Source of the DNA: Candidatus Latescibacterota bacterium
Lineage (GTDB): Bacteria; Latescibacterota; UBA2968; UBA8231
Direction of reading: 5' to 3'
Length of the DNA: 64,000 nt
NCBI GenBank assembly: GCA_965221775.1
Contig: CBDCSU010000006.1
Span: forward strand, 2,400,001 to 2,464,000
Shown: positions 1 to 64,000 of the stretch, in pieces
Position numbering within the stretch: the first letter of the stretch is position 1
How the letters are laid out: the number at the start of each line of letters is the position of its first letter
Notes under the pieces: generated by a model
Seen by the model: only the letters and a program-made list of their open reading frames with translations
The model's database searches: none
What the model was told of the DNA's origin: nothing
Translations under genes and position numbers: made by a program

Positions 1-392
1 CCCCGAGAAGGCCCCGGAGGCGTTCTACCGATCGAACAAGGAGCGCCTGTCGCGTTGACGGCGATCCTGATTACCCGTAAGCTACTGAGCAAGTTCTACT
101 TATGACCCGGTAGCCGGACCACAAAAAGGCCCGGCCGCGAGAAGGGATCTCGCAACCGGGCGCCTTTCCTGTCACAGAAAGGATTGCCAATGGCAACCCC
201 GAAGATACCCCCTGATCTGCCCGCTGTCAACCGTTACAGGCGATACGTCCGTGGCCCCCACGAGCAGTTCTGCCTCGTCTTCGCCCAGGTCGCCGGCTTC
301 GATCCCACGCCCGATGAGATCTTCGCGCCGCGAATGCGGGACCGCACGGTGACCCACGGGGATTTTCTGGAGCTGCTGCACGCGCCTCTTCG

Positions 393-530
393 CTAGCTGG
401 CGTGGGCGGCCCGGCCGCCGTGGTCCGTGAGGTCGGCGAAGCGTAGCCTCCGGCCCACGAAACCCGGCGCGATGGCCCGCATCTGCTCCACGGTGTCGGC
501 GTCGCGGTGGTCGTGGAGCCCGGCGAACTC
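393..530 (-). pseudogene. C-terminal remnant of an IS1595-family transposase
   Basis: Minus strand reads EFAGLHDHRDADTVEQMRAIAPGFVGRRLRFADLT, aligning with EFEGRHNQRPQDTIDQMRGMVRAGAFKRLRYKDLI at the end of the transposase at 19321-20300; no upstream part. Confidence 0.75.
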
Positions 531-589
531 CTACACGTTAGCAGCTGCAGGTGCTCTCCTTGCCATTCGTCAAGGAAGCTAGCTGGCAG

Positions 590-2764
590 CTAGCGGGCGG
601 AGGGCAACTCGATTCCGAGGGCCTCCAGGATCTCGACCGGCACCACCACGGGCCGGAAGCGCTGCTTCCTGCCGCCGAAACTCTGGGGGTTGGGACGGGA
701 CTCGCTGCCAGGGATTCTCAGCAGCACTTTGCGCAGATCCTTCTTCGTCAGGCTCGTTCGATCGAGGGCCGCCAGCAGGCCGCTGTGGGTGCAGGCTACC
801 ATCAGGCCGGTGCCGGCCTCGTCGCGGCGGATCCCCAACCGCTTGGCCACCTCGTCGCCGTAGCCCTGGATGGACAGGGCCTGCACCACGGTCATGTCCT
901 GCCCCTGAAAGCGGATCGGCAGCGCCAGCAGCTGCTGCACCACGTCGGCGCCCGGGGCCTCGGAGGCGGCCCAGGTTGGCTGCACCAGCGCCTCGCCGCC
1001 CCACCAGGTCCAGCCGGCCGTCAGCGCCGCGGCGTTGAGGATCGCCCGGTCGCGCACGCCATACTCCGGGTGAGCCTCCATATCGGCCTGCAGTTCCGCC
1101 ACCTGGGCGGCGATCTCCCACGATTCCCGGATCAGGGCGGAGCGAAACCGCTTCGCGTCGCCGAGGGCCTCCTTGATCGCGGCCCTCACCGCGGGCGTCG
1201 ACTTGCCCTCCAGTTGCGAGAGGGCGAAGCGGTTGGCGTCGGCCGGCTCCAGTTGCGGCATGGCGCGAACGGACAGCAACAGGGAGAACCGGAGGTACTG
1301 GCCCTGCAGCGTCGCGGCCCGACCGTTGGGCCGCACGACGCGCTCGTCATCCTCCAGGACGCGCTCACCGCCAGAGGCGAGACGAGCGATGGGGAGTAGC
1401 TTCTGGACCCACTTCCCCTCGGCCTCATCCACGACGATCGGCAGGGTGCGCCGGCGCACGATGCGATACATGTCCGCCACCGTGGCGTCGGCCATGTGGA
1501 CGCCCAGGGGCCGGCCCACGATCGGCTCGATGACGTTCTCCAGGAACCAGCTCTTGCCGGAGTCGGTGGGGCCGATCAGCAGCACGTGCGGCCGCCACGA
1601 GAGCATCCCGCCGACCAGCGACGTCACGATCCAGCTCATGACCCGCTGCCCGTCGGCCGGCGATTGCCAGTTGTAGGCTTCCACGGCCTCGCGCAGACGC
1701 CCCCGCTCCTGGATCGTCGCTGGCTCCCCAAGCTCCACGCGCAGGCCCGAAGTCCAGATGCCCGGGGCCCCGTCCAGGCCCGTCTCGGTGCCGTCCTCGA
1801 AGCGCAGCCGGTCCCCAAGGTTCCAGATCCTCTCCCCCGTCTTCGTGCGCACCGGGCCCGGCTGGTAGATCAACGACTCATCCACCGGCCCGAGGCCGTC
1901 GGCGATGCGGATCAAGGCGTCCCCGAGCTGGCGGGCCAGGGCGCGGGAGATGTCCTCCCCCTCGACTTGGCTCCTCCACCAGGCTAGCGGGGCGAAGGCG
2001 ATCTGTGTGGGGACCTCGCAGCACTGCGTACGGGGGCGGCGCAGGATGCGGCCGAGCTTGCGGGGCCACACGGCGACCAGCTCCCCGGAGGTCCCCAAGA
2101 CCCGGTAGTGGTCGTTCTCCGCCAGCAGGCCCAGGTCCAGCTTGCTCTCGGCCTCCTCCGCCTCCGCCTCGGCGGGGTCGTAGGGCTTGAGGAAGCGGGC
2201 CATGACGGCCGGGCAGATGCCGGCGGGGATCCAGTCAGCCACGTCGCTGCCGGCCTCGATGGCCACCTGCCCGCTCTCCGGATCGGCCTCCTGCGCCTCC
2301 GGCAGGGCCACGCGCAGGTCCTCCACGCCGAGGCCGTGCAGGTGGGCCGCGATCTCGGCCGCGGCGGCCCTCCCGGGCTCGTCGGCGTCGGCCACGATCG
2401 AAACGCGCCGATCCTTCTGGGGAGTCCAGTCCGTCAGGTGCCACGCGACCGGGCCGCCCATCCAAGTGGTGACGAACACCTCTGGACGCCAGCGCTGCAG
2501 GGCCTCCACGCACTTCTCGTCCCCCACCACGACGATCCGGTCCCGGTCCGTAACCAGCAGCTCCGGCAGCCTGTACAGGGGCCGCTTCCTGCGGCCGGGG
2601 CCCTTCGGAATCCAGCTGTCGCCGTTCGGGGTCCACTGACTCACCCGCTCTCCGGCGGCCGTCTCGCGCCGCACGACGGCGCAGAAGGGCTCTCCGGCGG
2701 CCGTTTGGTAGTGGTAGACGTCGCCAAGCGGCAGTTCAGGCTCTGATGTGCGTCTTCTTTCCAC
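590..2764 (-). CDS. Toprim primase fused to P-loop helicase (phage/plasmid replication protein)
   Basis: N-terminal RPLYRLPEL, IVVVGDEK (canonical VEGEK degenerate), DADEPG DxD, GSDVADW; C-terminal Walker A GPTDSGKS and Walker B IVVDEAE. Confidence 0.8.
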   Translation of the reverse strand: MERRRTSEPELPLGDVYHYQTAAGEPFCAVVRRETAAGERVSQWTPNGDSWIPKGPGRRKRPLYRLPELLVTDRDRIVVVGDEKCVEALQRWRPEVFVTTWMGGPVAWHLTDWTPQKDRRVSIVADADEPGRAAAAEIAAHLHGLGVEDLRVALPEAQEADPESGQVAIEAGSDVADWIPAGICPAVMARFLKPYDPAEAEAEEAESKLDLGLLAENDHYRVLGTSGELVAVWPRKLGRILRRPRTQCCEVPTQIAFAPLAWWRSQVEGEDISRALARQLGDALIRIADGLGPVDESLIYQPGPVRTKTGERIWNLGDRLRFEDGTETGLDGAPGIWTSGLRVELGEPATIQERGRLREAVEAYNWQSPADGQRVMSWIVTSLVGGMLSWRPHVLLIGPTDSGKSWFLENVIEPIVGRPLGVHMADATVADMYRIVRRRTLPIVVDEAEGKWVQKLLPIARLASGGERVLEDDERVVRPNGRAATLQGQYLRFSLLLSVRAMPQLEPADANRFALSQLEGKSTPAVRAAIKEALGDAKRFRSALIRESWEIAAQVAELQADMEAHPEYGVRDRAILNAAALTAGWTWWGGEALVQPTWAASEAPGADVVQQLLALPIRFQGQDMTVVQALSIQGYGDEVAKRLGIRRDEAGTGLMVACTHSGLLAALDRTSLTKKDLRKVLLRIPGSESRPNPQSFGGRKQRFRPVVVPVEILEALGIELPSAR

Positions 2765-2845
2765 CGTGGACGCTGGGCTCGTCGCACCACTGGTCGCGGA
2801 GGATTGGAGGGGTGGGGAGGGTCCCGCTGTCAGCCAATCCCGGCG

Positions 2846-5596
2846 TCAGAACGAAACCGTCGTGGTCATCGACACCGTCCGGGGCGCGCCGAGCCAGGCG
2901 GCGTTCTCGGTGATGGCCGAGAGATACGCCTCGTCGAGCAGGTTGTTCGCCACGATCGAGAACTCCACCGACCGGAGCAGGTCGCTCAGTGCTTCGCCCG
3001 AGAAGGCGACGTAGGCGTCGGCCAGCCAGTAGGCGTCGGCGTACCAGTCAGCCGTCAGGCTGACACGGCGCTTCGAGGTGTACTTGGCGCTCAGCCCCGC
3101 CCGGAGGGGGCCGTTGCGGTCGAGGGAGACGACCCACAGCCGTCCCGGCACCCCGGCCACGTCGGTCCCCGGGACGATGCCCTGGCTCTCGTCGACCAGC
3201 GGGTCGCCGCTGCCGAAGTACTCCGAGCCGTTGAGGGTGAAGGAGGTGTAGAGGGCCATCCGCCGCGGCATCTGTACCGTGGCGGCCAGCTCCAGGCCGC
3301 TGGTCTCGATCCCGCCGGCGTTGAAGTAGGCGCCGCCGCCCGGGATGAGGTAGTTGGGACCGGCCGTCGTCTGCGGGCCGAGGTAGAAGATCCGGTTCTG
3401 GAAGTCGATGGAGTACCAGGTCGCGCTCATGGCGACCCGGTCCCCCGCATACTGCAGCCCCACGTCGATGTTGGAGGCCGTCTCCGGATCAAGCTCGTCC
3501 AGGCTCCGGCCCGGCACCTCCAGCAGGGTGCTGCTGATGGCCTTGAAGTTTTCGGCGTACCCGGCGAAGAGGTCGAGCCCGTCCACTGGCGTCTGGTAGG
3601 TCACACCGCCCGAGAACAGCAGCTCCGAGTCGGAATCGACCTCCAGGTCCTCGTCGACACCGAACAGGTCCTCCCGCGACACCCCGACGAGGAACTGCCT
3701 GACGCCGCCGCTGAGCGCCAGGGGGCCGGCGTAGAGCGTCTCCTCCACGTACCACTTGAGGACGTGCTGCGGGAAGTCCCACTCGTACTGGTGCCAGTAG
3801 GCCTGCTCGTCCCACTTGAAGCTGAGCGTCGGGTCCAGCATCCGGTGCCAGTCGCGGCCCAAGTCGCGGCGCGAGTCCTCGTACCAGAGGCCGGCGCGCA
3901 GGGAGCTGGCGGCGGCGCCGATGGTGGTGAGCCACTCCTCGTCGAGGGTGACCCCGAGGCGGTCCTTCCCGTAGTGGCTGTGGCGGTACGACTGCACCGC
4001 CGTGGCCTCCGGGTGGCACGCCGGGTCGACGGCGGGGCCGCCCGAGCCGTAGTAGTTGAAGAGGTAGGACGAGGTGCAGCCGTCGACCGGTCCCACCGCG
4101 GCCCAGTCGCGGTCCACGAAGTAGATCAGCCCGAGTTGGTGGCCGCCCTGCACGGGTGCCAGGCCCGCCAGCTCCGACTCCGGTCCGCCGCCGTCGTCGA
4201 TGACGTCGACGATGTAGGGCGGCAGCCAGTCGCCGCGGCCCCGGTTGCGGTGGAAGTAGGCGCCCAGGTTCAGCGAGACGGCCTCGCCGAAGGGCCACTC
4301 CGCCTTGAGGTAGGCCAAAGTGTTGTTGCGCCGGGTCTGCCAGCCAGGCCGGTAGAACTGGTTCAGGTAGGGCACGGCGGGCCAGTCGCCGACCAGGCGG
4401 TCCCAGCGCGGGTTGGCCCGGAAGTCGGCCTCGCCGTAGAGCCGCTGGTAGGTGTCCTCGTGGATGCTGTCGTACGAGATGTAGCCGGTCAGGTCGAGGC
4501 CGCCGCGGGACGACACGAGCTTGGCGGCCAGATGCTCGCGCTCGTTGCGGGCCGAACCCTGGACCCAATCGGTCGCCTCCTGGCGGACGGCGGCGAACCA
4601 AGTGCGGGTCCCGCCCCCGAACAGCGGCCCCGTGTCGAACCGCAGGGCGAACCGCTGGCCCTCGTTCTCGCCTTGCGTGACGGAGGCGGTATACGTCCGC
4701 CTCGCCGCCGGATCGTCCGTCAGGTAGTTGAAGGTGCCCCCCAGGGCCTCCACCGACCGGGAGGCGATGTCGGCGGTCCCCTGCGAGACCTCCACGCCCC
4801 CGAGGTTCATCGGGTCGAGAAACCGGTTCGCCTTGGCGCCGCTGAAGTAGTCGGAGGTGCCGTTGGGGAAGCCGTCGATGGTGGTGCCGATCTGGGCCTC
4901 GCTGATCGTCACTTGGAAGCCGCGCACGGCGACATTGCTCGACCAGTCGTCGAAGCCGTACGCGTCCCCCTCCTGGACGGAGACGCCGGGGAGGTTGTCC
5001 ACCACCAACGTGACGCTGGTGATCTTCGACTGCTGCAGGACCATCGGCTCGGCCACGACGTTGCTGGCGAAGGTGCGGGGCTCCTCGGCGACGACGCTGA
5101 CCGACTCCAGCTGCCACGCCCGTTGCATGACGATGTCGACCGTGGCCGAGGCCCCCGCCGCCAGCGAGACCCGGATCCCCTCCATCCGGAACCGTGGCAG
5201 GGTCCCGCGGACGAGGTAGTCCCCGGGCCCCAGACCGGGGGCCGCGTAGGCGCCGTCGTCGCCGGTCACCACCTCGGTCGGCTCTCCGGGACCGCTCACC
5301 GTCACCCGGACCCCGGGCAGCGGGATGCCGCTCTCGTCGACGGTCACGCCTTCGATCGAGGCGGTGCGGGCCTCCGACGGCGAGGCGAGGAGGGACGTCA
5401 GCAGCAGGCAGACGACGGCGAGGCGTTCAGGCGAGGAATGGCCCCGCCAGCCGGGGTGCTTGAACTCCAGCACCCCCGACAGACGGGCGTTGAAGGCGGT
5501 CTCCCTGGTTCGTGGCAACGGGTAGGATCCTGGAGCCAGGGGAGCGGGATTGCGAGGGCCGCATCCACCAACATCCACCAAGACGGACGGCCCCAA
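2846..5596 (-). CDS. TonB-dependent receptor with N-terminal carboxypeptidase-regulatory-like domain (true start probably ~5473)
   Basis: IEGVTVDESGIPLPGVRVTV, plug-like LPGVSVQ..RGF, LDPETASNIDVG, NNLLDEAY, GAPRTV and terminal Phe. Confidence 0.9.
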   Translation of the reverse strand: MGPSVLVDVGGCGPRNPAPLAPGSYPLPRTRETAFNARLSGVLEFKHPGWRGHSSPERLAVVCLLLTSLLASPSEARTASIEGVTVDESGIPLPGVRVTVSGPGEPTEVVTGDDGAYAAPGLGPGDYLVRGTLPRFRMEGIRVSLAAGASATVDIVMQRAWQLESVSVVAEEPRTFASNVVAEPMVLQQSKITSVTLVVDNLPGVSVQEGDAYGFDDWSSNVAVRGFQVTISEAQIGTTIDGFPNGTSDYFSGAKANRFLDPMNLGGVEVSQGTADIASRSVEALGGTFNYLTDDPAARRTYTASVTQGENEGQRFALRFDTGPLFGGGTRTWFAAVRQEATDWVQGSARNEREHLAAKLVSSRGGLDLTGYISYDSIHEDTYQRLYGEADFRANPRWDRLVGDWPAVPYLNQFYRPGWQTRRNNTLAYLKAEWPFGEAVSLNLGAYFHRNRGRGDWLPPYIVDVIDDGGGPESELAGLAPVQGGHQLGLIYFVDRDWAAVGPVDGCTSSYLFNYYGSGGPAVDPACHPEATAVQSYRHSHYGKDRLGVTLDEEWLTTIGAAASSLRAGLWYEDSRRDLGRDWHRMLDPTLSFKWDEQAYWHQYEWDFPQHVLKWYVEETLYAGPLALSGGVRQFLVGVSREDLFGVDEDLEVDSDSELLFSGGVTYQTPVDGLDLFAGYAENFKAISSTLLEVPGRSLDELDPETASNIDVGLQYAGDRVAMSATWYSIDFQNRIFYLGPQTTAGPNYLIPGGGAYFNAGGIETSGLELAATVQMPRRMALYTSFTLNGSEYFGSGDPLVDESQGIVPGTDVAGVPGRLWVVSLDRNGPLRAGLSAKYTSKRRVSLTADWYADAYWLADAYVAFSGEALSDLLRSVEFSIVANNLLDEAYLSAITENAAWLGAPRTVSMTTTVSF

Positions 5597-5659
5597 GCGG
5601 TCTCCCCTGCAAGCCGCAACTGGTCAATCGACGGAAAATAACGGGAACGACTGGGAACG
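5562..5659. repeat. Short 10-bp-period repeats resembling integrase arm-type sites
   Basis: CATCCACCAA x2 (5562-5581) and GGGAACGACTGGGAACG (5643-5659). Confidence 0.35.
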
Positions 5660-5766
5660 CGCAAGCCGTCCCTTTGGAAGGGGATGTTCACACCCCGGAC
5701 CAGCCCGAGATCGGGAACGGGCGCCCCTACGAGCGGCGCAGCTGCACAGGACATCCCGGCGGGTGG

Positions 5767-6075
5767 CTATGGGGACTCCAGCTTCTCCTTGATCCGGAGA
5801 ACCTCGAGGGACTCCACGGCGTGGAGGACGCCTAGGTGGAGCTCTGGGGGGAGGATGAACCACACGGGGTGTCCGTGGGAGAGAGGAAAATTGGCGGCAT
5901 CGGTTGGCCGCACGTCCCCGGGCCCGTGCTCTGCTTTGTCGAACCAGCGGATGCCGAGGCGGAGGTGACCCCCGTGCATCACAGTCACGACGGCCCACCC
6001 CTCCTCCAGATTCATGTACACGAGATCCTGCACGTCCTTCATGCCGCGGATTGCGGCTTCGCTCATGGCCATCAC
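5767..6075 (-). CDS. Small hypothetical protein (LGIRW..FP.S.G.P.WFILP motif)
   Basis: Protein-like composition; GGAG RBS upstream; co-directional with parA/RHH. Confidence 0.6.
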   Translation of the reverse strand: MMAMSEAAIRGMKDVQDLVYMNLEEGWAVVTVMHGGHLRLGIRWFDKAEHGPGDVRPTDAANFPLSHGHPVWFILPPELHLGVLHAVESLEVLRIKEKLESP

Positions 6076-6332
6076 TGCTGACTCCTTCCGGTTGAGGGGG
6101 ACAAACCAAGTAGGCCCGGTGGTCGGCGGCCAAGAGCTGTATCTGCCCAGTCAGGGTGTCCTTGACGAAGGACGTTGTGCCGCAGCGAATCGCCGACGCC
6201 CCCCCGGCCCGCCCGCTACCCTGTGTGCCGGAGATCCTACCGGCTTGCCCGATCCGTAAGCAAACGACAGGAAGACCATGAGGAGGGACGAGCATCCCCC
6301 CCGGGGGGAAGCTGATAGCACGTCATCCCATC

Positions 6333-6560
6333 TCATCCAACTTGATGCCGTTCAAACAGCAGATCGAGGGCCTCCAGCCCGAGAGCATGGACGGTCGTCT
6401 CGTTCTGGGCGGCGAGCACCTTCAATCGCTTCGCCTGCTCGGGTTCGAGGTACAGGACCGTGGCCTTCTTGCCACGCCGAGACGGGGCGATCTTGGCCTC
6501 GGCCTTCGGCTCGCCAGCGGTCCGCCCGGCGTCTGCGAGGGTTGGCTTAGCTTTGGACAT
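6333..6560 (-). CDS. Ribbon-helix-helix DNA-binding protein, ParG-like centromere-binding partner
   Basis: 75 aa; flexible N-terminus then KATVLYLEPEQAKRLKVLAAQNETTVHALGLEALDLLF; overlaps the 3' end of parA (type Ib arrangement). Confidence 0.8.
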   Translation of the reverse strand: MSKAKPTLADAGRTAGEPKAEAKIAPSRRGKKATVLYLEPEQAKRLKVLAAQNETTVHALGLEALDLLFERHQVG

Positions 6561-7183
6561 GAGCCCCTCCTTCCGTCTGAGTCCATCGGTACAAGGCTTC
6601 GGTCTCGGTTGCCGCCAAGGATCGGGGCTCGGCTTCCTGAGCGGTCCTCCCGGCCGTGAACGCCCGGACGTGCGCGACCCGGGCCCCCAGGGTCACCGGA
6701 ACCCGAACTGCCTGGAAGCTCTGAATGGCCGTCGTCGCTTGGGCCGTCCAGTCGCCGCGAGGAGGGACAGCGTTCAGCACCACCGCCGCCGCCGTCTCCG
6801 CGATCCGGCCCACGTCCAGAGTCGCCGGGATGGCCGCCAGATCCACCGCGGACGGTCGACACGGCACGAGCATCAGATCCGCACAACGAGCCGCCTCCAC
6901 CGCCCCGCCGGCCTCTCGAGGAGCCGTGTCGATCACCGCCAAGGAGGCCCCTGCACCCCGGGCCGCATCGAGCACCCGCGCCAGCCGGGGTGGATGAGCC
7001 GTCACCACCGGCGGCGGATCTTCGCCTCGAAGGTCGCCCCAAACCGCCGTCGATCCCTGTTGGGTCCAGGTCGATCACAACAGCGTCGCCACCCGCGAGT
7101 TCGTGCGCCACCGCGAGGCCGACGGCCAAGGTCGTCTTGCCGCTCCCGCCCTTCTGTGATACCAGAGCAATCGTGCGCATCAT
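6547..7183 (-). CDS. parA: ParA-family partition ATPase (type Ib), +1 frameshift at ~7060
   Basis: SQKGGSGKTT deviant Walker A, IDLDP, VIDTAP, ADLMLVPCRPS; removing one base at 7060-7061 restores DLDPQGSTAVWGDLRGEDPPPVVTAH. Confidence 0.85.
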
Positions 7184-7195
7184 GCTAACTATGCT
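7179..7195. promoter_or_regulatory. parS/operator-like 9-bp-period repeats over the parA start
   Basis: ATCATGCT-A-ACTATGCT; the same motif recurs at 10352-10427. Confidence 0.5.
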
Positions 7196-7381
7196 ACGAT
7201 GAAGACACCGCTCGCGCAAGGGAAGATCGTCGCCCCCGGAGGCTTCCGGGGCCCGATAGCCCGGAAGGGGGTTGGTTGGAGGTGGCCGGAAGGATTATCC
7301 GCCCGCCCCGTGCCCCGGCAAACACAGGCCCAAGGCCTAGCCTGCGCGTTCCGCGGGCGCGAACCCCCAGGAGAGGGGGGG

Positions 7382-7780
7382 CTACTGGATGAACTTCACT
7401 TGGTATGCCCTGTTGCGGAAACTTTTGCTGGAATCACGAATCAGCGCATGCCAGCCACTGGTGCCAGAGACGGAGGTCCCGCTCTCCGGCGTGCCCCAAA
7501 TCACCGCGGTATGCTCAACTTGGATGTAGACTCCATTCTGATTCTCATACCCAAAGAAGAGGACGGTGGGTTCGGCGCCAGAAGAACTCAAGGGGATGGA
7601 TGCATAACTGGGATTCCTCTCCGTGTAGTTCCGATTCAAGATCGTCCCTGTGTTGACCTGCACCTGCAGGCTGGCGCCGGACGGTCCTTGCGGTCCTTCG
7701 GGTCCCTCTGGCCCCATGGGGCCTTCGCAGGCGGCCAGGATCATCAACAACCCCAGCCAAAGTGCTCCACATCGCCTCAT
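7382..7780 (-). CDS. Lipoprotein with short collagen-like Gly-Pro-X stretch
   Basis: Lipobox ILAAC followed by EGPMGPEGPEGPQGPSG; AAAGGA RBS upstream. Confidence 0.8.
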   Translation of the reverse strand: MRRCGALWLGLLMILAACEGPMGPEGPEGPQGPSGASLQVQVNTGTILNRNYTERNPSYASIPLSSSGAEPTVLFFGYENQNGVYIQVEHTAVIWGTPESGTSVSGTSGWHALIRDSSKSFRNRAYQVKFIQ

Positions 7781-7836
7781 CAGTGGCTTTCCTTTGCTTT
7801 GTAGTTGGGGAAAGTGAGGCGGCGTCCTGCCAGCCT

Positions 7837-8084
7837 GTGTAGAGAAGGACCTAAACGTTTGGCTGCCAGGGAGTTATCCCGGCACAGGTCCGACACGGCG
7901 CACCCGCAGGAAGCAGGTAGCCCCTGCCGGCTCATCCGCCGGCGCGAGGACCTTCCTGCAATCCCAGCGGCGTCGGATACCTGTCACCATCTCCGAAGGC
8001 CCCTTGCTACCTTGGTAGTCTACTTCTGAGAGCGTGTAGAGAAGCACCTAAGCGTATGACCGCCAGGGAGTTACCCCGGCACAG
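7837..8084. repeat. Pair of 51-bp direct repeats (7837-7887, 8034-8084)
   Basis: GTGTAGAGAAG(G/C)ACCTAA(A/G)CGT(T/A)TG(G/A)C(T/C)GCCAGGGAGTTA(T/C)CCCGGCACAG; 45/51 identical. Confidence 0.85.
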
Positions 8085-8859
8085 CCCGCAAGGTCACCAA
8101 GCCGCTCGCCGCCAGCAGGTAGCTACGATGGCAGCCGCTTCCAAAGCCGGAAGAAGTACGGCCAGCAGGGACCGCCCTCCCAGTCGCCCGGCGGAGCCTT
8201 CGCCCGCCACACCCGCGACAGCAGCTCGCACATCACCCGATCGCAGGCCTCCTCCTCGAGCTCTTGGTCGAGGCGGGGGTTGGGCTCGTGTTGCGGGGCC
8301 ACGGCCTACGACCCCTCCACCCGCTGGTCGGCCGCCAAAGGCTTCCCCGCCTCGCTCGACATGGCTCTGCGCCCTCCTTGGCTTGGGGGCGACATGATGT
8401 CTGGCAACAACTTACGGCTTCTCGGACCGGAAGGCCGCACGCACCGTTCTCGCCGGCCTTCGGCCCCCGGGGGCTGGTAGGAGGAGCCCCGTGGCAGGCC
8501 CCCGGCGACAGCACGCCAGGGAAGATGGGGCGGAGAAGGCCCCGATTCAAGCCCCCCAAGACGCCATCTGGCCCTTCGCGTAGTGGGCCGGCCTGTCCGG
8601 CGAGGCCCACTTTCCGGGAAGCCTATCTCTCCGGTCCGCGTAGAGGGGGGCGCAAGCGACTGGGCAGCAGCACGTTGGGCCCGGCACAGGCTAACTTGCG
8701 GTATGCGGAATTGCCGACAGTGACCCGCCTCGGAGGGGGGGAGTTGAACGGCCCGAGGGTGCGCCGTTCTATGTCCAGCTCCCGTGGGGAAGGACCCCGA
8801 GGGATTTTCGCGCCGAACGGGGGGAAACCCCGTGGGAGACGAGCATGGAACGGCAACCC

Positions 8860-9159
8860 TCACCTGTCCGACAGGTGGTCGATCATCGCGTCGAGAATTG
8901 CGATCAGTGCCTTGGTTTCCAGAACAAGACCAGAGCGCATGAGGTCGCGGACTTCATCCGAGTCGTCTGGAAAGAGTACATCTCCAACCACGCCGAAGAC
9001 TGGCTGGTCAAACACGAAGACATCAGCTTCCCGGTCATCGCCGACATCGAGGGCCGCCTCCAGGTCCCTCCTTAGCTCCTCCAAGCCTTCCAATCCGCTC
9101 TGCGACTTGATCGCCAGTAGTAGGGCGACGTTGAGGGCCAGAATCTTCCCCTGGCTCAT
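8860..9159 (-). CDS. Hypothetical acidic protein
   Basis: 99 aa ORF with lower GC and normal amino-acid composition; GGAG upstream. Confidence 0.5.
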   Translation of the reverse strand: MSQGKILALNVALLLAIKSQSGLEGLEELRRDLEAALDVGDDREADVFVFDQPVFGVVGDVLFPDDSDEVRDLMRSGLVLETKALIAILDAMIDHLSDR

Positions 9160-10011
9160 GTTGTTCAGCCGGACGAGACGGTTGTAATTCTCTCCGAGCT
9201 GCTGGAATGTGTCGAGCAGTTTCTGTAGTGGATTCTCTTCGGCCAGAAGTTCCCTCCCTCCTGCGGGGTGTGAGGAATGGTGGCCCCGGGTTCTTAGGAC
9301 CCCCTACCCCGAACGTCAAGGAACCCCACGGGACCCCCGCGGCCCCGACGCCGCCCGAAACCCCCCGAAATCGCCCGATCCGGCCGGCCCCGAGAATCGC
9401 CCAGGGCGAGCGGAGACGGGCCGCCAGCGCCGGATCGGCCCCGGCCGCGGGTCAGAAAGACGCCCCTCCCCCCCTCCAAGGCCGCCAGGAGCCGCCTCCG
9501 GCGCTCTGACGCCCTCCACCCCCCCAGACCCCCCGCATCAGGCCGGATCTCGCCCCCACGGGGGCCCCGAGGGCCGCCCAGGCCCGGGAACAGGGCCCCC
9601 GCGAGCGGATTCCGCACCGCCCGCGCCACGGCGCCAGCTCCCCCGACTCCCAACACCCGCGGCCCCGCCAGGCGCGCAGACGCCGCCTGAGCGGCTCCTG
9701 GAGGGCGCTGCCGAGGGCCCCGGCGCCCAGGGAGCTACACCACAACCCAAAACTTTGGTGTGAATCGAGGGCGCGGGGCACTTTGCCCCACCCGACCGAC
9801 CGCCGCGGGACCCGCGTTCGATCGGAACCCCCCCCCAGGGCCGGCACCCCGCCCTCGCGTGCCCCCTCGCGCCCGATCCACACGCTCTCGCGCCCTCGCC
9901 CCCGCCGCCGGCCCCGATCCGCGCCCGATCGCACCCTCGCCGTGGGTCCAGGCTGCGCCGATCGGGCCGTTCGAGGCCGCTTGTTACTGCCGACAATCGG
10001 CTGTAGCGCCT

Positions 10012-10328
10012 GTAACCACCCATCCCCCCCTCGATCCGCCCAACCCTCCTCGCCGGGCGCCGACGTCGTGGCCCGGATGGGATCGCCGCCGCCGGCGAGG
10101 CCATGGCCGCACGTGCCGGGAGGGCGAGTCACCGGCGGCCCTGTCCTCGCCGCTGCCCACTGTCTTGGGGGAGCTGATCGAGGCCGATTGAACCCCCGAT
10201 AAGGGACATTATCGCTGGTTCAAACCCCGGACAGCGATCCCGCCGGCCGGGATGGGGACCCGGTTTCTCCTGTCGGTAGCGGTCATTCCCCGAAGTAACC
10301 ACCCCGCCCCCTCGATCCGCGCACCCTC
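10012..10328. repeat. Direct repeat pair GTAACCACCC..CCCCCTCGATCCGC within a GATC-rich non-coding region
   Basis: Copies start at 10012 and 10295. Confidence 0.65.
10188..10223. other. dif-like tyrosine-recombinase core site (inverted arms, 6-bp spacer)
   Basis: TTGAACCCCCGATAA-GGGACA-TTATCGCTGGTTCAA; 13/15 complementary arms with the ATAA-N6-TTAT core seen in Xer/dif sites. Confidence 0.55.
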
Positions 10329-10351
10329 TCCGAGCCCCGGCGCCACCTGAT

Positions 10352-10427
10352 GGCATGATTACCCTGCTAATCATGCTTGACAAAGGCATCCTCGGCGTAT
10401 TATCATGCTCATCATGCTTACTATGAT
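10352..10427 (+). promoter_or_regulatory. Sigma70-like promoter of the small-gene array, embedded in operator-like repeats
   Basis: TTGACA 10377-10382; TATTAT/TATCAT 10398-10406; inverted repeat GCATGATTA-N6-TAATCATGC; ATCATGCT at 10370, 10402, 10411. Confidence 0.65.
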
Positions 10428-10473
10428 CGCACACACACCCGATCATCTTACTGCTGAGGCAAGGAGGAATCCC

Positions 10474-10686
10474 ATGAGTGAGTTGACCACCGACCGGGCG
10501 GCGAGGGCCGATGCCGCTGCGGCAGGCTGCCACGTGGTCGAGACGTTGGCCGAGTGCCTGCCCGATGGCTCCGGCTTTCGGACCGTGAGGCGGGTAACCC
10601 GCTTCCGGATAGACAGCAGTCACGGACCCGCTTCGGAGATTCGCGAGGCTGCCGGCGAGGCGCTACGCGATCTGTTAGGAGGCTGA
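10474..10686 (+). CDS. Small hypothetical protein, first gene of array
   Basis: AAGGAGG RBS before ATG (MSELTTDR...). Confidence 0.65.
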   Translation: MSELTTDRAARADAAAAGCHVVETLAECLPDGSGFRTVRRVTRFRIDSSHGPASEIREAAGEALRDLLGG

Positions 10687-10690
10687 GGCC

Positions 10691-11233
10691 ATGTCCAAGA
10701 CCATCCGCACCATCACACCCGAGATGCACGCGGCTCTCGACGCGGACCGTGAGGGCCGGCTGTCTCCGCAGGCTCGGAGCGCCATCGACACCGCCGAGAA
10801 GGACTGGCAGATGGCGAGCCACGCCGCCCACCCCTCGCACTTCACCTTCGACACGGCAGGCGATCGGGAGTTCCTCGTCGCCCGGCGCCGTCGCGACGGT
10901 GCGTTTCGTCGCTACATCACCGTCTGCCACCGGATCGGGCGCAACTACTACCGCCCGTCCTCTCTCCGCAAGCGCGGCCTGAGCCCGATGATGCGTACCG
11001 CCGTGGCGGCGCATGTGCGCGAGGTCCACGAGGAGATCCTGACGGTGGAGGGCACGCCGCCGTCGAGCGCGGAGCTGATGTGCCTCGCCGCCCTGTTCGC
11101 CGCCGGCAACGACGACGGGCAGATCACGCCGGGGTTGGAGGCCATCGCCGCCGAGGCGGCCCGGATCGGCTTCCACACCGCCGACACGTTGGAGACGCGG
11201 CCGGACCCCCGGCTGCCCGAGGAGGCGGCGTGA
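10691..11233 (+). CDS. Phage-like hypothetical protein
   Basis: GGAGG RBS, GC3-biased codons, 180 aa. Confidence 0.7.
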   Translation: MSKTIRTITPEMHAALDADREGRLSPQARSAIDTAEKDWQMASHAAHPSHFTFDTAGDREFLVARRRRDGAFRRYITVCHRIGRNYYRPSSLRKRGLSPMMRTAVAAHVREVHEEILTVEGTPPSSAELMCLAALFAAGNDDGQITPGLEAIAAEAARIGFHTADTLETRPDPRLPEEAA

Positions 11234-11352
11234 TGGAGTGGACCCTCCGAGAGGTCGCCGGGGTGCTGATGTTCCTCGGCGGCCCCCTCGTCATCGGCCT
11301 GCTCCCCTCGCTCGACCGGTGGTTGGCGCGCCGGCGCGAGAGGAGGGGCTGA
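11233..11352 (+). CDS. Small membrane peptide
   Basis: MEWTLREVAGVLMFLGGPLVIGLLPSLDRW...; TGATG coupling at both ends. Confidence 0.55.
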   Translation: MEWTLREVAGVLMFLGGPLVIGLLPSLDRWLARRRERRG

Positions 11353-11585
11353 TGCCCAAGCCCATGATCGACCACGAGGCGCAGATCGTGCGCCCCATCA
11401 TCGACGAGCTCCCCGGTGGGCGCTTCCGGGGCCGGGTCGGGGGCTACCGCTCGACGCTGTTCACCCATGAGGAGGACGCGCAGGACTGGTGCGCCGACAT
11501 GGCTCACGAGGGTCTGCTGTCCGAGGGCGAGGACCCGGAGGACTGGGTTGTGCTGCCGGCCACCGTTCACATGGGAGGGAGCTGA
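11352..11585 (+). CDS. Small hypothetical protein
   Basis: MPKPMIDHEAQIV...; RBS and TGATG coupling. Confidence 0.65.
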   Translation: MPKPMIDHEAQIVRPIIDELPGGRFRGRVGGYRSTLFTHEEDAQDWCADMAHEGLLSEGEDPEDWVVLPATVHMGGS

Positions 11586-11776
11586 TGGCCTACCGTGCCG
11601 GCTTCCGCGCCATCCGCCGGGTGAGCGCCAACCCCACCTACCGGGAGTGCTGCCGCCAGGCTCACCGGACCGTGTGGCAGGCTCTGCGGTGCGATCCGGG
11701 CGCCGATTGGATCGAGTGCCCCCACGGGCGCAAGCACGACACCTGCCACGACTGCTACGCCGAGAGGAGGCGCTGA
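11585..11776 (+). CDS. Small Cys/His-rich protein
   Basis: ECC..CPHGRKHDTCHDC; TGATG coupling. Confidence 0.6.
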   Translation: MAYRAGFRAIRRVSANPTYRECCRQAHRTVWQALRCDPGADWIECPHGRKHDTCHDCYAERRR

Positions 11777-11922
11777 TGGATTGGGCGCAGGTCACCCTGA
11801 TGACCGTGGTGCTTGTCGGCCCGGTCCTCGCCGTCGTGTTCGCCGTGCTGGAGTGGTGGACGTGGTGGCGCGACGAACGGCGGGGGGAGCATCCCCCGCG
11901 CCGGTGCGGGAGGCCGTCATGA
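11776..11922 (+). CDS. Small single-TM membrane protein
   Basis: MDWAQVTLMTVVLVGPVLAVVFAVLEWW; coupled start. Confidence 0.55.
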   Translation: MDWAQVTLMTVVLVGPVLAVVFAVLEWWTWWRDERRGEHPPRRCGRPS

Positions 11923-12305
11923 CCCTTCGCGCCAGGATCGTCGACGTGCGCCGCCGGATCGCCGAGGGGTGCGGGCTGGTAGCCTCGATCGAGGCCGCAT
12001 CCACCACGGACGCCGAGTACAACACCCTCATGGATCTGTGCAACGCCGCCTGTGAGGACGACTACGACGGGCCGGACATGACGGGGGATCAGGCTCTCGC
12101 GATCCTCGCCAAGATGGAGCCCGTCTGGCTCTACACCGTGGTCGAGGCTGAGATGTTCGGCTCCTCGGCCTGGCTGGTGGTGCGCGAGGACGGGGCCGTG
12201 TGCGGCTACCGGCACGGGCTGTATCCGGCCCTCGAGTACGCCGTCGAGCGCATGGAAGCCGACGAGCGCACACGCCACCTGTGGGAGGAAGCCCCTTGCC
12301 GCTGA
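11919..12305 (+). CDS. Hypothetical protein whose stop codon lies in the hammerhead core
   Basis: ATGA overlap start (MTLRARIVDV...); TGA 12303-12305 is the UGA of CUGACGA. Confidence 0.65.
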   Translation: MTLRARIVDVRRRIAEGCGLVASIEAASTTDAEYNTLMDLCNAACEDDYDGPDMTGDQALAILAKMEPVWLYTVVEAEMFGSSAWLVVREDGAVCGYRHGLYPALEYAVERMEADERTRHLWEEAPCR

Positions 12306-12368
12306 CGAGTGGGCCGGCCGGCGGGCCGGCTCCGAAATGCCCCTTCGGGGGCATACGGCTATCCCGCC
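12298..12368 (+). ncRNA. Type I hammerhead ribozyme
   Basis: GCCG-CUGACGA-G-U-GGGCCGGCC(GGCG)GGCCGGCUC-C-GAAA-UGCCCC(UUCG)GGGGCA-UA-CGGC; all core bases and three stems present; loop II GGCG can pair with CGCC 12365-12368; predicted cut after A12355. Confidence 0.9.
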
Positions 12369-12400
12369 GAGAGCACCCCGTATCCCTTCAGGAGGGAACC

Positions 12401-13069
12401 ATGACCACCTTGCAGGACATCCCGACGGCGGCGCGCCTGCGCGAGCTCGCCGCCCACGTGGAGAAGCTGCCCAGGCAGCCGCTGCGCAACGGCTGCTACA
12501 AGCCGTCGCACATGGGCACCGGCAGCCTCTACGCGCCGCCCCGCGGCTTCAACATGAGCACCTACGCCGCCGCTCACGCGGCGCCGGACGGGGGCCGGTG
12601 CAACACGGCGGCCTGCCTCGCCGGCCACGCCTGCTCCCTGTGGACCGATCTGCCGGCCCACAACTGGGACGCCCACCACGGACAGATCGCCCTGGGGCTG
12701 CGAGCCGCCGAGCGCAACTGCCTGTTCATCCCGCAGATCGCCACCCTCCACATGCGGCCCGAGGTGAACGGCACGCTGTCGGAGATCGAGCCGGCCACCG
12801 CCGCCGAGGCGTGCCGCCGGCTCGCCGACATCCGGGGCGCCGAGTACGTGCACGGCGAGCGGTGGGAGCACTGGCCGCAGTTCGCCGGCGCCCACGACAA
12901 CGCCGTGGAGCGCATGCTGACGCGGCGCCTGTGGGGCACCCTGGAGAGCCTGCGCGAGGACGCGGAGCTGTATGACGGCATCCTGTGCCCGACGTGCGGC
13001 GAGGACTTCACGCTCGACCTGGTCTGCCCGGTGTGCGACCTGCGCCGGGTGAGGGGGGCCGGCGGATGA
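12401..13069 (+). CDS. Phage-type protein with FNM..C.T.AC.AG motif and C-terminal CxxC..CxxC
   Basis: RBS GGAGGG; FNMSTY..CNTAACLAGHA; paralog of 14222-14764. Confidence 0.7.
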   Translation: MTTLQDIPTAARLRELAAHVEKLPRQPLRNGCYKPSHMGTGSLYAPPRGFNMSTYAAAHAAPDGGRCNTAACLAGHACSLWTDLPAHNWDAHHGQIALGLRAAERNCLFIPQIATLHMRPEVNGTLSEIEPATAAEACRRLADIRGAEYVHGERWEHWPQFAGAHDNAVERMLTRRLWGTLESLREDAELYDGILCPTCGEDFTLDLVCPVCDLRRVRGAGG

Positions 13070-13272
13070 TCCGGAATCGGAAGCGCCGTCAGCACCTGGA
13101 GCAGTTCGGCATCGACGGCACCGGCACGGAGACCGACCTGTCGGCTCGCGCCGCACGCCGCTACCAGCTGGCGAAGGCCGGCCATCAGTTCGCGTGGCCG
13201 TCCTACCTGTGCGGCGAGGAGCTGCCGTGTGGGATGTGCGACGCCTGCGTTCGAGGGGGGGTGTTGGACTGA
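13066..13272 (+). CDS. Small Cys-containing hypothetical protein
   Basis: ATGA overlap; C-terminal PCGMCDAC. Confidence 0.55.
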   Translation: MIRNRKRRQHLEQFGIDGTGTETDLSARAARRYQLAKAGHQFAWPSYLCGEELPCGMCDACVRGGVLD

Positions 13273-13640
13273 TGGCCATGACCATGACCCCCCTTCGGGC
13301 TCTGCGTGCCGCGCGCCGGCTGCTGACCGACAACCGGAAGTGGTGCCAGGGGGCTTCGGCCCGTGACTACGACGGGCGCGCAACCGACGTGCATGACCCC
13401 CACGCCGTGGCCTGGTGCGCCGGCGGCGCCCTGTGGAAGGTGGTCCCCGGAACCCTGCACGGCATCGACAACGACGTGTGCGATCGCGCCCTCCAGCGGC
13501 TGTGCGAGGCCGCCACGGGGGAGACGGAGGCGAAGGCCGGCGCCGCCAACCTCAACGACGACAGCGACCACGTGGCCGTGCTGGCGATGTACGACAAGGC
13601 CATCCGCTTCGAGGAGTGGGAGGAGGAAATCTACGCATGA
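13272..13640 (+). CDS. Phage protein resembling DUF6197 family, copy 1
   Basis: WCQGASARD..AVAWCAGGAL..NDDSDHVAVLAMYDKAI (family name from memory). Confidence 0.65.
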   Translation: MAMTMTPLRALRAARRLLTDNRKWCQGASARDYDGRATDVHDPHAVAWCAGGALWKVVPGTLHGIDNDVCDRALQRLCEAATGETEAKAGAANLNDDSDHVAVLAMYDKAIRFEEWEEEIYA

Positions 13641-13983
13641 CCACCCTGGAAGCTCTCCGCGCCGCGCGCCGGCTCATCACGGACCCCCGGCACTGGTGCC
13701 GGAGGTCCTCGGCGAGAGAGGCCGACGGCACCAACTGCTCTGTCCACCACCCTGGGGCTCGCAAGTTCTGCGCCGCCGGCGCCCTCTGGAAGGTCACCAA
13801 CAGCTACCTCGGCGCCGAGCGCGAGGACGGCATCTCCGAGGCCGCTTCCCTGCGGCTTGCGAGGCGGCCGGCATGAAGATCGTCGACTTCAACGACGCGG
13901 ACACCACGGACCATGTGGCGGTCCTCGCCGCCTACGACAAGGCCATCCGCTTCGAGGAATGGGAGGAGGAGATCTACGCATGA
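13637..13983 (+). CDS. DUF6197-like copy 2, -1 frameshift at ~13857
   Basis: WCRRSSARE..KFCAAGAL; ends YDKAIRFEEWEEEIYA like copy 1; CGGCTTGCGAG lacks one base relative to copy 1 CGGCTGTGCGAG. Confidence 0.65.
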
Positions 13984-14225
13984 GCACGATTCGCGTCAGC
14001 GTCAGCAGCACCACCGTGGTGCAGATCGAGAACAAGGACGCCGAGCCTCTGCTCTCGATCATGGCGCAGCCCGACAACGCCCGGCCCTTCGTGTTCGTGC
14101 ACGAGGGCGCCGAGACGACGGTCCAGCCGTCCGACAACGGGAAGCAGCTCCACAGCCGCAACGCCACCGGCCACACCGTCGACGGCGGGATCGTCGTCAC
14201 CGTGGAGGAAGGAGACGGCTCGTGA
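13980..14225 (+). CDS. Small hypothetical protein
   Basis: MSTIRVSVSS...; ATGA overlap, GGAGGAG RBS. Confidence 0.6.
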   Translation: MSTIRVSVSSTTVVQIENKDAEPLLSIMAQPDNARPFVFVHEGAETTVQPSDNGKQLHSRNATGHTVDGGIVVTVEEGDGS

Positions 14226-14764
14226 ACTTCCCCACCCACCCCGTCACCGTGGCCCGGCTCCGGGAGTTGGCCGGCCACGTCGAGGAGATGCAGCACCTGC
14301 GCTTGGTCCTGGTCGACGCGCCGCCGGTCGAGGGGGCCGTCGTGTCCACGATCGCGGGGGGTCCCGAGCACTTCGACGCCTTCAACATGTCTCGGTACGC
14401 CGTCGACACCGAGTGCGGCACGGTGGGCTGTCTCGCCGGGCTCGCGTGTGGCAAGTGGGCCGAGGACGCCGACTCGTCGTGGTGGGGGTTCGCCAGCGGC
14501 ATGCGGGCGCTGCGCTTGGACACGCAGAACAAGGAGCAGTGCGAGTGGGCGCAGGCTCTGTTCGCGCCGCCGATGGGCGACATCGAGCTCGAGAGGCTGA
14601 AACCGACGACGGCGGCTCGCGCCTGCCGACGCTTGGCGGGCCTGCTGCACGCGATCGGGCAGTCGGGCCGGCCGTGGCAGTGCCACACGGACGCGGAGAC
14701 GCTCGCCGACGCGCTGTGGGGTCCCGAGGAGATCCTCTATCACGACGAAAGGAGCCCTGTCTGA
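14222..14764 (+). CDS. Phage-type protein with FNM..CGT.GC.AG motif, paralog of 12401-13069
   Basis: ARLRELAGHVE, FNMSRY..CGTVGCLAGLA, AARACRRLA shared with the paralog. Confidence 0.7.
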   Translation: MNFPTHPVTVARLRELAGHVEEMQHLRLVLVDAPPVEGAVVSTIAGGPEHFDAFNMSRYAVDTECGTVGCLAGLACGKWAEDADSSWWGFASGMRALRLDTQNKEQCEWAQALFAPPMGDIELERLKPTTAARACRRLAGLLHAIGQSGRPWQCHTDAETLADALWGPEEILYHDERSPV

Positions 14765-15063
14765 TGCAGATTCGCAGCCTCAAGCCAGTGCGCGGCGTGC
14801 TGGTGCGGATCCATACGCACCTGCGCAACGAGCCGAGTGCCGAGGACATCCGCACGTCGATCTCCGCCGACGAGTGCCGGCTCACGGTCTCGCATTCGGT
14901 CAACGATCCGGTGCCGCACGTCGACGACCTGCTGAGGATGTGGGCCGAGCACTACGTGCGGTGCCACAAGGTGGGCGTCACCGGCCTCGAGTACCGCATG
15001 CTGCCCGAGGAGGGCAGCGACCTTCTCATGGCCGTCCGCTTCGACGGCGATCCTTCTGACTGA
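14764..15063 (+). CDS. Hypothetical protein
   Basis: AAAGGAG RBS, TGATG coupling (MQIRSLKPV...). Confidence 0.6.
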   Translation: MQIRSLKPVRGVLVRIHTHLRNEPSAEDIRTSISADECRLTVSHSVNDPVPHVDDLLRMWAEHYVRCHKVGVTGLEYRMLPEEGSDLLMAVRFDGDPSD

Positions 15064-15073
15064 AAGGAGCCCC

Positions 15074-15236
15074 ATGACCACCTTCGATCCCCCCACCAAG
15101 TCCGACGCCGTGGTGCTGCGCGAGTTCTTCCGGCGCGACGGGCAGACCCTCGACCAGTTCCACGAGGAGCTGAAGGCTGGAGCCGGCCGACAAGCAGGAG
15201 TTGGCCGCGCTGGCGCGGGAGGAGCTGGCCGCGTGA
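15074..15236 (+). CDS. Small helical phage-type protein, frameshift at ~15179
   Basis: MTTFDPPTKSDAVVLREFFRRDGQTLDQFHEELKA then LEPADKQELAALAREELAA* in another frame. Confidence 0.5.
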
Positions 15237-15367
15237 TCGCCAAGGACGTACAGGCCGTGCTGAACTCCGCCCGGCGCTGGCTGGAGGCCGCCGAGGCGGA
15301 CGACGCCGACGCGATGGCGGAGGCCGACGAGGACCTGCACCAGTGCATGGAGGAGGCGCAGCGATGA
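15233..15367 (+). CDS. Small acidic protein
   Basis: GTGA overlap, GGAGGAG RBS (VIAKDVQAVLNSARRWLEAAEADDAD...). Confidence 0.5.
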   Translation: MIAKDVQAVLNSARRWLEAAEADDADAMAEADEDLHQCMEEAQR

Positions 15368-15528
15368 CCTGTCACTGCTGCCACGCCGAGACCCCCGATC
15401 CCCTGCACCGGGTCCTCGACGGCGAGGTGAGGCACGTCTGCGAGCCGTGCGCGGAGAGCATCGACGAGGCGTTGGTCCTCGACGGGCTCAGTGCCAACCC
15501 CGCTGATCCCGTCCTGAAGGGCGGGTAG
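15364..15528 (+). CDS. Small zinc-finger protein
   Basis: MTCHCC..VCEPC; ATGA overlap. Confidence 0.55.
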   Translation: MTCHCCHAETPDPLHRVLDGEVRHVCEPCAESIDEALVLDGLSANPADPVLKGG

Positions 15529-15591
15529 GTGCCGAAACGCGGGGGCCGACCGGCCCCCGCTTCGACGGGCCGCTCCCGTCCTGACGATGGC
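15520..15591 (+). ncRNA. Type II hammerhead ribozyme
   Basis: GCC-GAAA-C-GCGGGGGCC(GACC)GGCCCCCGC-UUC-GACGGG(CCGCU)CCCGUC-CUGACGA-U-GGC; loop I CCGCU can pair with GGCGG 15520-15524; one C-U mismatch at base of stem III; predicted cut after C15563. Confidence 0.8.
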
Positions 15592-15636
15592 TTCGCCGGG
15601 GTCGCTCCCCGGCCCACATCCCACTACGGAGGGAAC

Positions 15637-16272
15637 ATGCACGACATCGAGATCGCCCCGATCCGGCCGGAGAAGTGGCCGGACGACGCGAGGGCCTGGA
15701 CGCGGTCCACGGCCGATTTCCGGCTCAACGAGCGCCTGGGGTCCGCCCTGGCGCTGACCGTGGCCGGCGAGGACTGGTGGGTGGACGGCGCCGCCTGCTT
15801 CAAGGGGACGTGCCCGAAGGGCTACCAGAAGCGGCTGATGGCCGGCCGGCGCTGGCTCGATAACCCGGACCCGGCCGGCAAGGAGGCCGCGGAGAAGATG
15901 GTCCTGAGGCTGATGAACGAGGAGCTGTCGGACCCGCGCCGGTTCGTGCCCGCGTTCACCCGGATCAAGCCGCACCACTCGGGCCGCGGCGAGCAGCACA
16001 TCGACGTGTTCGTGCCGAAGGGGGCCACGAACCTGATCAAGTGGCGCCCCTTCGAGGCCCGCTACGTCGGGTTCGCGCTGCGCCGCTTCCGGGGCTGCCG
16101 GTTCACCCTCGGCAACAAGGGCGACACCCTGATCGTGCGCGACGACACCGGGGCGATGGTGGGCGCCATCATGCGGATGTCGATCCCGGCCGACGAGCGC
16201 CGGGGCGGGAAGCGCAAGCGCAGCGTCAACGGGGTCGTGCCGGAGCCGACGGAGGCCGCGCAGGCCGCGTAG
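15637..16272 (+). CDS. Hypothetical protein
   Basis: GGAGGG RBS before MHDIEIAPIRPEKW; strong GC3 bias. Confidence 0.7.
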   Translation: MHDIEIAPIRPEKWPDDARAWTRSTADFRLNERLGSALALTVAGEDWWVDGAACFKGTCPKGYQKRLMAGRRWLDNPDPAGKEAAEKMVLRLMNEELSDPRRFVPAFTRIKPHHSGRGEQHIDVFVPKGATNLIKWRPFEARYVGFALRRFRGCRFTLGNKGDTLIVRDDTGAMVGAIMRMSIPADERRGGKRKRSVNGVVPEPTEAAQAA

Positions 16273-16275
16273 AGC

Positions 16276-16346
16276 CCTTCAGGAGACCGAAATCGGGGGC
16301 GGGCCTGGGTGCCCGCCCTCATTCCCTTCTCTCACGAACCAAGGAG
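16276..16346 (+). repeat. Degenerate hammerhead-like junction module
   Basis: GAAA-..GGGCGGGC..GCCCGCCC-TC then CTCTCAC and AAGGAG, shared with the 17375 and 20981 copies; CUGAnGA absent. Confidence 0.55.
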
Positions 16347-16354
16347 ACGGAACA

Positions 16355-16594
16355 GTGAACAAGGAGCGACGGGACCGGATCAGGGGGCTGCGCGACGAGC
16401 TCAACGCGATCCGGACGCAGATCGACGACATCGAGGCGGAGGAGCGGGAGGCGTTCGACAACCTCCCCGAGAGTCTGCAGTACGGCGAGCGCGGCGAGAC
16501 CCTGAGCGCCGCCGCCGACAGCCTCTCCGAGGCGTCCGAACAGATGGACGCGGCCGCCACCCAGCTGGAGGAAGTCATCGGGGAGGGGAGCTGA
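16355..16594 (+). CDS. Acidic coiled-coil phage protein (MNK.RR..EE.EAFDNLPE.LQ..ERGE type)
   Basis: Recognisable small phage-protein pattern; AAGGAG RBS. Confidence 0.75.
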   Translation: MNKERRDRIRGLRDELNAIRTQIDDIEAEEREAFDNLPESLQYGERGETLSAAADSLSEASEQMDAAATQLEEVIGEGS

Positions 16595-16595
16595 C

Positions 16596-17378
16596 ATGCC
16601 GCAATACTACTTCCCCGCGCCCCTGGCCGAGGAGTTCACCGGCACCCCGGACACCACCGACATCATCTCGATCTACAAGGTGACCGGCGCGGCGCACGCG
16701 CCCTACTGGCAGGCGCAGGACTCGCGCGGATTCGTGAAGGCGGAGTGGACCCCGCCGGCGCCGCTGCGCGAGGACCTGCCGGAGACCGAGCGACGGAATC
16801 TGCTGGTGGCGTGGGCGCAAGCCTACGAGCGCAGCGACCTGGTGGAGACGCCGCCGACCGGGCAGCCCGCTTGGGTGTTCGTGCATCTGCACAGCGTCAC
16901 CGCGCCGGGCAACCCCTTCTACATGTACGCGGCAGTGAGGCCGAAGGCGGGACAGGCGTTCGAGCACATCCTGCGCTACGCCTCCTACGGCCGTCCGCAG
17001 GACTGGGACTGGCTGTTCCGCGACCTGGAGGACGGCGAGGAGCATAAGCGCGGCGAGCGGCCCCTGCAGCCCGAGTTGGCCCGGCTGCCGGAGCGCGATC
17101 TCGACGCCGAGAGCAAGACCGCGCTGCCCGACGGGTCCTCCATGACCGTCCTGGCTTCGTGGCCCAACGGCTACCGGTGCTACGAGAAGCAGACCGGCAA
17201 CGAGCGCTACGAGTGGCCGGACGGGAGCGCCATCACCGTCCAGGGGCAGGTCGCTTGGGACTTCGGGTTCTACCGCGACCGGCTCGCCGATCAGGCCGTG
17301 ATCGAGGCATGCGGCGACGACGTGGCCCCGATGTTCGCGTGGCCGGGAGAGGTGGCCGTGGCTGGCGAGCTGACCTGA
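16596..17378 (+). CDS. Hypothetical protein, paralog of the IS-interrupted gene 17484-20984
   Basis: Shared AWVFV, YAAVRP, DWDWL, EW.DGSAI, FGF, AVIEAC motifs. Confidence 0.75.
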   Translation: MPQYYFPAPLAEEFTGTPDTTDIISIYKVTGAAHAPYWQAQDSRGFVKAEWTPPAPLREDLPETERRNLLVAWAQAYERSDLVETPPTGQPAWVFVHLHSVTAPGNPFYMYAAVRPKAGQAFEHILRYASYGRPQDWDWLFRDLEDGEEHKRGERPLQPELARLPERDLDAESKTALPDGSSMTVLASWPNGYRCYEKQTGNERYEWPDGSAITVQGQVAWDFGFYRDRLADQAVIEACGDDVAPMFAWPGEVAVAGELT

Positions 17379-17472
17379 CGAACAACGGCGGCTCCAAGCC
17401 GTCCTGAGCGCCGGAAACGGGCGGGCACCCCGGGTGCCCGCCCTCACCAACCTCTCTCACAACCCGCAAAGG
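17375..17472 (+). ncRNA. Hammerhead-like structured RNA module (variant)
   Basis: CUGACGA 17375-17381 (contains the stop codon), expanded stem II, GAAA 17414-17417, long GC stem, UC 17444-17445; stem I not evident. Confidence 0.5.
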
Positions 17473-17713
17473 ACCTGGAAATCATGGCGATCCATTTGGG
17501 AATTATATACGAGTTTAGCCTTGGGCCTCATGGGAACCCGTCGTACATACGGGCGCGGACTGCTTCCGCCTGTGCGGTATGTCGGGTCGCCCCTCGAATA
17601 GAACAGCCTTCGGGCGAATAGGGGGGAACTTCCCGCGAAAGCGAGGCAGTCCGCAAACGGCCCGGCGCCACGCGGGAGCGCCGGCCCCACCCCCTCACCC
17701 AAGGAGGCGGACT

Positions 17714-18252
17714 TTGCGGACTGCCCTGATCTTCTCAACCCTGCTTCTCATGGCGTGCCAGGGCCGCCCGGCCCCGTAGGACCCTCAGGCCCTCCGTCCA
17801 GAGCCAAGGCGACGACCGATCAACAGGAGACGGCCGAGTGTATCGTGAATGAGATCACGATCACCGGCGACAACGTGCAGGTGCATGGGCTGTCCGTGGC
17901 GGACTCGGTGTACTACGCACGAGACACCCTGGAAGTCACGTCGGCGTTCTCCCTGATCACCTTCGACCTCAACTACTCCACGGACATCGACCAAGGGTCC
18001 CGGAAGGGCTGGGCCTACTACGATGACGCCATCGTCGCGGATGAAGTCCAGGGGGTTTTTCTGGCGGCCACGGGAGGCTACCAGGACCCGAGCGAATGGC
18101 AGCCGTTCAACCTGCTGGCAGCAGAGGAGGCCGGGTCCGACGAGACGCCGGAGTATGAGCTTGAAGACGGGGAGATCTACATCTCAGACCCGGACGATGT
18201 ACTGGCGTCCGAGTACGACGGGACACCGGGGCGTACAGGCGCTTCGTGGTAA
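17714..18252 (+). CDS. Passenger lipoprotein with Gly-Pro stretch, frameshift at ~17762
   Basis: AAGGAGG + TTG, lipobox LLMAC, continues as GPPGPVGPSGPP in the next frame. Confidence 0.6.
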
Positions 18253-18261
18253 CGATCCTGT

Positions 18262-18453
18262 CTATCCCGGCCCAGTGAGTTCTTCACGCGGGTCAGGCGC
18301 CTTGTCAGCGTAGGCGTCTGACCCGCGCTTCAGGTACCGCCAGTTCTTCTTGGGCGGCCCCGCCATGCAGGCCCGGGCGATCTCCTCCGGTGGAGCCGGG
18401 ATCTTCTCCGGCATCACGTGCTTGGGTGGGCGGCCGCGCTTGCGCTTCGACAT
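18262..18453 (-). CDS. Small basic passenger protein
   Basis: MSKRKRGRPPKHVMPEKIPAPPEEIARACMAGPPKKNWRYLK; AT-hook-like GRP. Confidence 0.65.
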   Translation of the reverse strand: MSKRKRGRPPKHVMPEKIPAPPEEIARACMAGPPKKNWRYLKRGSDAYADKAPDPREELTGPG

Positions 18454-18474
18454 GATCCAGAATCCCCCCCCTTC

Positions 18475-18747
18475 TTATCGGCGGCGGTAGATGTCGTGCG
18501 GGCCAACGGCTAGGGCTTTGGCTACTTCGGCATCACCGACCTCGAAAATGAATCTGAACTTGTCATTGAGCCTAACGCCGTGGCAACCCTTCCATGGACT
18601 TTCTAGGGTTTCCAGGTTTCGCCCTGGCGGAACCACCCCACAGATCAACTCGGACATGGCTGAAGCCAACTCAGTTTTCATTCTGGGGGGAAGAGATCGG
18701 ACGGCTTTTTCGAACTTTTTTGGTATATCGAAGGAGGATACCTGCAT
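18475..18747 (-). CDS. RelE/HigB-superfamily toxin
   Basis: ~90 aa; FEKAVRSLP..NLETL..VRLNDKFRFIFE..VGPHDIY; AAGGAG RBS. Confidence 0.7.
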   Translation of the reverse strand: MQVSSFDIPKKFEKAVRSLPPRMKTELASAMSELICGVVPPGRNLETLESPWKGCHGVRLNDKFRFIFEVGDAEVAKALAVGPHDIYRRR

Positions 18748-18748
18748 A

Positions 18749-19216
18749 TCACTCCTTCGTTTCGAGCAGTCGGAGAAGCTCCTCCCCGCTGTGCACTCGG
18801 TGTGCAACAGGGGAGGCCCGGCCGTCATGGATCATGATGGCCCAACGCAGCTCTTGTAGAGTTTCGGCGAAGTGACCAAGCACGAGAACCATGGATCTCT
18901 TTTCGTGCGGTGACATCTCTCGCGGGACTCGACCCAGTTGCTTCACGGAAGGCCCTCCGACCAGACGATCACGCTCTTCGCAGAAGTAATCCTCAGCCTT
19001 CTTCAGCAGGTCCTTTGCGGCATCGTCAGGGTCCAATTCTTGCTCAGAAGGACATGCCTCTACGAGTCTCATAAACCCATTTGCGAAGTTGTCCATCATC
19101 TGCAGAAGGAGTGCGTATTCGTTCTGATTCTGATAGAACCAGCGAACCGCATGGACAACGTGGTGCACGCTGTCCTTATCCATCATGGGTGAGTCATGAG
19201 CTACGGCCATGCTCAT
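18749..19216 (-). CDS. Putative antitoxin
   Basis: Immediately upstream of the toxin; C-terminal HSGEELLRLL as in RelB/DinJ-like tails. Confidence 0.55.
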   Translation of the reverse strand: MSMAVAHDSPMMDKDSVHHVVHAVRWFYQNQNEYALLLQMMDNFANGFMRLVEACPSEQELDPDDAAKDLLKKAEDYFCEERDRLVGGPSVKQLGRVPREMSPHEKRSMVLVLGHFAETLQELRWAIMIHDGRASPVAHRVHSGEELLRLLETKE

Positions 19217-19320
19217 GGAGAGGGCTCCTCATCGAGGGGTTTTCAGGGTCCCATGGTACGGACGGAAACAGCCGAGCACCAAGCTGCACAAAGTAGATCT
19301 GCCCGGATGGTCACCCCCGG

Positions 19321-20300
19321 TCAGATCGCCTCACGCCGCCAAGTGGCGGACGGCTTGATCAGGTCCTTGTACCGCAGCCTCTTGAAGGCCCCTGCCCGGA
19401 CCATGCCGCGCATCTGGTCGATGGTGTCCTGGGGCCGCTGGTTGTGCCGGCCCTCGAACTCCGCGACGTAGCGCGGCAGGTGCTTGGGGCTCATCCCATG
19501 GTAGGTGCCGTGGTACCCGCGCTTCAGCATGGACCAGAAGCTCTCCAGGCCGTTGGTGTGCGCTTGGCCGTCCACCCAAGCGCCGACGGAGTGCTTGCAT
19601 GCTTGCAGGTCTGGCGTTTCCGGAGGCCCTCGTAGGACGCGTTCTCGTCAGTGTACTTGTCGGCGTCCGGCTCCACGTGGGCCGCGACGAAGCCGTGCAA
19701 GCTGGCCTTGGTGCCGTCCGGCAGCACCCTGGCGCGAACCTCATTGGTCTGGCGGTCCTTGGCGCCTACCACGATGGCCTTGCCCACGGCCCCACGTCCG
19801 GCATGGAGCTTCTTCGCGGCGTGCTTGTTGCCCTCCAAGCCGCCCACGTACGTCTCATCCAACTCGACCGGCCCGTCCATCGGCTCAGGGTCTCGGGTGG
19901 AGTCGGCCCACGTCTCCCGGATGCGGTGCGCCAAGTGCCACGCGGTCTTCTGAGTGACGCCCAGGTCGCGGTGCAGTTTCATGCTGGACGTGCCCTTCAA
20001 GCCGGTAGCCATCAGGTAGAACGCCCAGGCCCAAACCTTGAAGCCCAGCTTGGAGCCCTGCATGACGGTCCCGGTCTTCACCGAGAAGTGCCGCCGGCAG
20101 CCCCGGCAACGGTAGGGCTGCGGCTTCCGGCTCGCCACGGTCTGGATATTCAACGAACCACAGTGGGGGCAGGCAACTCCGTCCGGCCACCTGGTCTGCG
20201 CGAACCACGCCTCCGCGGCCTCGTCCGTAGGGAACTTCTCTCCCAACTCGATCAGGGTCAACCCCTCGCGGTAGTGCTTGCCGGGTGCGCTCTGTGCCAT
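19321..20300 (-). pseudogene. IS1595-family (ISXO2-like) DDE transposase broken by an 8-bp duplication
   Basis: CPHCGS/CRGC zinc ribbon, VELDETYVGG, YTDE, HTNGLESFWS; TGCTTGCA duplicated at 19592-19607. Confidence 0.92.
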
Positions 20301-20980
20301 GCTCCATGCTCTCCGATTTATGGAAGCAATTTAGCCAGGGCGCAGGCGTCAAGGGGGCCCCCCACCTCGCCGGCGAGTTCACCGGCTACCCGGAGGAAAC
20401 GGAGTTGGTGCTGGTGCGCAGCCTCAGCACCCTGCCCAACACCTGGGAGGCCATCGAAACGATCCCCCGGCCCTACGGGATGCTCGCGTGCGCCACGCTG
20501 ACGGCCGAGGGGGGGTGGAGCCCTTCACCGAGGACGACCGCAAGGACCTGCTGACCAAGTGGGCGGCAGAGTTCGACCGGCTGCGCGGCGAGGATGTGGC
20601 CCCGGTGGCCGCCTGGGTGTTCGTGGAACTGGCGCGACGGGGCACGACGCGCTACTACGCAGCGGTTCGACCGAGCGCCGGCGATGCCTTCGCCCACGTA
20701 CTCCACCACCGCTGCCACTACCGGCACGAGGACTGGGACTGGCTCCACGTCGAGAACGGCAACCGCCTGCCCGGCGTGCCGAAGCCGACCCGCTCCCCGG
20801 ACAGTGCCTACGATCGCTTCGAGTGGGGAGACGGCTCCGCCATCGTGGCCGACAGCTTCACGTGGTGGTTCGGCTTCCACTGGGGTCGCCTCACCGAGGA
20901 GGCCGTGATCGAAGCCTGCAGGGAGGTGGCCCCGGAGTGGGCCAACCCGGCGGAGGTCCACCTGCCGAGGGCAAGCTGAC

Positions 20981-21081
20981 CTGACGAAGGGAGACGGCGG
21001 CTTCAAGCCGTCTGAGCGCCGGAAAGGGGCGGGTACCTCTGGGTGCCCGCCCTCGCTTTACCCTCTCACCACTCTGGAAAG
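20981..21081 (+). ncRNA. Hammerhead-like structured RNA module (variant), sister of the 17375 copy
   Basis: CUGACGA 20981-20987, GAAA 21022-21025, GC stem, UC 21053-21054, CTCTCAC, AAAGGA. Confidence 0.5.
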
Positions 21082-21094
21082 GACCCAACCCCCT

Positions 21095-21439
21095 ATGAAC
21101 CCGCTTCGCACTACACCCCCGGCCGGCGGCGGTTCCGCACGCCCTGCCCGCCCCCGTGATCGTGGGCGGGCTGTTGGGGAACTGCGGTTTCCCGACATGT
21201 CGATCCGCCGACAGGAGGAACCCGAGTTGATGGTCCGCGACCACGCCCGGTTCTTTTCCGGGCCGTTCGCCATGACGGCCGGCTGCCACTACTGCCGCCA
21301 CACCGAGGTCGTGCGCCGCCATCCCCGCCCGGGTCGAGGCTGGGGATGGCGGGCGCGCAACGAGCTGACCCGCCGGATGCGACGGCACCTGGAGACCGAT
21401 CATCCGGAGCGCATCCGCCAGCAGAAGGAGACCCCATGA
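21095..21439 (+). CDS. Small zinc-finger-like protein
   Basis: CHYC...HLETDH (C2H2-like); RBS upstream; start uncertain. Confidence 0.55.
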   Translation: MNPLRTTPPAGGGSARPARPRDRGRAVGELRFPDMSIRRQEEPELMVRDHARFFSGPFAMTAGCHYCRHTEVVRRHPRPGRGWGWRARNELTRRMRRHLETDHPERIRQQKETP

Positions 21440-21660
21440 GCAAGCGCAAGGCCGCCCAGCGGCAGCGGTGCTACCACCTGACCGTCTGCGGGCTCAATGA
21501 CCGGCCCCACCGGGAGCGGTTCCGCTCCGACCCAGAAACCTACCAAGGGAAGGCCGTGGACCTGACCCGCGACTTGCTGCGCAACCGCTGGGGCCGGCTC
21601 TCCGTCACCAAGCCCGATGGCTCCACCTGGGACACGGACGTGCCCGGGAGCGGCCAGTGA
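21436..21660 (+). CDS. Small hypothetical protein
   Basis: AAGGAG RBS, ATGA overlap. Confidence 0.6.
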   Translation: MSKRKAAQRQRCYHLTVCGLNDRPHRERFRSDPETYQGKAVDLTRDLLRNRWGRLSVTKPDGSTWDTDVPGSGQ

Positions 21661-21977
21661 GCACGCTACACCTGATCGACCACTACTCGCGCCGCTACCG
21701 CGCCAAGGAAGGCATCGGCGGCTCGTGGACCCGGCTGGACTGCCACGCCTGCGGCGAGCTGATCGAGACGGGCTCGAAGGTGATCCTCGAGAGCCGCCCC
21801 ATGGGCAAGGCTGGCAAGCCGAACGCCTGGCACCCGGCCTGCTTCGCCGGCCAGCAGCGGGAGGCGGCCCTGGAGCGGCACCGGGCCGAGCACAACGAAT
21901 ACCCGGAGTGGATTCGCCACCAGTTCGACGAGAAGCCGCAAAGAGGGAAGCCCGACCGGGTAGCGAGTGAGCGATAG
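21657..21977 (+). CDS. Zinc-finger protein (CxxC..HxxC, PARP-type-like)
   Basis: CHACGELIETG..WHPACF. Confidence 0.6.
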   Translation: MSTLHLIDHYSRRYRAKEGIGGSWTRLDCHACGELIETGSKVILESRPMGKAGKPNAWHPACFAGQQREAALERHRAEHNEYPEWIRHQFDEKPQRGKPDRVASER

Positions 21978-22174
21978 GTCAGCCAGCCCCGAGCTGGAGC
22001 CACGGAATCGCCCCCTGGCGACAGACGAACCGGCACCCCTAAGCGCCCCCTCACAGTAGGGCCGCCCGAAAGCCGGGAGCCGGGCCACGAGATCGCCGCG
22101 ACCTGGGCAGCTTGCGCGGTTCCCGGCACGTCCCATAGATTCTCTCACGCCTCCCTGAAAGGAGCACTCCCACA

Positions 22175-22543
22175 GTGAGCGCCGCGAACGCCAAGGACCA
22201 GGTGAAGGCCTTGGAACACGAACAGATGGACCGCCTCACAGAGGCCCATGGGTTGATCGCTCAGCGCGAGGCTCTCCACAAGGGCTTGGTGTATTTCCCG
22301 AACCACCGTGGCACCATCACTCAACACATTGATGACATCGAGGCGCGCTTCAACCAGCTACGCAAAGGGAGCCGCCATGGGATGGCGTTGATGAAAACAG
22401 TCATAGAAGACTTACCTTTCTCCCCAGACCAAGCCGAGCTCATGGCGAACTACGTGCTGTTCATCGAAGGGCGGCAGTTGCCTGCGCTGCCCCCGCTGCC
22501 CAAGGGGGAGCTCCCCAAGAGCCACCGCCAGGGACGCGGCTGA
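22175..22543 (+). CDS. Hypothetical protein (lower-GC cargo)
   Basis: AAAGGAG RBS; codon usage differs from the upstream array. Confidence 0.6.
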   Translation: MSAANAKDQVKALEHEQMDRLTEAHGLIAQREALHKGLVYFPNHRGTITQHIDDIEARFNQLRKGSRHGMALMKTVIEDLPFSPDQAELMANYVLFIEGRQLPALPPLPKGELPKSHRQGRG

Positions 22544-22562
22544 CAGAGAGGAACACGCACCC

Positions 22563-23093
22563 ATGATTGAACCTGTCCTGAAAGCAAAGTTGACTCGTAG
22601 CGTCTCGCGCTTCCTTCTGAGGCTGGAGGACCTGTTCGGGCCCCGTGACCGTCGATTTCCCTCCGTGGAGGTTGACCGATGGGAGTCTGTCTCCAAGGGG
22701 CCTTCCCAGATCTATAGCGCGGTGGATGGTCGCGTCACCATCATGATCACCGCGCACGTGAGCAACCTCGGAGCCCTGTGGGAGTTGGCGCATGAATGCG
22801 TCCATCTTCTGAACCCGTGGATCCCGGACATAGAAGGGATGCCGACCAACGTCCTCGAGGAGGGGCTGGCCTCTTGGTTTCAGAATTGCGTTGCCCATGA
22901 AAGCAGGGGGGAACTTCTGCCGGCCTACGCACGGGCCGAAGCTCTGGTGCGTCCGCACATGGTTGTTCTCCCCCCTGCCATTCGGCGCCTGCGCGAACAG
23001 GGCGTCCGCATCGGGGAGATCAACCCATCCCACCTCCACAGGGTCGTCGACTCCGCAACGGCGGAGCAACTGTGCCAGCGGTGGGCAGGGTAG
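22563..23093 (+). CDS. ImmA/IrrE-like HExxH zinc metallopeptidase
   Basis: ELAHECVHLL ... LEEGLA. Confidence 0.7.
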   Translation: MIEPVLKAKLTRSVSRFLLRLEDLFGPRDRRFPSVEVDRWESVSKGPSQIYSAVDGRVTIMITAHVSNLGALWELAHECVHLLNPWIPDIEGMPTNVLEEGLASWFQNCVAHESRGELLPAYARAEALVRPHMVVLPPAIRRLREQGVRIGEINPSHLHRVVDSATAEQLCQRWAG

Positions 23094-23355
23094 AGCTACA
23101 GGATTGATGCCGGTTGGCAGGTTGCGCCGGCTGCGCGCCTGCCATCGACGTCGGAACCCTTGATCGTCTGCGGAGGTCGTTCTAGCCGTCAACTCGTCGT
23201 AGGCAAAGCAGGAGAGGCCCGCCCCCTCTGCGGATCGGGAGCGTCGCTCCGTTCTTCCCCCCCTCGAGAGCCAGAGGGAGAGAACCTTTCTGTCACCTCC
23301 CCCCTCCAACCGCTGGACCGCTGTCGTCGCCGCGTTCATTCTCGCCACGGGGGCT

Positions 23356-23676
23356 GTGGTTTCCGTGAAGCTGTGGGCCGATGCCTATACCTACGTCGCG
23401 TCCATGTACGGCTCCCAACGCTACGCGATCGCGCCGACCGGGCGATGGGGGGTGGCCTACGTAGTGGACAAGCAGACCGGGAAGACATGGTACATCCGAG
23501 GTGCCAACAGGTTTCTATCTCGCGCCCCTCGCGAAGCGAAAGAGAAGGCCGTGACTACACCTGTACCAGAAACTCCGGTCAGCCAGTTCCCCGGTTTTGC
23601 TGAATGGGCCAAACACGAGTTGGCCAAAGAGGAATCGGCCGAATCTGTTCCTGCGAGGTCCCATGTCAGCCCGTAG
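23356..23676 (+). CDS. Hypothetical protein, possibly membrane-anchored
   Basis: RYAIAPTG..AYVVDKQTGKTW; the open frame extends upstream through a hydrophobic stretch. Confidence 0.45.
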   Translation: MVSVKLWADAYTYVASMYGSQRYAIAPTGRWGVAYVVDKQTGKTWYIRGANRFLSRAPREAKEKAVTTPVPETPVSQFPGFAEWAKHELAKEESAESVPARSHVSP

Positions 23677-23767
23677 TGGCCCGTGGCAAATGTGGGCAGT
23701 ATCGTGGGGGAAGAACACAGTCAACTTCGTAAGCGCAATCAAATCAATCACTTTAGATGGCAAGTTG

Positions 23768-23787
23768 GATTCCCACCTTCGGCACCA
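23768..23787 (+). other. att site: duplicated 3' end of a tRNA (Leu-like)
   Basis: GATTCCCAC-CTTCGGC-A-CCA = 3' T-arm half, acceptor strand and CCA; no 5' tRNA half; preceded by an AT-rich IHF-like tract and GTGG repeats. Confidence 0.8.
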
Positions 23788-23848
23788 ACCTGTGTTCCCG
23801 CCTGTTCCCCCCTTGCCCCATAGGTCGGTCCTCCAAAGGGGCTCGCCC

Positions 23849-26800
23849 ATGCGCAGTCTGTCGATCCCCCTGCTGATTGCCTTGTTGCAGGTTCCCTTGC
23901 TCCCCGCGCTTTCCGCAGCGGCGTCTGGGGAACAGGCTTCCCCTGTCCATTATAGCCGAATCCCGCCTGTGCATCGGGCGATTCAGCCTCTGGACGGACC
24001 GTGGCCGGATCGTCGCAGTGCTGCCAAGAGCCTGGAGGTCTGTCCCTCGATGGACATCCCATCCCTTCAGGCAGACGCCCTGGTCGACTACTTGCGCTCC
24101 ACTTCGCATCACTGCGTCGAACAGTCCCTTCTTTCCCGCGATCCCGACTATCGGAGAGCATGGCCGGTCGTTTTCAGCGATGCCAATATGCAGTCGGTGT
24201 TTGCTGAGATCGAAAGGCTGGCTCCCTCGTATGACGGCACCAACGATTCGGGGATGCTCAATCTGTGGTTCTTTGTAAGGTCGGGCTACGGGCTGTACAG
24301 ATGGTTTCCAGGGACTGGCGTAGGGCCGTTCAACGATGCGACGGTCCAGGCGTTTCTCGATGCCTCGGACGCTTTCGGAGCCAGCGACCATCTTCTGGAC
24401 TCCAGTGGAATCTTCTACGAATACTTCGAGACCGGGTATGCGGCTGGCCTGCAAGAGATCCATCTGGCTCCGATCAATCGGGCGCTATCCGAATTCAACC
24501 CTGACGATCTCGACGAGAGTCTAACCATATCCAATTGGTACGCTTCAGAGAGTCTATCCATATTCGATAGAGTCGTCTCCCGCACATACGCAGCGTTCCG
24601 TTACTCCAGCGACAGGATGCCTGAATTCATCTCGGCTGCCTCTCAAGATCCGGCATTCCTCGAAGCCCTTCTCCAGGCGAGTCTCCATGACTCCTTCTAC
24701 TTCTTCGAGGAAGAGATCGATCCCTTTCGATGGAGACTGCGGCTTCTGGAAGTCGTGGTAAACACCATCGTCGAGCTATCGAAGCTTGATGCCTCGGCGG
24801 AGGCCGCCACTGCGGCGTTGATCGAGGTGGTCCAGTGGCAGGAGCGCCTGAATGGGGCTTTCCTGCTGGCCGCCGACCGGTTGGAACATCTTGTAGAATG
24901 CTCTCCTTACAACATCTGCCGAGACATCCTGGAAGCAGAGCTCTACGAACGAGCTCTTCCACGTACCTACCAACTCAACGATGATCTGGTGATCCAAACG
25001 CCTCTGGATATCGCCGCCGTGAGGCGCTTCGCCCAAGGGGCCAGGGAGATCAAGTCTCGCTTTCACCGGCTGACGGAAACCGATGAGGGGAAGACCCATC
25101 TCGATACCTTCCGGGTCAGGGCCTATGGTTCGTACCAGGACTACTACGAGGTTGAGCGATACCTGGCCCCTGGGGTCGAGACTCGTGGCATTCACGCGGG
25201 AGGCTACTACAGCCAAGGTGTGATGGCTTCCTATGACAAGAAGGACCAGAATACGACGCTTGAAGACACCTTTCTCCATGAGTATGGCCACTACCTGGCC
25301 GACCGGTATGGGTTACTGACGATTGGAGATCCCTGGTTCGATGAAGGACTGGCGGAGTTCCTCCATTCCGATCCGGCCGCGTTGATCTGGCAGATCGATG
25401 GGTCCCCCCGCTTGAGCCCATCCGAGGTCTTCGACTTTGTCTCCTACGAAGGCCATTCCTTTACCATAGCAAACCTCTATCTCTACTCCAATCTGTGGTT
25501 CCACTTCATGCACCAGGAGCGCCGGACTCAACTGATGGAGCTTCTGGACTTGGTTGGCGACGAGGACTCCCCTGGATATCAAACGGTGATTTCGGCCTGG
25601 CGTAGTGACTCTCAGATGGAAGAAGACTCCGACCGATTCCTGGTGGAGCATCTCGATGCCAGAGGCTCTTCGACGTTTGAGGCTCCGTACTCCTTCATCC
25701 TTCCCCCCTCACTCATGAGTGATCGTGCAGATGAGATCGAGAGGGCTCTGCAGGCAGCAGGCCCCGACTTGAGCTTGAATTGTGAGCCTCACGTCACCCC
25801 GCATGAGAGCAGGTTCCGATGCAGTGGTTCCCTGCCGGCCGACCCTGCGTTTTCGGGAGATCGAGGTGAGCTGAATGAGCACTTGAACGCTCGCCTGGAT
25901 GACTTCATCGCCGAGGCTCTGAATCTCAGCGAGATCAACAATCTCACCATGATGACCTGCTATTTCACGGATGTGTCCGGAGATCCACTGACATCGGATC
26001 TGCGATGCGAGGGCCCACTACGCCCAACCGACGTAGACCTGCAGTACGCCCACCTGCAATCCTCCGTGGAAGTGTTCTCCGACGAGGGGGGGATCCGCTC
26101 CGTGCAGCAGACTGGCTCCGGGGAAGTGTCCTATGTCGGGGAGCGCCTTCAATTGACCGCATACTTGGAATTCGATGTGCCGGAAGTCTCCAATGTCGTC
26201 TTTACCTGGACTTCCAATCCGGCTGTGGTTGAGAGTGGGGGGTACAGCTCTTGCGAGAAGGCCGGTGGTACTTTCGGTGTATTGGAAGTCGATGAAGGAG
26301 TCCAGCATTGCGGCACCGTGGGGGGCCAGTACTTCTCCGTCGCGGTCCTCGTCAAGACCTTGGAGCCTGGACTGCATGAGTTCAGCGTCTCCTTTGAGTC
26401 GTCGGAGTCGGAGGATGACCTCTCCGACAACACCGCGTCGGTGGAGGTGATGATTCATCGTATGCCTCAGCATCTGGAATCCGTATCCGGGTTTGGCAAC
26501 ATCGTGACAGCCATGGCGCCTTCTCACGACAACTCCATGCTGGCCGTCGGGTTGATTGATGGCCAGGTGGAAACCGTGGATGTGGAGACGCAAGCCGTCA
26601 CCACTACCTCGATGGGCAGTGCTCAAGGAGGGTCATTGGGGTACCCTGGCATACGATCCCTGGCGTTTTCCCCGAATGACTCTCTCCTGGCAGTCGGGTT
26701 GCATGGAGGAGCGGTCAATCTCCGGGGTCTGAGTACAGGCACATTGGAGGTCTTGTTGAGCGATCTTCCGGAGGGTCCGGATCTTGTCGTTACGTCCGTG

Positions 26801-28180
26801 GCCTTCTCTCCGGATGGCTCCATGCTGGCGGCTGGTTTCGGAGATTCCGACAGGGGTGTCCTAAAGACATGGGATTTGAGCACCGGTACGAGCGCATCCT
26901 ATTCGTGGGCCACCGGATACGTCCTCGCTGTCGCCTTCTCTCCGGATGGCAGCACCGTTGCTGCGGCGCTGAGCAGTGGTGGCGGTCCCGATGCGAATAC
27001 CGTCAAGCTGATGAATCTTGATACGAAGGAGATTCGGACTCTCTCCGGGCACAGAGAGCATATCAGTGACATCGCCTTCTCCCGAGATGGGAGCGTCCTG
27101 GTTTCAGGCGCGGCTGATGGAACCGTTCGAGTCTGGAATCTGGAGACCGAGTCTTCCGAGGTCATCCATCCTCCCAATGGGGTTTCGACAGTGGCCATCT
27201 CCCCTAGCGGAGATTTCCTGGCGGTGGCCCAGGGAGACGATACGATTGGACTTGTCGATTGGAGGACAGGCGAGGAAGTCCTCACGCTGTTCCATGCCTA
27301 CAGTGTCCACTCCCTGGCTTTCCTGAACGATGGAGGCACGCTCATCTCGTCGGATGCCCGCACGGTGGAATTCTGGGACGTATCGCATTGGACGGTCCTC
27401 AGCCCGGAGTTGGTGTCGATCCAGTCTGGCGACGAGCAGGAGGCCGACATGGGCATGGCGTTGGCGGAGCCCTTCGTCGTCTCCGTGCTGGATCAGCATG
27501 GAGATCCCTACGCGGGTGCAGAGGTTGCCTTCACGATTACCGCCGGCGATGGCACTCTGTCCACCGCCACGGCCACCACCGATACGAATGGACGGGCTTC
27601 GGCCACCCTGACGTTGGGCCAGGACCCGGGACCCAATACGGTCGAAGCCACAGTGACAGGCTTGGAGCCTGTCGTATTCACGGCGACCACGAAGGCGTCT
27701 CCTGACTTCGATCAGGACGGCCACGTCGGACTCAGCGACTTTTTCCTTTTCGCGGAGCACTTCGGCAGCAACGACCCCCGCTTCGATCTGGACAGCGACG
27801 GCTCGGTGGACTTTGCGGACTTCTTCCTCTTCGCGGAGCACTTCGGCGAGGAAGAGCGGACCAAGCTGATCGCTTGGGCCCATGACTCGCTCGGCCTGCC
27901 CGATAGCCCCCAACTGCATCAGAACACGCCCAACCCCTTCAACGGCCAGACCGTGATCTCCTGGTTCGTGATGAAGTCCGGACCAGCCCATCTGGAGGTC
28001 TATGCCCTCACGGGACAGAGGGTAGCTGTCCTGAGTCAGGGATTCCATGGGGCCGGTATCCACCGACTCCAGTGGGACGGCCGCGATCAGCAGGGCCGTC
28101 CCCTGGCCAGCGGTGTCTATGTCTATCGGCTCGTGACGCCAAGGGAGACATACACACGGAAGATGACGCTGCTACGCTGA
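23849..28180 (+). CDS. Secreted M9 collagenase-like metallopeptidase with WD40 propeller, Ig-like, EF-hand/dockerin-like and C-terminal FlgD-Ig domains
   Basis: Signal peptide; M9 N-domain-like YDGTNDSGMLNL..VRSGY; HEYGHYL + WFDEGLAE; AFSPDG WD40 repeats; DFDQDGHVGLSDF; PNPFN tail. Confidence 0.85.
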   Translation: MRSLSIPLLIALLQVPLLPALSAAASGEQASPVHYSRIPPVHRAIQPLDGPWPDRRSAAKSLEVCPSMDIPSLQADALVDYLRSTSHHCVEQSLLSRDPDYRRAWPVVFSDANMQSVFAEIERLAPSYDGTNDSGMLNLWFFVRSGYGLYRWFPGTGVGPFNDATVQAFLDASDAFGASDHLLDSSGIFYEYFETGYAAGLQEIHLAPINRALSEFNPDDLDESLTISNWYASESLSIFDRVVSRTYAAFRYSSDRMPEFISAASQDPAFLEALLQASLHDSFYFFEEEIDPFRWRLRLLEVVVNTIVELSKLDASAEAATAALIEVVQWQERLNGAFLLAADRLEHLVECSPYNICRDILEAELYERALPRTYQLNDDLVIQTPLDIAAVRRFAQGAREIKSRFHRLTETDEGKTHLDTFRVRAYGSYQDYYEVERYLAPGVETRGIHAGGYYSQGVMASYDKKDQNTTLEDTFLHEYGHYLADRYGLLTIGDPWFDEGLAEFLHSDPAALIWQIDGSPRLSPSEVFDFVSYEGHSFTIANLYLYSNLWFHFMHQERRTQLMELLDLVGDEDSPGYQTVISAWRSDSQMEEDSDRFLVEHLDARGSSTFEAPYSFILPPSLMSDRADEIERALQAAGPDLSLNCEPHVTPHESRFRCSGSLPADPAFSGDRGELNEHLNARLDDFIAEALNLSEINNLTMMTCYFTDVSGDPLTSDLRCEGPLRPTDVDLQYAHLQSSVEVFSDEGGIRSVQQTGSGEVSYVGERLQLTAYLEFDVPEVSNVVFTWTSNPAVVESGGYSSCEKAGGTFGVLEVDEGVQHCGTVGGQYFSVAVLVKTLEPGLHEFSVSFESSESEDDLSDNTASVEVMIHRMPQHLESVSGFGNIVTAMAPSHDNSMLAVGLIDGQVETVDVETQAVTTTSMGSAQGGSLGYPGIRSLAFSPNDSLLAVGLHGGAVNLRGLSTGTLEVLLSDLPEGPDLVVTSVAFSPDGSMLAAGFGDSDRGVLKTWDLSTGTSASYSWATGYVLAVAFSPDGSTVAAALSSGGGPDANTVKLMNLDTKEIRTLSGHREHISDIAFSRDGSVLVSGAADGTVRVWNLETESSEVIHPPNGVSTVAISPSGDFLAVAQGDDTIGLVDWRTGEEVLTLFHAYSVHSLAFLNDGGTLISSDARTVEFWDVSHWTVLSPELVSIQSGDEQEADMGMALAEPFVVSVLDQHGDPYAGAEVAFTITAGDGTLSTATATTDTNGRASATLTLGQDPGPNTVEATVTGLEPVVFTATTKASPDFDQDGHVGLSDFFLFAEHFGSNDPRFDLDSDGSVDFADFFLFAEHFGEEERTKLIAWAHDSLGLPDSPQLHQNTPNPFNGQTVISWFVMKSGPAHLEVYALTGQRVAVLSQGFHGAGIHRLQWDGRDQQGRPLASGVYVYRLVTPRETYTRKMTLLR

Positions 28181-28235
28181 CCAGAAGGAGCAAGGCCTGA
28201 GGCCGCGCTCCGGACTCCTGCCGGACAGCCGGCCT

Positions 28236-28622
28236 TCAGCCGGCGTCCCCTAGAGGCGCAACACTGGCATAGAAGTTGACGATGTTGCCGTCGGGATCGC
28301 GGAACCAGACGGACCGCCGGCCCCAAGGCTGGGTGGTGGGTGGCTTCACGATCGGCACCCGCATCGCCTGAAGCCGGCCGAACTGCCGGTCCACGTCGGC
28401 AACCTCGAACTCGATCGTGTAGCCGCCGCGCCCCGCGCCCTGCATGCTCCCGGCTGCCATGTGCTCCATCTCCTCCTCCGAGAAGATCGAGAGGGAGGCG
28501 CCCTTGGTGGAGAGACCGACGAAGGTGCTGTTGACACTCCCCTCGACGCCGACGACCTCGATGTAGAACTCGGCAAGTCGGCGGACGTCCTTCGAGACGA
28601 TGCAGATTCCAGTGAAGCGCAT
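28236..28622 (-). CDS. VOC/glyoxalase family protein
   Basis: IEFEVADVD..PTTQPWGRRSVWFRDPDGNIV. Confidence 0.9.
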   Translation of the reverse strand: MRFTGICIVSKDVRRLAEFYIEVVGVEGSVNSTFVGLSTKGASLSIFSEEEMEHMAAGSMQGAGRGGYTIEFEVADVDRQFGRLQAMRVPIVKPPTTQPWGRRSVWFRDPDGNIVNFYASVAPLGDAG

Positions 28623-28648
28623 TGGGCCCTCCGGGTGATCGTCCACTC

Positions 28649-29401
28649 TCACACGTCCAGCACATAACGCGCCAGCGGCGTCAGCCGCCGGTCCGTCTCC
28701 GGCCTCAGGTACTCCCGCTGGTCGGTCTGCTGCCGGTGCTCGCGGGCGATGAAGGCGCAGTGCAGGAGCCGCCTCTGCGCCCCGGAGCGGTTGCGGGTGC
28801 AGCCGTGCCAGGCGCTGCCGTTGAAGACGCCCACCGACCCGGCCGGGGCCTCCAGGCAGACCTCGCCGGGATGGGGCGCCAGACGGTCGGCGACCTCCTC
28901 CCCCACACGGCCGGGGAACCGGTGGCTGCCCGGCACGATGCGGGTGGCGCCATTGTCGGCGCTCATGTCGTCGAGGATCCACATGGAGTTGACCACGTGA
29001 TACCGGCCGGGGGCGCGCTCGCCGCCCCAGTCGGAGTGCAGCTCCTGCTGGCCGTGGCCGGGCAGGGGATCGTGGCCGTTGAGGGAGTGCAGCTTGAAGG
29101 GCCGCCGAAGCACGTGCCACACGGCGGCCAGAAGGGCCGGATGCAGGTAGACGCCGTCGAAGACCTCGCCCTTGTTGACGAGGTCGGCCAGCCGGCGCAC
29201 TCCTTCGACCTGGGCCACCTCCTTGCCGGCTTCGTCGCCCTCGCCTTCGAAGACAGCTTCGAAAGCCTGCCGCAGTTCCTCGAGCCAGGCGGCGCCGATG
29301 ATGCCCTCGAGGATCAGGAAGCCGTCCTCGTCGAGCCGGGTCTTCTGCTCCGGGCTCAGCTCGGCCGGCTCGAGGCCGAGATCGGTCAGTCGTTCGTCCA
29401 T
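28649..29401 (-). CDS. Phytanoyl-CoA dioxygenase (PhyH) family protein
   Basis: LHSD, NGATRIVPGSH, WHG. Confidence 0.9.
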   Translation of the reverse strand: MDERLTDLGLEPAELSPEQKTRLDEDGFLILEGIIGAAWLEELRQAFEAVFEGEGDEAGKEVAQVEGVRRLADLVNKGEVFDGVYLHPALLAAVWHVLRRPFKLHSLNGHDPLPGHGQQELHSDWGGERAPGRYHVVNSMWILDDMSADNGATRIVPGSHRFPGRVGEEVADRLAPHPGEVCLEAPAGSVGVFNGSAWHGCTRNRSGAQRRLLHCAFIAREHRQQTDQREYLRPETDRRLTPLARYVLDV

Positions 29402-29985
29402 CACGACAGCTCGTCCAGGGTGAGGGAGAAGGCGGGCACGAAGCGCTCCATGAACCAGGCCACCTCGGGCAGGTCGAGGGCCTCGATCTCGGCTTCGAGG
29501 GTGGCCCTGGCGCGGGCGAACTCCTGGTTGCCGCTGTTCTCCTCCTCCAGGCACTTGAGGTAGGCGCAGAGCTTGTCGGCGGCCTTCACCAGCCTCGCCG
29601 GCCCGTCCTCCCCATCGGCCATGATCAGCGGGCGGTAGGCGCCGCGCAGCTCTTCGGGCAGCATCTCGAAGAGGCGGTGTCTCGCCGCGTCCTCGATGCG
29701 TCCGTAGGCCGAGCGCAGGGCCGGGTCGTGGTGCTTGATCGGGCTCGGCAGGTCGCCGGTGATCACCTCGCTCACCTCGTGGAAGACGGCCAGGGCCATC
29801 ACCCTCTCCGGGTCGACGGGCCGGCCGAAGACCTCCCGTGAGATCAGCGCCAGGCCGTGGGCGATCATCGCCGCCTGCAGGCTGTGCTCCTGTATGTTCT
29901 CGGTCCGCGTGTTGCGCATGACCCCCCAGCGGGCGATGTACTTCATGCGCGCCAGGTAGGCGAAGAAGTGGCTGGTCTCCGGCAA
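29401..29985 (-). CDS. yfbR: HD-domain 5'-deoxynucleotidase
   Basis: SHFFAYLARMKYIARW, ENIQEHS, ITGDLPSPIK, KAADKLCAYLKC. Confidence 0.9.
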   Translation of the reverse strand: MPETSHFFAYLARMKYIARWGVMRNTRTENIQEHSLQAAMIAHGLALISREVFGRPVDPERVMALAVFHEVSEVITGDLPSPIKHHDPALRSAYGRIEDAARHRLFEMLPEELRGAYRPLIMADGEDGPARLVKAADKLCAYLKCLEEENSGNQEFARARATLEAEIEALDLPEVAWFMERFVPAFSLTLDELS

Positions 29986-30139
29986 GCGGCTCGTCTCCTT
30001 TCCCGCGCGTTGACAGTCTCGGCGGCGCCCGGTTATTTTACGCCTTTCCTGCCGCCGCCGCGGCAAGCAGCTCTCCAAGCCGCTGCAACGTCTTCATTTC
30101 CAGTTACATACAGGCTTTTCCAAGGGCCTTGCCGTCGAC

Positions 30140-33100
30140 ATGGCCGTTGCGCCCGCCCTCGATCCCGTCGCCCGAACGACCGCCCAGTCCGCCCCCGTGC
30201 GGCAGGTCCTCGACCGGCTCGCCGGCGGGCGGGAAGTGCGGGTCCACGGACTGCCGGCGAGCCTCGGCGCCTTCCTGCTGACCGCCGCCCAGCGCGAGCT
30301 GGGGCGGTCGATCCTGGTGGTGGCCGCCGACGAGAGCCGGGCCGAGGCCTGGCGCGACGACCTGACGGCGGTGGCCGGCGCGGAGGTGGTCCGCTACTTC
30401 CCCATGTGGGACATCGATCTCTACGACGGGCGCTCCCCCGACATGGAGGTCTCGGCCCTGCGCATCGAGGCGGCGGCGCGGCTGGCGGACGGCTCCCCGA
30501 CGATCGTCGTCGCCCCCGCGGCGGCCCTGCTGTCGCCGCTGATCCCGGCCGCCGTCCTGGAGCGCGCCACCCTGCGCCTGGCCTGCGGCCAGGTCCAGCC
30601 CCTCGACGACCTGGTCTCCCATCTCGTCGACGCCGGCTTCGAGCGCGTGCCGATCATCGACGGCCTCGGGCAGTTCAGCTCCCGCGGGGGTATCCTCGAC
30701 ATCTATCCCCCCGGCGTCGAGCACCCGCTGCGCCTGGAGTTCTTCGACGACGAGATCGAGTCGATCCGCACCTTCGACGTGGGCACGCAGCGCTCCCTCG
30801 ACGCCTGCCCCGAGGCGGTGGTGCTGCCGGTGTGCGAGGTCGTCCTGCACCGGCCCTTCTTCGACGATTTCGTGCCCAACCTCGAGAAGGCCGAGGAGGA
30901 GACCGGCGTCGATCTCATCGAGGTCAAGGACCCGCTCGAGCTCGGCACCGCCACCCTGGAGGGCATCGAGGCGGTGATGGGCGTGCTCTACGGCCCGGGC
31001 GACGGCCTCTTCGAGTACCTTCCCGCCGATGCCGTGGTCTGGGCCGACGAGACCGACGACATCGACGCCGACGTGGAGAAGCAGCAGGCCCCCTCGCGGC
31101 GCGACTACGAGCGCCACGCCGGCCGCGGCACCCACCTGCCGCCGGAGCGCCTGGTGCGCGAGACCTCCTGGCTCCACGGGCGGGTGGCGCGCCACCCGCG
31201 GGTCCGAACCGCTCCCGTCGGCGAGGGCGGGGAGGCCGTCCGCTTCGGCGCCTCGGAGCCGCGTATCGTCCAGGGCGACCTGAACGTCCTCCGCCAGGAG
31301 ATCGCCCGCCTCGGCCGCCAGAACTACGCCGTCCACATCCTCAGCGAGACCCGGGGCCAGTCGAGCCGCCTGCAGGAGATCTTCGCCGAGTGGGGCGACG
31401 ACATCGTCTTCGGCCTCGGCAGCCTGAGCCGCGGCTTCGTCTTCCCCGAGGCGGGGGTGGCGGTCCTCAACGACCACGAGATCTTCTCGCGCAACAAGAG
31501 CCGCCACCGCTACCGGCGCTTCAAGGCGGCCAAGCCGATCTCCTCCTTCGACGCCCTGGGCGTTGGCGACTTCGTGGTCCACGTCGACCACGGCATCGGC
31601 CGCTACCTGGGCCTGCGGCGGCTGACGATCACCAACCGCGACCACGACTGCCTGGAGGTCACGTACCAGGGCCGGGACAAGCTCTTCGTGCCCGTGGAGC
31701 AGCTCGACCGGCTGCGGCGCTACGCCAGCGCCGACGGCAGCCCGCCGCTGCTCAGCAAGCTCGGCTCGGGGGCCTGGGAGAAGCTCAAGGAGCGCACCCG
31801 GGAGGAGATCTTCAAGGCCGCCGCCGAGCTGATCCAGCTCTACGCCGAGCGCAAGTCCCTGCCGGGGGTCGGGTTCTCCGGGGACTCGCCGATGGTGCGC
31901 GAGCTGGAGGCCTCCTTCCCCTTCACCGAGACGCCGGACCAGCTGCGCACCGTGGAGGAGGTGAAGCACGACATGGAGGCGCCCCACCCCATGGACCGCC
32001 TGGTCTGCGGCGACGTGGGCTACGGCAAGACGGAGGTGGCGGTGCGCGCCTCCTTCAAGGCCGTGTGCGACCACAAGCAGGTGGCGGTGCTGGTGCCGAC
32101 GACGATCCTGGCGCAGCAGCACCTGCAGGTGTTCTCCGAGCGCATGGAGCCCTTCCCGGTGAGGGTGGAGGTCCTCTCCCGGTTCCGCACGGCGCGGGAG
32201 CAGAAGCAGGTGGTGGAGGACGTGAAGGCGGGCAAGGTGGATATCCTCATCGGCACCCACCGCCTCCTGGGCCGGGACATCCGCTTCCGCGACCTGGGGC
32301 TGCTGGTGGTCGACGAGGAGCAGCGCTTCGGCGTGCGCCACAAGGAGCGCCTGAAGCAGCTCAAGCGCCAGGTCGACGTCATCACCCTCACGGCGACGCC
32401 TATCCCGCGGACCCTGCACATGTCCCTCATGGGGGCCCGCGACATGTCGGTGATCAACACGCCGCCCCAGGACCGGCTGCCGATCCACACCGAGATCATC
32501 ACCTTCGACGAGGGCCGCATCGCCGCGGCCATCGAGCGCGAGGTGGAACGCGGAGGGCAGGTCTACTTCGTCCACAACCGCGTGCAGTCGATCCACGGCC
32601 TGGCGCGGTTCCTGTCCGAGCTGCTGCCCCAGGTGCGCTTCGCCGTGGCCCACGGCCAGATGCCGGCGCGCCAGCTCGAGAAGATCATGTTCGACTTCCT
32701 GGAACGGAAGTACGACTGCCTCGTCAGTACAATGATCATCGAGTCCGGCATCGACATCCCTTCCGTGAACACGATCCTGGTCAACCGCGCCGACATGCTG
32801 GGTCTCTCCCAGCTCTACCAGATCCGCGGCCGCGTGGGGCGCTCGAAGGAGCGCGCCTTCGCCTACCTGCTGGTGCCCAAGGGCAAGCGGCTGACCCGCA
32901 AGTCGCGCCTGCGCCTGCGCGCCGTGGAGGAGTTCGCCGACCTCGGCTCGGGCTTCAACATCGCCATGCGCGACATGGAGATCCGCGGCGCCGGCAACCT
33001 CCTGGGGGCGCAGCAGCACGGGTTCATCACCGCCGTCGGCTTCGACCTCTACACCCGGCTCCTCGACGAGGCGGTGCGGGAGCTGAAGGGCGAGCGGGTG

Positions 33101-33550
33101 GAGCACGCCGCCGATCCCGACATCAAGATCGCCGTCACCGCCTACCTGCCCGACGACTACGTGCCCGACACCGACCTCAAGATGGAGTTCTACCAGCGCC
33201 TGGCCGGGGCGGCGCGCATCGTCGACCTCCTGGCCGTGCGCGAGGAGCTGGAGGACCGCTTCGGCCGCCTCCCGTGGCAGGCGGCGTCGCTGCTCCACAT
33301 CATGGAGATCAAGGTCATGGCGCGGCAGCTGGGGCTGGAGGCGGTGCAGCTGGAGAAGTCCCGGTTCCGGATGGTCTTCCCCGAGACCCGGCAGGTCCCG
33401 CCCGCCGACCTGCGGCGGCTGGTGCAGAAGTCGTCGTCCGAGCTGGAGTTCAAGGTCGGCAAGGGGCTGACCATCGAGACCTTCCTGCGCGCCACGGACG
33501 AGCAGGAGCGGCTGGCGAAGGCCCGAGACCTTGTGGAACAACTGGTGTAG
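30140..33550 (+). CDS. mfd: Transcription-repair coupling factor
   Basis: UvrB-like N-terminus, CarD/RID domain, GDVGYGKTE, DEEQRFG, TRG motif, C-terminal TRCF domain. Confidence 0.98.
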   Translation: MAVAPALDPVARTTAQSAPVRQVLDRLAGGREVRVHGLPASLGAFLLTAAQRELGRSILVVAADESRAEAWRDDLTAVAGAEVVRYFPMWDIDLYDGRSPDMEVSALRIEAAARLADGSPTIVVAPAAALLSPLIPAAVLERATLRLACGQVQPLDDLVSHLVDAGFERVPIIDGLGQFSSRGGILDIYPPGVEHPLRLEFFDDEIESIRTFDVGTQRSLDACPEAVVLPVCEVVLHRPFFDDFVPNLEKAEEETGVDLIEVKDPLELGTATLEGIEAVMGVLYGPGDGLFEYLPADAVVWADETDDIDADVEKQQAPSRRDYERHAGRGTHLPPERLVRETSWLHGRVARHPRVRTAPVGEGGEAVRFGASEPRIVQGDLNVLRQEIARLGRQNYAVHILSETRGQSSRLQEIFAEWGDDIVFGLGSLSRGFVFPEAGVAVLNDHEIFSRNKSRHRYRRFKAAKPISSFDALGVGDFVVHVDHGIGRYLGLRRLTITNRDHDCLEVTYQGRDKLFVPVEQLDRLRRYASADGSPPLLSKLGSGAWEKLKERTREEIFKAAAELIQLYAERKSLPGVGFSGDSPMVRELEASFPFTETPDQLRTVEEVKHDMEAPHPMDRLVCGDVGYGKTEVAVRASFKAVCDHKQVAVLVPTTILAQQHLQVFSERMEPFPVRVEVLSRFRTAREQKQVVEDVKAGKVDILIGTHRLLGRDIRFRDLGLLVVDEEQRFGVRHKERLKQLKRQVDVITLTATPIPRTLHMSLMGARDMSVINTPPQDRLPIHTEIITFDEGRIAAAIEREVERGGQVYFVHNRVQSIHGLARFLSELLPQVRFAVAHGQMPARQLEKIMFDFLERKYDCLVSTMIIESGIDIPSVNTILVNRADMLGLSQLYQIRGRVGRSKERAFAYLLVPKGKRLTRKSRLRLRAVEEFADLGSGFNIAMRDMEIRGAGNLLGAQQHGFITAVGFDLYTRLLDEAVRELKGERVEHAADPDIKIAVTAYLPDDYVPDTDLKMEFYQRLAGAARIVDLLAVREELEDRFGRLPWQAASLLHIMEIKVMARQLGLEAVQLEKSRFRMVFPETRQVPPADLRRLVQKSSSELEFKVGKGLTIETFLRATDEQERLAKARDLVEQLV

Positions 33551-34361
33551 CCGCCCGGCGGGGGCCCTCCTCCTGGCCGCCCTCGCCGGCTGCTCCTCGC
33601 CCGCGCGGGAGGAGGTGGTGGCCCGCGTGGGCGCCTCGTCCCTCACCCGGCTCGAGCTGGAGGCCCAGGTCCCCGGCGAGGCCGGGCCGGAGCAGCGGCG
33701 GCGGTTCGTGGAGGACTGGGTCCGCCGGCAGCTGCTCTACCAGGAGGCCCTGGAGAGGCAGGTCCACGAGAGGCCGAGGATCCAGCGTCTCGTCGAGCAG
33801 GCCCGCGAGGACGTCATCGTCGCCGCCTACCTCGACAGCGAGTTCGGGAGCCGGTCGATCGAGATCGACCCGGGGGAGGTGCAGAGCTACTACGACGGCA
33901 ACCCCGGGGAGTTCACGCGCCAGGAGGACGAGATCCGGGCGCAGCACATCCTCGTCGACTCGCGGCGCGACGCCGAGAGCCTGCGACAGGAACTGCTGCG
34001 CGACGGCGGCTTCGAGGGCCGCGCGGCCGAGGTCTCCCTCGATGCGGCGACGGCGGGTTCCTCGGGCGACCTCGGCTACTTCACCGCCCGGGAGAGGCCC
34101 GAGCTGTGGGAGGCCTGCGCCGACCTCCAGCCGGGGGAGGTCTCGGACGTGGTCGCCTCCGGCAGCGGCTGGCACATCGTGCGCCTGCGGGACCGCCGGA
34201 GGGCCGGCAGCCTGCGCTCCCTCGACGAAGCGGGGGTGCGGCAGCAGATCGAGGAGGCCCTGGTCCGCGAGGGGTACCGGGGGCGCATACACGCCCTCGT
34301 CGACAGCCTGCGGGAGGAGCACAGCTGGGAGATCGACGAAACCTTGTCGAGGGCTCCATGA
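33531..34361 (+). CDS. PpiC-type peptidyl-prolyl isomerase lipoprotein
   Basis: Lipobox LAGC, AQHILV, GDLGYF, GWHIVR. Confidence 0.88.
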   Translation: MWNNWCSRPAGALLLAALAGCSSPAREEVVARVGASSLTRLELEAQVPGEAGPEQRRRFVEDWVRRQLLYQEALERQVHERPRIQRLVEQAREDVIVAAYLDSEFGSRSIEIDPGEVQSYYDGNPGEFTRQEDEIRAQHILVDSRRDAESLRQELLRDGGFEGRAAEVSLDAATAGSSGDLGYFTARERPELWEACADLQPGEVSDVVASGSGWHIVRLRDRRRAGSLRSLDEAGVRQQIEEALVREGYRGRIHALVDSLREEHSWEIDETLSRAP

Positions 34362-35707
34362 AGGCTTGCGCGCGCTGGTTCCTCGGCCTCCTCGCCGGTT
34401 GCGCCCTCTTCCCCTCCCGGGGGCCGGCGGAGCCGGAGCTCCTGGACCGCATCGTCGCCGTCGTCGACGACCAGGTGGTGCTGTGGTCGGAGCTGGAGCT
34501 GAGGACCCTGCTCCAGCTGCAGCAGCAAGGGCGCAACCCGGCCTTCCTCGAGCTCGAGGACGTGGCCGAGGAGCGCCGCCGCGTCCTCGAGGACATGGTG
34601 GCCGAGCTGGTGGTGGTGAAGAAGGCCCAGAAGGACAGCATCGAGGTCGATCCGGTGCAGGTCGAGGAATACCTCAACGCCGAGTTCGGACGCATGCGCG
34701 CCTCCATGGGGCCGGGCGAGCTGGAGCAGCTCCTCGAGAACTCGGGCATGACCGAACGCCAGTTGAAGGCGAGGGAGCGCAAGCGCATCCGCAACCGCCT
34801 CCTCTACGACCAGATGGTCTCGCAGCTGGCCTACCAGCAGTACCTCACCCGGCGGGACGTGGAGGCGTTCCGCGAGGCCTGGCTCGATTCCCCGCCGCCG
34901 AAGGTCTCGGTGAGCCAGATCAACCTCAAGATCGTCCCCGCCGACTCGGTGCGTCTGCGAGCCCGGGAGCGGATCGACCGCATCCAGGAGCGCCTCGACT
35001 CGGGAGAGGAGTTCGCCGAGGTGGCCCGCCAGTTGTCGGAGGATCCCGGCACCGCCGCGGCGGGGGGAGACCTGGGGTGCTTCTCGCCGGGCACCCTCAC
35101 CGCCGACTTCGAGCGCGCCGCCGTCGACCTGCGTCCCGGCGAGACGAGCGCGCCGGTGCTGACGCGCTTCGGCTTCCACCTGATCCTGCTGCACGAGAAG
35201 CGCGAGGGGGAGATGTGCGTCAGCCACATCCTGGTGCGGGCGCGGACCACCGAGGCCGACCGGGAGCGGGTGCGGGACCGGCTCGAGGATCTGCGCCGCC
35301 GGGCCCTGGCGGGGCAGGACTTCGCCCAACTGGCGCGGGACCACTCCGAGGACGCGCAGTCGGCCCGCCAGGGCGGGCTGTGGCAGATCCTCGACCGCGC
35401 CGCCATTCCCGACGTCCTGAACCCCTTCATCGGGCACCTCGGTCTCGGCGGCGTGAGCGAGCCGGTCATCCTCGACACGGGCGGCCACATCTTCAAGATC
35501 AACGACGACTTCGCCACCCTGGAGGCACTGGTGCGCGAAGAGCGGGTCGCCCACCGCATGGAGGAGGTGATCGCCGAGTACCGGCAGGAGATCCACGTGG
35601 AGGAGCGCCTCGACGACGAGTGGCTCTGGGACCCCCTGGGCTCCGCTGCCGCCGACCCGGCTGCGCGGCAGGACTCCGCCGCCGAGGAGCCCGGGGGAGG
35701 CCGCTGA
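34358..35707 (+). CDS. surA: SurA-like chaperone/PPIase
   Basis: DRIVAVVDD N-domain and two parvulin domains. Confidence 0.85.
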   Translation: MKACARWFLGLLAGCALFPSRGPAEPELLDRIVAVVDDQVVLWSELELRTLLQLQQQGRNPAFLELEDVAEERRRVLEDMVAELVVVKKAQKDSIEVDPVQVEEYLNAEFGRMRASMGPGELEQLLENSGMTERQLKARERKRIRNRLLYDQMVSQLAYQQYLTRRDVEAFREAWLDSPPPKVSVSQINLKIVPADSVRLRARERIDRIQERLDSGEEFAEVARQLSEDPGTAAAGGDLGCFSPGTLTADFERAAVDLRPGETSAPVLTRFGFHLILLHEKREGEMCVSHILVRARTTEADRERVRDRLEDLRRRALAGQDFAQLARDHSEDAQSARQGGLWQILDRAAIPDVLNPFIGHLGLGGVSEPVILDTGGHIFKINDDFATLEALVREERVAHRMEEVIAEYRQEIHVEERLDDEWLWDPLGSAAADPAARQDSAAEEPGGGR

Positions 35708-35711
35708 GTCC

Positions 35712-36005
35712 GTGGTGCGCCTCGACGCCTTCCTGAAGAACGCGGGCCTCTTCAAGGCACGTTCCCAGGCGCGGCGGGCCTGCGACGAGGGCCGGGTGCG
35801 CATCGGCGGGACTCCGGCCCGCGGCTCCCGCGCCGTGCGCGTCGGCGAGATCCTCGAGGTCGAGGCCGGCGGCCACCGCCTGGAGGTGGAGGTCCTCGAC
35901 CTGCCGCCGCGGCCGGTGGCGCGCTCGCAGCGCTGCCGCTACGTACGCGAGCTGCGGCGCGAGGCCCTGCCGGTGGAGGTCCTGTCCTTTGATGACGAGC
36001 CCTGA
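35712..36005 (+). CDS. S4-domain RNA-binding protein (Hsp15/RqcP-like)
   Basis: RLDAFLK..KARSQARRACDEGRV. Confidence 0.88.
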   Translation: MVRLDAFLKNAGLFKARSQARRACDEGRVRIGGTPARGSRAVRVGEILEVEAGGHRLEVEVLDLPPRPVARSQRCRYVRELRREALPVEVLSFDDEP

Positions 36006-36753
36006 GCCCGCCGTTCTCGAGCGCCGGCCGTACGAGGGCCTGGCCTCGATCTACGACTTCGTGATGCGCCACGTCGACTACCCGGCCTGGGCCAACTACG
36101 TCGCCTCCCTGCTGCGGCGCCACGACTGCGCGCCCGGCCGCCTTCTGGAGCTGGCCTGCGGCACGGGGAACGCCTCCTTCGCCCTGGCGGCGGCGGGTTA
36201 CCGCCTCACCGGGTACGACGCCTCCGAGGAGATGGTCCGGGTGGCCCGCGAGAAGGCCTCCCGCCAGCAGCGGGACCTGCGCTTCGGGGTCCGCGACCTG
36301 CGCGACCTGTCGGGCGTCGGGGAGCACGGGGCCGCCGTGTGCCTCTACGACAGCCTGAACTATCTGCTGAGCCTCGAAGAGGTGGGGCAGGCCCTGACCC
36401 AGGTGCATGGCGTGCTGTCGGAGGGCGCGGTCTTTATCTTCGACATCTGCACCGAGCAGAACTCCCTGCGTCACTTCAGGGACGTGCGCAGCTCCGAGCA
36501 CGGCCGCGGCTTCAGCTTTCGCCGCCATAGCCACTACTCCTCCGACGAACGCCTCCAGCACAACGACTTCGACATCTGCTTCGAGGACGGATCCCGGGTC
36601 CGGGAGACCCACGTGCAGCGCATCTACGAGTGCGGCGAGCTGGCCGCCGCCGTCGACGCCAGCCCCTTCGACCTCGTCGAGCTGCTCGACGGCTTCAGCC
36701 TGCGGCCGGGCTCCGACCTTTGCGACCGCGTCCACTTCGTCCTGCGCCGCTGA
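35992..36753 (+). CDS. Class I SAM-dependent methyltransferase
   Basis: LELACGTG, DSLNYL. Confidence 0.9.
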   Translation: MTSPEPAVLERRPYEGLASIYDFVMRHVDYPAWANYVASLLRRHDCAPGRLLELACGTGNASFALAAAGYRLTGYDASEEMVRVAREKASRQQRDLRFGVRDLRDLSGVGEHGAAVCLYDSLNYLLSLEEVGQALTQVHGVLSEGAVFIFDICTEQNSLRHFRDVRSSEHGRGFSFRRHSHYSSDERLQHNDFDICFEDGSRVRETHVQRIYECGELAAAVDASPFDLVELLDGFSLRPGSDLCDRVHFVLRR

Positions 36754-36760
36754 GCCGCTC

Positions 36761-37738
36761 ATGCCCGCCCCTCCCACAGAGATCCCGGCCTCCGATTTCG
36801 ATGCCGCCGCCGACTTCCTGCGCGGCGGCGACGGCTTCCTGGTCACCTCCCACGTCAACGCCGACGGCGACGCCATCGGCGCGGTCCTGGCCATGGAGGG
36901 CCTGCTGCGCCAGCTCGGCAAGGCCTCGACGGCGGTCCTGGAGGAGAGGCCCGGCGACGCCTACGCCTTTCTCCCGGGGACCGCCGGCATCGTCGAGGCC
37001 GGCGCCGCGGGCGGCGGCCACCAGCGGGCCATCGTCCTCGATTGCTCCAACCTGGCGCGCACCGGCCCGGTGGCGGAGTGCCTCGCCGACGGCGCTTCCG
37101 TGCTCAACATCGACCACCATCCGGACAACCAGCGCTTCGGGTCGGCGAACCTGGCCTCCGAGGCCGTCTCCTCCACCTGCGAGATGCTCTACCACTTGGC
37201 CGTGCACATGGACCTGGAGCTCGACCGGACTCTGTCGGAGCTGCTCGCCGCGGGCCTCCTCTTCGACACCTGCTGCTTCCGCTATTCGCTGACCACGCCC
37301 ACGTCGATGGAGGTGGGTGCCGACCTCCGGCGCCGGGGGGCGCGGCTCGACCGCGTCGCCGACGGCCTCTACAGCAACGCCACCCTGGGCTCGGTCAAGC
37401 TTCTGGGGCGGGCCATCGACTCCCTCGAGCTGCACTGCGGGGACCGCGTCGCCCTCCTGGGGCTGAACCGGCGGGACCTGGCCCTGGGCGACCCCGAGGC
37501 GATCGTCAACTACGGTCTGATGGTGAGGGGCGTGGAGGCGGCGGCCCTGCTCAGGGAGGAGGAGCCGGGGCGGTTCCGCGTCAGCCTGAGGTCCCGCGGC
37601 GACGACGTGGACGTGAGCGCCGTGGCCCGCCACTTCGGCGGCGGCGGGCACCCCCAGGCCTCGGGCTGCCGCATCGAGGGAGAGGCGGCGGCGGTCCGGT
37701 CGCGCCTGCTGGCCGCCGTGGAGGAGATGCTGCGATGA
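36761..37738 (+). CDS. nrnA: DHH/DHHA1 oligoribonuclease / pAp phosphatase
   Basis: HVNADGDAIG, IDHH, SLRS, GGGH. Confidence 0.88.
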   Translation: MPAPPTEIPASDFDAAADFLRGGDGFLVTSHVNADGDAIGAVLAMEGLLRQLGKASTAVLEERPGDAYAFLPGTAGIVEAGAAGGGHQRAIVLDCSNLARTGPVAECLADGASVLNIDHHPDNQRFGSANLASEAVSSTCEMLYHLAVHMDLELDRTLSELLAAGLLFDTCCFRYSLTTPTSMEVGADLRRRGARLDRVADGLYSNATLGSVKLLGRAIDSLELHCGDRVALLGLNRRDLALGDPEAIVNYGLMVRGVEAAALLREEEPGRFRVSLRSRGDDVDVSAVARHFGGGGHPQASGCRIEGEAAAVRSRLLAAVEEMLR

Positions 37739-38661
37739 ACTCCGGCCACCTGGTGACGCTCAAGGACTGGAGCGCCGAGGAGATCCTCCAGGTCGTCGAC
37801 GCCGGCCGGCGCCTCAAGGCCGACCCCGGGGCCTTCGCCGAGACCCTGAAGGGGCGTTCCCTGGCGCTGCTGTTCCAGAAGACCTCGACGCGGACGCGCT
37901 GCTCCGGCGAGGTCGGCATGGCTCAGCTCGGCGGAGACTCGGTCTACCTCGACTGGCGGGCCACCAACTTCGGACTCGCCGACCTGGCCGACGAGGTTCG
38001 CGTCCTGGGCCGCTACTTCGACTTCCTCCTGGTGCGCTTCCTGGCCCACGCCGACGTGGTCACGGCGGCAGAGGCCGCCGAGGCGCCGGTGATGAACGGC
38101 TGCTGCGACCGCTACCATCCGCTGCAGGCCTTGTGCGACCTGCAGACGGTGCAGGAGAAGCTCGGCCGCCTGGAGGGGGTGCGCCTCACCTACGTGGGGG
38201 TCCGCAACAACGTCACGAACTCGCTCATCGCCGCCGGCCTCAAGACCGGCATGCACGTCACCGTCGTGGCTCCCGAGGTGAACGAGGCCGCCGCCGACGA
38301 AGGGCTGCTGGCCGAGGCCCGGGCCTCCGGCCGCTACGTGGAGACCGACGATCCGGCGGAAGGAGTGGCCGGCTGCGACGTGGTCTACACCGACACCTGG
38401 CTCGACATGGAGTACTTCAACGATCCCGCCTTCGCCGAGGAGAAGGAGCGGCGCCTGCGCGCCCTGCGGCCCTACCAGCTGAGCCGCGACCTGCTCCGCG
38501 GCCTCGACCCGCTGATCATGCACTGCCTGCCCGCCCACCGTGGCTACGAGATCGAGGCGGAGCTGGTGGAGGACCGGCGCTCGGTGGTCTTCGACCAGGC
38601 CGAGAACCGCATGCACAGCCAGAAGGCGGTGCTCCTCAAGCTGGCCGGACTCCTGGGGTAG
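37735..38661 (+). CDS. argF: Ornithine carbamoyltransferase
   Basis: STRTR, HPLQ, HCLP, QAENR. Confidence 0.88.
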   Translation: MNSGHLVTLKDWSAEEILQVVDAGRRLKADPGAFAETLKGRSLALLFQKTSTRTRCSGEVGMAQLGGDSVYLDWRATNFGLADLADEVRVLGRYFDFLLVRFLAHADVVTAAEAAEAPVMNGCCDRYHPLQALCDLQTVQEKLGRLEGVRLTYVGVRNNVTNSLIAAGLKTGMHVTVVAPEVNEAAADEGLLAEARASGRYVETDDPAEGVAGCDVVYTDTWLDMEYFNDPAFAEEKERRLRALRPYQLSRDLLRGLDPLIMHCLPAHRGYEIEAELVEDRRSVVFDQAENRMHSQKAVLLKLAGLLG

Positions 38662-38677
38662 AGTCCCCGGGGGCGCG

Positions 38678-39160
38678 TCAAGCGCCCCGCGCGTACGTCC
38701 CGCTGGCGCCGCCCCGCTTCTCCAGCAGGCGGACCTCGTCGATCACCATCTCGCGGTCGACGCCCTTGCACATGTCGTAGATCGTCAGCAGGGCCACCGC
38801 CGCGGCCGTGAGGGCCTCCATCTCCACGCCGGTGCGGTCCGCCAGGCGCGCCTCGGTCTCCACCTCGACGCGGTCCTCGCCGAGGGTGAACTCCACCTCG
38901 ACGGCGGTCAGGTTGAGGGAGTGGCACAGGGGGATGAGGTCCGCCGTCCTCTTGGCGGCCTGGATCCCGGCGATGCGCGCCGTCTCCAGGACGTTGCCCT
39001 TGGCCACGCTCTGCTCGGAGATGCGGCGCACCGTCTCGGGCCGCATGCGGATGCGGCCGCCGGCGCGCGCCAGGCGCTCGCTCACCGGCTTGTCGGAGAC
39101 ATCGACCATCTTCACGCGGCCCGACTCGTCGAGGTGGGTCAGGCGTCCGGAATCGGCCAC
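38678..39160 (-). CDS. moaC: Cyclic pyranopterin monophosphate synthase
   Basis: MVDVSDK, LIPLCH, GVEMEAL, YDMCK. Confidence 0.97.
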
Positions 39161-39161
39161 G

Positions 39162-40532
39162 TCAGGACCCCCAGGGAGCGATCGCCTCTTTCAGGCCGCG
39201 GTAGCCCTCGAGGAAACCGGGCCTCGTCCCCCCGTAGACCTCGTCGAAGGCGTCCAGGGAGCGGTCGAGCCACCGGCGCAGCTCGGTGTGGCCGGGGTTG
39301 GCGTCGAGATAGGCGTGGCGGATGAGGACGAAGTGGATGCGCGGGTCGTAGGGCCGCTTGGTGCCGCCCATGGACTCGTCGCCGTCGAGGAGCCGCTCGA
39401 GCATGGCGTCGGCGGAGCCGAGGGTCTGCTCGTGAATGGGGGGGCCGGCCATGCGGTACATGACCGAGGTCATGTCGCGGCCGTTGCCGGTGGTGTAGCC
39501 CATGCGGCCCCAGAGGTCGTCCATCCTCGCCGCGGCGCCGACATGGTCGACGACGAGCTGGCCGAAGTGGCGCAGCGGGTCGGAGACGTCGGCGAGCAGG
39601 TCGGTGAGGCGGTCGCCGTCGAGGTCGGTGGCCAGGACGATGACCTCCTCCTTGTTGATGAGGTCCCAGAGCAGCAGGCCGTAGCTGGTGTCGGCGATGT
39701 GCTGCTCGATGCGGCCGCCCCAGCTCTCCATGCCGGCCTTGAAGTCCGGCGGCAGGAGGGAGATGATGCGGTCCACGTGCTCGCGGTGCTCCACGTAGCC
39801 GTCGACGGCGTACTTGCGGCCCACCTCGAAGCGCGTGCCCTGCAGCAGCCACGACAACAGGCCGGCGTTGATGCCGTCCTCCATGGCCTGGGTCGGCTTG
39901 AAGGCGACGCGTCCCAGGCGGCCGGTCTCGTGCACCATCTGCAGGAAGCGGCGGTTGGCGTAGGCCATCTGGATCCCCGGCGTGTTCATCTCGGAGTGGA
40001 TGAGGCCGGTCTCGCCGTCGACGTTGAAGCGGGGGCGGTCCTGCGAGTAGGGGAGGCAGGGCATGCAGCGGACGACGGTGATCGTGCCGTAGGGGCGGAC
40101 GTTGCAGTAGACCCCGGCCTGGGTGCGCAGCTGGGCGTTGCCGGACTTGCCCTTCACCACCACGCGGCCGCCGCGGCCGTCGTTGACGTAGGCGTCGCCG
40201 GCGGTGGACCACTTGATCGAGGTGCACGGCATGTTCCCGAACCAGGCCAGGGGGGCCAGGTCGAGGTCGTGGCGGTACTGGGCCCACATGGGAACACCGT
40301 AGTACGGCAGTCCGAGGACATCGAGGGCGGCGAGGGTGCCGAGGAGGGCGTAGGCGTCGGTGAGGGAGTGGGCCACGGGGTTCACCCCGGCGTCGTGGTT
40401 GCCGCCCTGCCAGATGACGGCCTCGGGATAGCCTTCGGGGCGCACCTCGCTGGGCTCGAAGAGCCCCTCGAGGAGGCCGAGGAGGTCGCTGCCGGCGGCC
40501 TCGGTGCGGGCGATGTCGAGCAGATCGATCAT
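39162..40532 (-). CDS. Highly divergent isocitrate/isopropylmalate dehydrogenase family protein
   Basis: [29 protein letters not shown] and HEQTLGSA match the beta-decarboxylating dehydrogenase motifs in order. Confidence 0.7.
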
Positions 40533-40815
40533 GGGGGTCCGCTAAGTTGTTGTTTTCGTTGAAGGAATGGGGATTTTCGCAGCCGTGGAAGATAGCCAGC
40601 CGAGGGTTTCCCGGCAACCCGGGTGCCCGCCGTGCCGGGAGCCGCCGGCGGTGCTTCCGCGGGCGGGATCGGGCGTCGGTCCGGGGCTGCCTTTGCGCCC
40701 GAGCGGCCGGGGGTGGAGGATGCGGCGCCCCATGGCCGGGGAGTGCGCCCGGGGAACGGGGGAGCTTGCGCTCTCCCGTCTCTGCCGGTAACTTCTCGGA
40801 CTGAGAAAAGACGGG

Positions 40816-40840
40816 TAGCACTCTCGCAACGGGAGTGCTA
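40816..40840 (+). promoter_or_regulatory. CIRCE element (HrcA operator)
   Basis: TAGCACTC-N9-GAGTGCTA, 50 bp upstream of groEL. Confidence 0.93.
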
Positions 40841-40853
40841 TGGACTCTCGTAA

Positions 40854-42515
<1,662 letters not shown>

Positions 42516-42552
42516 GAGCGGGCAGCCCCGGCTGCACCGCGTGATCGACAAA

Positions 42553-42586
42553 GAAGGGGTCCACCGGTCGTCCGGTGGGCCCCTTC
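42553..42586. terminator. Hairpin between convergent groEL and M23 genes
   Basis: GAAGGGGTCCACCGG-TCGT-CCGGTGGGCCCCTTC; weak U tail. Confidence 0.6.
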
Positions 42587-42625
42587 GTGCATGTACCGCT
42601 GAGGGCGGGGAGGCTCCCCGCGCCC

Positions 42626-43390
42626 CTACAGCCAGAGCTGCTGACAGGCGGCGGTGCGGTCGCGGCCCTGCTCGAGGACCTGGAAGCGGAGCCCGGGGGG
42701 TGCGCCCGGCGGCCGGGCGGTCAGGCCGAGGGGCTGGCCCTTGTGCACGTAGTTCCCGGTCTCGACGGACAGGGCGCCGATCCCGGCGTAGCTCGTGATC
42801 AGGCCGTGGCCGTGGTCGAGACTCACCTCGTACCATCCCGAGGAGTGGTCGAAGCGCGTCCGCTCGACCCGCCCCGCGGCGCTGGCCCGCACCAGGGCTC
42901 CGCCCGGGGCCTGCAGCAGCACGCCCGGGTCGGTCTGGCTCCAGACGGGGGTGCGCACCGGCTTCAGGGTCGGCACCGAGGTCAGGTTCCCGTAACGGAG
43001 ACGGTGGATCAGGGGGATGAAGGCCTGCCGCTCCGGGGGGGCCTGCCCCGCGGCGGCCGGCCCCCCGGCGTCAGCCCCCCGCAGGCCGAAGGCCTCGGCC
43101 GTGAGCATGCGCAGCTGGTCGTTGCGGGTCTTGAGCCCCTGGAGGATCTCCTCGAGCTCCCCGATGGAGGCCACCTCCTCGGCGAGGATCGCCCGTTCGC
43201 GCTCCAGCCACTCGACCCGCTGCGCCAGGGAGTCGGCCCTCTGCTGGGCGCGCCAGCCGAGGGCGAGGAGTCCCACGAGGGCGGCGGCGATGAGGGCCAC
43301 CCCCCACAGGTAGAGGCGGGCGACCCTGAACTCGTAGGTGGGCCCGCCCTCCTCGGGGATGACCAGCAGGGTGAAGCCGCGCCTGAGCAA
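42626..43390 (-). CDS. Membrane-anchored coiled-coil + degenerate M23/LytM domain protein
   Basis: TM, coiled coil, VRASAAGRV..DHGHGL..VHKGQPLG; Zn ligands absent. Confidence 0.75.
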   Translation of the reverse strand: MLRRGFTLLVIPEEGGPTYEFRVARLYLWGVALIAAALVGLLALGWRAQQRADSLAQRVEWLERERAILAEEVASIGELEEILQGLKTRNDQLRMLTAEAFGLRGADAGGPAAAGQAPPERQAFIPLIHRLRYGNLTSVPTLKPVRTPVWSQTDPGVLLQAPGGALVRASAAGRVERTRFDHSSGWYEVSLDHGHGLITSYAGIGALSVETGNYVHKGQPLGLTARPPGAPPGLRFQVLEQGRDRTAACQQLWL

Positions 43391-43403
43391 GGGTCCCGCC
43401 GGC

Positions 43404-44225
43404 CTACCCGAAGATGCGGCGCCGCAGGCCGACGAAGAACTCCGCCTCCCGCGCCACGGCCGCGTCGAAGCCGTCCGCCGGGAGGTGGAACTCGCAGTGA
43501 ATCGACGCCGGGCCGCCGAAACCGTGGTCGCGCAGGATCTCGAAGACCGAGGTGAAATCGGCCATCCCCTGGCCGGCCTCGACCACGTCCCGGACCTTGC
43601 GGCCGTGCCCGTGGCGCTCCTCGCGGCGCAGCAGGAAGTCCTTCAGGGCCACCGCCGACAGGTGCTCCCGGTGGATGGCCAGGGCCACGGCGAACTCCTC
43701 GCCCTCGCCCACCAGATGCCCCGTGTCGAGGTAGGCGCCGACGCGGGCCGGATCTAGGCCGCGCAGCAGGTGAGCGAGCATGCCGGCATTCAGCCCCAGG
43801 CAGCGGTTGGAGTGGGTGTGGTAGACGACCTGCACCCCGTGGGCGGCGGCCAGCTCGCCCCAGCGGGTCAACTCGCCGCGGCAGGCGGCGACGGCCTCCC
43901 AGTAGTCGGCGGCGGGATCGAGCTTGAAGTAGCCGAGCTTCACCCGCGGCACCCCGGCCGCGGCCATCGCCTCGAGCAGGGGTTCGGCCCCGGGAGCGCC
44001 GGGGTCGACCAGGCCGGTGTCGGCCGTGATCAGGGGGATGTCGAGCCCCCGCCGCCGCAGGCTCTCGGCCGCCACCGGCAGGGCCTCGGAGACGTTGCCG
44101 GGATTCACCGGGTGGCCGGGCCTCACGGCGAGATCGTAGCCGTCGATGCCGAGGCGGCCGGCGAGGTCTCCCAGCTCGTCCACGCCGAGCGCGGCCAGCA
44201 TCTTCGAGAACACGATCAGCTTCAT
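43404..44225 (-). CDS. Sugar phosphate isomerase/epimerase (TIM barrel)
   Basis: DLAVRPGH, YHTHS, DTGH, LKD, SIHCE. Confidence 0.85.
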   Translation of the reverse strand: MKLIVFSKMLAALGVDELGDLAGRLGIDGYDLAVRPGHPVNPGNVSEALPVAAESLRRRGLDIPLITADTGLVDPGAPGAEPLLEAMAAAGVPRVKLGYFKLDPAADYWEAVAACRGELTRWGELAAAHGVQVVYHTHSNRCLGLNAGMLAHLLRGLDPARVGAYLDTGHLVGEGEEFAVALAIHREHLSAVALKDFLLRREERHGHGRKVRDVVEAGQGMADFTSVFEILRDHGFGGPASIHCEFHLPADGFDAAVAREAEFFVGLRRRIFG

Positions 44226-44244
44226 CGGTCGGGGCGCCGGCGGC

Positions 44245-45057
44245 TCAGTCGGCGGTCAGGGTCAGCTCGGCGCGGCCGCCGAGCCCGTGGACCACGGGGA
44301 AGGTCATCTCCCGGGGCCTGCCCTCGGCGGGGCGGTAGCGCACCGTCGGCGGGAAGTAGGCGTAGAGCGCCGTGTGCCGCGGCCTCGAACTGTTGTTGGC
44401 GCCCGAGCCGTGCACGACCAGGCTGTGGAAGAGCAGGGCGCTGCCCGCCTTCAGGGGGACCTCCCGGCACTGGCCCATGTCGACGTCCTCGCGGTCGGTG
44501 AGGGGCTGGTCCCGCTCGCGGGTGATGCGGCCCCATCTCTGCGACCCCCACTTGTGGCTGCCCGGGATCACCTGGATGCAGCCGTTCTCCGGATCGCTGT
44601 CGGTGAGGGCGATGCTCACCGTCACCAGCGCCGGCGGCTCCATCGGCCAGTAGGGCGAGTCCTGGTGCAGGCCGTGGGCCGATCCGTGGTGGGCGGGCTT
44701 GAGCATGAGGGTGCTGCGGAAGAGGAGCAAATCGTCGCCGATGAGCATGCGGATCGTCTCGAGCAGCCGCGGGTGGGCGGCCAGATCGCGGAAGACCTCG
44801 GAGTGCTTCCCCGTCCTCTCGATCTTGCGCAGCACCGGACGCCCTTCCCCCGCGCCCGGGGCCGCGTAGGGCTCCAGCTGGAAGCTGCGCCGGCTCCGCT
44901 CCTCGTCCGACAGCCCGGCGGCCAGCGCGTGCAGGCGCTCGATCTCCCGGGCGCAGGCCTCGACCTCGTCCGCGTCGAGCATGCCCTCGAGCACGAGGTA
45001 GCCGTGCTCCTCGAAGAAGGTCCGCTTCTCTTCCGCCGGCAGGGTGGCCGTCGTCAT
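44245..45057 (-). CDS. PhyH-family dioxygenase
   Basis: LHQDSPYW, ENGCIQVIPGSH, VHGS. Confidence 0.9.
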   Translation of the reverse strand: MTTATLPAEEKRTFFEEHGYLVLEGMLDADEVEACAREIERLHALAAGLSDEERSRRSFQLEPYAAPGAGEGRPVLRKIERTGKHSEVFRDLAAHPRLLETIRMLIGDDLLLFRSTLMLKPAHHGSAHGLHQDSPYWPMEPPALVTVSIALTDSDPENGCIQVIPGSHKWGSQRWGRITRERDQPLTDREDVDMGQCREVPLKAGSALLFHSLVVHGSGANNSSRPRHTALYAYFPPTVRYRPAEGRPREMTFPVVHGLGGRAELTLTAD

Positions 45058-45193
45058 CGTCTCGCTCCTGACGTGGGTCCGTGGGTCGCCGGCGGGGAAT
45101 CTACGGGACGGTCCGCGGCCCTGCCATCCCGGCGCCCGTCCCCTATCATTCGCGCAACCGCCCCCCCATCCTCCCTCCCGCAAGGTGCAACGC

Positions 45194-45775
45194 ATGCGAT
45201 CCAGATCCTCGATTCCCATCGGCGCCGCGCTGCTGGCAGCCTGCCTGGCCGGCGCCGACGAGCACCCGGTCCCGAAGGCGCCCGACCAGATCCGGCCTCT
45301 CCTCATCGGCAGCGAGGCCCCCGGCGGCGTCTGGCCCGATGCCGCCGGCGAACCGTTCGATCTCGGCGAGGCGCTGAAGGCGGGTCCCGCGGTGGTGGTG
45401 TTCTACCGCGCCCACTGGTGACCCCACTGCCGCAAGCAGTTGGTTCAACTGCAAGCAGACTCCGAGACGCTGAACGAGCTGGGATTCCGCATCGTCGCCG
45501 TGTGCATCGATCCACCGGAGGTGCTGGCGAAGACCGCGGTGGACTGGGGGCTGGGGATGCCCCTGCTCTCCGACCCGGAGCTGAAGCTGGCCCACGCGTA
45601 CGGTGTCGCCTTCCGGCCCGAGGGCCGGCCGGGGTTGCCCGTGCCCGCCGTGTTCCTCGTCACCGAGGGCCGGATCCGGTTCCAGTACGTGAACCCGACC
45701 TACCAGGTGCGGCTGGCGCGGGAGGTGCTGCTGGCGGCGGCCCGGGAGCTGTCGCCGCGGCGGCAGGAAGAGTGA
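45194..45775 (+). CDS. Selenocysteine-containing AhpC/TSA peroxiredoxin-like protein
   Basis: In-frame TGA 45419-45421 gives FYRAHW-U-PHCRKQL (UxxC); the frame continues as a thioredoxin fold (LLSDP, PAVFLV). Confidence 0.85.
45436..45452 (+). promoter_or_regulatory. Putative bacterial SECIS hairpin
   Basis: GCAGTTG-GTT-CAACTGC starting 15 nt after the UGA, G in the apical loop. Confidence 0.6.
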
Positions 45776-45788
45776 GTCCGGGCGGCCT

Positions 45789-46931
45789 TCAGACCGCCGC
45801 GTAGGCGAGTCCGAGCACGGCCAGCACCAGGCTGCAGGCCAGCCCCAGGCCGAAGGGCCGGGCGCCGCCGACGGCCAGGGAGCGCAGTTGCGTCATCAGG
45901 CCGACGGCGGCCATGGCCGCCGTGATCAGCCACTTCGCCCCGCCGGAGGCCAGTTGCGCCAGGTTGTACGTGCGGTCCCCCTCGCCGAAGAGGAAGCGGT
46001 CGGTCATGTGGAAGGTGACGTCGGGCAGGAACCCCGTGGTGCGCAGGAAGGCGGCGAGCACGAACAGCAGCAGGAAGCCCGGCACCAGCCCCTTGTAGTC
46101 GACCCGCCGGCCCACGTACGCCGTCCGGCGGCGGCGGTGGCGGGCGTAGAGGGCGCCGAGGAGGACCACCGCCGGACCCAGCATGGAGATGCGCACGAGC
46201 TTGACGATGGTGGCCACCTCGCCGGCGGTCTGGCCGTCCCCCGGGTGGGCGAATCCGGCGGCCAGCACCTGGGGCGTGGCGTGGATCGCCAGCCCGCACC
46301 AGAGGCCGTAGATCTCCGGCGACAGGGCCAGCACCGCGGCCAGGGCGGGGAAGGCGAGCATGGCCATCACCCCGAGGAGGTTCACGGTGGCCACCGAGAC
46401 CGCCACCTCCCGCTCCTCGCACTCCAGGACCGGCGCCGCGGCGACGATCGCCGAGGTGCCGCAGATGGCGGTGCCGAGGCCCAGGAGCAGGGCCGGCTTG
46501 CGGCCCAGGCCGAAGCGGGGGCCAAGGGCCCGGGCCAGAAGGACGACGAGCACGATGAGGACGACGACGGCGGCGAGCACGCCGAGGCCGATGCGGACCA
46601 GGTCGTGGAAGTCGAGACTGGCGCCGAGGAGGACGATGCCGACGAGCAGCACCCGGCGAATGACGAAGTCGGCTCCGGGCTTCAGGGCGGCGGTGGCCGG
46701 CACCAGGTTGCGCAGGGCCATGCCGAGGAGCAGGGCCAGCAGCACCGGGCTCAGGGGGTGCTGGCCGCCGGAGAGGGTGAAAGGCGGCCAGGGCAGGTCG
46801 TTGAGCTGAAAGGCGAGCCAGGCCAGGACGCCGCAGAGGAGGGCCCCCGGCACGGGGTGGCCGCGGTGCCACTGCGCCAGCTGCCGCCGGAAGCGGCTCT
46901 CGAAGGCCCTCTCCGTGCGCTGAATCGCCAC
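45789..46931 (-). CDS. YeiH/UPF0324 putative sulfate exporter
   Basis: Multi-TM; [25 protein letters not shown]. Confidence 0.9.
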
Positions 46932-46942
46932 CGCCGCCCGTC

Positions 46943-47900
46943 TCAGAGCCAGCCGCCGCCGAGGGCGTCGCGGTCGCGGAAGTACTCGGCCACCGAGAAG
47001 TAGCGGGTGCCCGTGTCGCACAGGACGGTGACCACCGTGGCCTCGGGGGGCAGCTCCTCGGCGACCTGCCGGGCGGCGACGACGTTGGCCCCCGAGGAGA
47101 TGCCCACCAGCAGCGACTCGCGGTTCGCCAGGGCCTCGGTCATGTCGAAGGCGTCGCGGTCCTCCACGGTGAGGACCGCGGTCGATGATCTCGCGGTTGA
47201 GGATCGGCGGCACGAAGCCGGCGCCGATCCCTTCGATGGCGTGGGGGCCGCCCTTGCCGCCGGAGAGCACCGCCGAGGCCGCCGGCTCGACGGCGACGAT
47301 CTCGACGCCCTCGATGGCATCCTTGAGCACCTGGCCGGCGCCGGTGATCGTGCCGCCCGTGCCGACGCCGGTGACGAAGGCGTCGATCCTCCCCCCGGTG
47401 GCCTCGAGGATCTCGGGGCCGGTGGTGCGGCGGTGGACCTCGGGGTTGGCCGGGTTCTCGAACTGGCGCAGCTCCAGGCAGTTCGGGTTGCGGTCGATGA
47501 TCTCGGCGGCGCGGCGCACGGCGCCGCCCATGTCCTGGTCGCCCGGGGTGAGCACCACCTCGGCGCCGTAGCGGGTCACCAGGGCCCGCCGCTCGAAGCT
47601 CATCGTCTCCGGCATGGTGAGGATCAGGCGGTAGCCGAGGCTGGAGCAGAGCATGGCCAGGCCGATGCCGGTGTTGCCGCTGGTGGCCTCCACGATCGTC
47701 GTCTCCGGCTCGAGCACGCCGCGGGCCTCGGCGTCGCGCACCATGCTCAGGGCGATGCGGTCCTTGACGCTGCCGCCGGGGTTGAGGTACTCCATCTTGC
47801 CGAGAATCGTCGCCCCGCCCTCGGGCGACAGGTGGCGCAGGCGGATCAGCGGCGTGCCGCCGATCATCTCCGTGACCCGGTCGTGAATCCCGGCCGCCAT
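46943..47900 (-). CDS. cysK: Cysteine synthase A, +1 frameshift at ~47179
   Basis: [28 protein letters not shown]; C-terminus ([14 protein letters not shown]) in the next frame. Confidence 0.92.
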
Positions 47901-47905
47901 GGCGT

Positions 47906-49441
47906 TCACCGCAGGACCATCACTTTCCGCGTATAGCTGTCGCCGCCGGCGCGCAGCCGCAGGATGTAGACGCCGCTGCCGAGGCTGCGGCCGCCGGCCG
48001 CGGTCCCGTCCCAGCGCGCCCGGTAGCGCCCGGGTGGCATCCGGCCGCTGCGCAGCGTCACCAGGGGCCGGCCGAGGAGGTCGTGGACGCGCAGGTCCAC
48101 CTCCGTCTCGCGGGCGATCTCGAAAGGCAGGACGGTGCCGGCGTTGAAGGGGTTCGGGTAGGCCGGCTCCAGCCGGCTCGCCCGGGGCCGGGCCGCCTCG
48201 AGGCCGCTCACCGCCGTCGGCGGCGCCGTGCGGAAGCGGGCGAACCACAGCTCCAGGTTCGGATGGGGTCCGCTGCTGAAGACGGCGCAGGGCTCGTCGG
48301 GCAGCACGCTGCCGCTCGACGGTGAGATCCCGTAGAGGAACCACACGCTCTGCAGGCCGTGGCCGTCGAAGCCGGCCAGGTCGGCCCTGGTCCAGCTGCG
48401 CCCTCCCTCCTCGGCGCGGTAGAGCAACAGGGAGCTGCCATGCGTCACGGTCATCCACAACTCCCCGGGCCGCGCCGGCGCCTCGTAGACCGCGGCCACC
48501 GCCGCACCGCCGATGACCACCTCCTCCCACTGCTCCGTTCCCGGGTCCCGGCGGTAGACCATCAGCCGGTTGTTGCCGCCCTCGGGCTCGTACTGGCCGG
48601 TGAGGTAGAGGGCGCCGTCGGCCGCCCTCCACATCGCTTCGCCATAGGCGATGTTCTGCGTCCAGGGAACGACGTCGGCCACCACCTCGACCTCGGCCGA
48701 GAGGGGATCGGCGTAGGGCACGTAGAGGTAGTTGATGCGGTTGTAGTAGGAGCTGAGGTCGGCGTTGTTGCTGACCACGAGGTGGAAGCCGTCGCCGTCG
48801 GGCCAGATCACCGGGTAGAGCCAGGTGGTGTAGGGCTCCTCGGCGCGCTGCTCCCGGGCCAGCAGGTGAGGGCCGCCCCACTCGCCGGTGCCCAGATCGA
48901 CCCAGGCGACGAGGAAGGAGTAGGTGGCCGGGTCGGCGATGTAGCCGAGGACCAGGCGGTCGCCGTCCATGGCGGCGCCGACGTAGCCCGCCTTGCCCAG
49001 GCCCGCCGGCAGGGCCACCTCCTCGAAGCTGTCCGGGTCGCCGCGGCTCTGCTGGTGGAGGATGCGGGGACCGTCGAGGAGGCGGGGGTGGACGAGCACG
49101 AGCCGCCGCTGGCTGTCGAGCAGCACCAGGCCCGGCTGGTAGTCGTGGGTGCCCCAGTCGTAGAACCGCTTCCAGCCCTCCTCGCCGCCGCGGTAGACGA
49201 CGCCCTGGGCGGTGGAAGGATCGAGCCCCCACATGCCGACGGCGTAGAAGTCGTCGCCGTCGAAGACCAGCTTGGGCCCGTTGTAGCCGAAGTAGGGACT
49301 GACCCACGCCTCGCCCGTGTCGATGCGGGAGAGGGCGAAGTCGATGACCCCGTCCTGGGCGTGGAGAGAGAAGGGAAGGGCGAGGCCCAGCGACAGCAGC
49401 GCGAGCCGGAGGCGGGAGGCGGTGGGGCGGACGGGAATCAT
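47906..49441 (-). CDS. Secreted beta-propeller-like protein with C-terminal FlgD-Ig domain
   Basis: Signal peptide; BNR-like EEGGRSW; YPNPFN..WDG..SGVY tail. Confidence 0.8.
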
Positions 49442-49506
49442 CTGGCACCTCCAGGGTCTGGAGCCTCCGCAAAGCAAGGGTCTGGGACACTCTGGCGACA
49501 GCCCGG

Positions 49507-50376
49507 TCACGCCGAGCCTCCCGGCGCCGGCTGGACCGCACCCCCCACCTCGATGCCGCCGTGGGAGGCGGTCCTCAGCCGCAGCAGGGAAGGCCGCCCC
49601 ATCTCGAATCCCTGCTCGACGCGCAGCTCGCCGCCGGCGGGGTCGAGGCCGCCCTGCACCGAGAGGCAGGCGCCCAGGCAGGCGGCGGCGGCGCCGCTGG
49701 CCGGGTCCTCCAGGGCCTCCTCGTCCCCCGGCAGGAAGAGCCGCGCCGAGAGGTGGTTGTCCGCCGAACGGGTCTCCCGGCAGAAGGCGTAGACCCGCGC
49801 GTGGAGGGCCTTGTGGCGCACCATGCGCACGCCGAAGGCGCGGAAGGCGGCGGCGTCGAGGTGGCAGGCGTGCAGCTCCTCCAGCCCCGCGAGGGGGACG
49901 ATGAGGATGGGGAGACCGGCGCCGGTGAGCCGCGGCGGTTCCAGCTCCCCGGGGGCCGGACCGCGCAGCCCCAGGGTGGCGCGGACCTCGGGGGCGGGCC
50001 AGTCGGAGCCCAGCTCGATGGTCGGCGCCGTGAGCCAGGCGGTGCCGTCCTCGAAGCGGACGTCCACGTCGCCGAGGGCCATGGCCAGGACCACCTCTTC
50101 CGGCTCTCCGGTGAGCAGGTGCTCCCGCGCCGCCCGGGCGGCGCCGAGGGCGGCGTGGCCCGAGAACGGGATCTGCCGGCTCGCGGTGAACACCTCCACG
50201 CGGCACGGTCCGCTGCCGGCCGTCGGCGGCAGGAGGAAGGCGGTCTCCCGGCTGTCGTGCGCCGCGGCCTCGGCCATCATCTCGCGGGAGTCCAGCGGCT
50301 CGTCGAGGAGGCGCACGGCCAGCGGATTGCCTCCCGCCCCCTCGTGGGTGAAGACGTCGAGGACGAGATCAGCCAT
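49507..50376 (-). CDS. PhzF-family isomerase/epimerase
   Basis: [35 protein letters not shown]. Confidence 0.9.
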
Positions 50377-52510
50377 CGTCCGCACCCGGCGCCGCGAGCA
50401 GCAGGTCGTCCGTGGGCGGCTCCTCGGCCACGGCCAGCACCCCCACGAAGGCGCGGGCGGCGGCGGGATCGTTGGTGAACACGGCCCCGCGCGAGATCTG
50501 CCGCCCGTCGCCGGACATCTCCAGGGGCAGGCGCTGCCGCAGGCGGTCGGCCCAGGCCGCGGCCGAGGCGTGGCCGGCGGCGCGCAGGTCCTTCAGCCGC
50601 CACAGGCGCCAGACCGCGGACCTCGAGGCCAGCACCCGCCTCTGCAGGGCCAGGCCCACCCGGCCCATGGTCAGCCGCGGGTTCAGCTCCACCACGGGCT
50701 TGAGCCGCAGGCCGCCGTCCGCCGCGTCCTGGTACACGAGGGCGTCCACCCCCAGCGGCCCCCGGAATTCCGGCGGCAGTCGGCGGCCGAGATCTTCTCC
50801 GAGGCGACGGTAGAGCCGCTGCAGCCGGCGGCCGTCGCGCCCGTCGCCGTAGAGGAACCGCCTCGTCTCCTGGTCGAGGCCGGAGACCCGGTCGTGGAGC
50901 ACGACCCCCTGGAAGCGCCCCCCGGCGCCGGTGAGGAAGCGGGTGATCCCGGCCAGGCGCAGGTCGCCGTCGTCCTCGATCTCGTACTGGGCCGACAGGT
51001 CGAGGAGGAGGTCCAGCCAGGGCTCGACGACGACGTTGCCGTCCTCCTGCAGGACCCCTCCCAGCCAGCGGCGGTGATGCTCCGGCAGCTCGGGGGAGTC
51101 GAGGAAGATCCGGCGCCCGCCGGCGGTCCCGAAGGCCGCCTTCACCACCGCCCGCCGCCAGCCCGCCGCGAATCCAGCCGCCAGCGCCGCGGCGGCCTCC
51201 GCCTCGGTGGCGCAGGACGCGCCCACCACCTCCGGGCCGCAGAGCCAGTCCCCCTCCTCCTCGCGCAGCGACGGGAGGACCGCGGCCAGCCAGGCGGCGC
51301 TCCAGGCCTTGGAGTAGAGCTGCCGCCTCTCCTCGTCCCAGAGGCTCCCCACCGGTTCGCCCGCCGGCAGCTGGTCCGCCAGCGGGCCGAGGGCGGCGAC
51401 GCTGTCCGGCGCCCAGCCCCAGGGCCGCAGCCCGGTGAGCCGGCGCCCGTCCAGGGCTTCCGGCACCGGCTGCGCCGCCGGGTCCCACTCCACCAGCTCC
51501 GGCACCGGCAGTCCCGCCGTTCGCAACTCCTGCAGGTAGGCCAGCCGCGGCCGCTCGGGGACGACCACCACGTCGTCGGGGGCCGCCAGGAAGGCGGGCA
51601 GCAGCGCCAGGTCGCGGGACAGGTCCCGGAGCGGCGCCGGCGGCGTGAAGGGGGCGCCCCGGCCGGCGGCCAGGTCGCACAGGGGGTTGAACCAGTGGAG
51701 CCGGGGGCAGCGCCCGTGGGAGTGCACGAACAGCTCCAGCTCGTCGACGAAGGCCCTGGGCAGTCCCGCCCGGAGCCGGCCTTCCCGGTTGAAGCCGATC
51801 CCCTTGGCGCGGCTCGGGCTCAGGGGGAACCCGAGGGCCTGGCGGAAGGACTCCCACTCGCTCTGCGACGGGGCGCGCCAGGTGTTGAACCAGTTCAGGC
51901 CGTGGCGCACGTGGCCGATCTCGTCGCGGTAGATGCGCCCCATGAGGGCCGCCGTATCGGCGTCGCCCAACTCGTCGAAGAGCCGCTGGTAGTGGGGGGC
52001 ATAGTCGAGGTTCGCCTGCTCCAGGGTGAGGCTCAGGCGGGTGACGAAGTCCAGGGGCGTCGGCATGGGCGAGATGGCGCGCCAGAAGAAGTCGCTCACC
52101 GGGATCTGGCCGAAGGCGACGCCGGCGCCGCGGATCCGCTCCAGGTAGAGGCGCAGGTGCTCCTGCTCGTCGAGCAGGGTCCGGGCCACGCCGCGGCGGA
52201 ACCGGGCCGGGGCGCCGGGGAACTTCAGCAGCACCAGGGCCATCAGCTCCGCCGCCATCAGCTCGTGGTTGGCGAAGAAGTGCAGCACGAGACCGCGGTC
52301 CTCGTCTCGCTCCAGGGAGCGCACCTCGTCGAAGGCGACGCGCCCGGTCTCGCTCCAGCGGTCGAGGGCCAGCTCCGGCGGCCGCCCCGGGCCGTCGGGG
52401 GAGGTCACCGGGCGCCCCGGACGCTCGTCGGTCAGGCGGCCGGGGGCGGTGAGCTTGTGCTCCAGGGTGTCGCCGAAGAGCACGGCCTCGGCCAGCTCGC
52501 GGATCTCCAT
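50369..52510 (-). CDS. DUF455 ferritin-like di-iron domain fused to an ATP-grasp-like domain
   Basis: ANHE..E, DEQEH, EQANLD, DEIGH; C-terminal VVKAAFGTAG, VVEPWL, GVDALV, VELNPRLTMG. Confidence 0.75.
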   Translation of the reverse strand: MEIRELAEAVLFGDTLEHKLTAPGRLTDERPGRPVTSPDGPGRPPELALDRWSETGRVAFDEVRSLERDEDRGLVLHFFANHELMAAELMALVLLKFPGAPARFRRGVARTLLDEQEHLRLYLERIRGAGVAFGQIPVSDFFWRAISPMPTPLDFVTRLSLTLEQANLDYAPHYQRLFDELGDADTAALMGRIYRDEIGHVRHGLNWFNTWRAPSQSEWESFRQALGFPLSPSRAKGIGFNREGRLRAGLPRAFVDELELFVHSHGRCPRLHWFNPLCDLAAGRGAPFTPPAPLRDLSRDLALLPAFLAAPDDVVVVPERPRLAYLQELRTAGLPVPELVEWDPAAQPVPEALDGRRLTGLRPWGWAPDSVAALGPLADQLPAGEPVGSLWDEERRQLYSKAWSAAWLAAVLPSLREEEGDWLCGPEVVGASCATEAEAAAALAAGFAAGWRRAVVKAAFGTAGGRRIFLDSPELPEHHRRWLGGVLQEDGNVVVEPWLDLLLDLSAQYEIEDDGDLRLAGITRFLTGAGGRFQGVVLHDRVSGLDQETRRFLYGDGRDGRRLQRLYRRLGEDLGRRLPPEFRGPLGVDALVYQDAADGGLRLKPVVELNPRLTMGRVGLALQRRVLASRSAVWRLWRLKDLRAAGHASAAAWADRLRQRLPLEMSGDGRQISRGAVFTNDPAAARAFVGVLAVAEEPPTDDLLLAAPGADDG

Positions 52511-52627
52511 GGCGAAAAGCTACCCTTCCACAGGAGCGCCGGCGACCTTTCATCTCTCGTGGCGGGAGTCGGGACCAGGGCCTACAATGACCGCTCTTCA
52601 CTTTCGGATCACACGGGGACGGCAGCG

Positions 52628-54511
52628 ATGGCGAAACGCAAGAGCAGCACCAGGTCGCGGGACGTGACCCGCCGGGGGGACATCCCCCGCACCTTCGAGA
52701 CCCGGACGGGGGAGTTCAACTACACGCGCCAGGAGTCGATGGTGCCCATGCGCGACGGTGTGAAGCTCTTCACGCTGATCTTCATCCCCGAGGGCGCGTC
52801 GCGGAAGATGCCGATCGTGCTCACGCGCACCCCCTACGACGCCAAGGGCCGCGGCACCCGTTCCCACAGTCCCGACATCGCCATGGTCCTGCCCCCGGCC
52901 GACGAGGACCTCGTGCGCGATGGCTACATCCTCGTCTACCAGGACGTGCGCGGGCGTTTCGGCTCCAAGGGCAAGTACACCATGACCATGCCGGTGCGCG
53001 GTCCCTTCAATGAAAGCGAGGTCGACCAGGTCACCGACGCCTGGGACACGGTGGAGTGGCTGGTTCAGAACGTGGAGGGCAACAACGGCCGCGTCGGCAT
53101 CACCGGCACCTCCTACGACGGCCTCCTCACCCTCATGGCCCTCATCGACCCCCATCCGGCGCTGAAGGCGGCGGTCCCCGTCAACCCCATGGTCGACTCC
53201 TGGCTCGGGGACGACTTCTACCGCCACGGGGCCTTCCGCACCGTCATGCTCCAGTACGTCTACCGCCAGACCTCGACCAAGAACGCCAGCCACTCCATTC
53301 CCTGGGGCTACCGCGACCACTACCAGGCCGTCCTCGAGGCCGGCTCGATCGGCGAGCTGGGCCGCCGTTACGGGGCCGACCGGCTGCCGGCCTGGAGGCG
53401 GCTGCTGGACCACCCGGCGTACGACGACTACTGGAAGGACCAGGCCCTGCAGGAGCACCTGGCCCGGGCGCCGCGGCGGGTGCCCGTCCTCAGCGTGCAC
53501 AGCCTCTTCGACGCCGAGGACCTCTACGGCGCCGTGCTCAGCCACGCGGCGATGGCGAAGAACGACCCCCGGGGGGCGCGCACGCACCTGGTCATCGGGC
53601 CCTGGTCGCACGCGCAGACCTGGGGCGAGGGCTCCGCCCTCGGCAGCCTCAAGTGGGGGGAGGACACGGGCCTGCGCTTCCGCCGCGACATGCTCAAGCC
53701 CTTCTGGGACCACCATCTCAAGCGCAAGCGGCCGGCCGAGCCGCTGCCGCGGGTGACGGCCTTCGAGACCGGGAGCAACCGCTGGCGCCAGTACCGGAGC
53801 TGGCCGCCGGTGCAGGAGACCGAGACCCGGCGGCTCTACCTGCAGCCGGAGGGGGGCCTCTCCTTCGACGCGCCTGCCGCCGGCGAGAGCTGCACCGAGT
53901 ATGTCTCGGACCCGGCCAGCCCGGTGCCCTACCGGGTGCGCCCGATCATCCCGCCCTTCGCCGGGGAGGGCACCTGGTTCCGCTGGCTGGTCGACGATCA
54001 GCGGCCGTTCTCCGACCGCACCGACGTCCTCGTCTTCGTCAGCGAGACCCTCCGGGAGCCCCTCACCCTGAGCGGCGAGCCCGCGGCCACCCTCTTCGCC
54101 TCGACCACGGGGACCGACGCCGACTGGGTGGTCAAGCTCATCGACCTCTACCCCGACGAGGTTCCGGCGGACCGGGACATGGGCGGCTACCAGTTCATGA
54201 TCTCGGGCGACATCCTGCGCGGCCGCTACCGCGAGAGCTTCGAGGAGGCGGCGCCGATCCCGCCCGGGCAGGTGCTGCCCTACCGCGTCCTCATGCCCCA
54301 CGTGAACCACACATTTCTGCCGGGGCACCGCGTCATGGTGCACGTGCAGAGCTCGTGGTTCCCGGTCTGCGACCGCAACCCGCAGACCTTCGTGGAGCAG
54401 ATCGCCTGGGCCCGTCCCGAGGATTTCCGCAAGGCGACCCACGCCATCCACCACGACCGCGAGGCAGCCAGCTTCCTCGAGCTGCCCGTGCGCAAGGGAG
54501 ATCAACCGTGA
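52628..54511 (+). CDS. CocE/NonD-family serine hydrolase (alpha-amino acid ester hydrolase-like)
   Basis: PMRDGVKL, RTPY, QDVRG, GTSYDG, GPWSH, DRNPQ. Confidence 0.92.
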   Translation: MAKRKSSTRSRDVTRRGDIPRTFETRTGEFNYTRQESMVPMRDGVKLFTLIFIPEGASRKMPIVLTRTPYDAKGRGTRSHSPDIAMVLPPADEDLVRDGYILVYQDVRGRFGSKGKYTMTMPVRGPFNESEVDQVTDAWDTVEWLVQNVEGNNGRVGITGTSYDGLLTLMALIDPHPALKAAVPVNPMVDSWLGDDFYRHGAFRTVMLQYVYRQTSTKNASHSIPWGYRDHYQAVLEAGSIGELGRRYGADRLPAWRRLLDHPAYDDYWKDQALQEHLARAPRRVPVLSVHSLFDAEDLYGAVLSHAAMAKNDPRGARTHLVIGPWSHAQTWGEGSALGSLKWGEDTGLRFRRDMLKPFWDHHLKRKRPAEPLPRVTAFETGSNRWRQYRSWPPVQETETRRLYLQPEGGLSFDAPAAGESCTEYVSDPASPVPYRVRPIIPPFAGEGTWFRWLVDDQRPFSDRTDVLVFVSETLREPLTLSGEPAATLFASTTGTDADWVVKLIDLYPDEVPADRDMGGYQFMISGDILRGRYRESFEEAAPIPPGQVLPYRVLMPHVNHTFLPGHRVMVHVQSSWFPVCDRNPQTFVEQIAWARPEDFRKATHAIHHDREAASFLELPVRKGDQP

Positions 54512-55770
54512 AAGTCGAATCGATCGAGCTGACCCTCCTCGACCTCCCCTTCACGAAGCACACCGGCAAGCACATGCAGTACTGGCTCCCCCACTGGCGC
54601 ATCGTGCAGATCTGCCGGCTCACCATGAGCAACGGCGTCGTCGGCTTCGGCGAGACGATCCCCAACTACACCTGGGCCAAGGTGCCCGAGGGGATCGAGG
54701 AGCGCGTCCTGGGCCGCGAGGCGGACGAGCTGATGTGGGAGGACGACCTCGGCGCCGGCGTGCAGATGGCCCTCTTCGACGCCGTGGGCAAGCACGAGAG
54801 CGTGCCCGTCCACAAGCTCCTGGGTTCCCAGGTGCGCGACTACGCGCCCCTGTCGTGGTGGGCCATGGACATGCCGCCCCGGGACTGGGCCCGCCAGTGC
54901 CGCGCGGCCGTGAAGGCCGGGTACATGTCGGCCAAGCTGAAGGCGCGCACCTGGTACGACATGCACGCCGGGATCCGGGCCATCCTCGAGGTGGTGCCGC
55001 CCCAGTTCCGCCTCGACCTCGACTACAACTCGACCCTGGACAACACCTCCAACGCCGTGGAGCATCTCAAGTCCCTCGAGCGCTACGAGCAGGTCGCCAT
55101 GATCGAGAGCCCCATCCCCCAGAGCGACGTGCCCGGCAACAAGCAGATCCGCCGGCGCGTGGACCGGGCCGTGGCCATGCACTTCGGCCAGCCGCCGATC
55201 GAGACCGCCCTGGCCGAGGACGTGACCGACGGCTTCGTCGTCTCCGGCGGCGCCAGCCAGGTCCGCTCGCAGTCGGAGATCACCCATTCCGCCAACAAGC
55301 CCTTCTGGCTGCAGCTCGTGGGCACCGGCATCACCACCACCTGGGCCGCCCACCTCGGCGCCGTCTGCCCCGAGGCCAAGTGGCCGGCCATCACCTGCAT
55401 GAACATCTGGAAGAAGCAGCTCATCCGATCCGCCATCGTGCTGCGCGGCGGCTATCACCGGGTGCCGGACGGGCCCGGCCTCGGCGTCGAGCTGGACGAG
55501 GGACTCGTGGAGAAGCACGCCGTCGACTACGACTGGCTCGATCCCCCGAGGCACGTCTACCGGTACGCCAGGGCGAGCGGCGAGGTCACGTACTTCGGAT
55601 GCGGCAAGCAGGAGCTGACCCGCGTCTACCCCGACCTGGCCATGCCGGTGAGCGAGGCGGGGTCGGAGTGCGTGCCCGTGGAGGACGACGGCTCGGAGGA
55701 GTTCGAGGAGATCTGGCAGGCGGTGCAGGACGGGCGGACGCTGCGGCGGCAGGAAGGACGCGGGAAGTAG
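54508..55770 (+). CDS. Mandelate racemase/muconate lactonizing enzyme family protein
   Basis: MALFDAVGK, KLK, DYN, IESP, PDGPGLGVE. Confidence 0.88.
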   Translation: MKVESIELTLLDLPFTKHTGKHMQYWLPHWRIVQICRLTMSNGVVGFGETIPNYTWAKVPEGIEERVLGREADELMWEDDLGAGVQMALFDAVGKHESVPVHKLLGSQVRDYAPLSWWAMDMPPRDWARQCRAAVKAGYMSAKLKARTWYDMHAGIRAILEVVPPQFRLDLDYNSTLDNTSNAVEHLKSLERYEQVAMIESPIPQSDVPGNKQIRRRVDRAVAMHFGQPPIETALAEDVTDGFVVSGGASQVRSQSEITHSANKPFWLQLVGTGITTTWAAHLGAVCPEAKWPAITCMNIWKKQLIRSAIVLRGGYHRVPDGPGLGVELDEGLVEKHAVDYDWLDPPRHVYRYARASGEVTYFGCGKQELTRVYPDLAMPVSEAGSECVPVEDDGSEEFEEIWQAVQDGRTLRRQEGRGK

Positions 55771-55781
55771 GGGATTCCGCC

Positions 55782-56759
55782 ATGAACGTGCCTCCCAGTG
55801 ACGGCATCCGTGTCGGCGTGGCAGACCTCCGGAAGCTGGTCGTCGAGATCTTCCGGGCCGTGCCGATCCCGGCGGACCACGCCCGGCTCGTCGCCGGCAA
55901 GCTGGTGGAGTGCGACCTGCGCGGCGTCGTCAGCCACGGGGTCGTGCAGGCGCACCGCTACGTGCGCTCCTTCCAGGACGGCTCGGTCAACCCCGACCCC
56001 GAGATCCGCGTGCTCAAGGAGGGGCCCGCCACCGCCGCTCTCACCGGCGACGGCGGCCTGGGTTACCTCGTCGCTGCCCGGGCGATGGAGATGGCCATCT
56101 CAAGGGCGCGGGAGTTGGGCATCGGCGCGGCCACCTCCACCTGCCACGGCCACCTCGGCAGCGCCGGCATCTACGCGCGCATGGCCATGGGCCAGGACCT
56201 GATCGGCATCTGCACCTCCGGCCGCAGCGCCGCCGACAACTACAGCCGCGAGCAGACGATCCGCGGCTCCATCCAGGGCAGCCCGCCCCTGGCCTTCGGC
56301 ATGCCCGCCGGGGAGGGGAAGCCGGCCTTCCTCCTCGACTTCGCCAGCCACTTCGCCATCGACGACGACACATTTCTGAAATACCCGCCGGTTTTCATAA
56401 AGGCGATCGGCATATCGCATGTGGGCAACATCCTCTCGGGCACCCTCGGCGGGCAGATGCTGCCGGAGTTCTCGCGGGGGAACGTCGAGTTCCGCGGCGC
56501 CGATCAGTCGGGCTTCTTCCTCGCCATCGACGTGGACCGGTTCTCCGACCTGGACGCCTTCAAGGCGGACATGGACCACCTGATGGACGAGGCCAGCCGC
56601 ATGAAGCCCCTGCCCGGCTTCAGCGAGTCCTACCTGCCCGGCGGCAAGGAGCTGGAGCGGGAGGCCGAGTACCGCCGGGACGGCGTGCCGGTCTCGGCGG
56701 GGGCGGTGAAGGGGCTGGAGGAAGTGGCGCGGGAGCTGTCGGTCGCGACCCCGTGGTAG
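55782..56759 (+). CDS. Ldh_2 family oxidoreductase
   Basis: DLRGVVSHG, HLGSAG, LPGGKE. Confidence 0.9.
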   Translation: MNVPPSDGIRVGVADLRKLVVEIFRAVPIPADHARLVAGKLVECDLRGVVSHGVVQAHRYVRSFQDGSVNPDPEIRVLKEGPATAALTGDGGLGYLVAARAMEMAISRARELGIGAATSTCHGHLGSAGIYARMAMGQDLIGICTSGRSAADNYSREQTIRGSIQGSPPLAFGMPAGEGKPAFLLDFASHFAIDDDTFLKYPPVFIKAIGISHVGNILSGTLGGQMLPEFSRGNVEFRGADQSGFFLAIDVDRFSDLDAFKADMDHLMDEASRMKPLPGFSESYLPGGKELEREAEYRRDGVPVSAGAVKGLEEVARELSVATPW

Positions 56760-56797
56760 CCGCGGGACCGGTCAGTCGATGGTAGATCCGCAGGCCT

Positions 56798-57841
56798 TCA
56801 GCGGTGCTGATCGTGCTCCAGTTCGATGCGGTAGCAGGCAAGGCCGACAAGCGCGTTGCCCAGGGTATTGAGAATCAGCTCGAAGCTCGGTTCCCCGCCC
56901 TCCGCCGAAGCCTCCGGAAGCCAGTGCCCGTCCGGGTGCTGCGCCGTCACCAGGTACGCCGCGCACTTCCGGGCGGCGTCCCGGTACTCCTCCGTGGGCG
57001 CGACCTGCTGAAGCTCGGCAAGACCCCACAAGAACTTGTGACACTCCACGCAGAGGTACAGCTCGTCGCGAGCCAGGAACATGTCGGCATAGCGGCGGGC
57101 GCAGGCGAGGTGAGCGGGATCCCCGGTGAGGCGGTGCAGCCTCACCAGCAGCGCCATGGCGGGTCCGAACCGCGCCGGCCGCTGAGCGGCGCCTCTCAGA
57201 TCGACGTAGTGCCGTGAGCTGCGCTCGCGGAAGAAGGGGGGAGCGCCGCCGCCGCGTCCATCCCAGTCGGCGGTGAGCTGCCGGTTGGAGTCGAACCCGG
57301 CCGCAGGGTCCGCCTGCCCCTGCCACAGTTCGTCCAGGAACCCCGCGGCTCGGCGGGCTCCTTCGATGCGCCCCGCCGCCAAGAGCCCCAGTCCCGCCAT
57401 GCCGGCGGTCATGGCTCCCTGCAGTCCCTCGCCCGAGGCGCGCGCTGCCGCGGAATCCCAGAAGCCGCCGGTGCGGCGGTCCTGGTAGGCGGTCAGGTCA
57501 TCGGCCAGCGCCTGCTGCAGATCATGGCGCTCGCACAGCGCCGCCCCCCACGCCAGCCAGCCGCGGTCGTAGGTGTTCACCGGACGGGAGCGGTCGACCT
57601 CGTCGGGCAGCTTGAGGGTGCCGTCGGCGGCCAGCAGGTGCGCGGCGACCCAGTCGAGGACGAGGGCCGCCGTTCCTCTTCGGCCGTTCAGCGCCAGGGC
57701 GGCGGGGACCTTGTAGTACAGCCCCGGCGCGCGGTTGCCACCGATGCAGCCGTAGGCGTCGATGTGGGATGTCAGCCAGGCGGCTGCGCGCTCGGCGGAA
57801 CGAGCGACGGCGGGGCCGCTGTCGGTGGGAATGCGGGGCAT
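56798..57841 (-). CDS. Hypothetical alpha/alpha-toroid protein
   Basis: AAAWLTSH, QDRRTGGF, AQHPDGHW prenyltransferase-like repeats. Confidence 0.6.
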   Translation of the reverse strand: MPRIPTDSGPAVARSAERAAAWLTSHIDAYGCIGGNRAPGLYYKVPAALALNGRRGTAALVLDWVAAHLLAADGTLKLPDEVDRSRPVNTYDRGWLAWGAALCERHDLQQALADDLTAYQDRRTGGFWDSAAARASGEGLQGAMTAGMAGLGLLAAGRIEGARRAAGFLDELWQGQADPAAGFDSNRQLTADWDGRGGGAPPFFRERSSRHYVDLRGAAQRPARFGPAMALLVRLHRLTGDPAHLACARRYADMFLARDELYLCVECHKFLWGLAELQQVAPTEEYRDAARKCAAYLVTAQHPDGHWLPEASAEGGEPSFELILNTLGNALVGLACYRIELEHDQHR

Positions 57842-58014
57842 GGCAGGCAAGATGCTGGGAGGGGGGTCACCGTGCAACCCGGCGGTGGCTGCCGTTGGTG
57901 ACGCATCGGGGCGGCCCGGGGGGGACATGAAGCCGGAGCTGATCTCCTTGTCAGACCGCGTCCGCCGGAGTATGGTAGCCTCTGACAGGCAACCCTCTCT
58001 CCGCCGGGCTCTCA

Positions 58015-59670
58015 ATGCACATGTCCCCGTCCCGGCAAACTGGAGAGCCACCTCTGTCCTGGCATGGTTTCATGGCCAGCACCGCCCTGTCCCGCCCTCT
58101 CCTGTCCCTCCTTCGAGCCGGAGTTCTCCTGTCCCTGAGCGCCACCGCCGCGGTGGCGCAGACGGAGTTCCCCTTCGCCGCCGGCACCGACGCTGCCGGC
58201 CGGGCCGAGGCGGTGAGCGATTCCGCCGGCCAGGTGATGATCGAGTCGCCGGAGTTCCCCCGCGGCCTGTGGGTGGAGGTGGTGGATGAGACTGGGCAGG
58301 CGCTGGCTGGCATCGAGGTTGAGTACCAGGGCCGAGCCGACAGCCTGGTGGTCATCTGGGTCGTCGACCCGTCCGGCCTGCGGCAGGAGACGCTGCAATG
58401 GAGCCGCCCTGCGGGGGATTCCCTGCACCTTGCCCTCAAGGCTGCGGACCCCGCTCACCTGCCACCGGAACTGGCTTCCGTTGACTGGCGGATCGACCCG
58501 GCCGCCGAGGAACTTCCGATGCTGAACCCTGTGGAAGGGCCCCGACTCGCCGGCTGGGGGGACTTGACGGCCATCCTCCAGGAGCGCTGGCAAGGCCACA
58601 CAGGGCGGGTGGTGGTGCAGGTCGACAGCACTGCCCTGGCCGTGGACTTGTCCCACCCGGAGGCGGTAGAGAGGCTGGTCGACTACCTGGAGAGGCGCTT
58701 ACCTGTACCGGGAGAAGAGATAGCGTCCTTTGTACAGGTGATCCTGGCTCCACGAACATTCGAGAGAGAGCTTGCTCTGCTCGACGACTCGATCGCCCTC
58801 ACCACTTCCTACGTGCTGGTCCCGGGATCCGATCTGGAAGAATGGGTATTGGCGGGGCTCGGTAGGTCCAGCGGTCCGGTCACCTTGTCGGAAGCCGTGG
58901 CGGTGACATGGCTCGGACTTCGGTTCCGGCAGATCGTCGACATCAGCCCCCTGGCCGCCTTGACCAACTTGGAAGGGCTGGACCTGAGTTGGAATCGGAT
59001 CGTCGATGTGAGTCCTCTGGCCGCCTTGACCAACTTGGAAGAGCTGAGGCTGGCTCGCAACGAGATCGTGGAAGTGAGTTCTCTGGCCGCCTTGACCAAC
59101 TTGGAACAGCTGAGGCTGGAGTACAACCAGATCGTGGATGTGAGTCCTCTGGCCTACTTGACCAACTTGGAATGGCTGTGGCTGAAGGACAACCAGATCG
59201 TGGATGTCAGTCCTCTGGCCTACTTGACCAACTTGGAAGGGCTGGACCTGCATTGGAATCGGATCGTGGATGTGAGTTCTCTGGCCGCCTTGACCAACTT
59301 GGAAGGGCTGAGGCTGAGTTGGAACCAGATTGTCGACGTGAGTTCTCTGGCCGCCTTGACCAACTTGGAAGGGCTGGACCTGGGTTGGAATCGGATCGTG
59401 GAAGTGAGTTCTCTGGCCGCCTTGACCAACTTGTGGGAGCTGAGGCTGGAGTACAACCAGATTGTCGATGTGAGTCCTCTGGCCGCCTTGACCAACTTGG
59501 AAGAGCTGAGGCTGGAGGGCAACCAGATCGTGGATGTGGGCCCCTTGGTGGCCAGTCCCGGCCTGGGTGAAGGTGATACCATACATCTGAGCGACAACCC
59601 ACTCAGCGACGAGGCCATCAACGAACAGATCCCCGCCTTGGAAGCACGGGGTGTCCAGGTGGACTACTGA
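58015..59670 (+). CDS. Secreted internalin-like leucine-rich repeat protein 1
   Basis: Signal peptide, Ig-like N-domain, about ten 22-aa repeats LxxLxLxxNxIVDVSPLAALTN, C-cap NPLS. Confidence 0.9.
   Translation: MHMSPSRQTGEPPLSWHGFMASTALSRPLLSLLRAGVLLSLSATAAVAQTEFPFAAGTDAAGRAEAVSDSAGQVMIESPEFPRGLWVEVVDETGQALAGIEVEYQGRADSLVVIWVVDPSGLRQETLQWSRPAGDSLHLALKAADPAHLPPELASVDWRIDPAAEELPMLNPVEGPRLAGWGDLTAILQERWQGHTGRVVVQVDSTALAVDLSHPEAVERLVDYLERRLPVPGEEIASFVQVILAPRTFERELALLDDSIALTTSYVLVPGSDLEEWVLAGLGRSSGPVTLSEAVAVTWLGLRFRQIVDISPLAALTNLEGLDLSWNRIVDVSPLAALTNLEELRLARNEIVEVSSLAALTNLEQLRLEYNQIVDVSPLAYLTNLEWLWLKDNQIVDVSPLAYLTNLEGLDLHWNRIVDVSSLAALTNLEGLRLSWNQIVDVSSLAALTNLEGLDLGWNRIVEVSSLAALTNLWELRLEYNQIVDVSPLAALTNLEELRLEGNQIVDVGPLVASPGLGEGDTIHLSDNPLSDEAINEQIPALEARGVQVDY
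58930..59550 (+). repeat. 66-bp coding tandem repeats (LRR units)
   Basis: CTCTGGCCGCCTTGACCAACTTGGAA-type block recurs every 66 nt. Confidence 0.9.
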
Positions 59671-59710
59671 CCCGCCCCCACCGCCCCCCTCCTGCCAAAG
59701 GAGCCCCGCC

Positions 59711-59929
59711 ATGCACCTTCGACTCATCCTCCTCACCGCCCTGCTGCTGACCCCCCTGCCCGCCCTCGGCATCGGCTACGTGTACACCGGCGTCGGCGAC
59801 GACGGCCGCCAACACCTGGAGCTGACGTCGGTCACCGTGGACGTGCGCATCGACCAGCGGGTGGCGCGCCCGCGCACCGACCAGATCTTCACCAACCATG
59901 CCGAGGGTTGCTGGCAAGATGACGTTTGA
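59711..59929 (+). pseudogene. Truncated duplicate of the 5' end of the VIT/vWA gene
   Basis: 59686-59905 is near-identical to 61773-61992, then diverges and stops. Confidence 0.88.
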
Positions 59930-60004
59930 CAGGAATTCTCCTCCGCGCCGGCACTCGGCCTTGTCTGCGATCCGGCAATCCCGGCTCTCGCCTGGCACCA
60001 CTCC

Positions 60005-61762
60005 ATGAATAGAGACACACCACGCCGTCCTCCCCTGCCATCCCTCCTTCGAGCCGTAGTTCTCCTGGCCCTGGCCGCCACTGCGGCGGCATCGCAGACG
60101 GAGTTCCCTTATGTCGCCGGCACCGACAGCAACGGCTGGGCGCAGGCGGTAAGCAATGCCGCTGGCCGAGTGCTGATCGAGTCGGCGGAGGTACCCCGTG
60201 GCCTGTGGGTGGACCTGATGGATGAAGGAGGGCAGCCGCTGGCCGGCATCCAGGTCGAGCACGAGGGCCATGGCTTCCTTGGCGCCGGTCTCGAATACTG
60301 GGTGATCCTTCGCTTCGTCGATCCGGCGGGGCTGCGTCAGGAGGTGCTGCTGTGGACTCTCGCACGGAGCGGCACATCCTACACCACGGTTGACGACGTA
60401 GATCCCCTGCTCCTGGAGCTCGGACCTGTAGAGCCCGTGGACCTGCCGCCGGGGCTGGCCTCCATTGAGTGGAGGATTGACTCAGGCGTGTATCTGGAGA
60501 ACTCAAGCCGGCTGGCGGGCTGGGGTGCAGTGGAGGCCTTTCTGCAGGAGCGGTGGAAGGGGCAGGGAGGGCGGGCCGTGGTCAAACTGGGGTTACCCGG
60601 AGCAGAGCGAGACGGCCGTGCCATCGGTGTCGATCTGGATCGGGTGGACGCCTTGGAGACCCTGATGAAACACTTGGAGGGAACGTATCAGCCCGTGACC
60701 GGACCCTTGGCGTCCCTGCCTCTCTTCTTCACCGCACGTGGAAGGAGCATCGCCTCCTGGAGAAAAGGGGTGTTTCTTGGTGTCTCTCCGTTTGAGGACG
60801 AGTCGCTGGACTACGCGTTATACCTGCGTCACCTGGACTCCATTGAGAAAATCACTTCCCTTGATAGCCTCAGAGCATTCAATTCAGGGGTCCATAGTCT
60901 GGCCGGTGTGGAGCACCTGGTCAACCTGGCATACCTGGACCTGGAAAAGAACGATGTTGTCGATTTGAGCCCGCTGGTACCTCTGATCAACTTGAGGTGG
61001 CTGTCACTACTTGAGAACGAGATCGTCGATGTGGGTCCCTTGGCCGCCTTGACCAAACTGGAACGACTGGACTTGGGAAAGAACCGGATCGTCGATGTGG
61101 GTCCCTTGACCGCCCTGACAAAGTTGAAGGTACTGTCCCTGTGGCAGAACCGGATCGTCGATGTGAGCCTGGCCTCCCTGACCAACTTGGAAAGGCTGTA
61201 CCTATCGAGCAACCGGATCGTCGACCTGGATCCCTTGGCCGCCTTGACCAAGTTGGCAGTACTGCAGCTGGTGGACAACGGGATCGTCGATGTGGGTCCC
61301 CTGGCCGCTCTGACCAACCTGAAAAGGCTGTGGCTGGCGAAAAACGAGATCGTCGACCTGAGCCCCTTGGCCTCCCTGAGCCGCTTGGAACGGCTGGACC
61401 TGTGGGGGAACGGGATCGTCGATGTGGGTCCCTTGGCCTCTCTGACCAGCTTGGACACGCTGAGTCTGGCTTACGCCCGGATCGTCGACCTGAGTCCTCT
61501 GGCCGGCCTGACCGGCTTGAAAGAGCTGGACCTGTCGGGCAACCGAATCGTCGACCTGAGTCCTCTTGCTTCCTTGGCCAGCCTGGAACACCTGGACCTG
61601 CAAAGAAACAGAATCCACGACATCAGTTCCCTTGTCGCCAACGCCGGCCTGGGTAAGGGTGACTATGTGAATCTGTGGTATAACCAGCTCGATCTCGATG
61701 ACCAGGCCGTCAAGGAACAGATCGCCACCCTGAAGGCCAGAGGTGTACGCGTCTACTACTGA
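60005..61762 (+). CDS. Secreted internalin-like leucine-rich repeat protein 2
   Basis: Paralog of LRR1 (QTEFP..GTD, GLWV..DE.GQ.LAGI); about twelve LRRs. Confidence 0.9.
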   Translation: MNRDTPRRPPLPSLLRAVVLLALAATAAASQTEFPYVAGTDSNGWAQAVSNAAGRVLIESAEVPRGLWVDLMDEGGQPLAGIQVEHEGHGFLGAGLEYWVILRFVDPAGLRQEVLLWTLARSGTSYTTVDDVDPLLLELGPVEPVDLPPGLASIEWRIDSGVYLENSSRLAGWGAVEAFLQERWKGQGGRAVVKLGLPGAERDGRAIGVDLDRVDALETLMKHLEGTYQPVTGPLASLPLFFTARGRSIASWRKGVFLGVSPFEDESLDYALYLRHLDSIEKITSLDSLRAFNSGVHSLAGVEHLVNLAYLDLEKNDVVDLSPLVPLINLRWLSLLENEIVDVGPLAALTKLERLDLGKNRIVDVGPLTALTKLKVLSLWQNRIVDVSLASLTNLERLYLSSNRIVDLDPLAALTKLAVLQLVDNGIVDVGPLAALTNLKRLWLAKNEIVDLSPLASLSRLERLDLWGNGIVDVGPLASLTSLDTLSLAYARIVDLSPLAGLTGLKELDLSGNRIVDLSPLASLASLEHLDLQRNRIHDISSLVANAGLGKGDYVNLWYNQLDLDDQAVKEQIATLKARGVRVYY

Positions 61763-61797
61763 CCTCCGCCGTCCCCTCCTGCCAAAGGAGCCCCGCC

Positions 61798-64000
61798 ATG
61801 CACCTTCGACTCATCCTCCTCACCGCCCTGCTGCTGACCCCGCTGCCCGCCCTCGGCATCGGCTATGTGTACACCGGCGTGGGCGACGACGGCCGCCAGC
61901 ATCTGGAGCTGTCGTCGGTCACGGTGGAGGTGCGCATCGACGAGCGGGTGGCGCGCACGCGCACCGACCAGATCTTCACCAACCACGCGGAGTGGGAGGT
62001 GGAGGGGATCTACGAGTTCACCCTGCCCGAGGGGGCGATCATCACCGACCTGGTGCTGTGGATCGGGGACAAGCGGGTGCAGGGGCTGATCATGGAGAAG
62101 GAGGAGGCGCGGCAGGTCTACGACGACATCGTGCGCCAGCGGATCGACCCGGCCCTGATCGAACAGGTGACGCCGAACCAGTTCCGGCTGAGCATCTTCC
62201 CCTTCCCGGCCCAGGGCAGCCGCCGGGTGGAGTTCGAGTACATGCAGCTGCTCGACGCGCGCAACGGCCGCATCGACTACACCTTCCCGCTGGCGCCGGA
62301 GACCGACCAGGCGCTGCAGATGGAGCTGTTCGTGCTGCGCGCCCACGTGCGCAGCCAGCACGCATTTGAGGCGACCACTTCAGGCCTGCCGCGGATCACC
62401 GAGGTGGACCGGCCGGATGCGCACACGGCGAACGTGTTCTACGGCGACGAGGACCTGACGCCGCGGGAGGACTTCACCCTCAGCCTGCAGCGGACCGGGG
62501 ATCTGCTGCTGCCGACGGTGCTCAGCTTCGCGCCGGAGGAGGACGAGGCCCTGGGCTACTACGCCCTGTGGCTGCCGCCGCTGCCGGAGCTGACCGATGA
62601 GGGCCCGCTGCCGCGCAGCCTGACCTTCGTCATCGACATCTCGTCGAGCATGCAGCGGGGCAAGCTGGGGGCGGTGAAGGGGGCGCTGGTGGCGGCGCTG
62701 GAGAATCTGGTGGAGAAGGACCTGTTCAACATCGTCGTCTTCAGCCACCGGGCCGACGCCTTCGCCGCGGCGCCGGTGCCGGCCAGCGCGTCGAACAGGG
62801 AGTCGGCGGCGGCCTTCATCAACCGGCAGGACGCGTTGGGGGTGAGCAACTTCGAGGCGGGTCTCGGAAGGGCGATGCAACAGGCTTTCCCCGCCGGGCG
62901 GGTGAACCACGTCATCTTCCTCACCGACGGCCTGCCGAACATCGGCGAGATCGAGCTGGAGCCGCTGAGCGAGTTGGTGGGGCAGTGGTCGGGGGGGAAA
63001 GCGCGGCTGTTCACCATCGGCGTCGGCCGCGACGTGGACCAGAACTTCCTGACGGCGCTGGCCGAGGAGCACGGCGGGGAGGCTCACTTCCTGTCGGAGG
63101 AGGGGGACATCGAGGAGGCGCTGCGGGTGCTGTTCGAGGAGTTCACCTTCCCGGTGCTGCTGGTGGACGAGCTGTCCTTCGGCTCGGCGGACATCCATGA
63201 CGTGCATCCCCGGGGCGTGGAGGCCCTGGCCGCGGGGCGGGAACTGTTCCAGGTGGGCCGCTACCAGCAGGGCGGGCTCTTCACCCTGAGCGTGAGCGGC
63301 CAAGTGGGGGACCGGGACGTGTCGAAGGACTTTTCCCTGGAGTTCACCCATACCGACGTTTCCCTGGAATTGTTGCCTCGATTGTGGGCCTACCAGAAGG
63401 TGCTGGCCCTGGAGGAGCAGATCGCCCGCTTCGGCCCCGAGCCGGAGCTGCTCGACGACATCCTGGCCCTGGGGCTCGACTACCGCCTGGTGACCCGGCG
63501 CACGTCCCTCTTTGCCCCGGACGAGGGCGTGGAGGTCAACCCCGAGCCGCGGGACGGGGAGCCTTCCTGGGCCCCCACGGCGGTGGAGGAGACGGGACAG
63601 ACCGCCCACTGGCTGGGCCGCGACTTCGTCCTGCAGGATGACATCTGGATCGACATGGCCTACGAGCCCGGGATGCCGAGGCAGCTCTACGAGGGCCTGG
63701 CCCGTCAGCCCGCGGAACTGGCCGCCTTCGCCCAACTGGGCCAGGCCATGCTGGTGGTGTTGGAGGAGCGGGCCTGGGAGATCCTCCCCGGCCGCCCGAT
63801 CCTGCACCAGAACGCGCCCAACCCCTTCAACGCCTCCACCGTGATCCGCTTCCTGGTTCCCGTGGGACTGGGTGACGCGGAGGTCCGCCTGAGGATCTAC
63901 AACCTGAGTGGACAGGTGGTGCGGGAGCTGCAGTTGGATGCCCCCGGGGCCGGCGAGCACCGCCTGTCCTGGGACGGCCGCGACGAGTTCGGCCGGGAGG
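61798..64000 (+). CDS. Secreted VIT + vWA protein with FlgD-Ig tail (runs off window end)
   Basis: AAAGGAG RBS; VIT-like EGIYEFTLPEGA..DPALIE; MIDAS DISSSM, LTDG, GVG; QNAPNPFN. Confidence 0.88.
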   Translation, partial: MHLRLILLTALLLTPLPALGIGYVYTGVGDDGRQHLELSSVTVEVRIDERVARTRTDQIFTNHAEWEVEGIYEFTLPEGAIITDLVLWIGDKRVQGLIMEKEEARQVYDDIVRQRIDPALIEQVTPNQFRLSIFPFPAQGSRRVEFEYMQLLDARNGRIDYTFPLAPETDQALQMELFVLRAHVRSQHAFEATTSGLPRITEVDRPDAHTANVFYGDEDLTPREDFTLSLQRTGDLLLPTVLSFAPEEDEALGYYALWLPPLPELTDEGPLPRSLTFVIDISSSMQRGKLGAVKGALVAALENLVEKDLFNIVVFSHRADAFAAAPVPASASNRESAAAFINRQDALGVSNFEAGLGRAMQQAFPAGRVNHVIFLTDGLPNIGEIELEPLSELVGQWSGGKARLFTIGVGRDVDQNFLTALAEEHGGEAHFLSEEGDIEEALRVLFEEFTFPVLLVDELSFGSADIHDVHPRGVEALAAGRELFQVGRYQQGGLFTLSVSGQVGDRDVSKDFSLEFTHTDVSLELLPRLWAYQKVLALEEQIARFGPEPELLDDILALGLDYRLVTRRTSLFAPDEGVEVNPEPRDGEPSWAPTAVEETGQTAHWLGRDFVLQDDIWIDMAYEPGMPRQLYEGLARQPAELAAFAQLGQAMLVVLEERAWEILPGRPILHQNAPNPFNASTVIRFLVPVGLGDAEVRLRIYNLSGQVVRELQLDAPGAGEHRLSWDGRDEFGRE

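Follow-up and report, generated by a model that had tools for sequence, protein, structure and literature searches.

Two candidate hammerhead ribozymes and a 52-nt repeat in a small-gene array of a Latescibacterota bacterium

Results

Organization of the small-gene array

The 64,000-nt stretch of Latescibacterota DNA analyzed here (the window) contains an array of about 25 mostly overlapping small genes on the plus strand, preceded by one sigma-70-type promoter cluster. We read the array as giving a long transcript that is punctuated by two kinds of RNA module, namely two modules with hammerhead architecture (HH1 and HH2) and a repeat referred to as class B. We slightly favor this overall reading, which builds on direct observation of the sequence architecture, its statistics and the mosaicism in relatives, and in which the region is best explained as a single operon under regulation, made up of orphan small genes and located in an integrated, plasmid-like island that has decayed. 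The idea is not new, since it was published in 2011, and the array would be a further case of the clustered prophage-type hammerhead processing described at that time (PMC3088659).

The promoter/operator region (10352..10427, plus strand) contains TTGACA at 10377, an 18-nt spacer and TATCAT, which together form the best promoter site (11 of 12 matches), as well as an inverted repeat and three ATCATGCT repeats. In a scan of positions 9800-23200, three of the four promoter-like sites were located at 10355-10427. The ATCATGCT repeats surround this cluster, where three of the four copies in the window are found; the fourth is at the parA-like promoter at 7179. Genes for ParA-like and RHH partition proteins lie to the left of the array. 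The array genes have a GC3 of ~0.8-0.96, and their junctions overlap as ATGA, TGATG or GTGA. The sigma-70-like cluster, the overlapping junctions and the high GC3 bear out a preliminary description of this DNA, according to which one promoter-like site precedes about 25 coupled small genes.

All gene blocks are on the plus strand. The first block consists of the translationally coupled small ORFs g1-g7 (10474..12305), of which g7 ends within the core of HH1. It is followed by g8-g16 (12401..15528), in which g10 is a DUF6197 gene, g11 a frameshifted paralog of g10 and g13 a paralog of g8, by g17 (15637..16272; 211 aa), the best conserved array gene among the relatives, and by g18 (phrog_4068) and g19 (260 aa) at 16355..17378. 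Further downstream are a truncated and frameshifted paralog of g19 (20357..20984) and the three coupled small genes g21-g23 (21095..21977). The start of the g19 paralog is split by a lower-GC insertion of ~2.86 kb (17498..20356, no strand assigned) that contains a weak sRNA-Xcc1-like match, a HigB-like ORF and a frameshifted IS1595 transposase gene. The weak sRNA-Xcc1 match prompted an integron-cassette reading, which was set aside because most array genes overlap directly, without spacers.

Six gaps in the array are longer than 80 nt: g7/g8, g16/g17, g17/g18, the gaps after g19 and after its paralog, and g23/g24. Every one of them contains a stable fold, with z-scores of -2.5 to -3.95 for the five gaps folded. 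At the end of each gap come a pyrimidine-rich leader and an RBS of the GGAG type, as had been claimed for each module. The stop codons of g7 (UGA, 12303-05, in the CUGACGA core of HH1) and g19 (UGA, 17376-78, within CCTGACGAA) are the UGA of CTGACGA, whereas the UGA at 20982-84 is a stop only in a frame that requires a frameshift, the high-GC3 ORF having already ended at 20979. The earlier claim that the upstream stop is the UGA of this word in three modules is thus correct for g7 and g19, and for the module at 20981 after frameshift correction. As to a coupling of cleavage to translation termination, only two independent cases are left (g7 and the g19 family), and the coincidence is weak evidence because any ORF that runs into CUGANGA in the matching frame is bound to terminate at the UGA.

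The type I candidate HH1

HH1 (12298..12359, plus strand; predicted cleavage after A12355) has an exact catalytic core by published criteria (PMC3088659), with CUGACGA at 12302-08, GAAA at 12334-37, U12354 and A12355. Stem I is GCCG/CGGC (4 bp), stem II (12309-12333) has 10 bp, one bulged U and a GGCG loop, and stem III (12337-12354) has 7 bp and a UUCG loop. All three core-adjacent pairs are standard: G12309-C12333 (10.1-11.1), C12356-G12301 (1.1-2.1) and A12337-U12354 (15.1-16.1). HH1 thereby shows each of the three features that published work demands, which are an exact core, G-C, C-G and A-U core-adjacent pairs, and no multiple bulges in short stems.

In the 5.36-Mb genome, HH1 is the sole site that passes a three-stem descriptor requiring at least 4 bp in each stem (both strands, three topologies). 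A single strict match is what shuffling leads one to expect (1.17 per genome), and a looser descriptor gave 26 genome sites versus 30.7 per shuffled genome. Ranked by paired bases among the sites of the looser descriptor, HH1 (21 paired bp) and HH2 (19) are first and second in the genome; they are 3.2 kb apart on the same strand, both in intergenic gaps of the array. Among the 307 sites from 10 shuffled genomes, none reached 21 paired bp and two reached 19, and none of 200 window shuffles gave a site as strong as HH1. The genome contains 24,857 adjacent pairs of strong hairpins, and by a rough composition estimate all the type I additions would arise by chance on such a pair ~1e-6 times per genome. 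At the third-ranked descriptor site (C6:2071510, type III, 7/7/4) the loops are very large, and we attribute this match to chance.

The hammerhead fold of HH1 lies 2.7 kcal/mol above the minimum free energy (MFE) structure, which contains stems II and III and a 5-bp hairpin that covers the core. The GGCG of loop II can pair with CGCC at 12365-68 (4 nt), as is equaled by 1999 of 5000 shuffled tails; an extended match of 7 nt between loop II and the tail is reached by 90 of 5000 shuffles and is only suggestive. No Rfam family reached its gathering score anywhere in the window, so that the search with the hammerhead models that had been proposed as a check came out negative. HH1 was not listed at E<=10 in searches of a 14-kb stretch and of a 131-nt slice (gathering score of RF00163, 34), nor was it among the listed matches of RF00163 genome-wide (150 of 579 candidates scored). 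Judged from its architecture, HH1 most likely self-cleaves after A12355.

The type II candidate HH2

HH2 (15531..15591, plus strand; predicted cleavage after C15563) has an exact core in type II order, with GAAA at 15534-37, U15562, C15563 and CUGACGA at 15581-87. The stem I hairpin (15564-15580) has 6 bp, and stem III (15537-15562) consists of an A-U pair, a C.U mismatch and then 9 bp. Stem II, GCC/GGC, consists of 3 bp, an additional U follows A9, and the stem forms only with U15588 bulged. Positions 1.1-2.1 (G-C) and 15.1-16.1 (A-U) are standard, 15.2/16.2 is C.U, and 10.1/11.1 is a U15588.C15533 mispair that the published core-adjacent pairing rules reject.

The centroid structure of the isolated 61-nt HH2 is the type II junction, while in an 81-nt context the MFE structure is more stable than the hammerhead fold by 13 kcal/mol. 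A pseudoknot of at least 4 bp between loop I and the tail was not found; the best Watson-Crick run is 3 nt, which 4804 of 5000 shuffled tails reach. Hammerhead_II (RF02276) tops the 17 weak Rfam matches to a 131-nt slice with HH2 and aligns over its full length, with 16.5 bits and an E-value of 0.34 (gathering cut-off 37). This score is no better than that of the best background matches of the model in the genome (20.2 and 17.1 bits), and HH2 was absent from the matches of the genome-wide RF02276 search. Self-cleavage after C15563 is possible.

The class B repeat and the remaining gaps

The preliminary description listed six hammerhead or hammerhead-like modules, of which the descriptor accepts only two, a full type I at 12298 and a type II with defects at 15520. 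None of the modules at 16276, 17375, 20981 and 22022 passes it at any setting that demands three stems. There is no CUGANGA near 16276. At 17375 and 20981, which lie in a duplicated segment (the gap IG5 is a copy of IG4, with 90% identity over 62 nt), the core words are present in type I order. A reading of these two modules as hammerheads with an irregular stem II was rejected because they have no stem I, A.G at 10.1/11.1 and a CUG that is paired in the MFE structure. At 22022, the claimed core is CAGACGA, a mismatch.

Three of these gaps instead carry copies of class B, a 52-nt repeat with GAAA, a GC hairpin and a CTCTCAC box. Copy 1 (16289..16340, plus strand) has a 10-bp GC hairpin with the invariant 3' arm GGGTGCCCGCCCTC and the TCTCTCAC box at 16328-35. 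In IG4 (17375..17465, plus strand), an irregular hairpin (17375-17414) in which the CUG of the supposed core is paired precedes copy 2 (17414-17465), and IG5 (20981..21074, plus strand) likewise contains an irregular hairpin and copy 3 (21023-21074). The module at 22022, in the 197-nt structured gap IG6 (21978..22174, plus strand), has the box alone in common with class B (TCTCTCAC at 22141-48). All three exact copies of the 14-mer arm and all four YCTCTCAC sites in the window are within IG3-IG6, and the box is 19-26 nt before the next start codon. No compensatory change was seen at any of the 14 pairs of the hairpin among its copies.

Canonical terminators (a GC hairpin followed by a U tract) were not found at the modules by a scan that cannot judge U-less terminators, and 9800-23200 contains two terminator-like sites versus 5.0 expected. 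Class B is not a hammerhead. Most likely, as far as can be told from its sequence and position, it would serve between cistrons as a stabilizer or U-less attenuator hairpin joined to a leader for translation initiation. Intrinsic terminators that have no U tail, and stabilizer hairpins between cistrons, occur in high-GC bacteria and their phages, an example being the early-region terminators of phiC31. Class B resembles these as a GC-rich hairpin that has no U tract, separates gene blocks of an early operon and precedes a leader and RBS. With its 52 nt of repeated sequence, its invariant arm and its CTCTCAC box, it is more specific than a generic terminator.

Discussion

Proposed transcript processing and alternative interpretations

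Cleavage at both HH1 and HH2 would divide the message into g1-g7, g8-g16 and g17 onwards. The upstream pieces would then end in GC-rich hairpins, and the downstream pieces would begin with a 5'-OH leader ~45-70 nt ahead of a strong RBS, with a hairpin at the 5' start of the piece released at HH2. Self-processing of the polycistron, as proposed in the preliminary description, is plausible at 12355 and possible at 15563, both of which it named, but is not supported at the other four modules because these represent a different repeat or lack a core.

It is somewhat unlikely that no module cleaves and that each is an ordinary, GC-rich hairpin between cistrons (a U-less attenuator or a stabilizer of 3' ends) in a 70% GC genome, with the words at 12302 and 15581 being coincidences or dead relics. 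Such an explanation agrees with Rfam models that fail or score at background level, with the strict match count at the shuffle expectation, with the many adjacent hairpin pairs as raw material, with the violation of a published acceptance rule by HH2 and with the competing folds of both candidates. It is harder to reconcile with the finding that the two best-paired descriptor sites of the genome are in gaps of one 12-kb array on the sense strand, with exact cores and an element spacing that is exact to the base, and with the very low chance estimate for HH1.

At the other extreme, it is highly improbable that the six modules are all hammerheads or similar ribozymes whose cleavage divides the polycistron into sub-operon mRNAs. 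The succession of GAAA, a GC hairpin and UC in five modules and the CTGACGA at four of the six point in this direction, whereas the missing CUGANGA at 16276, the origin of 17375 and 20981 from one duplicated sequence with the defects given above, the mismatch at 22022 and the descriptor results for these four argue against it. Class B could also consist of decayed or half hammerheads, derived from HH2-like type II units (GAAA-N-hairpin-UC) by loss of stem I and the CUGANGA strand with the hairpin retained. Common to HH2 and class B are CC(G)GAAA, a single unpaired base and a long GC hairpin with U-C after it, and CUGACGA is kept upstream in IG4 and IG5 in type I order. This similarity is short and GC-rich, the invariant 3' arm looks like recent copying rather than decay, and intermediate forms were not seen, so that we regard this origin as decidedly doubtful. 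We retain the reading with two hammerhead-architecture modules and a separate class B repeat.

Comparison with known systems

The 2011 study by Perreault et al. describes clustered type I, II and III hammerheads that flank genes or short gene blocks in prophages, proposes that long transcripts are processed into gene- or operon-length mRNAs, shows this in vitro for three clusters, and reports a pseudoknot in ~40% of the known type I hammerheads and in the majority of type II members (PMC3088659). The array resembles these clusters in its sense-strand motifs, which lie in gaps between the small, variable and mostly unknown genes of a mobile-element operon, and in the mixture of types within one cluster. 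Unlike them, it has at most two qualifying sites with unusually long GC stems that escaped the Rfam models, HH2 violates the core-adjacent pairing rule, and the element is plasmid-like (ParA/RHH), with no integrase or phage structural gene in view. The core words, their order and the three-way junction of HH1 and HH2 are those of Hammerhead_1 (RF00163) and Hammerhead_II (RF02276), with the exception that the pseudoknot-forming tail of RF02276 is not matched in HH2.

The gain is incremental because ribozyme cutting of mobile-element operons is already established. If HH1 cleaves, bacterial ribozyme censuses would undercount, because long-GC-stem hammerheads of high-GC bacteria escape the Rfam models. 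Class B adds an uncatalogued RNA module in the same array as the hammerhead candidates.

Homologs and mosaicism in relatives

A blastn search of 10352-17470 against phages gave no match. In a large protein set, one homolog of g17 (95% identity) was identified among 354 candidates, and two of the 75 genomes of the order had a g17 homolog, with <=32% identity and at loci that share no other array genes. Alignment confirmed g17 in none of 48 stretches from the genome contigs, none of 402 from the metagenome contigs and none of 32 pattern stretches from the viral contigs. The viral contigs contained one locus with 30% identity to g8 (L005) and none for g19, which was also found in none of 60 related genomes. 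The DNA pattern of HH2 had no matches in the metagenome and viral contigs, nor did that of HH1 in the genome contigs. The descriptor gave no match on L010 and L005 and one weak match on L009, on the strand opposite to the g17 homolog.

Contigs of relatives from four runs, covered in part, are mosaic. Some of the joints of gene swaps are inside or beside modules 1 and 2, in line with the earlier suggestion that modules are recombination points and with the swaps at module boundaries expected in related elements; other joints are inside genes. It is quite unlikely that the array has two interchangeable RNA punctuations, one being long-stem high-GC hammerheads missed by covariance models and the other a 52-nt "GAAA-hairpin-UC...CUCUCAC" module that would be new, either as a half-site derived from a hammerhead or as a novel signal for processing and stability, and that both are homology patches for cassette swaps among relatives. 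In the relative X7, 199 letters stand in place of the 31 nt with the 5' half of HH1, which counts against this candidate, and the contigs of X6 and X7 are without the insertion at 17498..20356. The GCC-GAAA-C and stem III of HH2 are kept in the relatives' contigs although the upstream gene differs, and the loop of stem III is changed to UNCG-type tetraloops.

The island and its small-gene array

The array (10352-22175) is located in an island of approximately 6-28 kb between a gene for a TonB-dependent receptor (2846-5596, - strand) and mfd (30140-33550), in a window with a GC content of about 70%. The left part of the island contains a ribbon-helix-helix (RHH) gene (6333-6560, - strand; Antitox_RHH, E 2.4e-12) and a gene for a ParA-like ATPase (6422-7219, - strand), in which the Pfam match covers the N-terminus only. 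No tRNA was found in the window, and integrase, capsid and conjugation genes could not be identified among the ORFs scanned. Two 51-nt direct repeats with 88% identity (7837-7887 and 8034-8084, 197 nt apart) were observed in a part of the island with few genes, and the segment just upstream of the array promoter (9300-10100) is also gene-poor, very C-rich (GC skew -0.18) and without a convincing ORF. On the right side of the island, where the GC content is lower, a gene encodes a 1527-aa protein with collagenase (Peptidase_M9), WD40 propeller and Big_1 domains (23597-28180, + strand).

A cluster of sigma-70-type promoters at 10355-10427 accounts for three of the four promoter-like sites in the region 9800-23200, as compared to 0.6 expected. 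It is followed by about 25 genes on the + strand, the GC3 values of which are of the coding type and the junctions of which mostly consist of overlapping starts and stops (ATGA, TGATG or GTGA). This coupling is broken by six gaps of more than 80 nt, here called modules, each of which contains a stable fold. To this extent, the preliminary description of one promoter-like site, some 25 coupled small genes and larger gaps with modules was accurate. Most of the array genes are orphans, with g10 identified as DUF6197 and g18 matching phrog_4068. Gene g11 (13637-13983, + strand) is a frameshifted tandem paralogue of g10, and the 3' ends of the two genes are nearly identical (repeat D1, 77% over 113 nt).

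The word ATCATGCT is present in four copies in the window, as compared to 0.8 expected, of which three are at the array promoter (10370-10418) and the fourth at the promoter of the ParA-like gene (7179-7186). A 9-bp inverted repeat also spans the -35 box of the array promoter. Taken together, the shared word and the inverted repeat suggest that a single repressor, perhaps the RHH protein, acts on both promoters.

Two hammerhead candidates

The search with Rfam hammerhead models that had been proposed as a check gave no support, as no family reached its gathering score in the window and no hammerhead model matched at E<=10 across 9500-23500. We therefore wrote our own descriptor, which specifies an exact core and three stems, allows one bulge and covers all three hammerhead topologies. 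In the 5.36-Mb genome (both strands), its sole match with at least 4 bp per stem was HH1 (12298-12359), located in the gap between g7 and g8. HH1 consists of stem I (GCCG/CGGC), the core strand CUGACGA (12302-12308), a stem II of 10 bp with one bulged U followed by GAAA, and a stem III of 7 bp with a UUCG loop followed by U; the predicted cleavage nucleotide is A12355. Hammerhead cleavage follows the NUH rule, and AUA is a good triplet. HH1 is a complete type-I unit and passes the three acceptance rules of Perreault et al., 2011 (PMC3088659).

When 3-bp stems were permitted, HH2 (15531-15591) in the gap between g16 and g17 emerged as the second match. Its elements follow the type-II order: GAAA, stem III and UUC come first, then a stem I hairpin of 6 bp, CUGACGA and a stem II of 3 bp. 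It contains two mispairs, U.C at 10.1/11.1, which is rejected by the published rules, and C.U at 15.2/16.2. The cut positions 12355 and 15563 named previously are exactly those predicted by the descriptor. Of the six hammerhead or hammerhead-like modules proposed in the preliminary description, HH1 was recovered as a full type I and HH2 as a type II with defects, but the other four (at 16276, 17375, 20981 and 22022) did not pass any descriptor that requires three stems. The module at 16276 has no CUGANGA and the one at 22022 reads CAGACGA, a core mismatch, while those at 17375 and 20981 are devoid of stem I and show an A.G beside the core and a minimum free energy (MFE) structure that pairs the CUG of the supposed core. 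The latter two, each located at the end of one of two paralogous genes, are copies with 90% identity and were therefore counted as one event.

The number of descriptor sites is by itself insignificant, with one strict site as compared to 1.17 per genome in twelve shuffled genomes, and 26 loose sites as compared to 30.7 per shuffled genome. In terms of paired bases, the top two of the 26 loose sites are HH1 (21) and HH2 (19), which are separated by 3.2 kb and fall, on the sense strand, in gaps of the same operon. None of 307 shuffled sites from ten genomes reached 21 paired bases and two reached 19; likewise, none of 200 shuffles of the window yielded a site as strong as HH1. Because natural hairpins are lost in shuffled sequences, the real genome was also examined for strong hairpins in adjacent pairs, of which it has 24,857, and a rough estimate from base composition gives a chance of about 1e-6 per genome for a pair with all type-I additions. 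The third-ranked site in the genome is outside the window (G000:C6:2071510; L011 4982-5069); it is of type III, with stems of 7/7/4 and very large loops, and is probably a chance match.

Several observations argue against hammerhead membership. HH1 was not listed by RF00163, neither on a 131-nt slice nor genome-wide, where 150 of 579 candidates were scored. RF02276 aligned end to end with HH2 and ranked first among 17 weak matches to the HH2 slice, with 16.5 bits against a cut-off of 37, which is no better than the background of this model in the same genome (20.2 and 17.1 bits). A pseudoknot of the kind common in bacterial hammerheads was not found in HH2 and is only suggestive in HH1. The hammerhead fold of HH1 is 2.7 kcal/mol above the MFE structure, which buries the core in a 5-bp hairpin. 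For isolated HH2 the centroid is the hammerhead junction, but adding 11 upstream coding bases puts the hammerhead structure 13 kcal/mol above the MFE.

Predicted processing of the transcript

On balance, we lean slightly towards a model in which a single regulated promoter would give rise to a long transcript of the early or leading type, in which self-cleavage is predicted for HH1 after A12355 and is possible for HH2 after C15563. The upstream products would retain GC hairpins at the 3' end, and the downstream products would start with a 5'-OH ahead of a strong ribosome-binding site, after HH2 also with a 5' hairpin. In bacterial mRNA decay, such 3' GC hairpins and a start with 5'-OH or a 5' hairpin should slow the entry of exonucleases and RNase E. 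The stop codon of g7 is U4-G5-A6 of HH1, so that a terminating ribosome would occupy stem I together with the core and half of stem II, and by this geometry folding and termination would be mutually exclusive. Any ORF entering the hammerhead core in the frame of g7 must stop there, and the exclusion may have no regulatory meaning.

The preliminary model of a polycistron processed at hammerheads is already contained in Perreault et al., 2011 (PMC3088659), who describe hundreds of hammerheads in bacteria, in the vicinity of prophage genes, with a stem II of down to two pairs, and clusters that flank single genes or short blocks of varying identity. Polycistronic fragments of about 2 kb from three species were processed in vitro, and one of the three processed clusters flanks the anti-restriction gene ardA (Perreault et al., 2011). 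As compared to these clusters, the array has modest distinctive features, namely candidates with long GC stems unrecognised by Rfam models, a setting that is plasmid-like rather than clearly that of a prophage, and a new companion repeat of 52 nt.

A 52-nt repeat in three of the modules

This direct repeat, class B, is common to the modules at 16276 (IG3), 17375 (IG4) and 20981 (IG5), and is a real, array-specific element with no further copy in the genome. It consists of GAAA, one or two bases, a GC hairpin of 10-11 bp and a (T/C)CTCTCAC box. The 3' arm of the hairpin, GGGTGCCCGCCCTC, is invariant, and the three exact copies of this 14-mer in the window are all in the class-B repeats; compensatory changes were seen in none of the 14 pairs in the three sequences. 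YCTCTCAC occurs at four sites in the 64 kb, a total not above chance, but their placement is non-random: all are on the + strand, within IG3-IG6 (IG6 being the module at 22022), 19-26 nt ahead of a start codon. Class B resembles the 5' part of HH2 (CC-GAAA, unpaired base, hairpin, U-C), which allows, rather than shows, a common origin. No U-tailed terminator was found at any module, and U-less terminators are known from phiC31. Most likely, class B would combine a translation leader with an intercistronic stabiliser or a U-less attenuator.

Relatives and mosaic joints

The element is rare. No homologue of g19 was found in 60 related genomes. For g17, the 354 candidates in a large protein collection included one protein with 95% identity, and the 75 genomes of the order gave only two distant matches, neither of them in a comparable array. 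Phage records, viral contigs, GTDB genomes and JGI metagenomes provided no usable relatives. Among public sequencing runs, five rows contained 85-100% of the words and three contained 5-8%; these represent four studies, and none is recorded as RNA. Contigs from four runs (X5-X8) contain mosaic relatives with roughly 85-98% identity.

Gene g16 is absent in three variants, each of which rejoins the window at or just before the GCC-GAAA-C and stem III of HH2, and in two of the three the stem III loop is replaced by UNCG-type tetraloops. In one X5 contig, the leader of HH2 (15622) continues through 34 other letters into the ribosome-binding site of g8 (12393), which places an HH2-type module ahead of g8 in that variant. 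In X7, the 5' half of HH1 (12290-12320, 31 nt) is swapped for 199 letters. The suggested gene swaps at module boundaries were thus borne out in part: some joints are at modules, others are inside genes (e.g., 11912 to 15281), and in these contigs the modules are often, not always, mosaic boundaries.

Contigs of X6 and X7 do not contain the segment 17473/17498-20356, and module 4 (IG4) there runs straight into the intact start of the g19 paralogue, which by this comparison identifies the low-GC segment with the transposase as a later insertion. The insertion (17498-20356, 2.86 kb) contains a 165-aa ORF, a HigB-like ORF (18475-18828, - strand; 26 bits, cut-off 27) and a frameshift-split transposase of the IS1595 family (19321-20300, - strand). 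The depth of the IS part is very high in all four runs, X5-X8, and it is thus multi-copy there. The insertion also gave a weak full-length match to the Rfam family sRNA-Xcc1 (17581-17674, + strand; 34.3 bits, gathering 53, E 0.0076), a family associated with integron cassettes.

Follow-up and report, generated by a model that had tools for sequence, protein, structure and literature searches.

A candidate type I hammerhead ribozyme in the 5′ leader of an uncharacterised gene from a Candidatus Latescibacterota genome

The 5′ leader of an uncharacterised gene in a Candidatus Latescibacterota genome contains a motif that we interpret, with a probability of roughly 80%, as a functional self-cleaving type I hammerhead ribozyme that would cut a polycistronic message. 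The motif lies at positions 12298 to 12359 on the + strand of a 64,000-nucleotide stretch of DNA (the window, to which all unmarked coordinates refer), has the complete conserved core and three helices of the class as read from the sequence, and appears to be conserved, with remodelling of stem III, in relatives. The element is most likely real, a new but unexceptional member of a familiar ribozyme class. Its host, a high-GC bacterium, occurs in sponge metagenomes. The features of the element and its immediate neighbourhood are as follows.

11919–12305, + strand: upstream gene, 128 aa, function unassigned, third-position GC of ∼0.9, protein P0005 recorded on the contig
12298–12301, + strand: 5′ strand of stem I, GCCG, pairing with CGGC at 12356–12359 (4 pairs)
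12302–12308, + strand: core strand C3 to A9, CUGACGA, agreeing with the consensus at all positions (C3-U4-G5-A6-N7-G8-A9)
12309–12333, + strand: stem II hairpin, with G12309-C12333 (G10.1-C11.1), a bulged U12310, and 9 further pairs (one G-U)
12334–12336, + strand: core strand G12-A13-A14, GAA, read from the sequence
12337–12354, + strand: stem III hairpin, with A12337-U12354 (A15.1-U16.1) and 6 further pairs (7 in all), loop UUCG
12355..12356, + strand: predicted cleavage site, after A17 (H17, A12355) and before C1.1 (12356) in hammerhead numbering
12356–12359, + strand: 3′ strand of stem I, CGGC, which would begin the 3′ cleavage product
12363–12368, + strand: tail CCCGCC, a possible pseudoknot partner of loop II
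12390–12396, + strand: Shine-Dalgarno sequence AGGAGGG, 4 nt before ATG 12401 and within the 45-nt post-cleavage leader
12401–13069, + strand: downstream gene, 222 aa, uncharacterised family with a C-terminal CxxC...CxxC, third-position GC of 0.95–1.0, protein P0001 recorded
13194–13640, + strand: gene for a DUF6197 protein, a marker of the genomic island described below

The whole motif is 62 nt long, and its helices contain 4, 10, and 7 pairs. Every core base that the earlier note on this DNA had named (CUGACGA, GAAA, AUA) is present, and its description of a stem I of 4 bp, a stem II of 9+1 bp, and a UUCG-capped stem III can be read from the sequence in full. Its placement of the cut after A12355 agrees with hammerhead numbering, which predicts the same site. 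The nucleotide at H17 is A12355, in line with the hammerhead rule that this position is not G, and stem II, whose loop is GGCG (12320–12323), is closed by a purine-pyrimidine pair (G12309-C12333), as the class requires. The calculated folding energies were −19.0 kcal/mol for stem II, with its closing pair enforced, and −12.3 kcal/mol for stem III. When the 62 nt were folded, the hammerhead fold lay just 2.2 kcal/mol above the minimum free energy (MFE) structure, which contains both hairpins; when longer contexts were folded, the difference was 5 to 6 kcal/mol. A hammerhead fold above the MFE is no surprise, since nearest-neighbour models take no account of the core. The folding energy by itself is unremarkable (z = −1.06).

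Covariance models from Rfam did not report the element. The whole window yielded no match at the gathering thresholds, and the four matches obtained for a 261-nt stretch at E ≤ 10 included no hammerhead family. The type I model, RF00163 (Hammerhead_1; gathering threshold, 34 bits), gave six weak matches across the organism's own genome, none at the ribozyme site. This model has 45 positions and short stems, and to it the 25-nt stem II and 18-nt stem III hairpins of the element represent long insertions; judging from the model length, these hairpins are the probable reason that it fails. Because RF00163 does not score the site, we assign the element to the hammerhead class, whose topology it shares with Hammerhead_1, and not to RF00163 itself. 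The Rfam type I model misses long-stemmed bacterial hammerheads of this kind, which are probably under-counted in high-GC genomes.

To estimate how often such a motif arises by chance, the genome was scanned with a strict type I descriptor of our own (core, closing pairs, hairpins of at least −3 kcal/mol, and a stem I of at least 4 pairs). A single match was obtained in both strands of the 5,363,968-base genome, at 12298–12359, and none was obtained in reversed and complemented copies of the genome, which keep its composition and hairpin content. A relaxed descriptor applied to the window likewise returned the hammerhead alone on the + strand, with no match on the − strand or in either control. 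Strict descriptors for type II and type III hammerheads found no match genome-wide. Sequence simulated from a third-order Markov null of the genome gave 8 matches per 90,000,000 bases, which corresponds to ∼0.011 per window, or ∼1 per genome with both strands counted. All eight of these null matches span 81 to 97 nt, against 62 nt here, and none has hairpins near −19.0 and −12.3 kcal/mol. The ribozyme stretch occurs once in the genome and is therefore not a dispersed repeat element.

The ribozyme stretch or relatives of it are present in sequencing runs labelled sponge metagenome and in runs labelled with host organisms (15 listed, none of them RNA). Of four runs compared in detail, one (X5) contains an identical copy. 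Three relatives, namely a second X5 contig and contigs of the runs X6 and X8, resemble the upstream gene only as far as 12289. X6 then has 149 foreign letters before likeness returns at 12297, one base 5′ of stem I, and continues to 12459 with 17 differences and 7 gap letters; X8 has ∼240 other letters after 12289, by arithmetic on the record length. Positions 12289/12297, at the 5′ edge of the ribozyme, are thus an apparent recombination or indel hot spot in these three relatives.

The X8 contig shows the 3′ half of the element as nucleotides. Positions 12321–12342, including the GAA core strand, are identical to those of the window, and the distal part of stem III is rebuilt: UCG, AGCU, and CGA stand within GCCC/GGGC, giving nine continuous pairs and the loop AGCU. 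Relative to the window, the pair C12343:G12348 has become U:A, a double change, and two extra pairs have been added. After stem III come U, C (H17, allowed by the consensus), CGGC, and then AAUCCCGCC, and the CCCGCC tail is kept.

Two further relatives, P0004 and P0027, are open reading frame (ORF) calls that read through the element and were compared via their peptides only. Their stem III was assessed by degenerate back-translation, in which three pairs are fixed on both sides and one base is free in 6 of the 9 to 10 pairs. P0004 is a call of 325 aa whose protein part shares 69% identity with that of the window. It reads ...VTQ PLTSGPAGGPAPK SAPRRGGYGN..., where the same frame of the window reads ...SPL PLTSGPAGGPAPK CPFGG.... 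All 13 codons over 12299–12337 give the window's residues, and the sequence upstream of them is unrelated. These 13 codons cover three of the four stem I 5′ bases, CUGACGAG, the whole of stem II, and GAAA; the eight codons that lie wholly within stem II all give the same residues, and the core peptide is compatible with CUG ACG AGY. The residues that follow are compatible with a different stem III of 10 pairs (9 to 10) and then U, A, and C-G-G-N, an outcome equalled by 22 of 2,000 residue shuffles. Residues 1 to 69 of P0004 are protein-like, have no homologue in this genome, and read on in the same frame across the ribozyme and into the gene behind it; they may represent an additional small gene that lacks a stop codon, or an artefact of the gene caller.

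P0027 is a call of 254 aa, 88% identical, that begins MSEPGRRAGSEMPLKGGAYGN. Its start decodes AUG (A6, U7, G8), followed by AGY, so that the free core position N7 has changed from C to U. Stem II has one extra base, and the window's G-U pair has become A-U. GAA follows, then residues compatible with a stem III of nine pairs with a different loop, and then U, A, and C-G-G-N (equalled by 26 of 2,000 shuffles). Across the element, P0027 traverses three frames of the window sequence.

In total, four versions of stem III (in the window, X8, P0004, and P0027) all appear able to pair, with the core and stem II little changed, and the only core change seen in the relatives is at N7. A stem III that is remodelled yet still pairs, beside a kept core and stem II, is the pattern that would be expected of a working hammerhead. 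Relatives were sparse elsewhere. No DNA relative was matched in a phage collection, and the matches among 61 related genomes were just pieces of 24 to 56 nt. Protein-pattern scans of genome, metagenome, and viral contig collections found no relatives. An 18-mer from the element picked out 51 stretches of genome contigs, none with CTGANGA within 45 nt upstream; a two-part element pattern found four stretches of metagenome contigs, none of them a hammerhead. The core-plus-GAAA pattern found nine stretches of genome contigs, none with the window's flanks as judged by eye, and no stretch of the viral contigs. A peptide search for further ORFs reading through the element gave no candidate.

The distance from the predicted cut to the downstream ATG hardly varies: it is 45 nt in the window and, as deduced from their peptides, 43 nt in P0004 and P0027. 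The peptide SLQEGTM, which spans the Shine-Dalgarno sequence, is also kept in these two relatives, and the ORF calls P0001, P0002, and P0028 start at the ATG equivalent to 12401. Given the varied upstream flanks and the steady distance from cut to ATG, the ribozyme appears to belong to the leader of the downstream gene and to travel with that gene. The downstream protein has no Pfam or PHROG family and no Atlas match, and profile comparison did not link it to the DUF6197 protein encoded nearby. A search of 1.84 billion representatives placed 22 proteins in its family at E ≤ 0.001, and a Pfam family was found in none of the eight relatives tested. Close homologues of the downstream protein, and likewise of the upstream protein, occur only on a few metagenome contigs. 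Distant relatives of the downstream gene lie on three viral contigs. Neither these three loci nor one same-genus locus with distant homologues has a hammerhead, by descriptor or by eye, or an Rfam match, so the ribozyme does not characterise the downstream gene family as a whole. A paralogue of the downstream protein is encoded at 14246–14746 (+) and is 32% identical to P0004 over 198 aa (tblastn) and 39% identical to P0001. Descriptor scans found no hammerhead before it.

The upstream gene starts at ATG 11919, and its TGA stop (12303–12305) coincides with U4-G5-A6 of the core. Its protein has no Pfam or PHROG family. The overlap of ribozyme and stop codon, to which the earlier note had drawn attention, is present and involves a real gene, but it is not conserved in relatives. 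P0003, a homologue sharing 92% identity with the upstream protein, stops 4 residues short of its end (...HLWED, against ...HLWEEAPCR in the window). Since the upstream flank varies (the 149 foreign letters in X6 and the unrelated upstream sequence of P0004) and the upstream protein ends earlier in one relative, the further suggestion that cleavage depends on translation of the upstream gene is unsupported. The overlap looks like a local accident of one genome, probably produced by deletion. The predicted cut falls 50 nt 3′ of the stop, so the cleaved upstream message would retain its stop codon. A ribosome stopped at 12303–12305 would be expected to unfold stem I and stem II rather than promote cleavage; since its footprint would span stem I and some of stem II, it would at most delay folding. 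A literature search for translation-coupled or stop-codon-overlapping hammerheads found nothing relevant, which is no proof of absence in print.

The earlier note also proposed a contact between loop II and the 3′ tail. GGCG (12320–12323) is indeed complementary to CGCC (12365–12368), but a match of four pairs is not above chance, as CGCC occurs in 26% of random 20-nt stretches of the genome. The pairing could be extended to GGCGGG:CCCGCC (12363–12368) if two stem II pairs opened; CCCGCC occurs in 2% of such stretches. The tail is compatible in P0027, and P0004 has one C-to-U change outside CGCC. No covariation between loop II and the tail was seen among the relatives compared. On complementarity, a pseudoknot between loop II and the tail is possible.

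Three other explanations of the element were considered. The motif may be a chance match, in which two GC-rich hairpins of a kind common in the island, RNA-stabilising or terminator-like, happen to stand beside CUGACGA, GAA, and UA, and the RNA is not cut. A loose descriptor does expect about one match per genome, no Rfam hammerhead model matches, and very many windows were scanned, so that rare matches will appear. In addition, related non-hammerhead leaders (the same-genus leader L084 and the leader at 15.6 kb in the window) likewise contain GC-rich hairpins capped by UUCG, and CUGACGA as well, implying a high local base rate of hairpin pairs. However, the null matches approached neither the energies of both hairpins nor the compact size, and the reversed and complemented genome copies gave none. 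The single-stranded core segments, and not the hairpins alone, are kept in relatives with different flanks and a different stem III, and the sole core change falls at the position that is free to vary. We therefore consider a chance match unlikely.

A conserved structured leader with another job, such as binding an RNase or other protein or acting as a translational operator for the downstream gene, might also resemble a hammerhead. The element, leader, and gene stay together behind different upstream sequences, and the leaders of neighbouring genes share motifs. Yet this explanation requires ∼11 specified core bases to coincide in exact register with three helices, and no particular alternative function is indicated; we rate it somewhat below a chance match. 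Least probable of all is that the stretch is coding and either extends the downstream protein at its N terminus or serves it as a linker. In favour of this, the frame of the downstream gene stays open from 12152 onwards, and the P0004 and P0027 calls take in the stretch. Against this, the passage of P0027 through three window frames would be intolerable for coding sequence, and the strong AGGAGGG lies 4 nt before ATG 12401, from which P0001, P0002, and P0028 are called. A self-cleaving hammerhead remains our preferred reading; points that weigh against it include a stem I of just 4 pairs, an unusually long stem II, and a tertiary contact that is no more than possible.

Between ∼10.7 and 17.4 kb, the + strand carries a close succession of small genes, nearly all without a family. 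The stretch from 6 to 22 kb, between a TonB-dependent receptor gene and a large gene with WD40 and collagenase domains, is a mobile-looking island, judged by its gene content. Besides the DUF6197 gene, the following features mark the island or may drive the gene row.

6422–7219, − strand: ParA-like ATPase, an island marker
10377–10406, + strand: promoter-like site, TTGACA-18 nt-TATCAT (11/12), which could start the gene row with the ribozyme
19524–20300, − strand: IS1595-family transposase, an island marker

Three promoter-like sites are present between 10000 and 15000, compared with a mean of 0.2 in shuffled sequence, and no terminator-like site was found on the + strand between the same positions. 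Transcription through the ribozyme, cleavage, and an effect on expression are inferred. A polycistronic + strand transcript of the island would run through the ribozyme. The stem II and stem III hairpins would form during transcription, the 4 pairs of stem I would close the three-way junction, and the 2′-OH of A12355 would attack the next phosphate. The upstream product would keep the stop codon and end in two stable hairpins and a 2′,3′-cyclic phosphate, while the downstream mRNA would start at C12356 with a 5′-OH and have the ribosome-binding site within its 45-nt leader. Cleavage would probably uncouple the downstream message from the upstream RNA, a role suggested for hammerheads beside single genes in phages and prophages.

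Perreault et al. 2011 (PMC3088659) describe hundreds of bacterial hammerheads, many of which flank single prophage genes, and suggest that those near integrases and prophages may cut long transcripts into gene-length messages. The element shares with the type I hammerheads described there the core consensus and the open-stem-I topology, as well as an intergenic position directly ahead of a single gene, within a mobile-looking element whose small genes stand in a row. The presence of the ParA-like, IS1595, and DUF6197 genes, and the occurrence of the downstream family on viral contigs, make the setting fit that description. The paper also reports a stem I/stem II pseudoknot in ∼40% of examples and a stem II commonly as short as 2 pairs; the element differs from them in a stem II of 10 pairs plus a bulge and in its high-GC, sponge-metagenome host. 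It thus adds a well-formed type I hammerhead to a lineage and habitat in which few have been described.

Because the element is fixed to one gene while the upstream sequence varies, it offers a simple test case for the role of bacterial hammerheads. RiboJ-type ribozyme insulators are synthetic, derive from a plant satellite RNA, and use a leader hammerhead to cut away upstream RNA, which makes the gene's expression independent of the sequence before it. The position in the leader is alike; for the present element, an insulating role is suggested by its travelling with the gene behind different upstream sequences. A more elaborate scenario, which we regard as improbable, would make the hammerhead, leader, and gene a portable cassette that serves as a natural insulator behind changing upstream genes. 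Here, a deletion would have fused the upstream frame onto the ribozyme, with U4-G5-A6 as its stop; termination and folding would be mutually exclusive, and the level of upstream translation would gate cleavage of the downstream message.

Another hammerhead-like element, imperfect and of type II topology, was observed at 15531–15591 (+), 3.2 kb downstream of the first and just before the gene that begins at ATG 15637. Its order is GCC, GAAA, stem III (9 pairs with a C·U mismatch), C, a 6-pair stem I hairpin, CUGACGA, an extra U, and GGC. The type II model RF02276 gives an end-to-end alignment that scores 16.5 bits (E = 0.53 on 201 nt), far below the gathering threshold of 37. A relaxed type II descriptor gave three matches genome-wide in the real orientations and three in the controls; only its location in the same gene row makes this element notable. 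A nearby type II-like element recalls the clustered hammerheads of prophages, although the element studied here is type I.

The intergenic leader at L084 2110–2205, in a same-genus genome (G004), contains a CCCC-UUCG-GGGG hairpin, CUGACGA, and a second UUCG hairpin. It was rejected as a hammerhead, having no GAAA strand. Its sequence, CCACAUCCCAC...GGAGGGGACAUG, resembles the leader at 15.6 kb in the window, and it may be a decayed relative.
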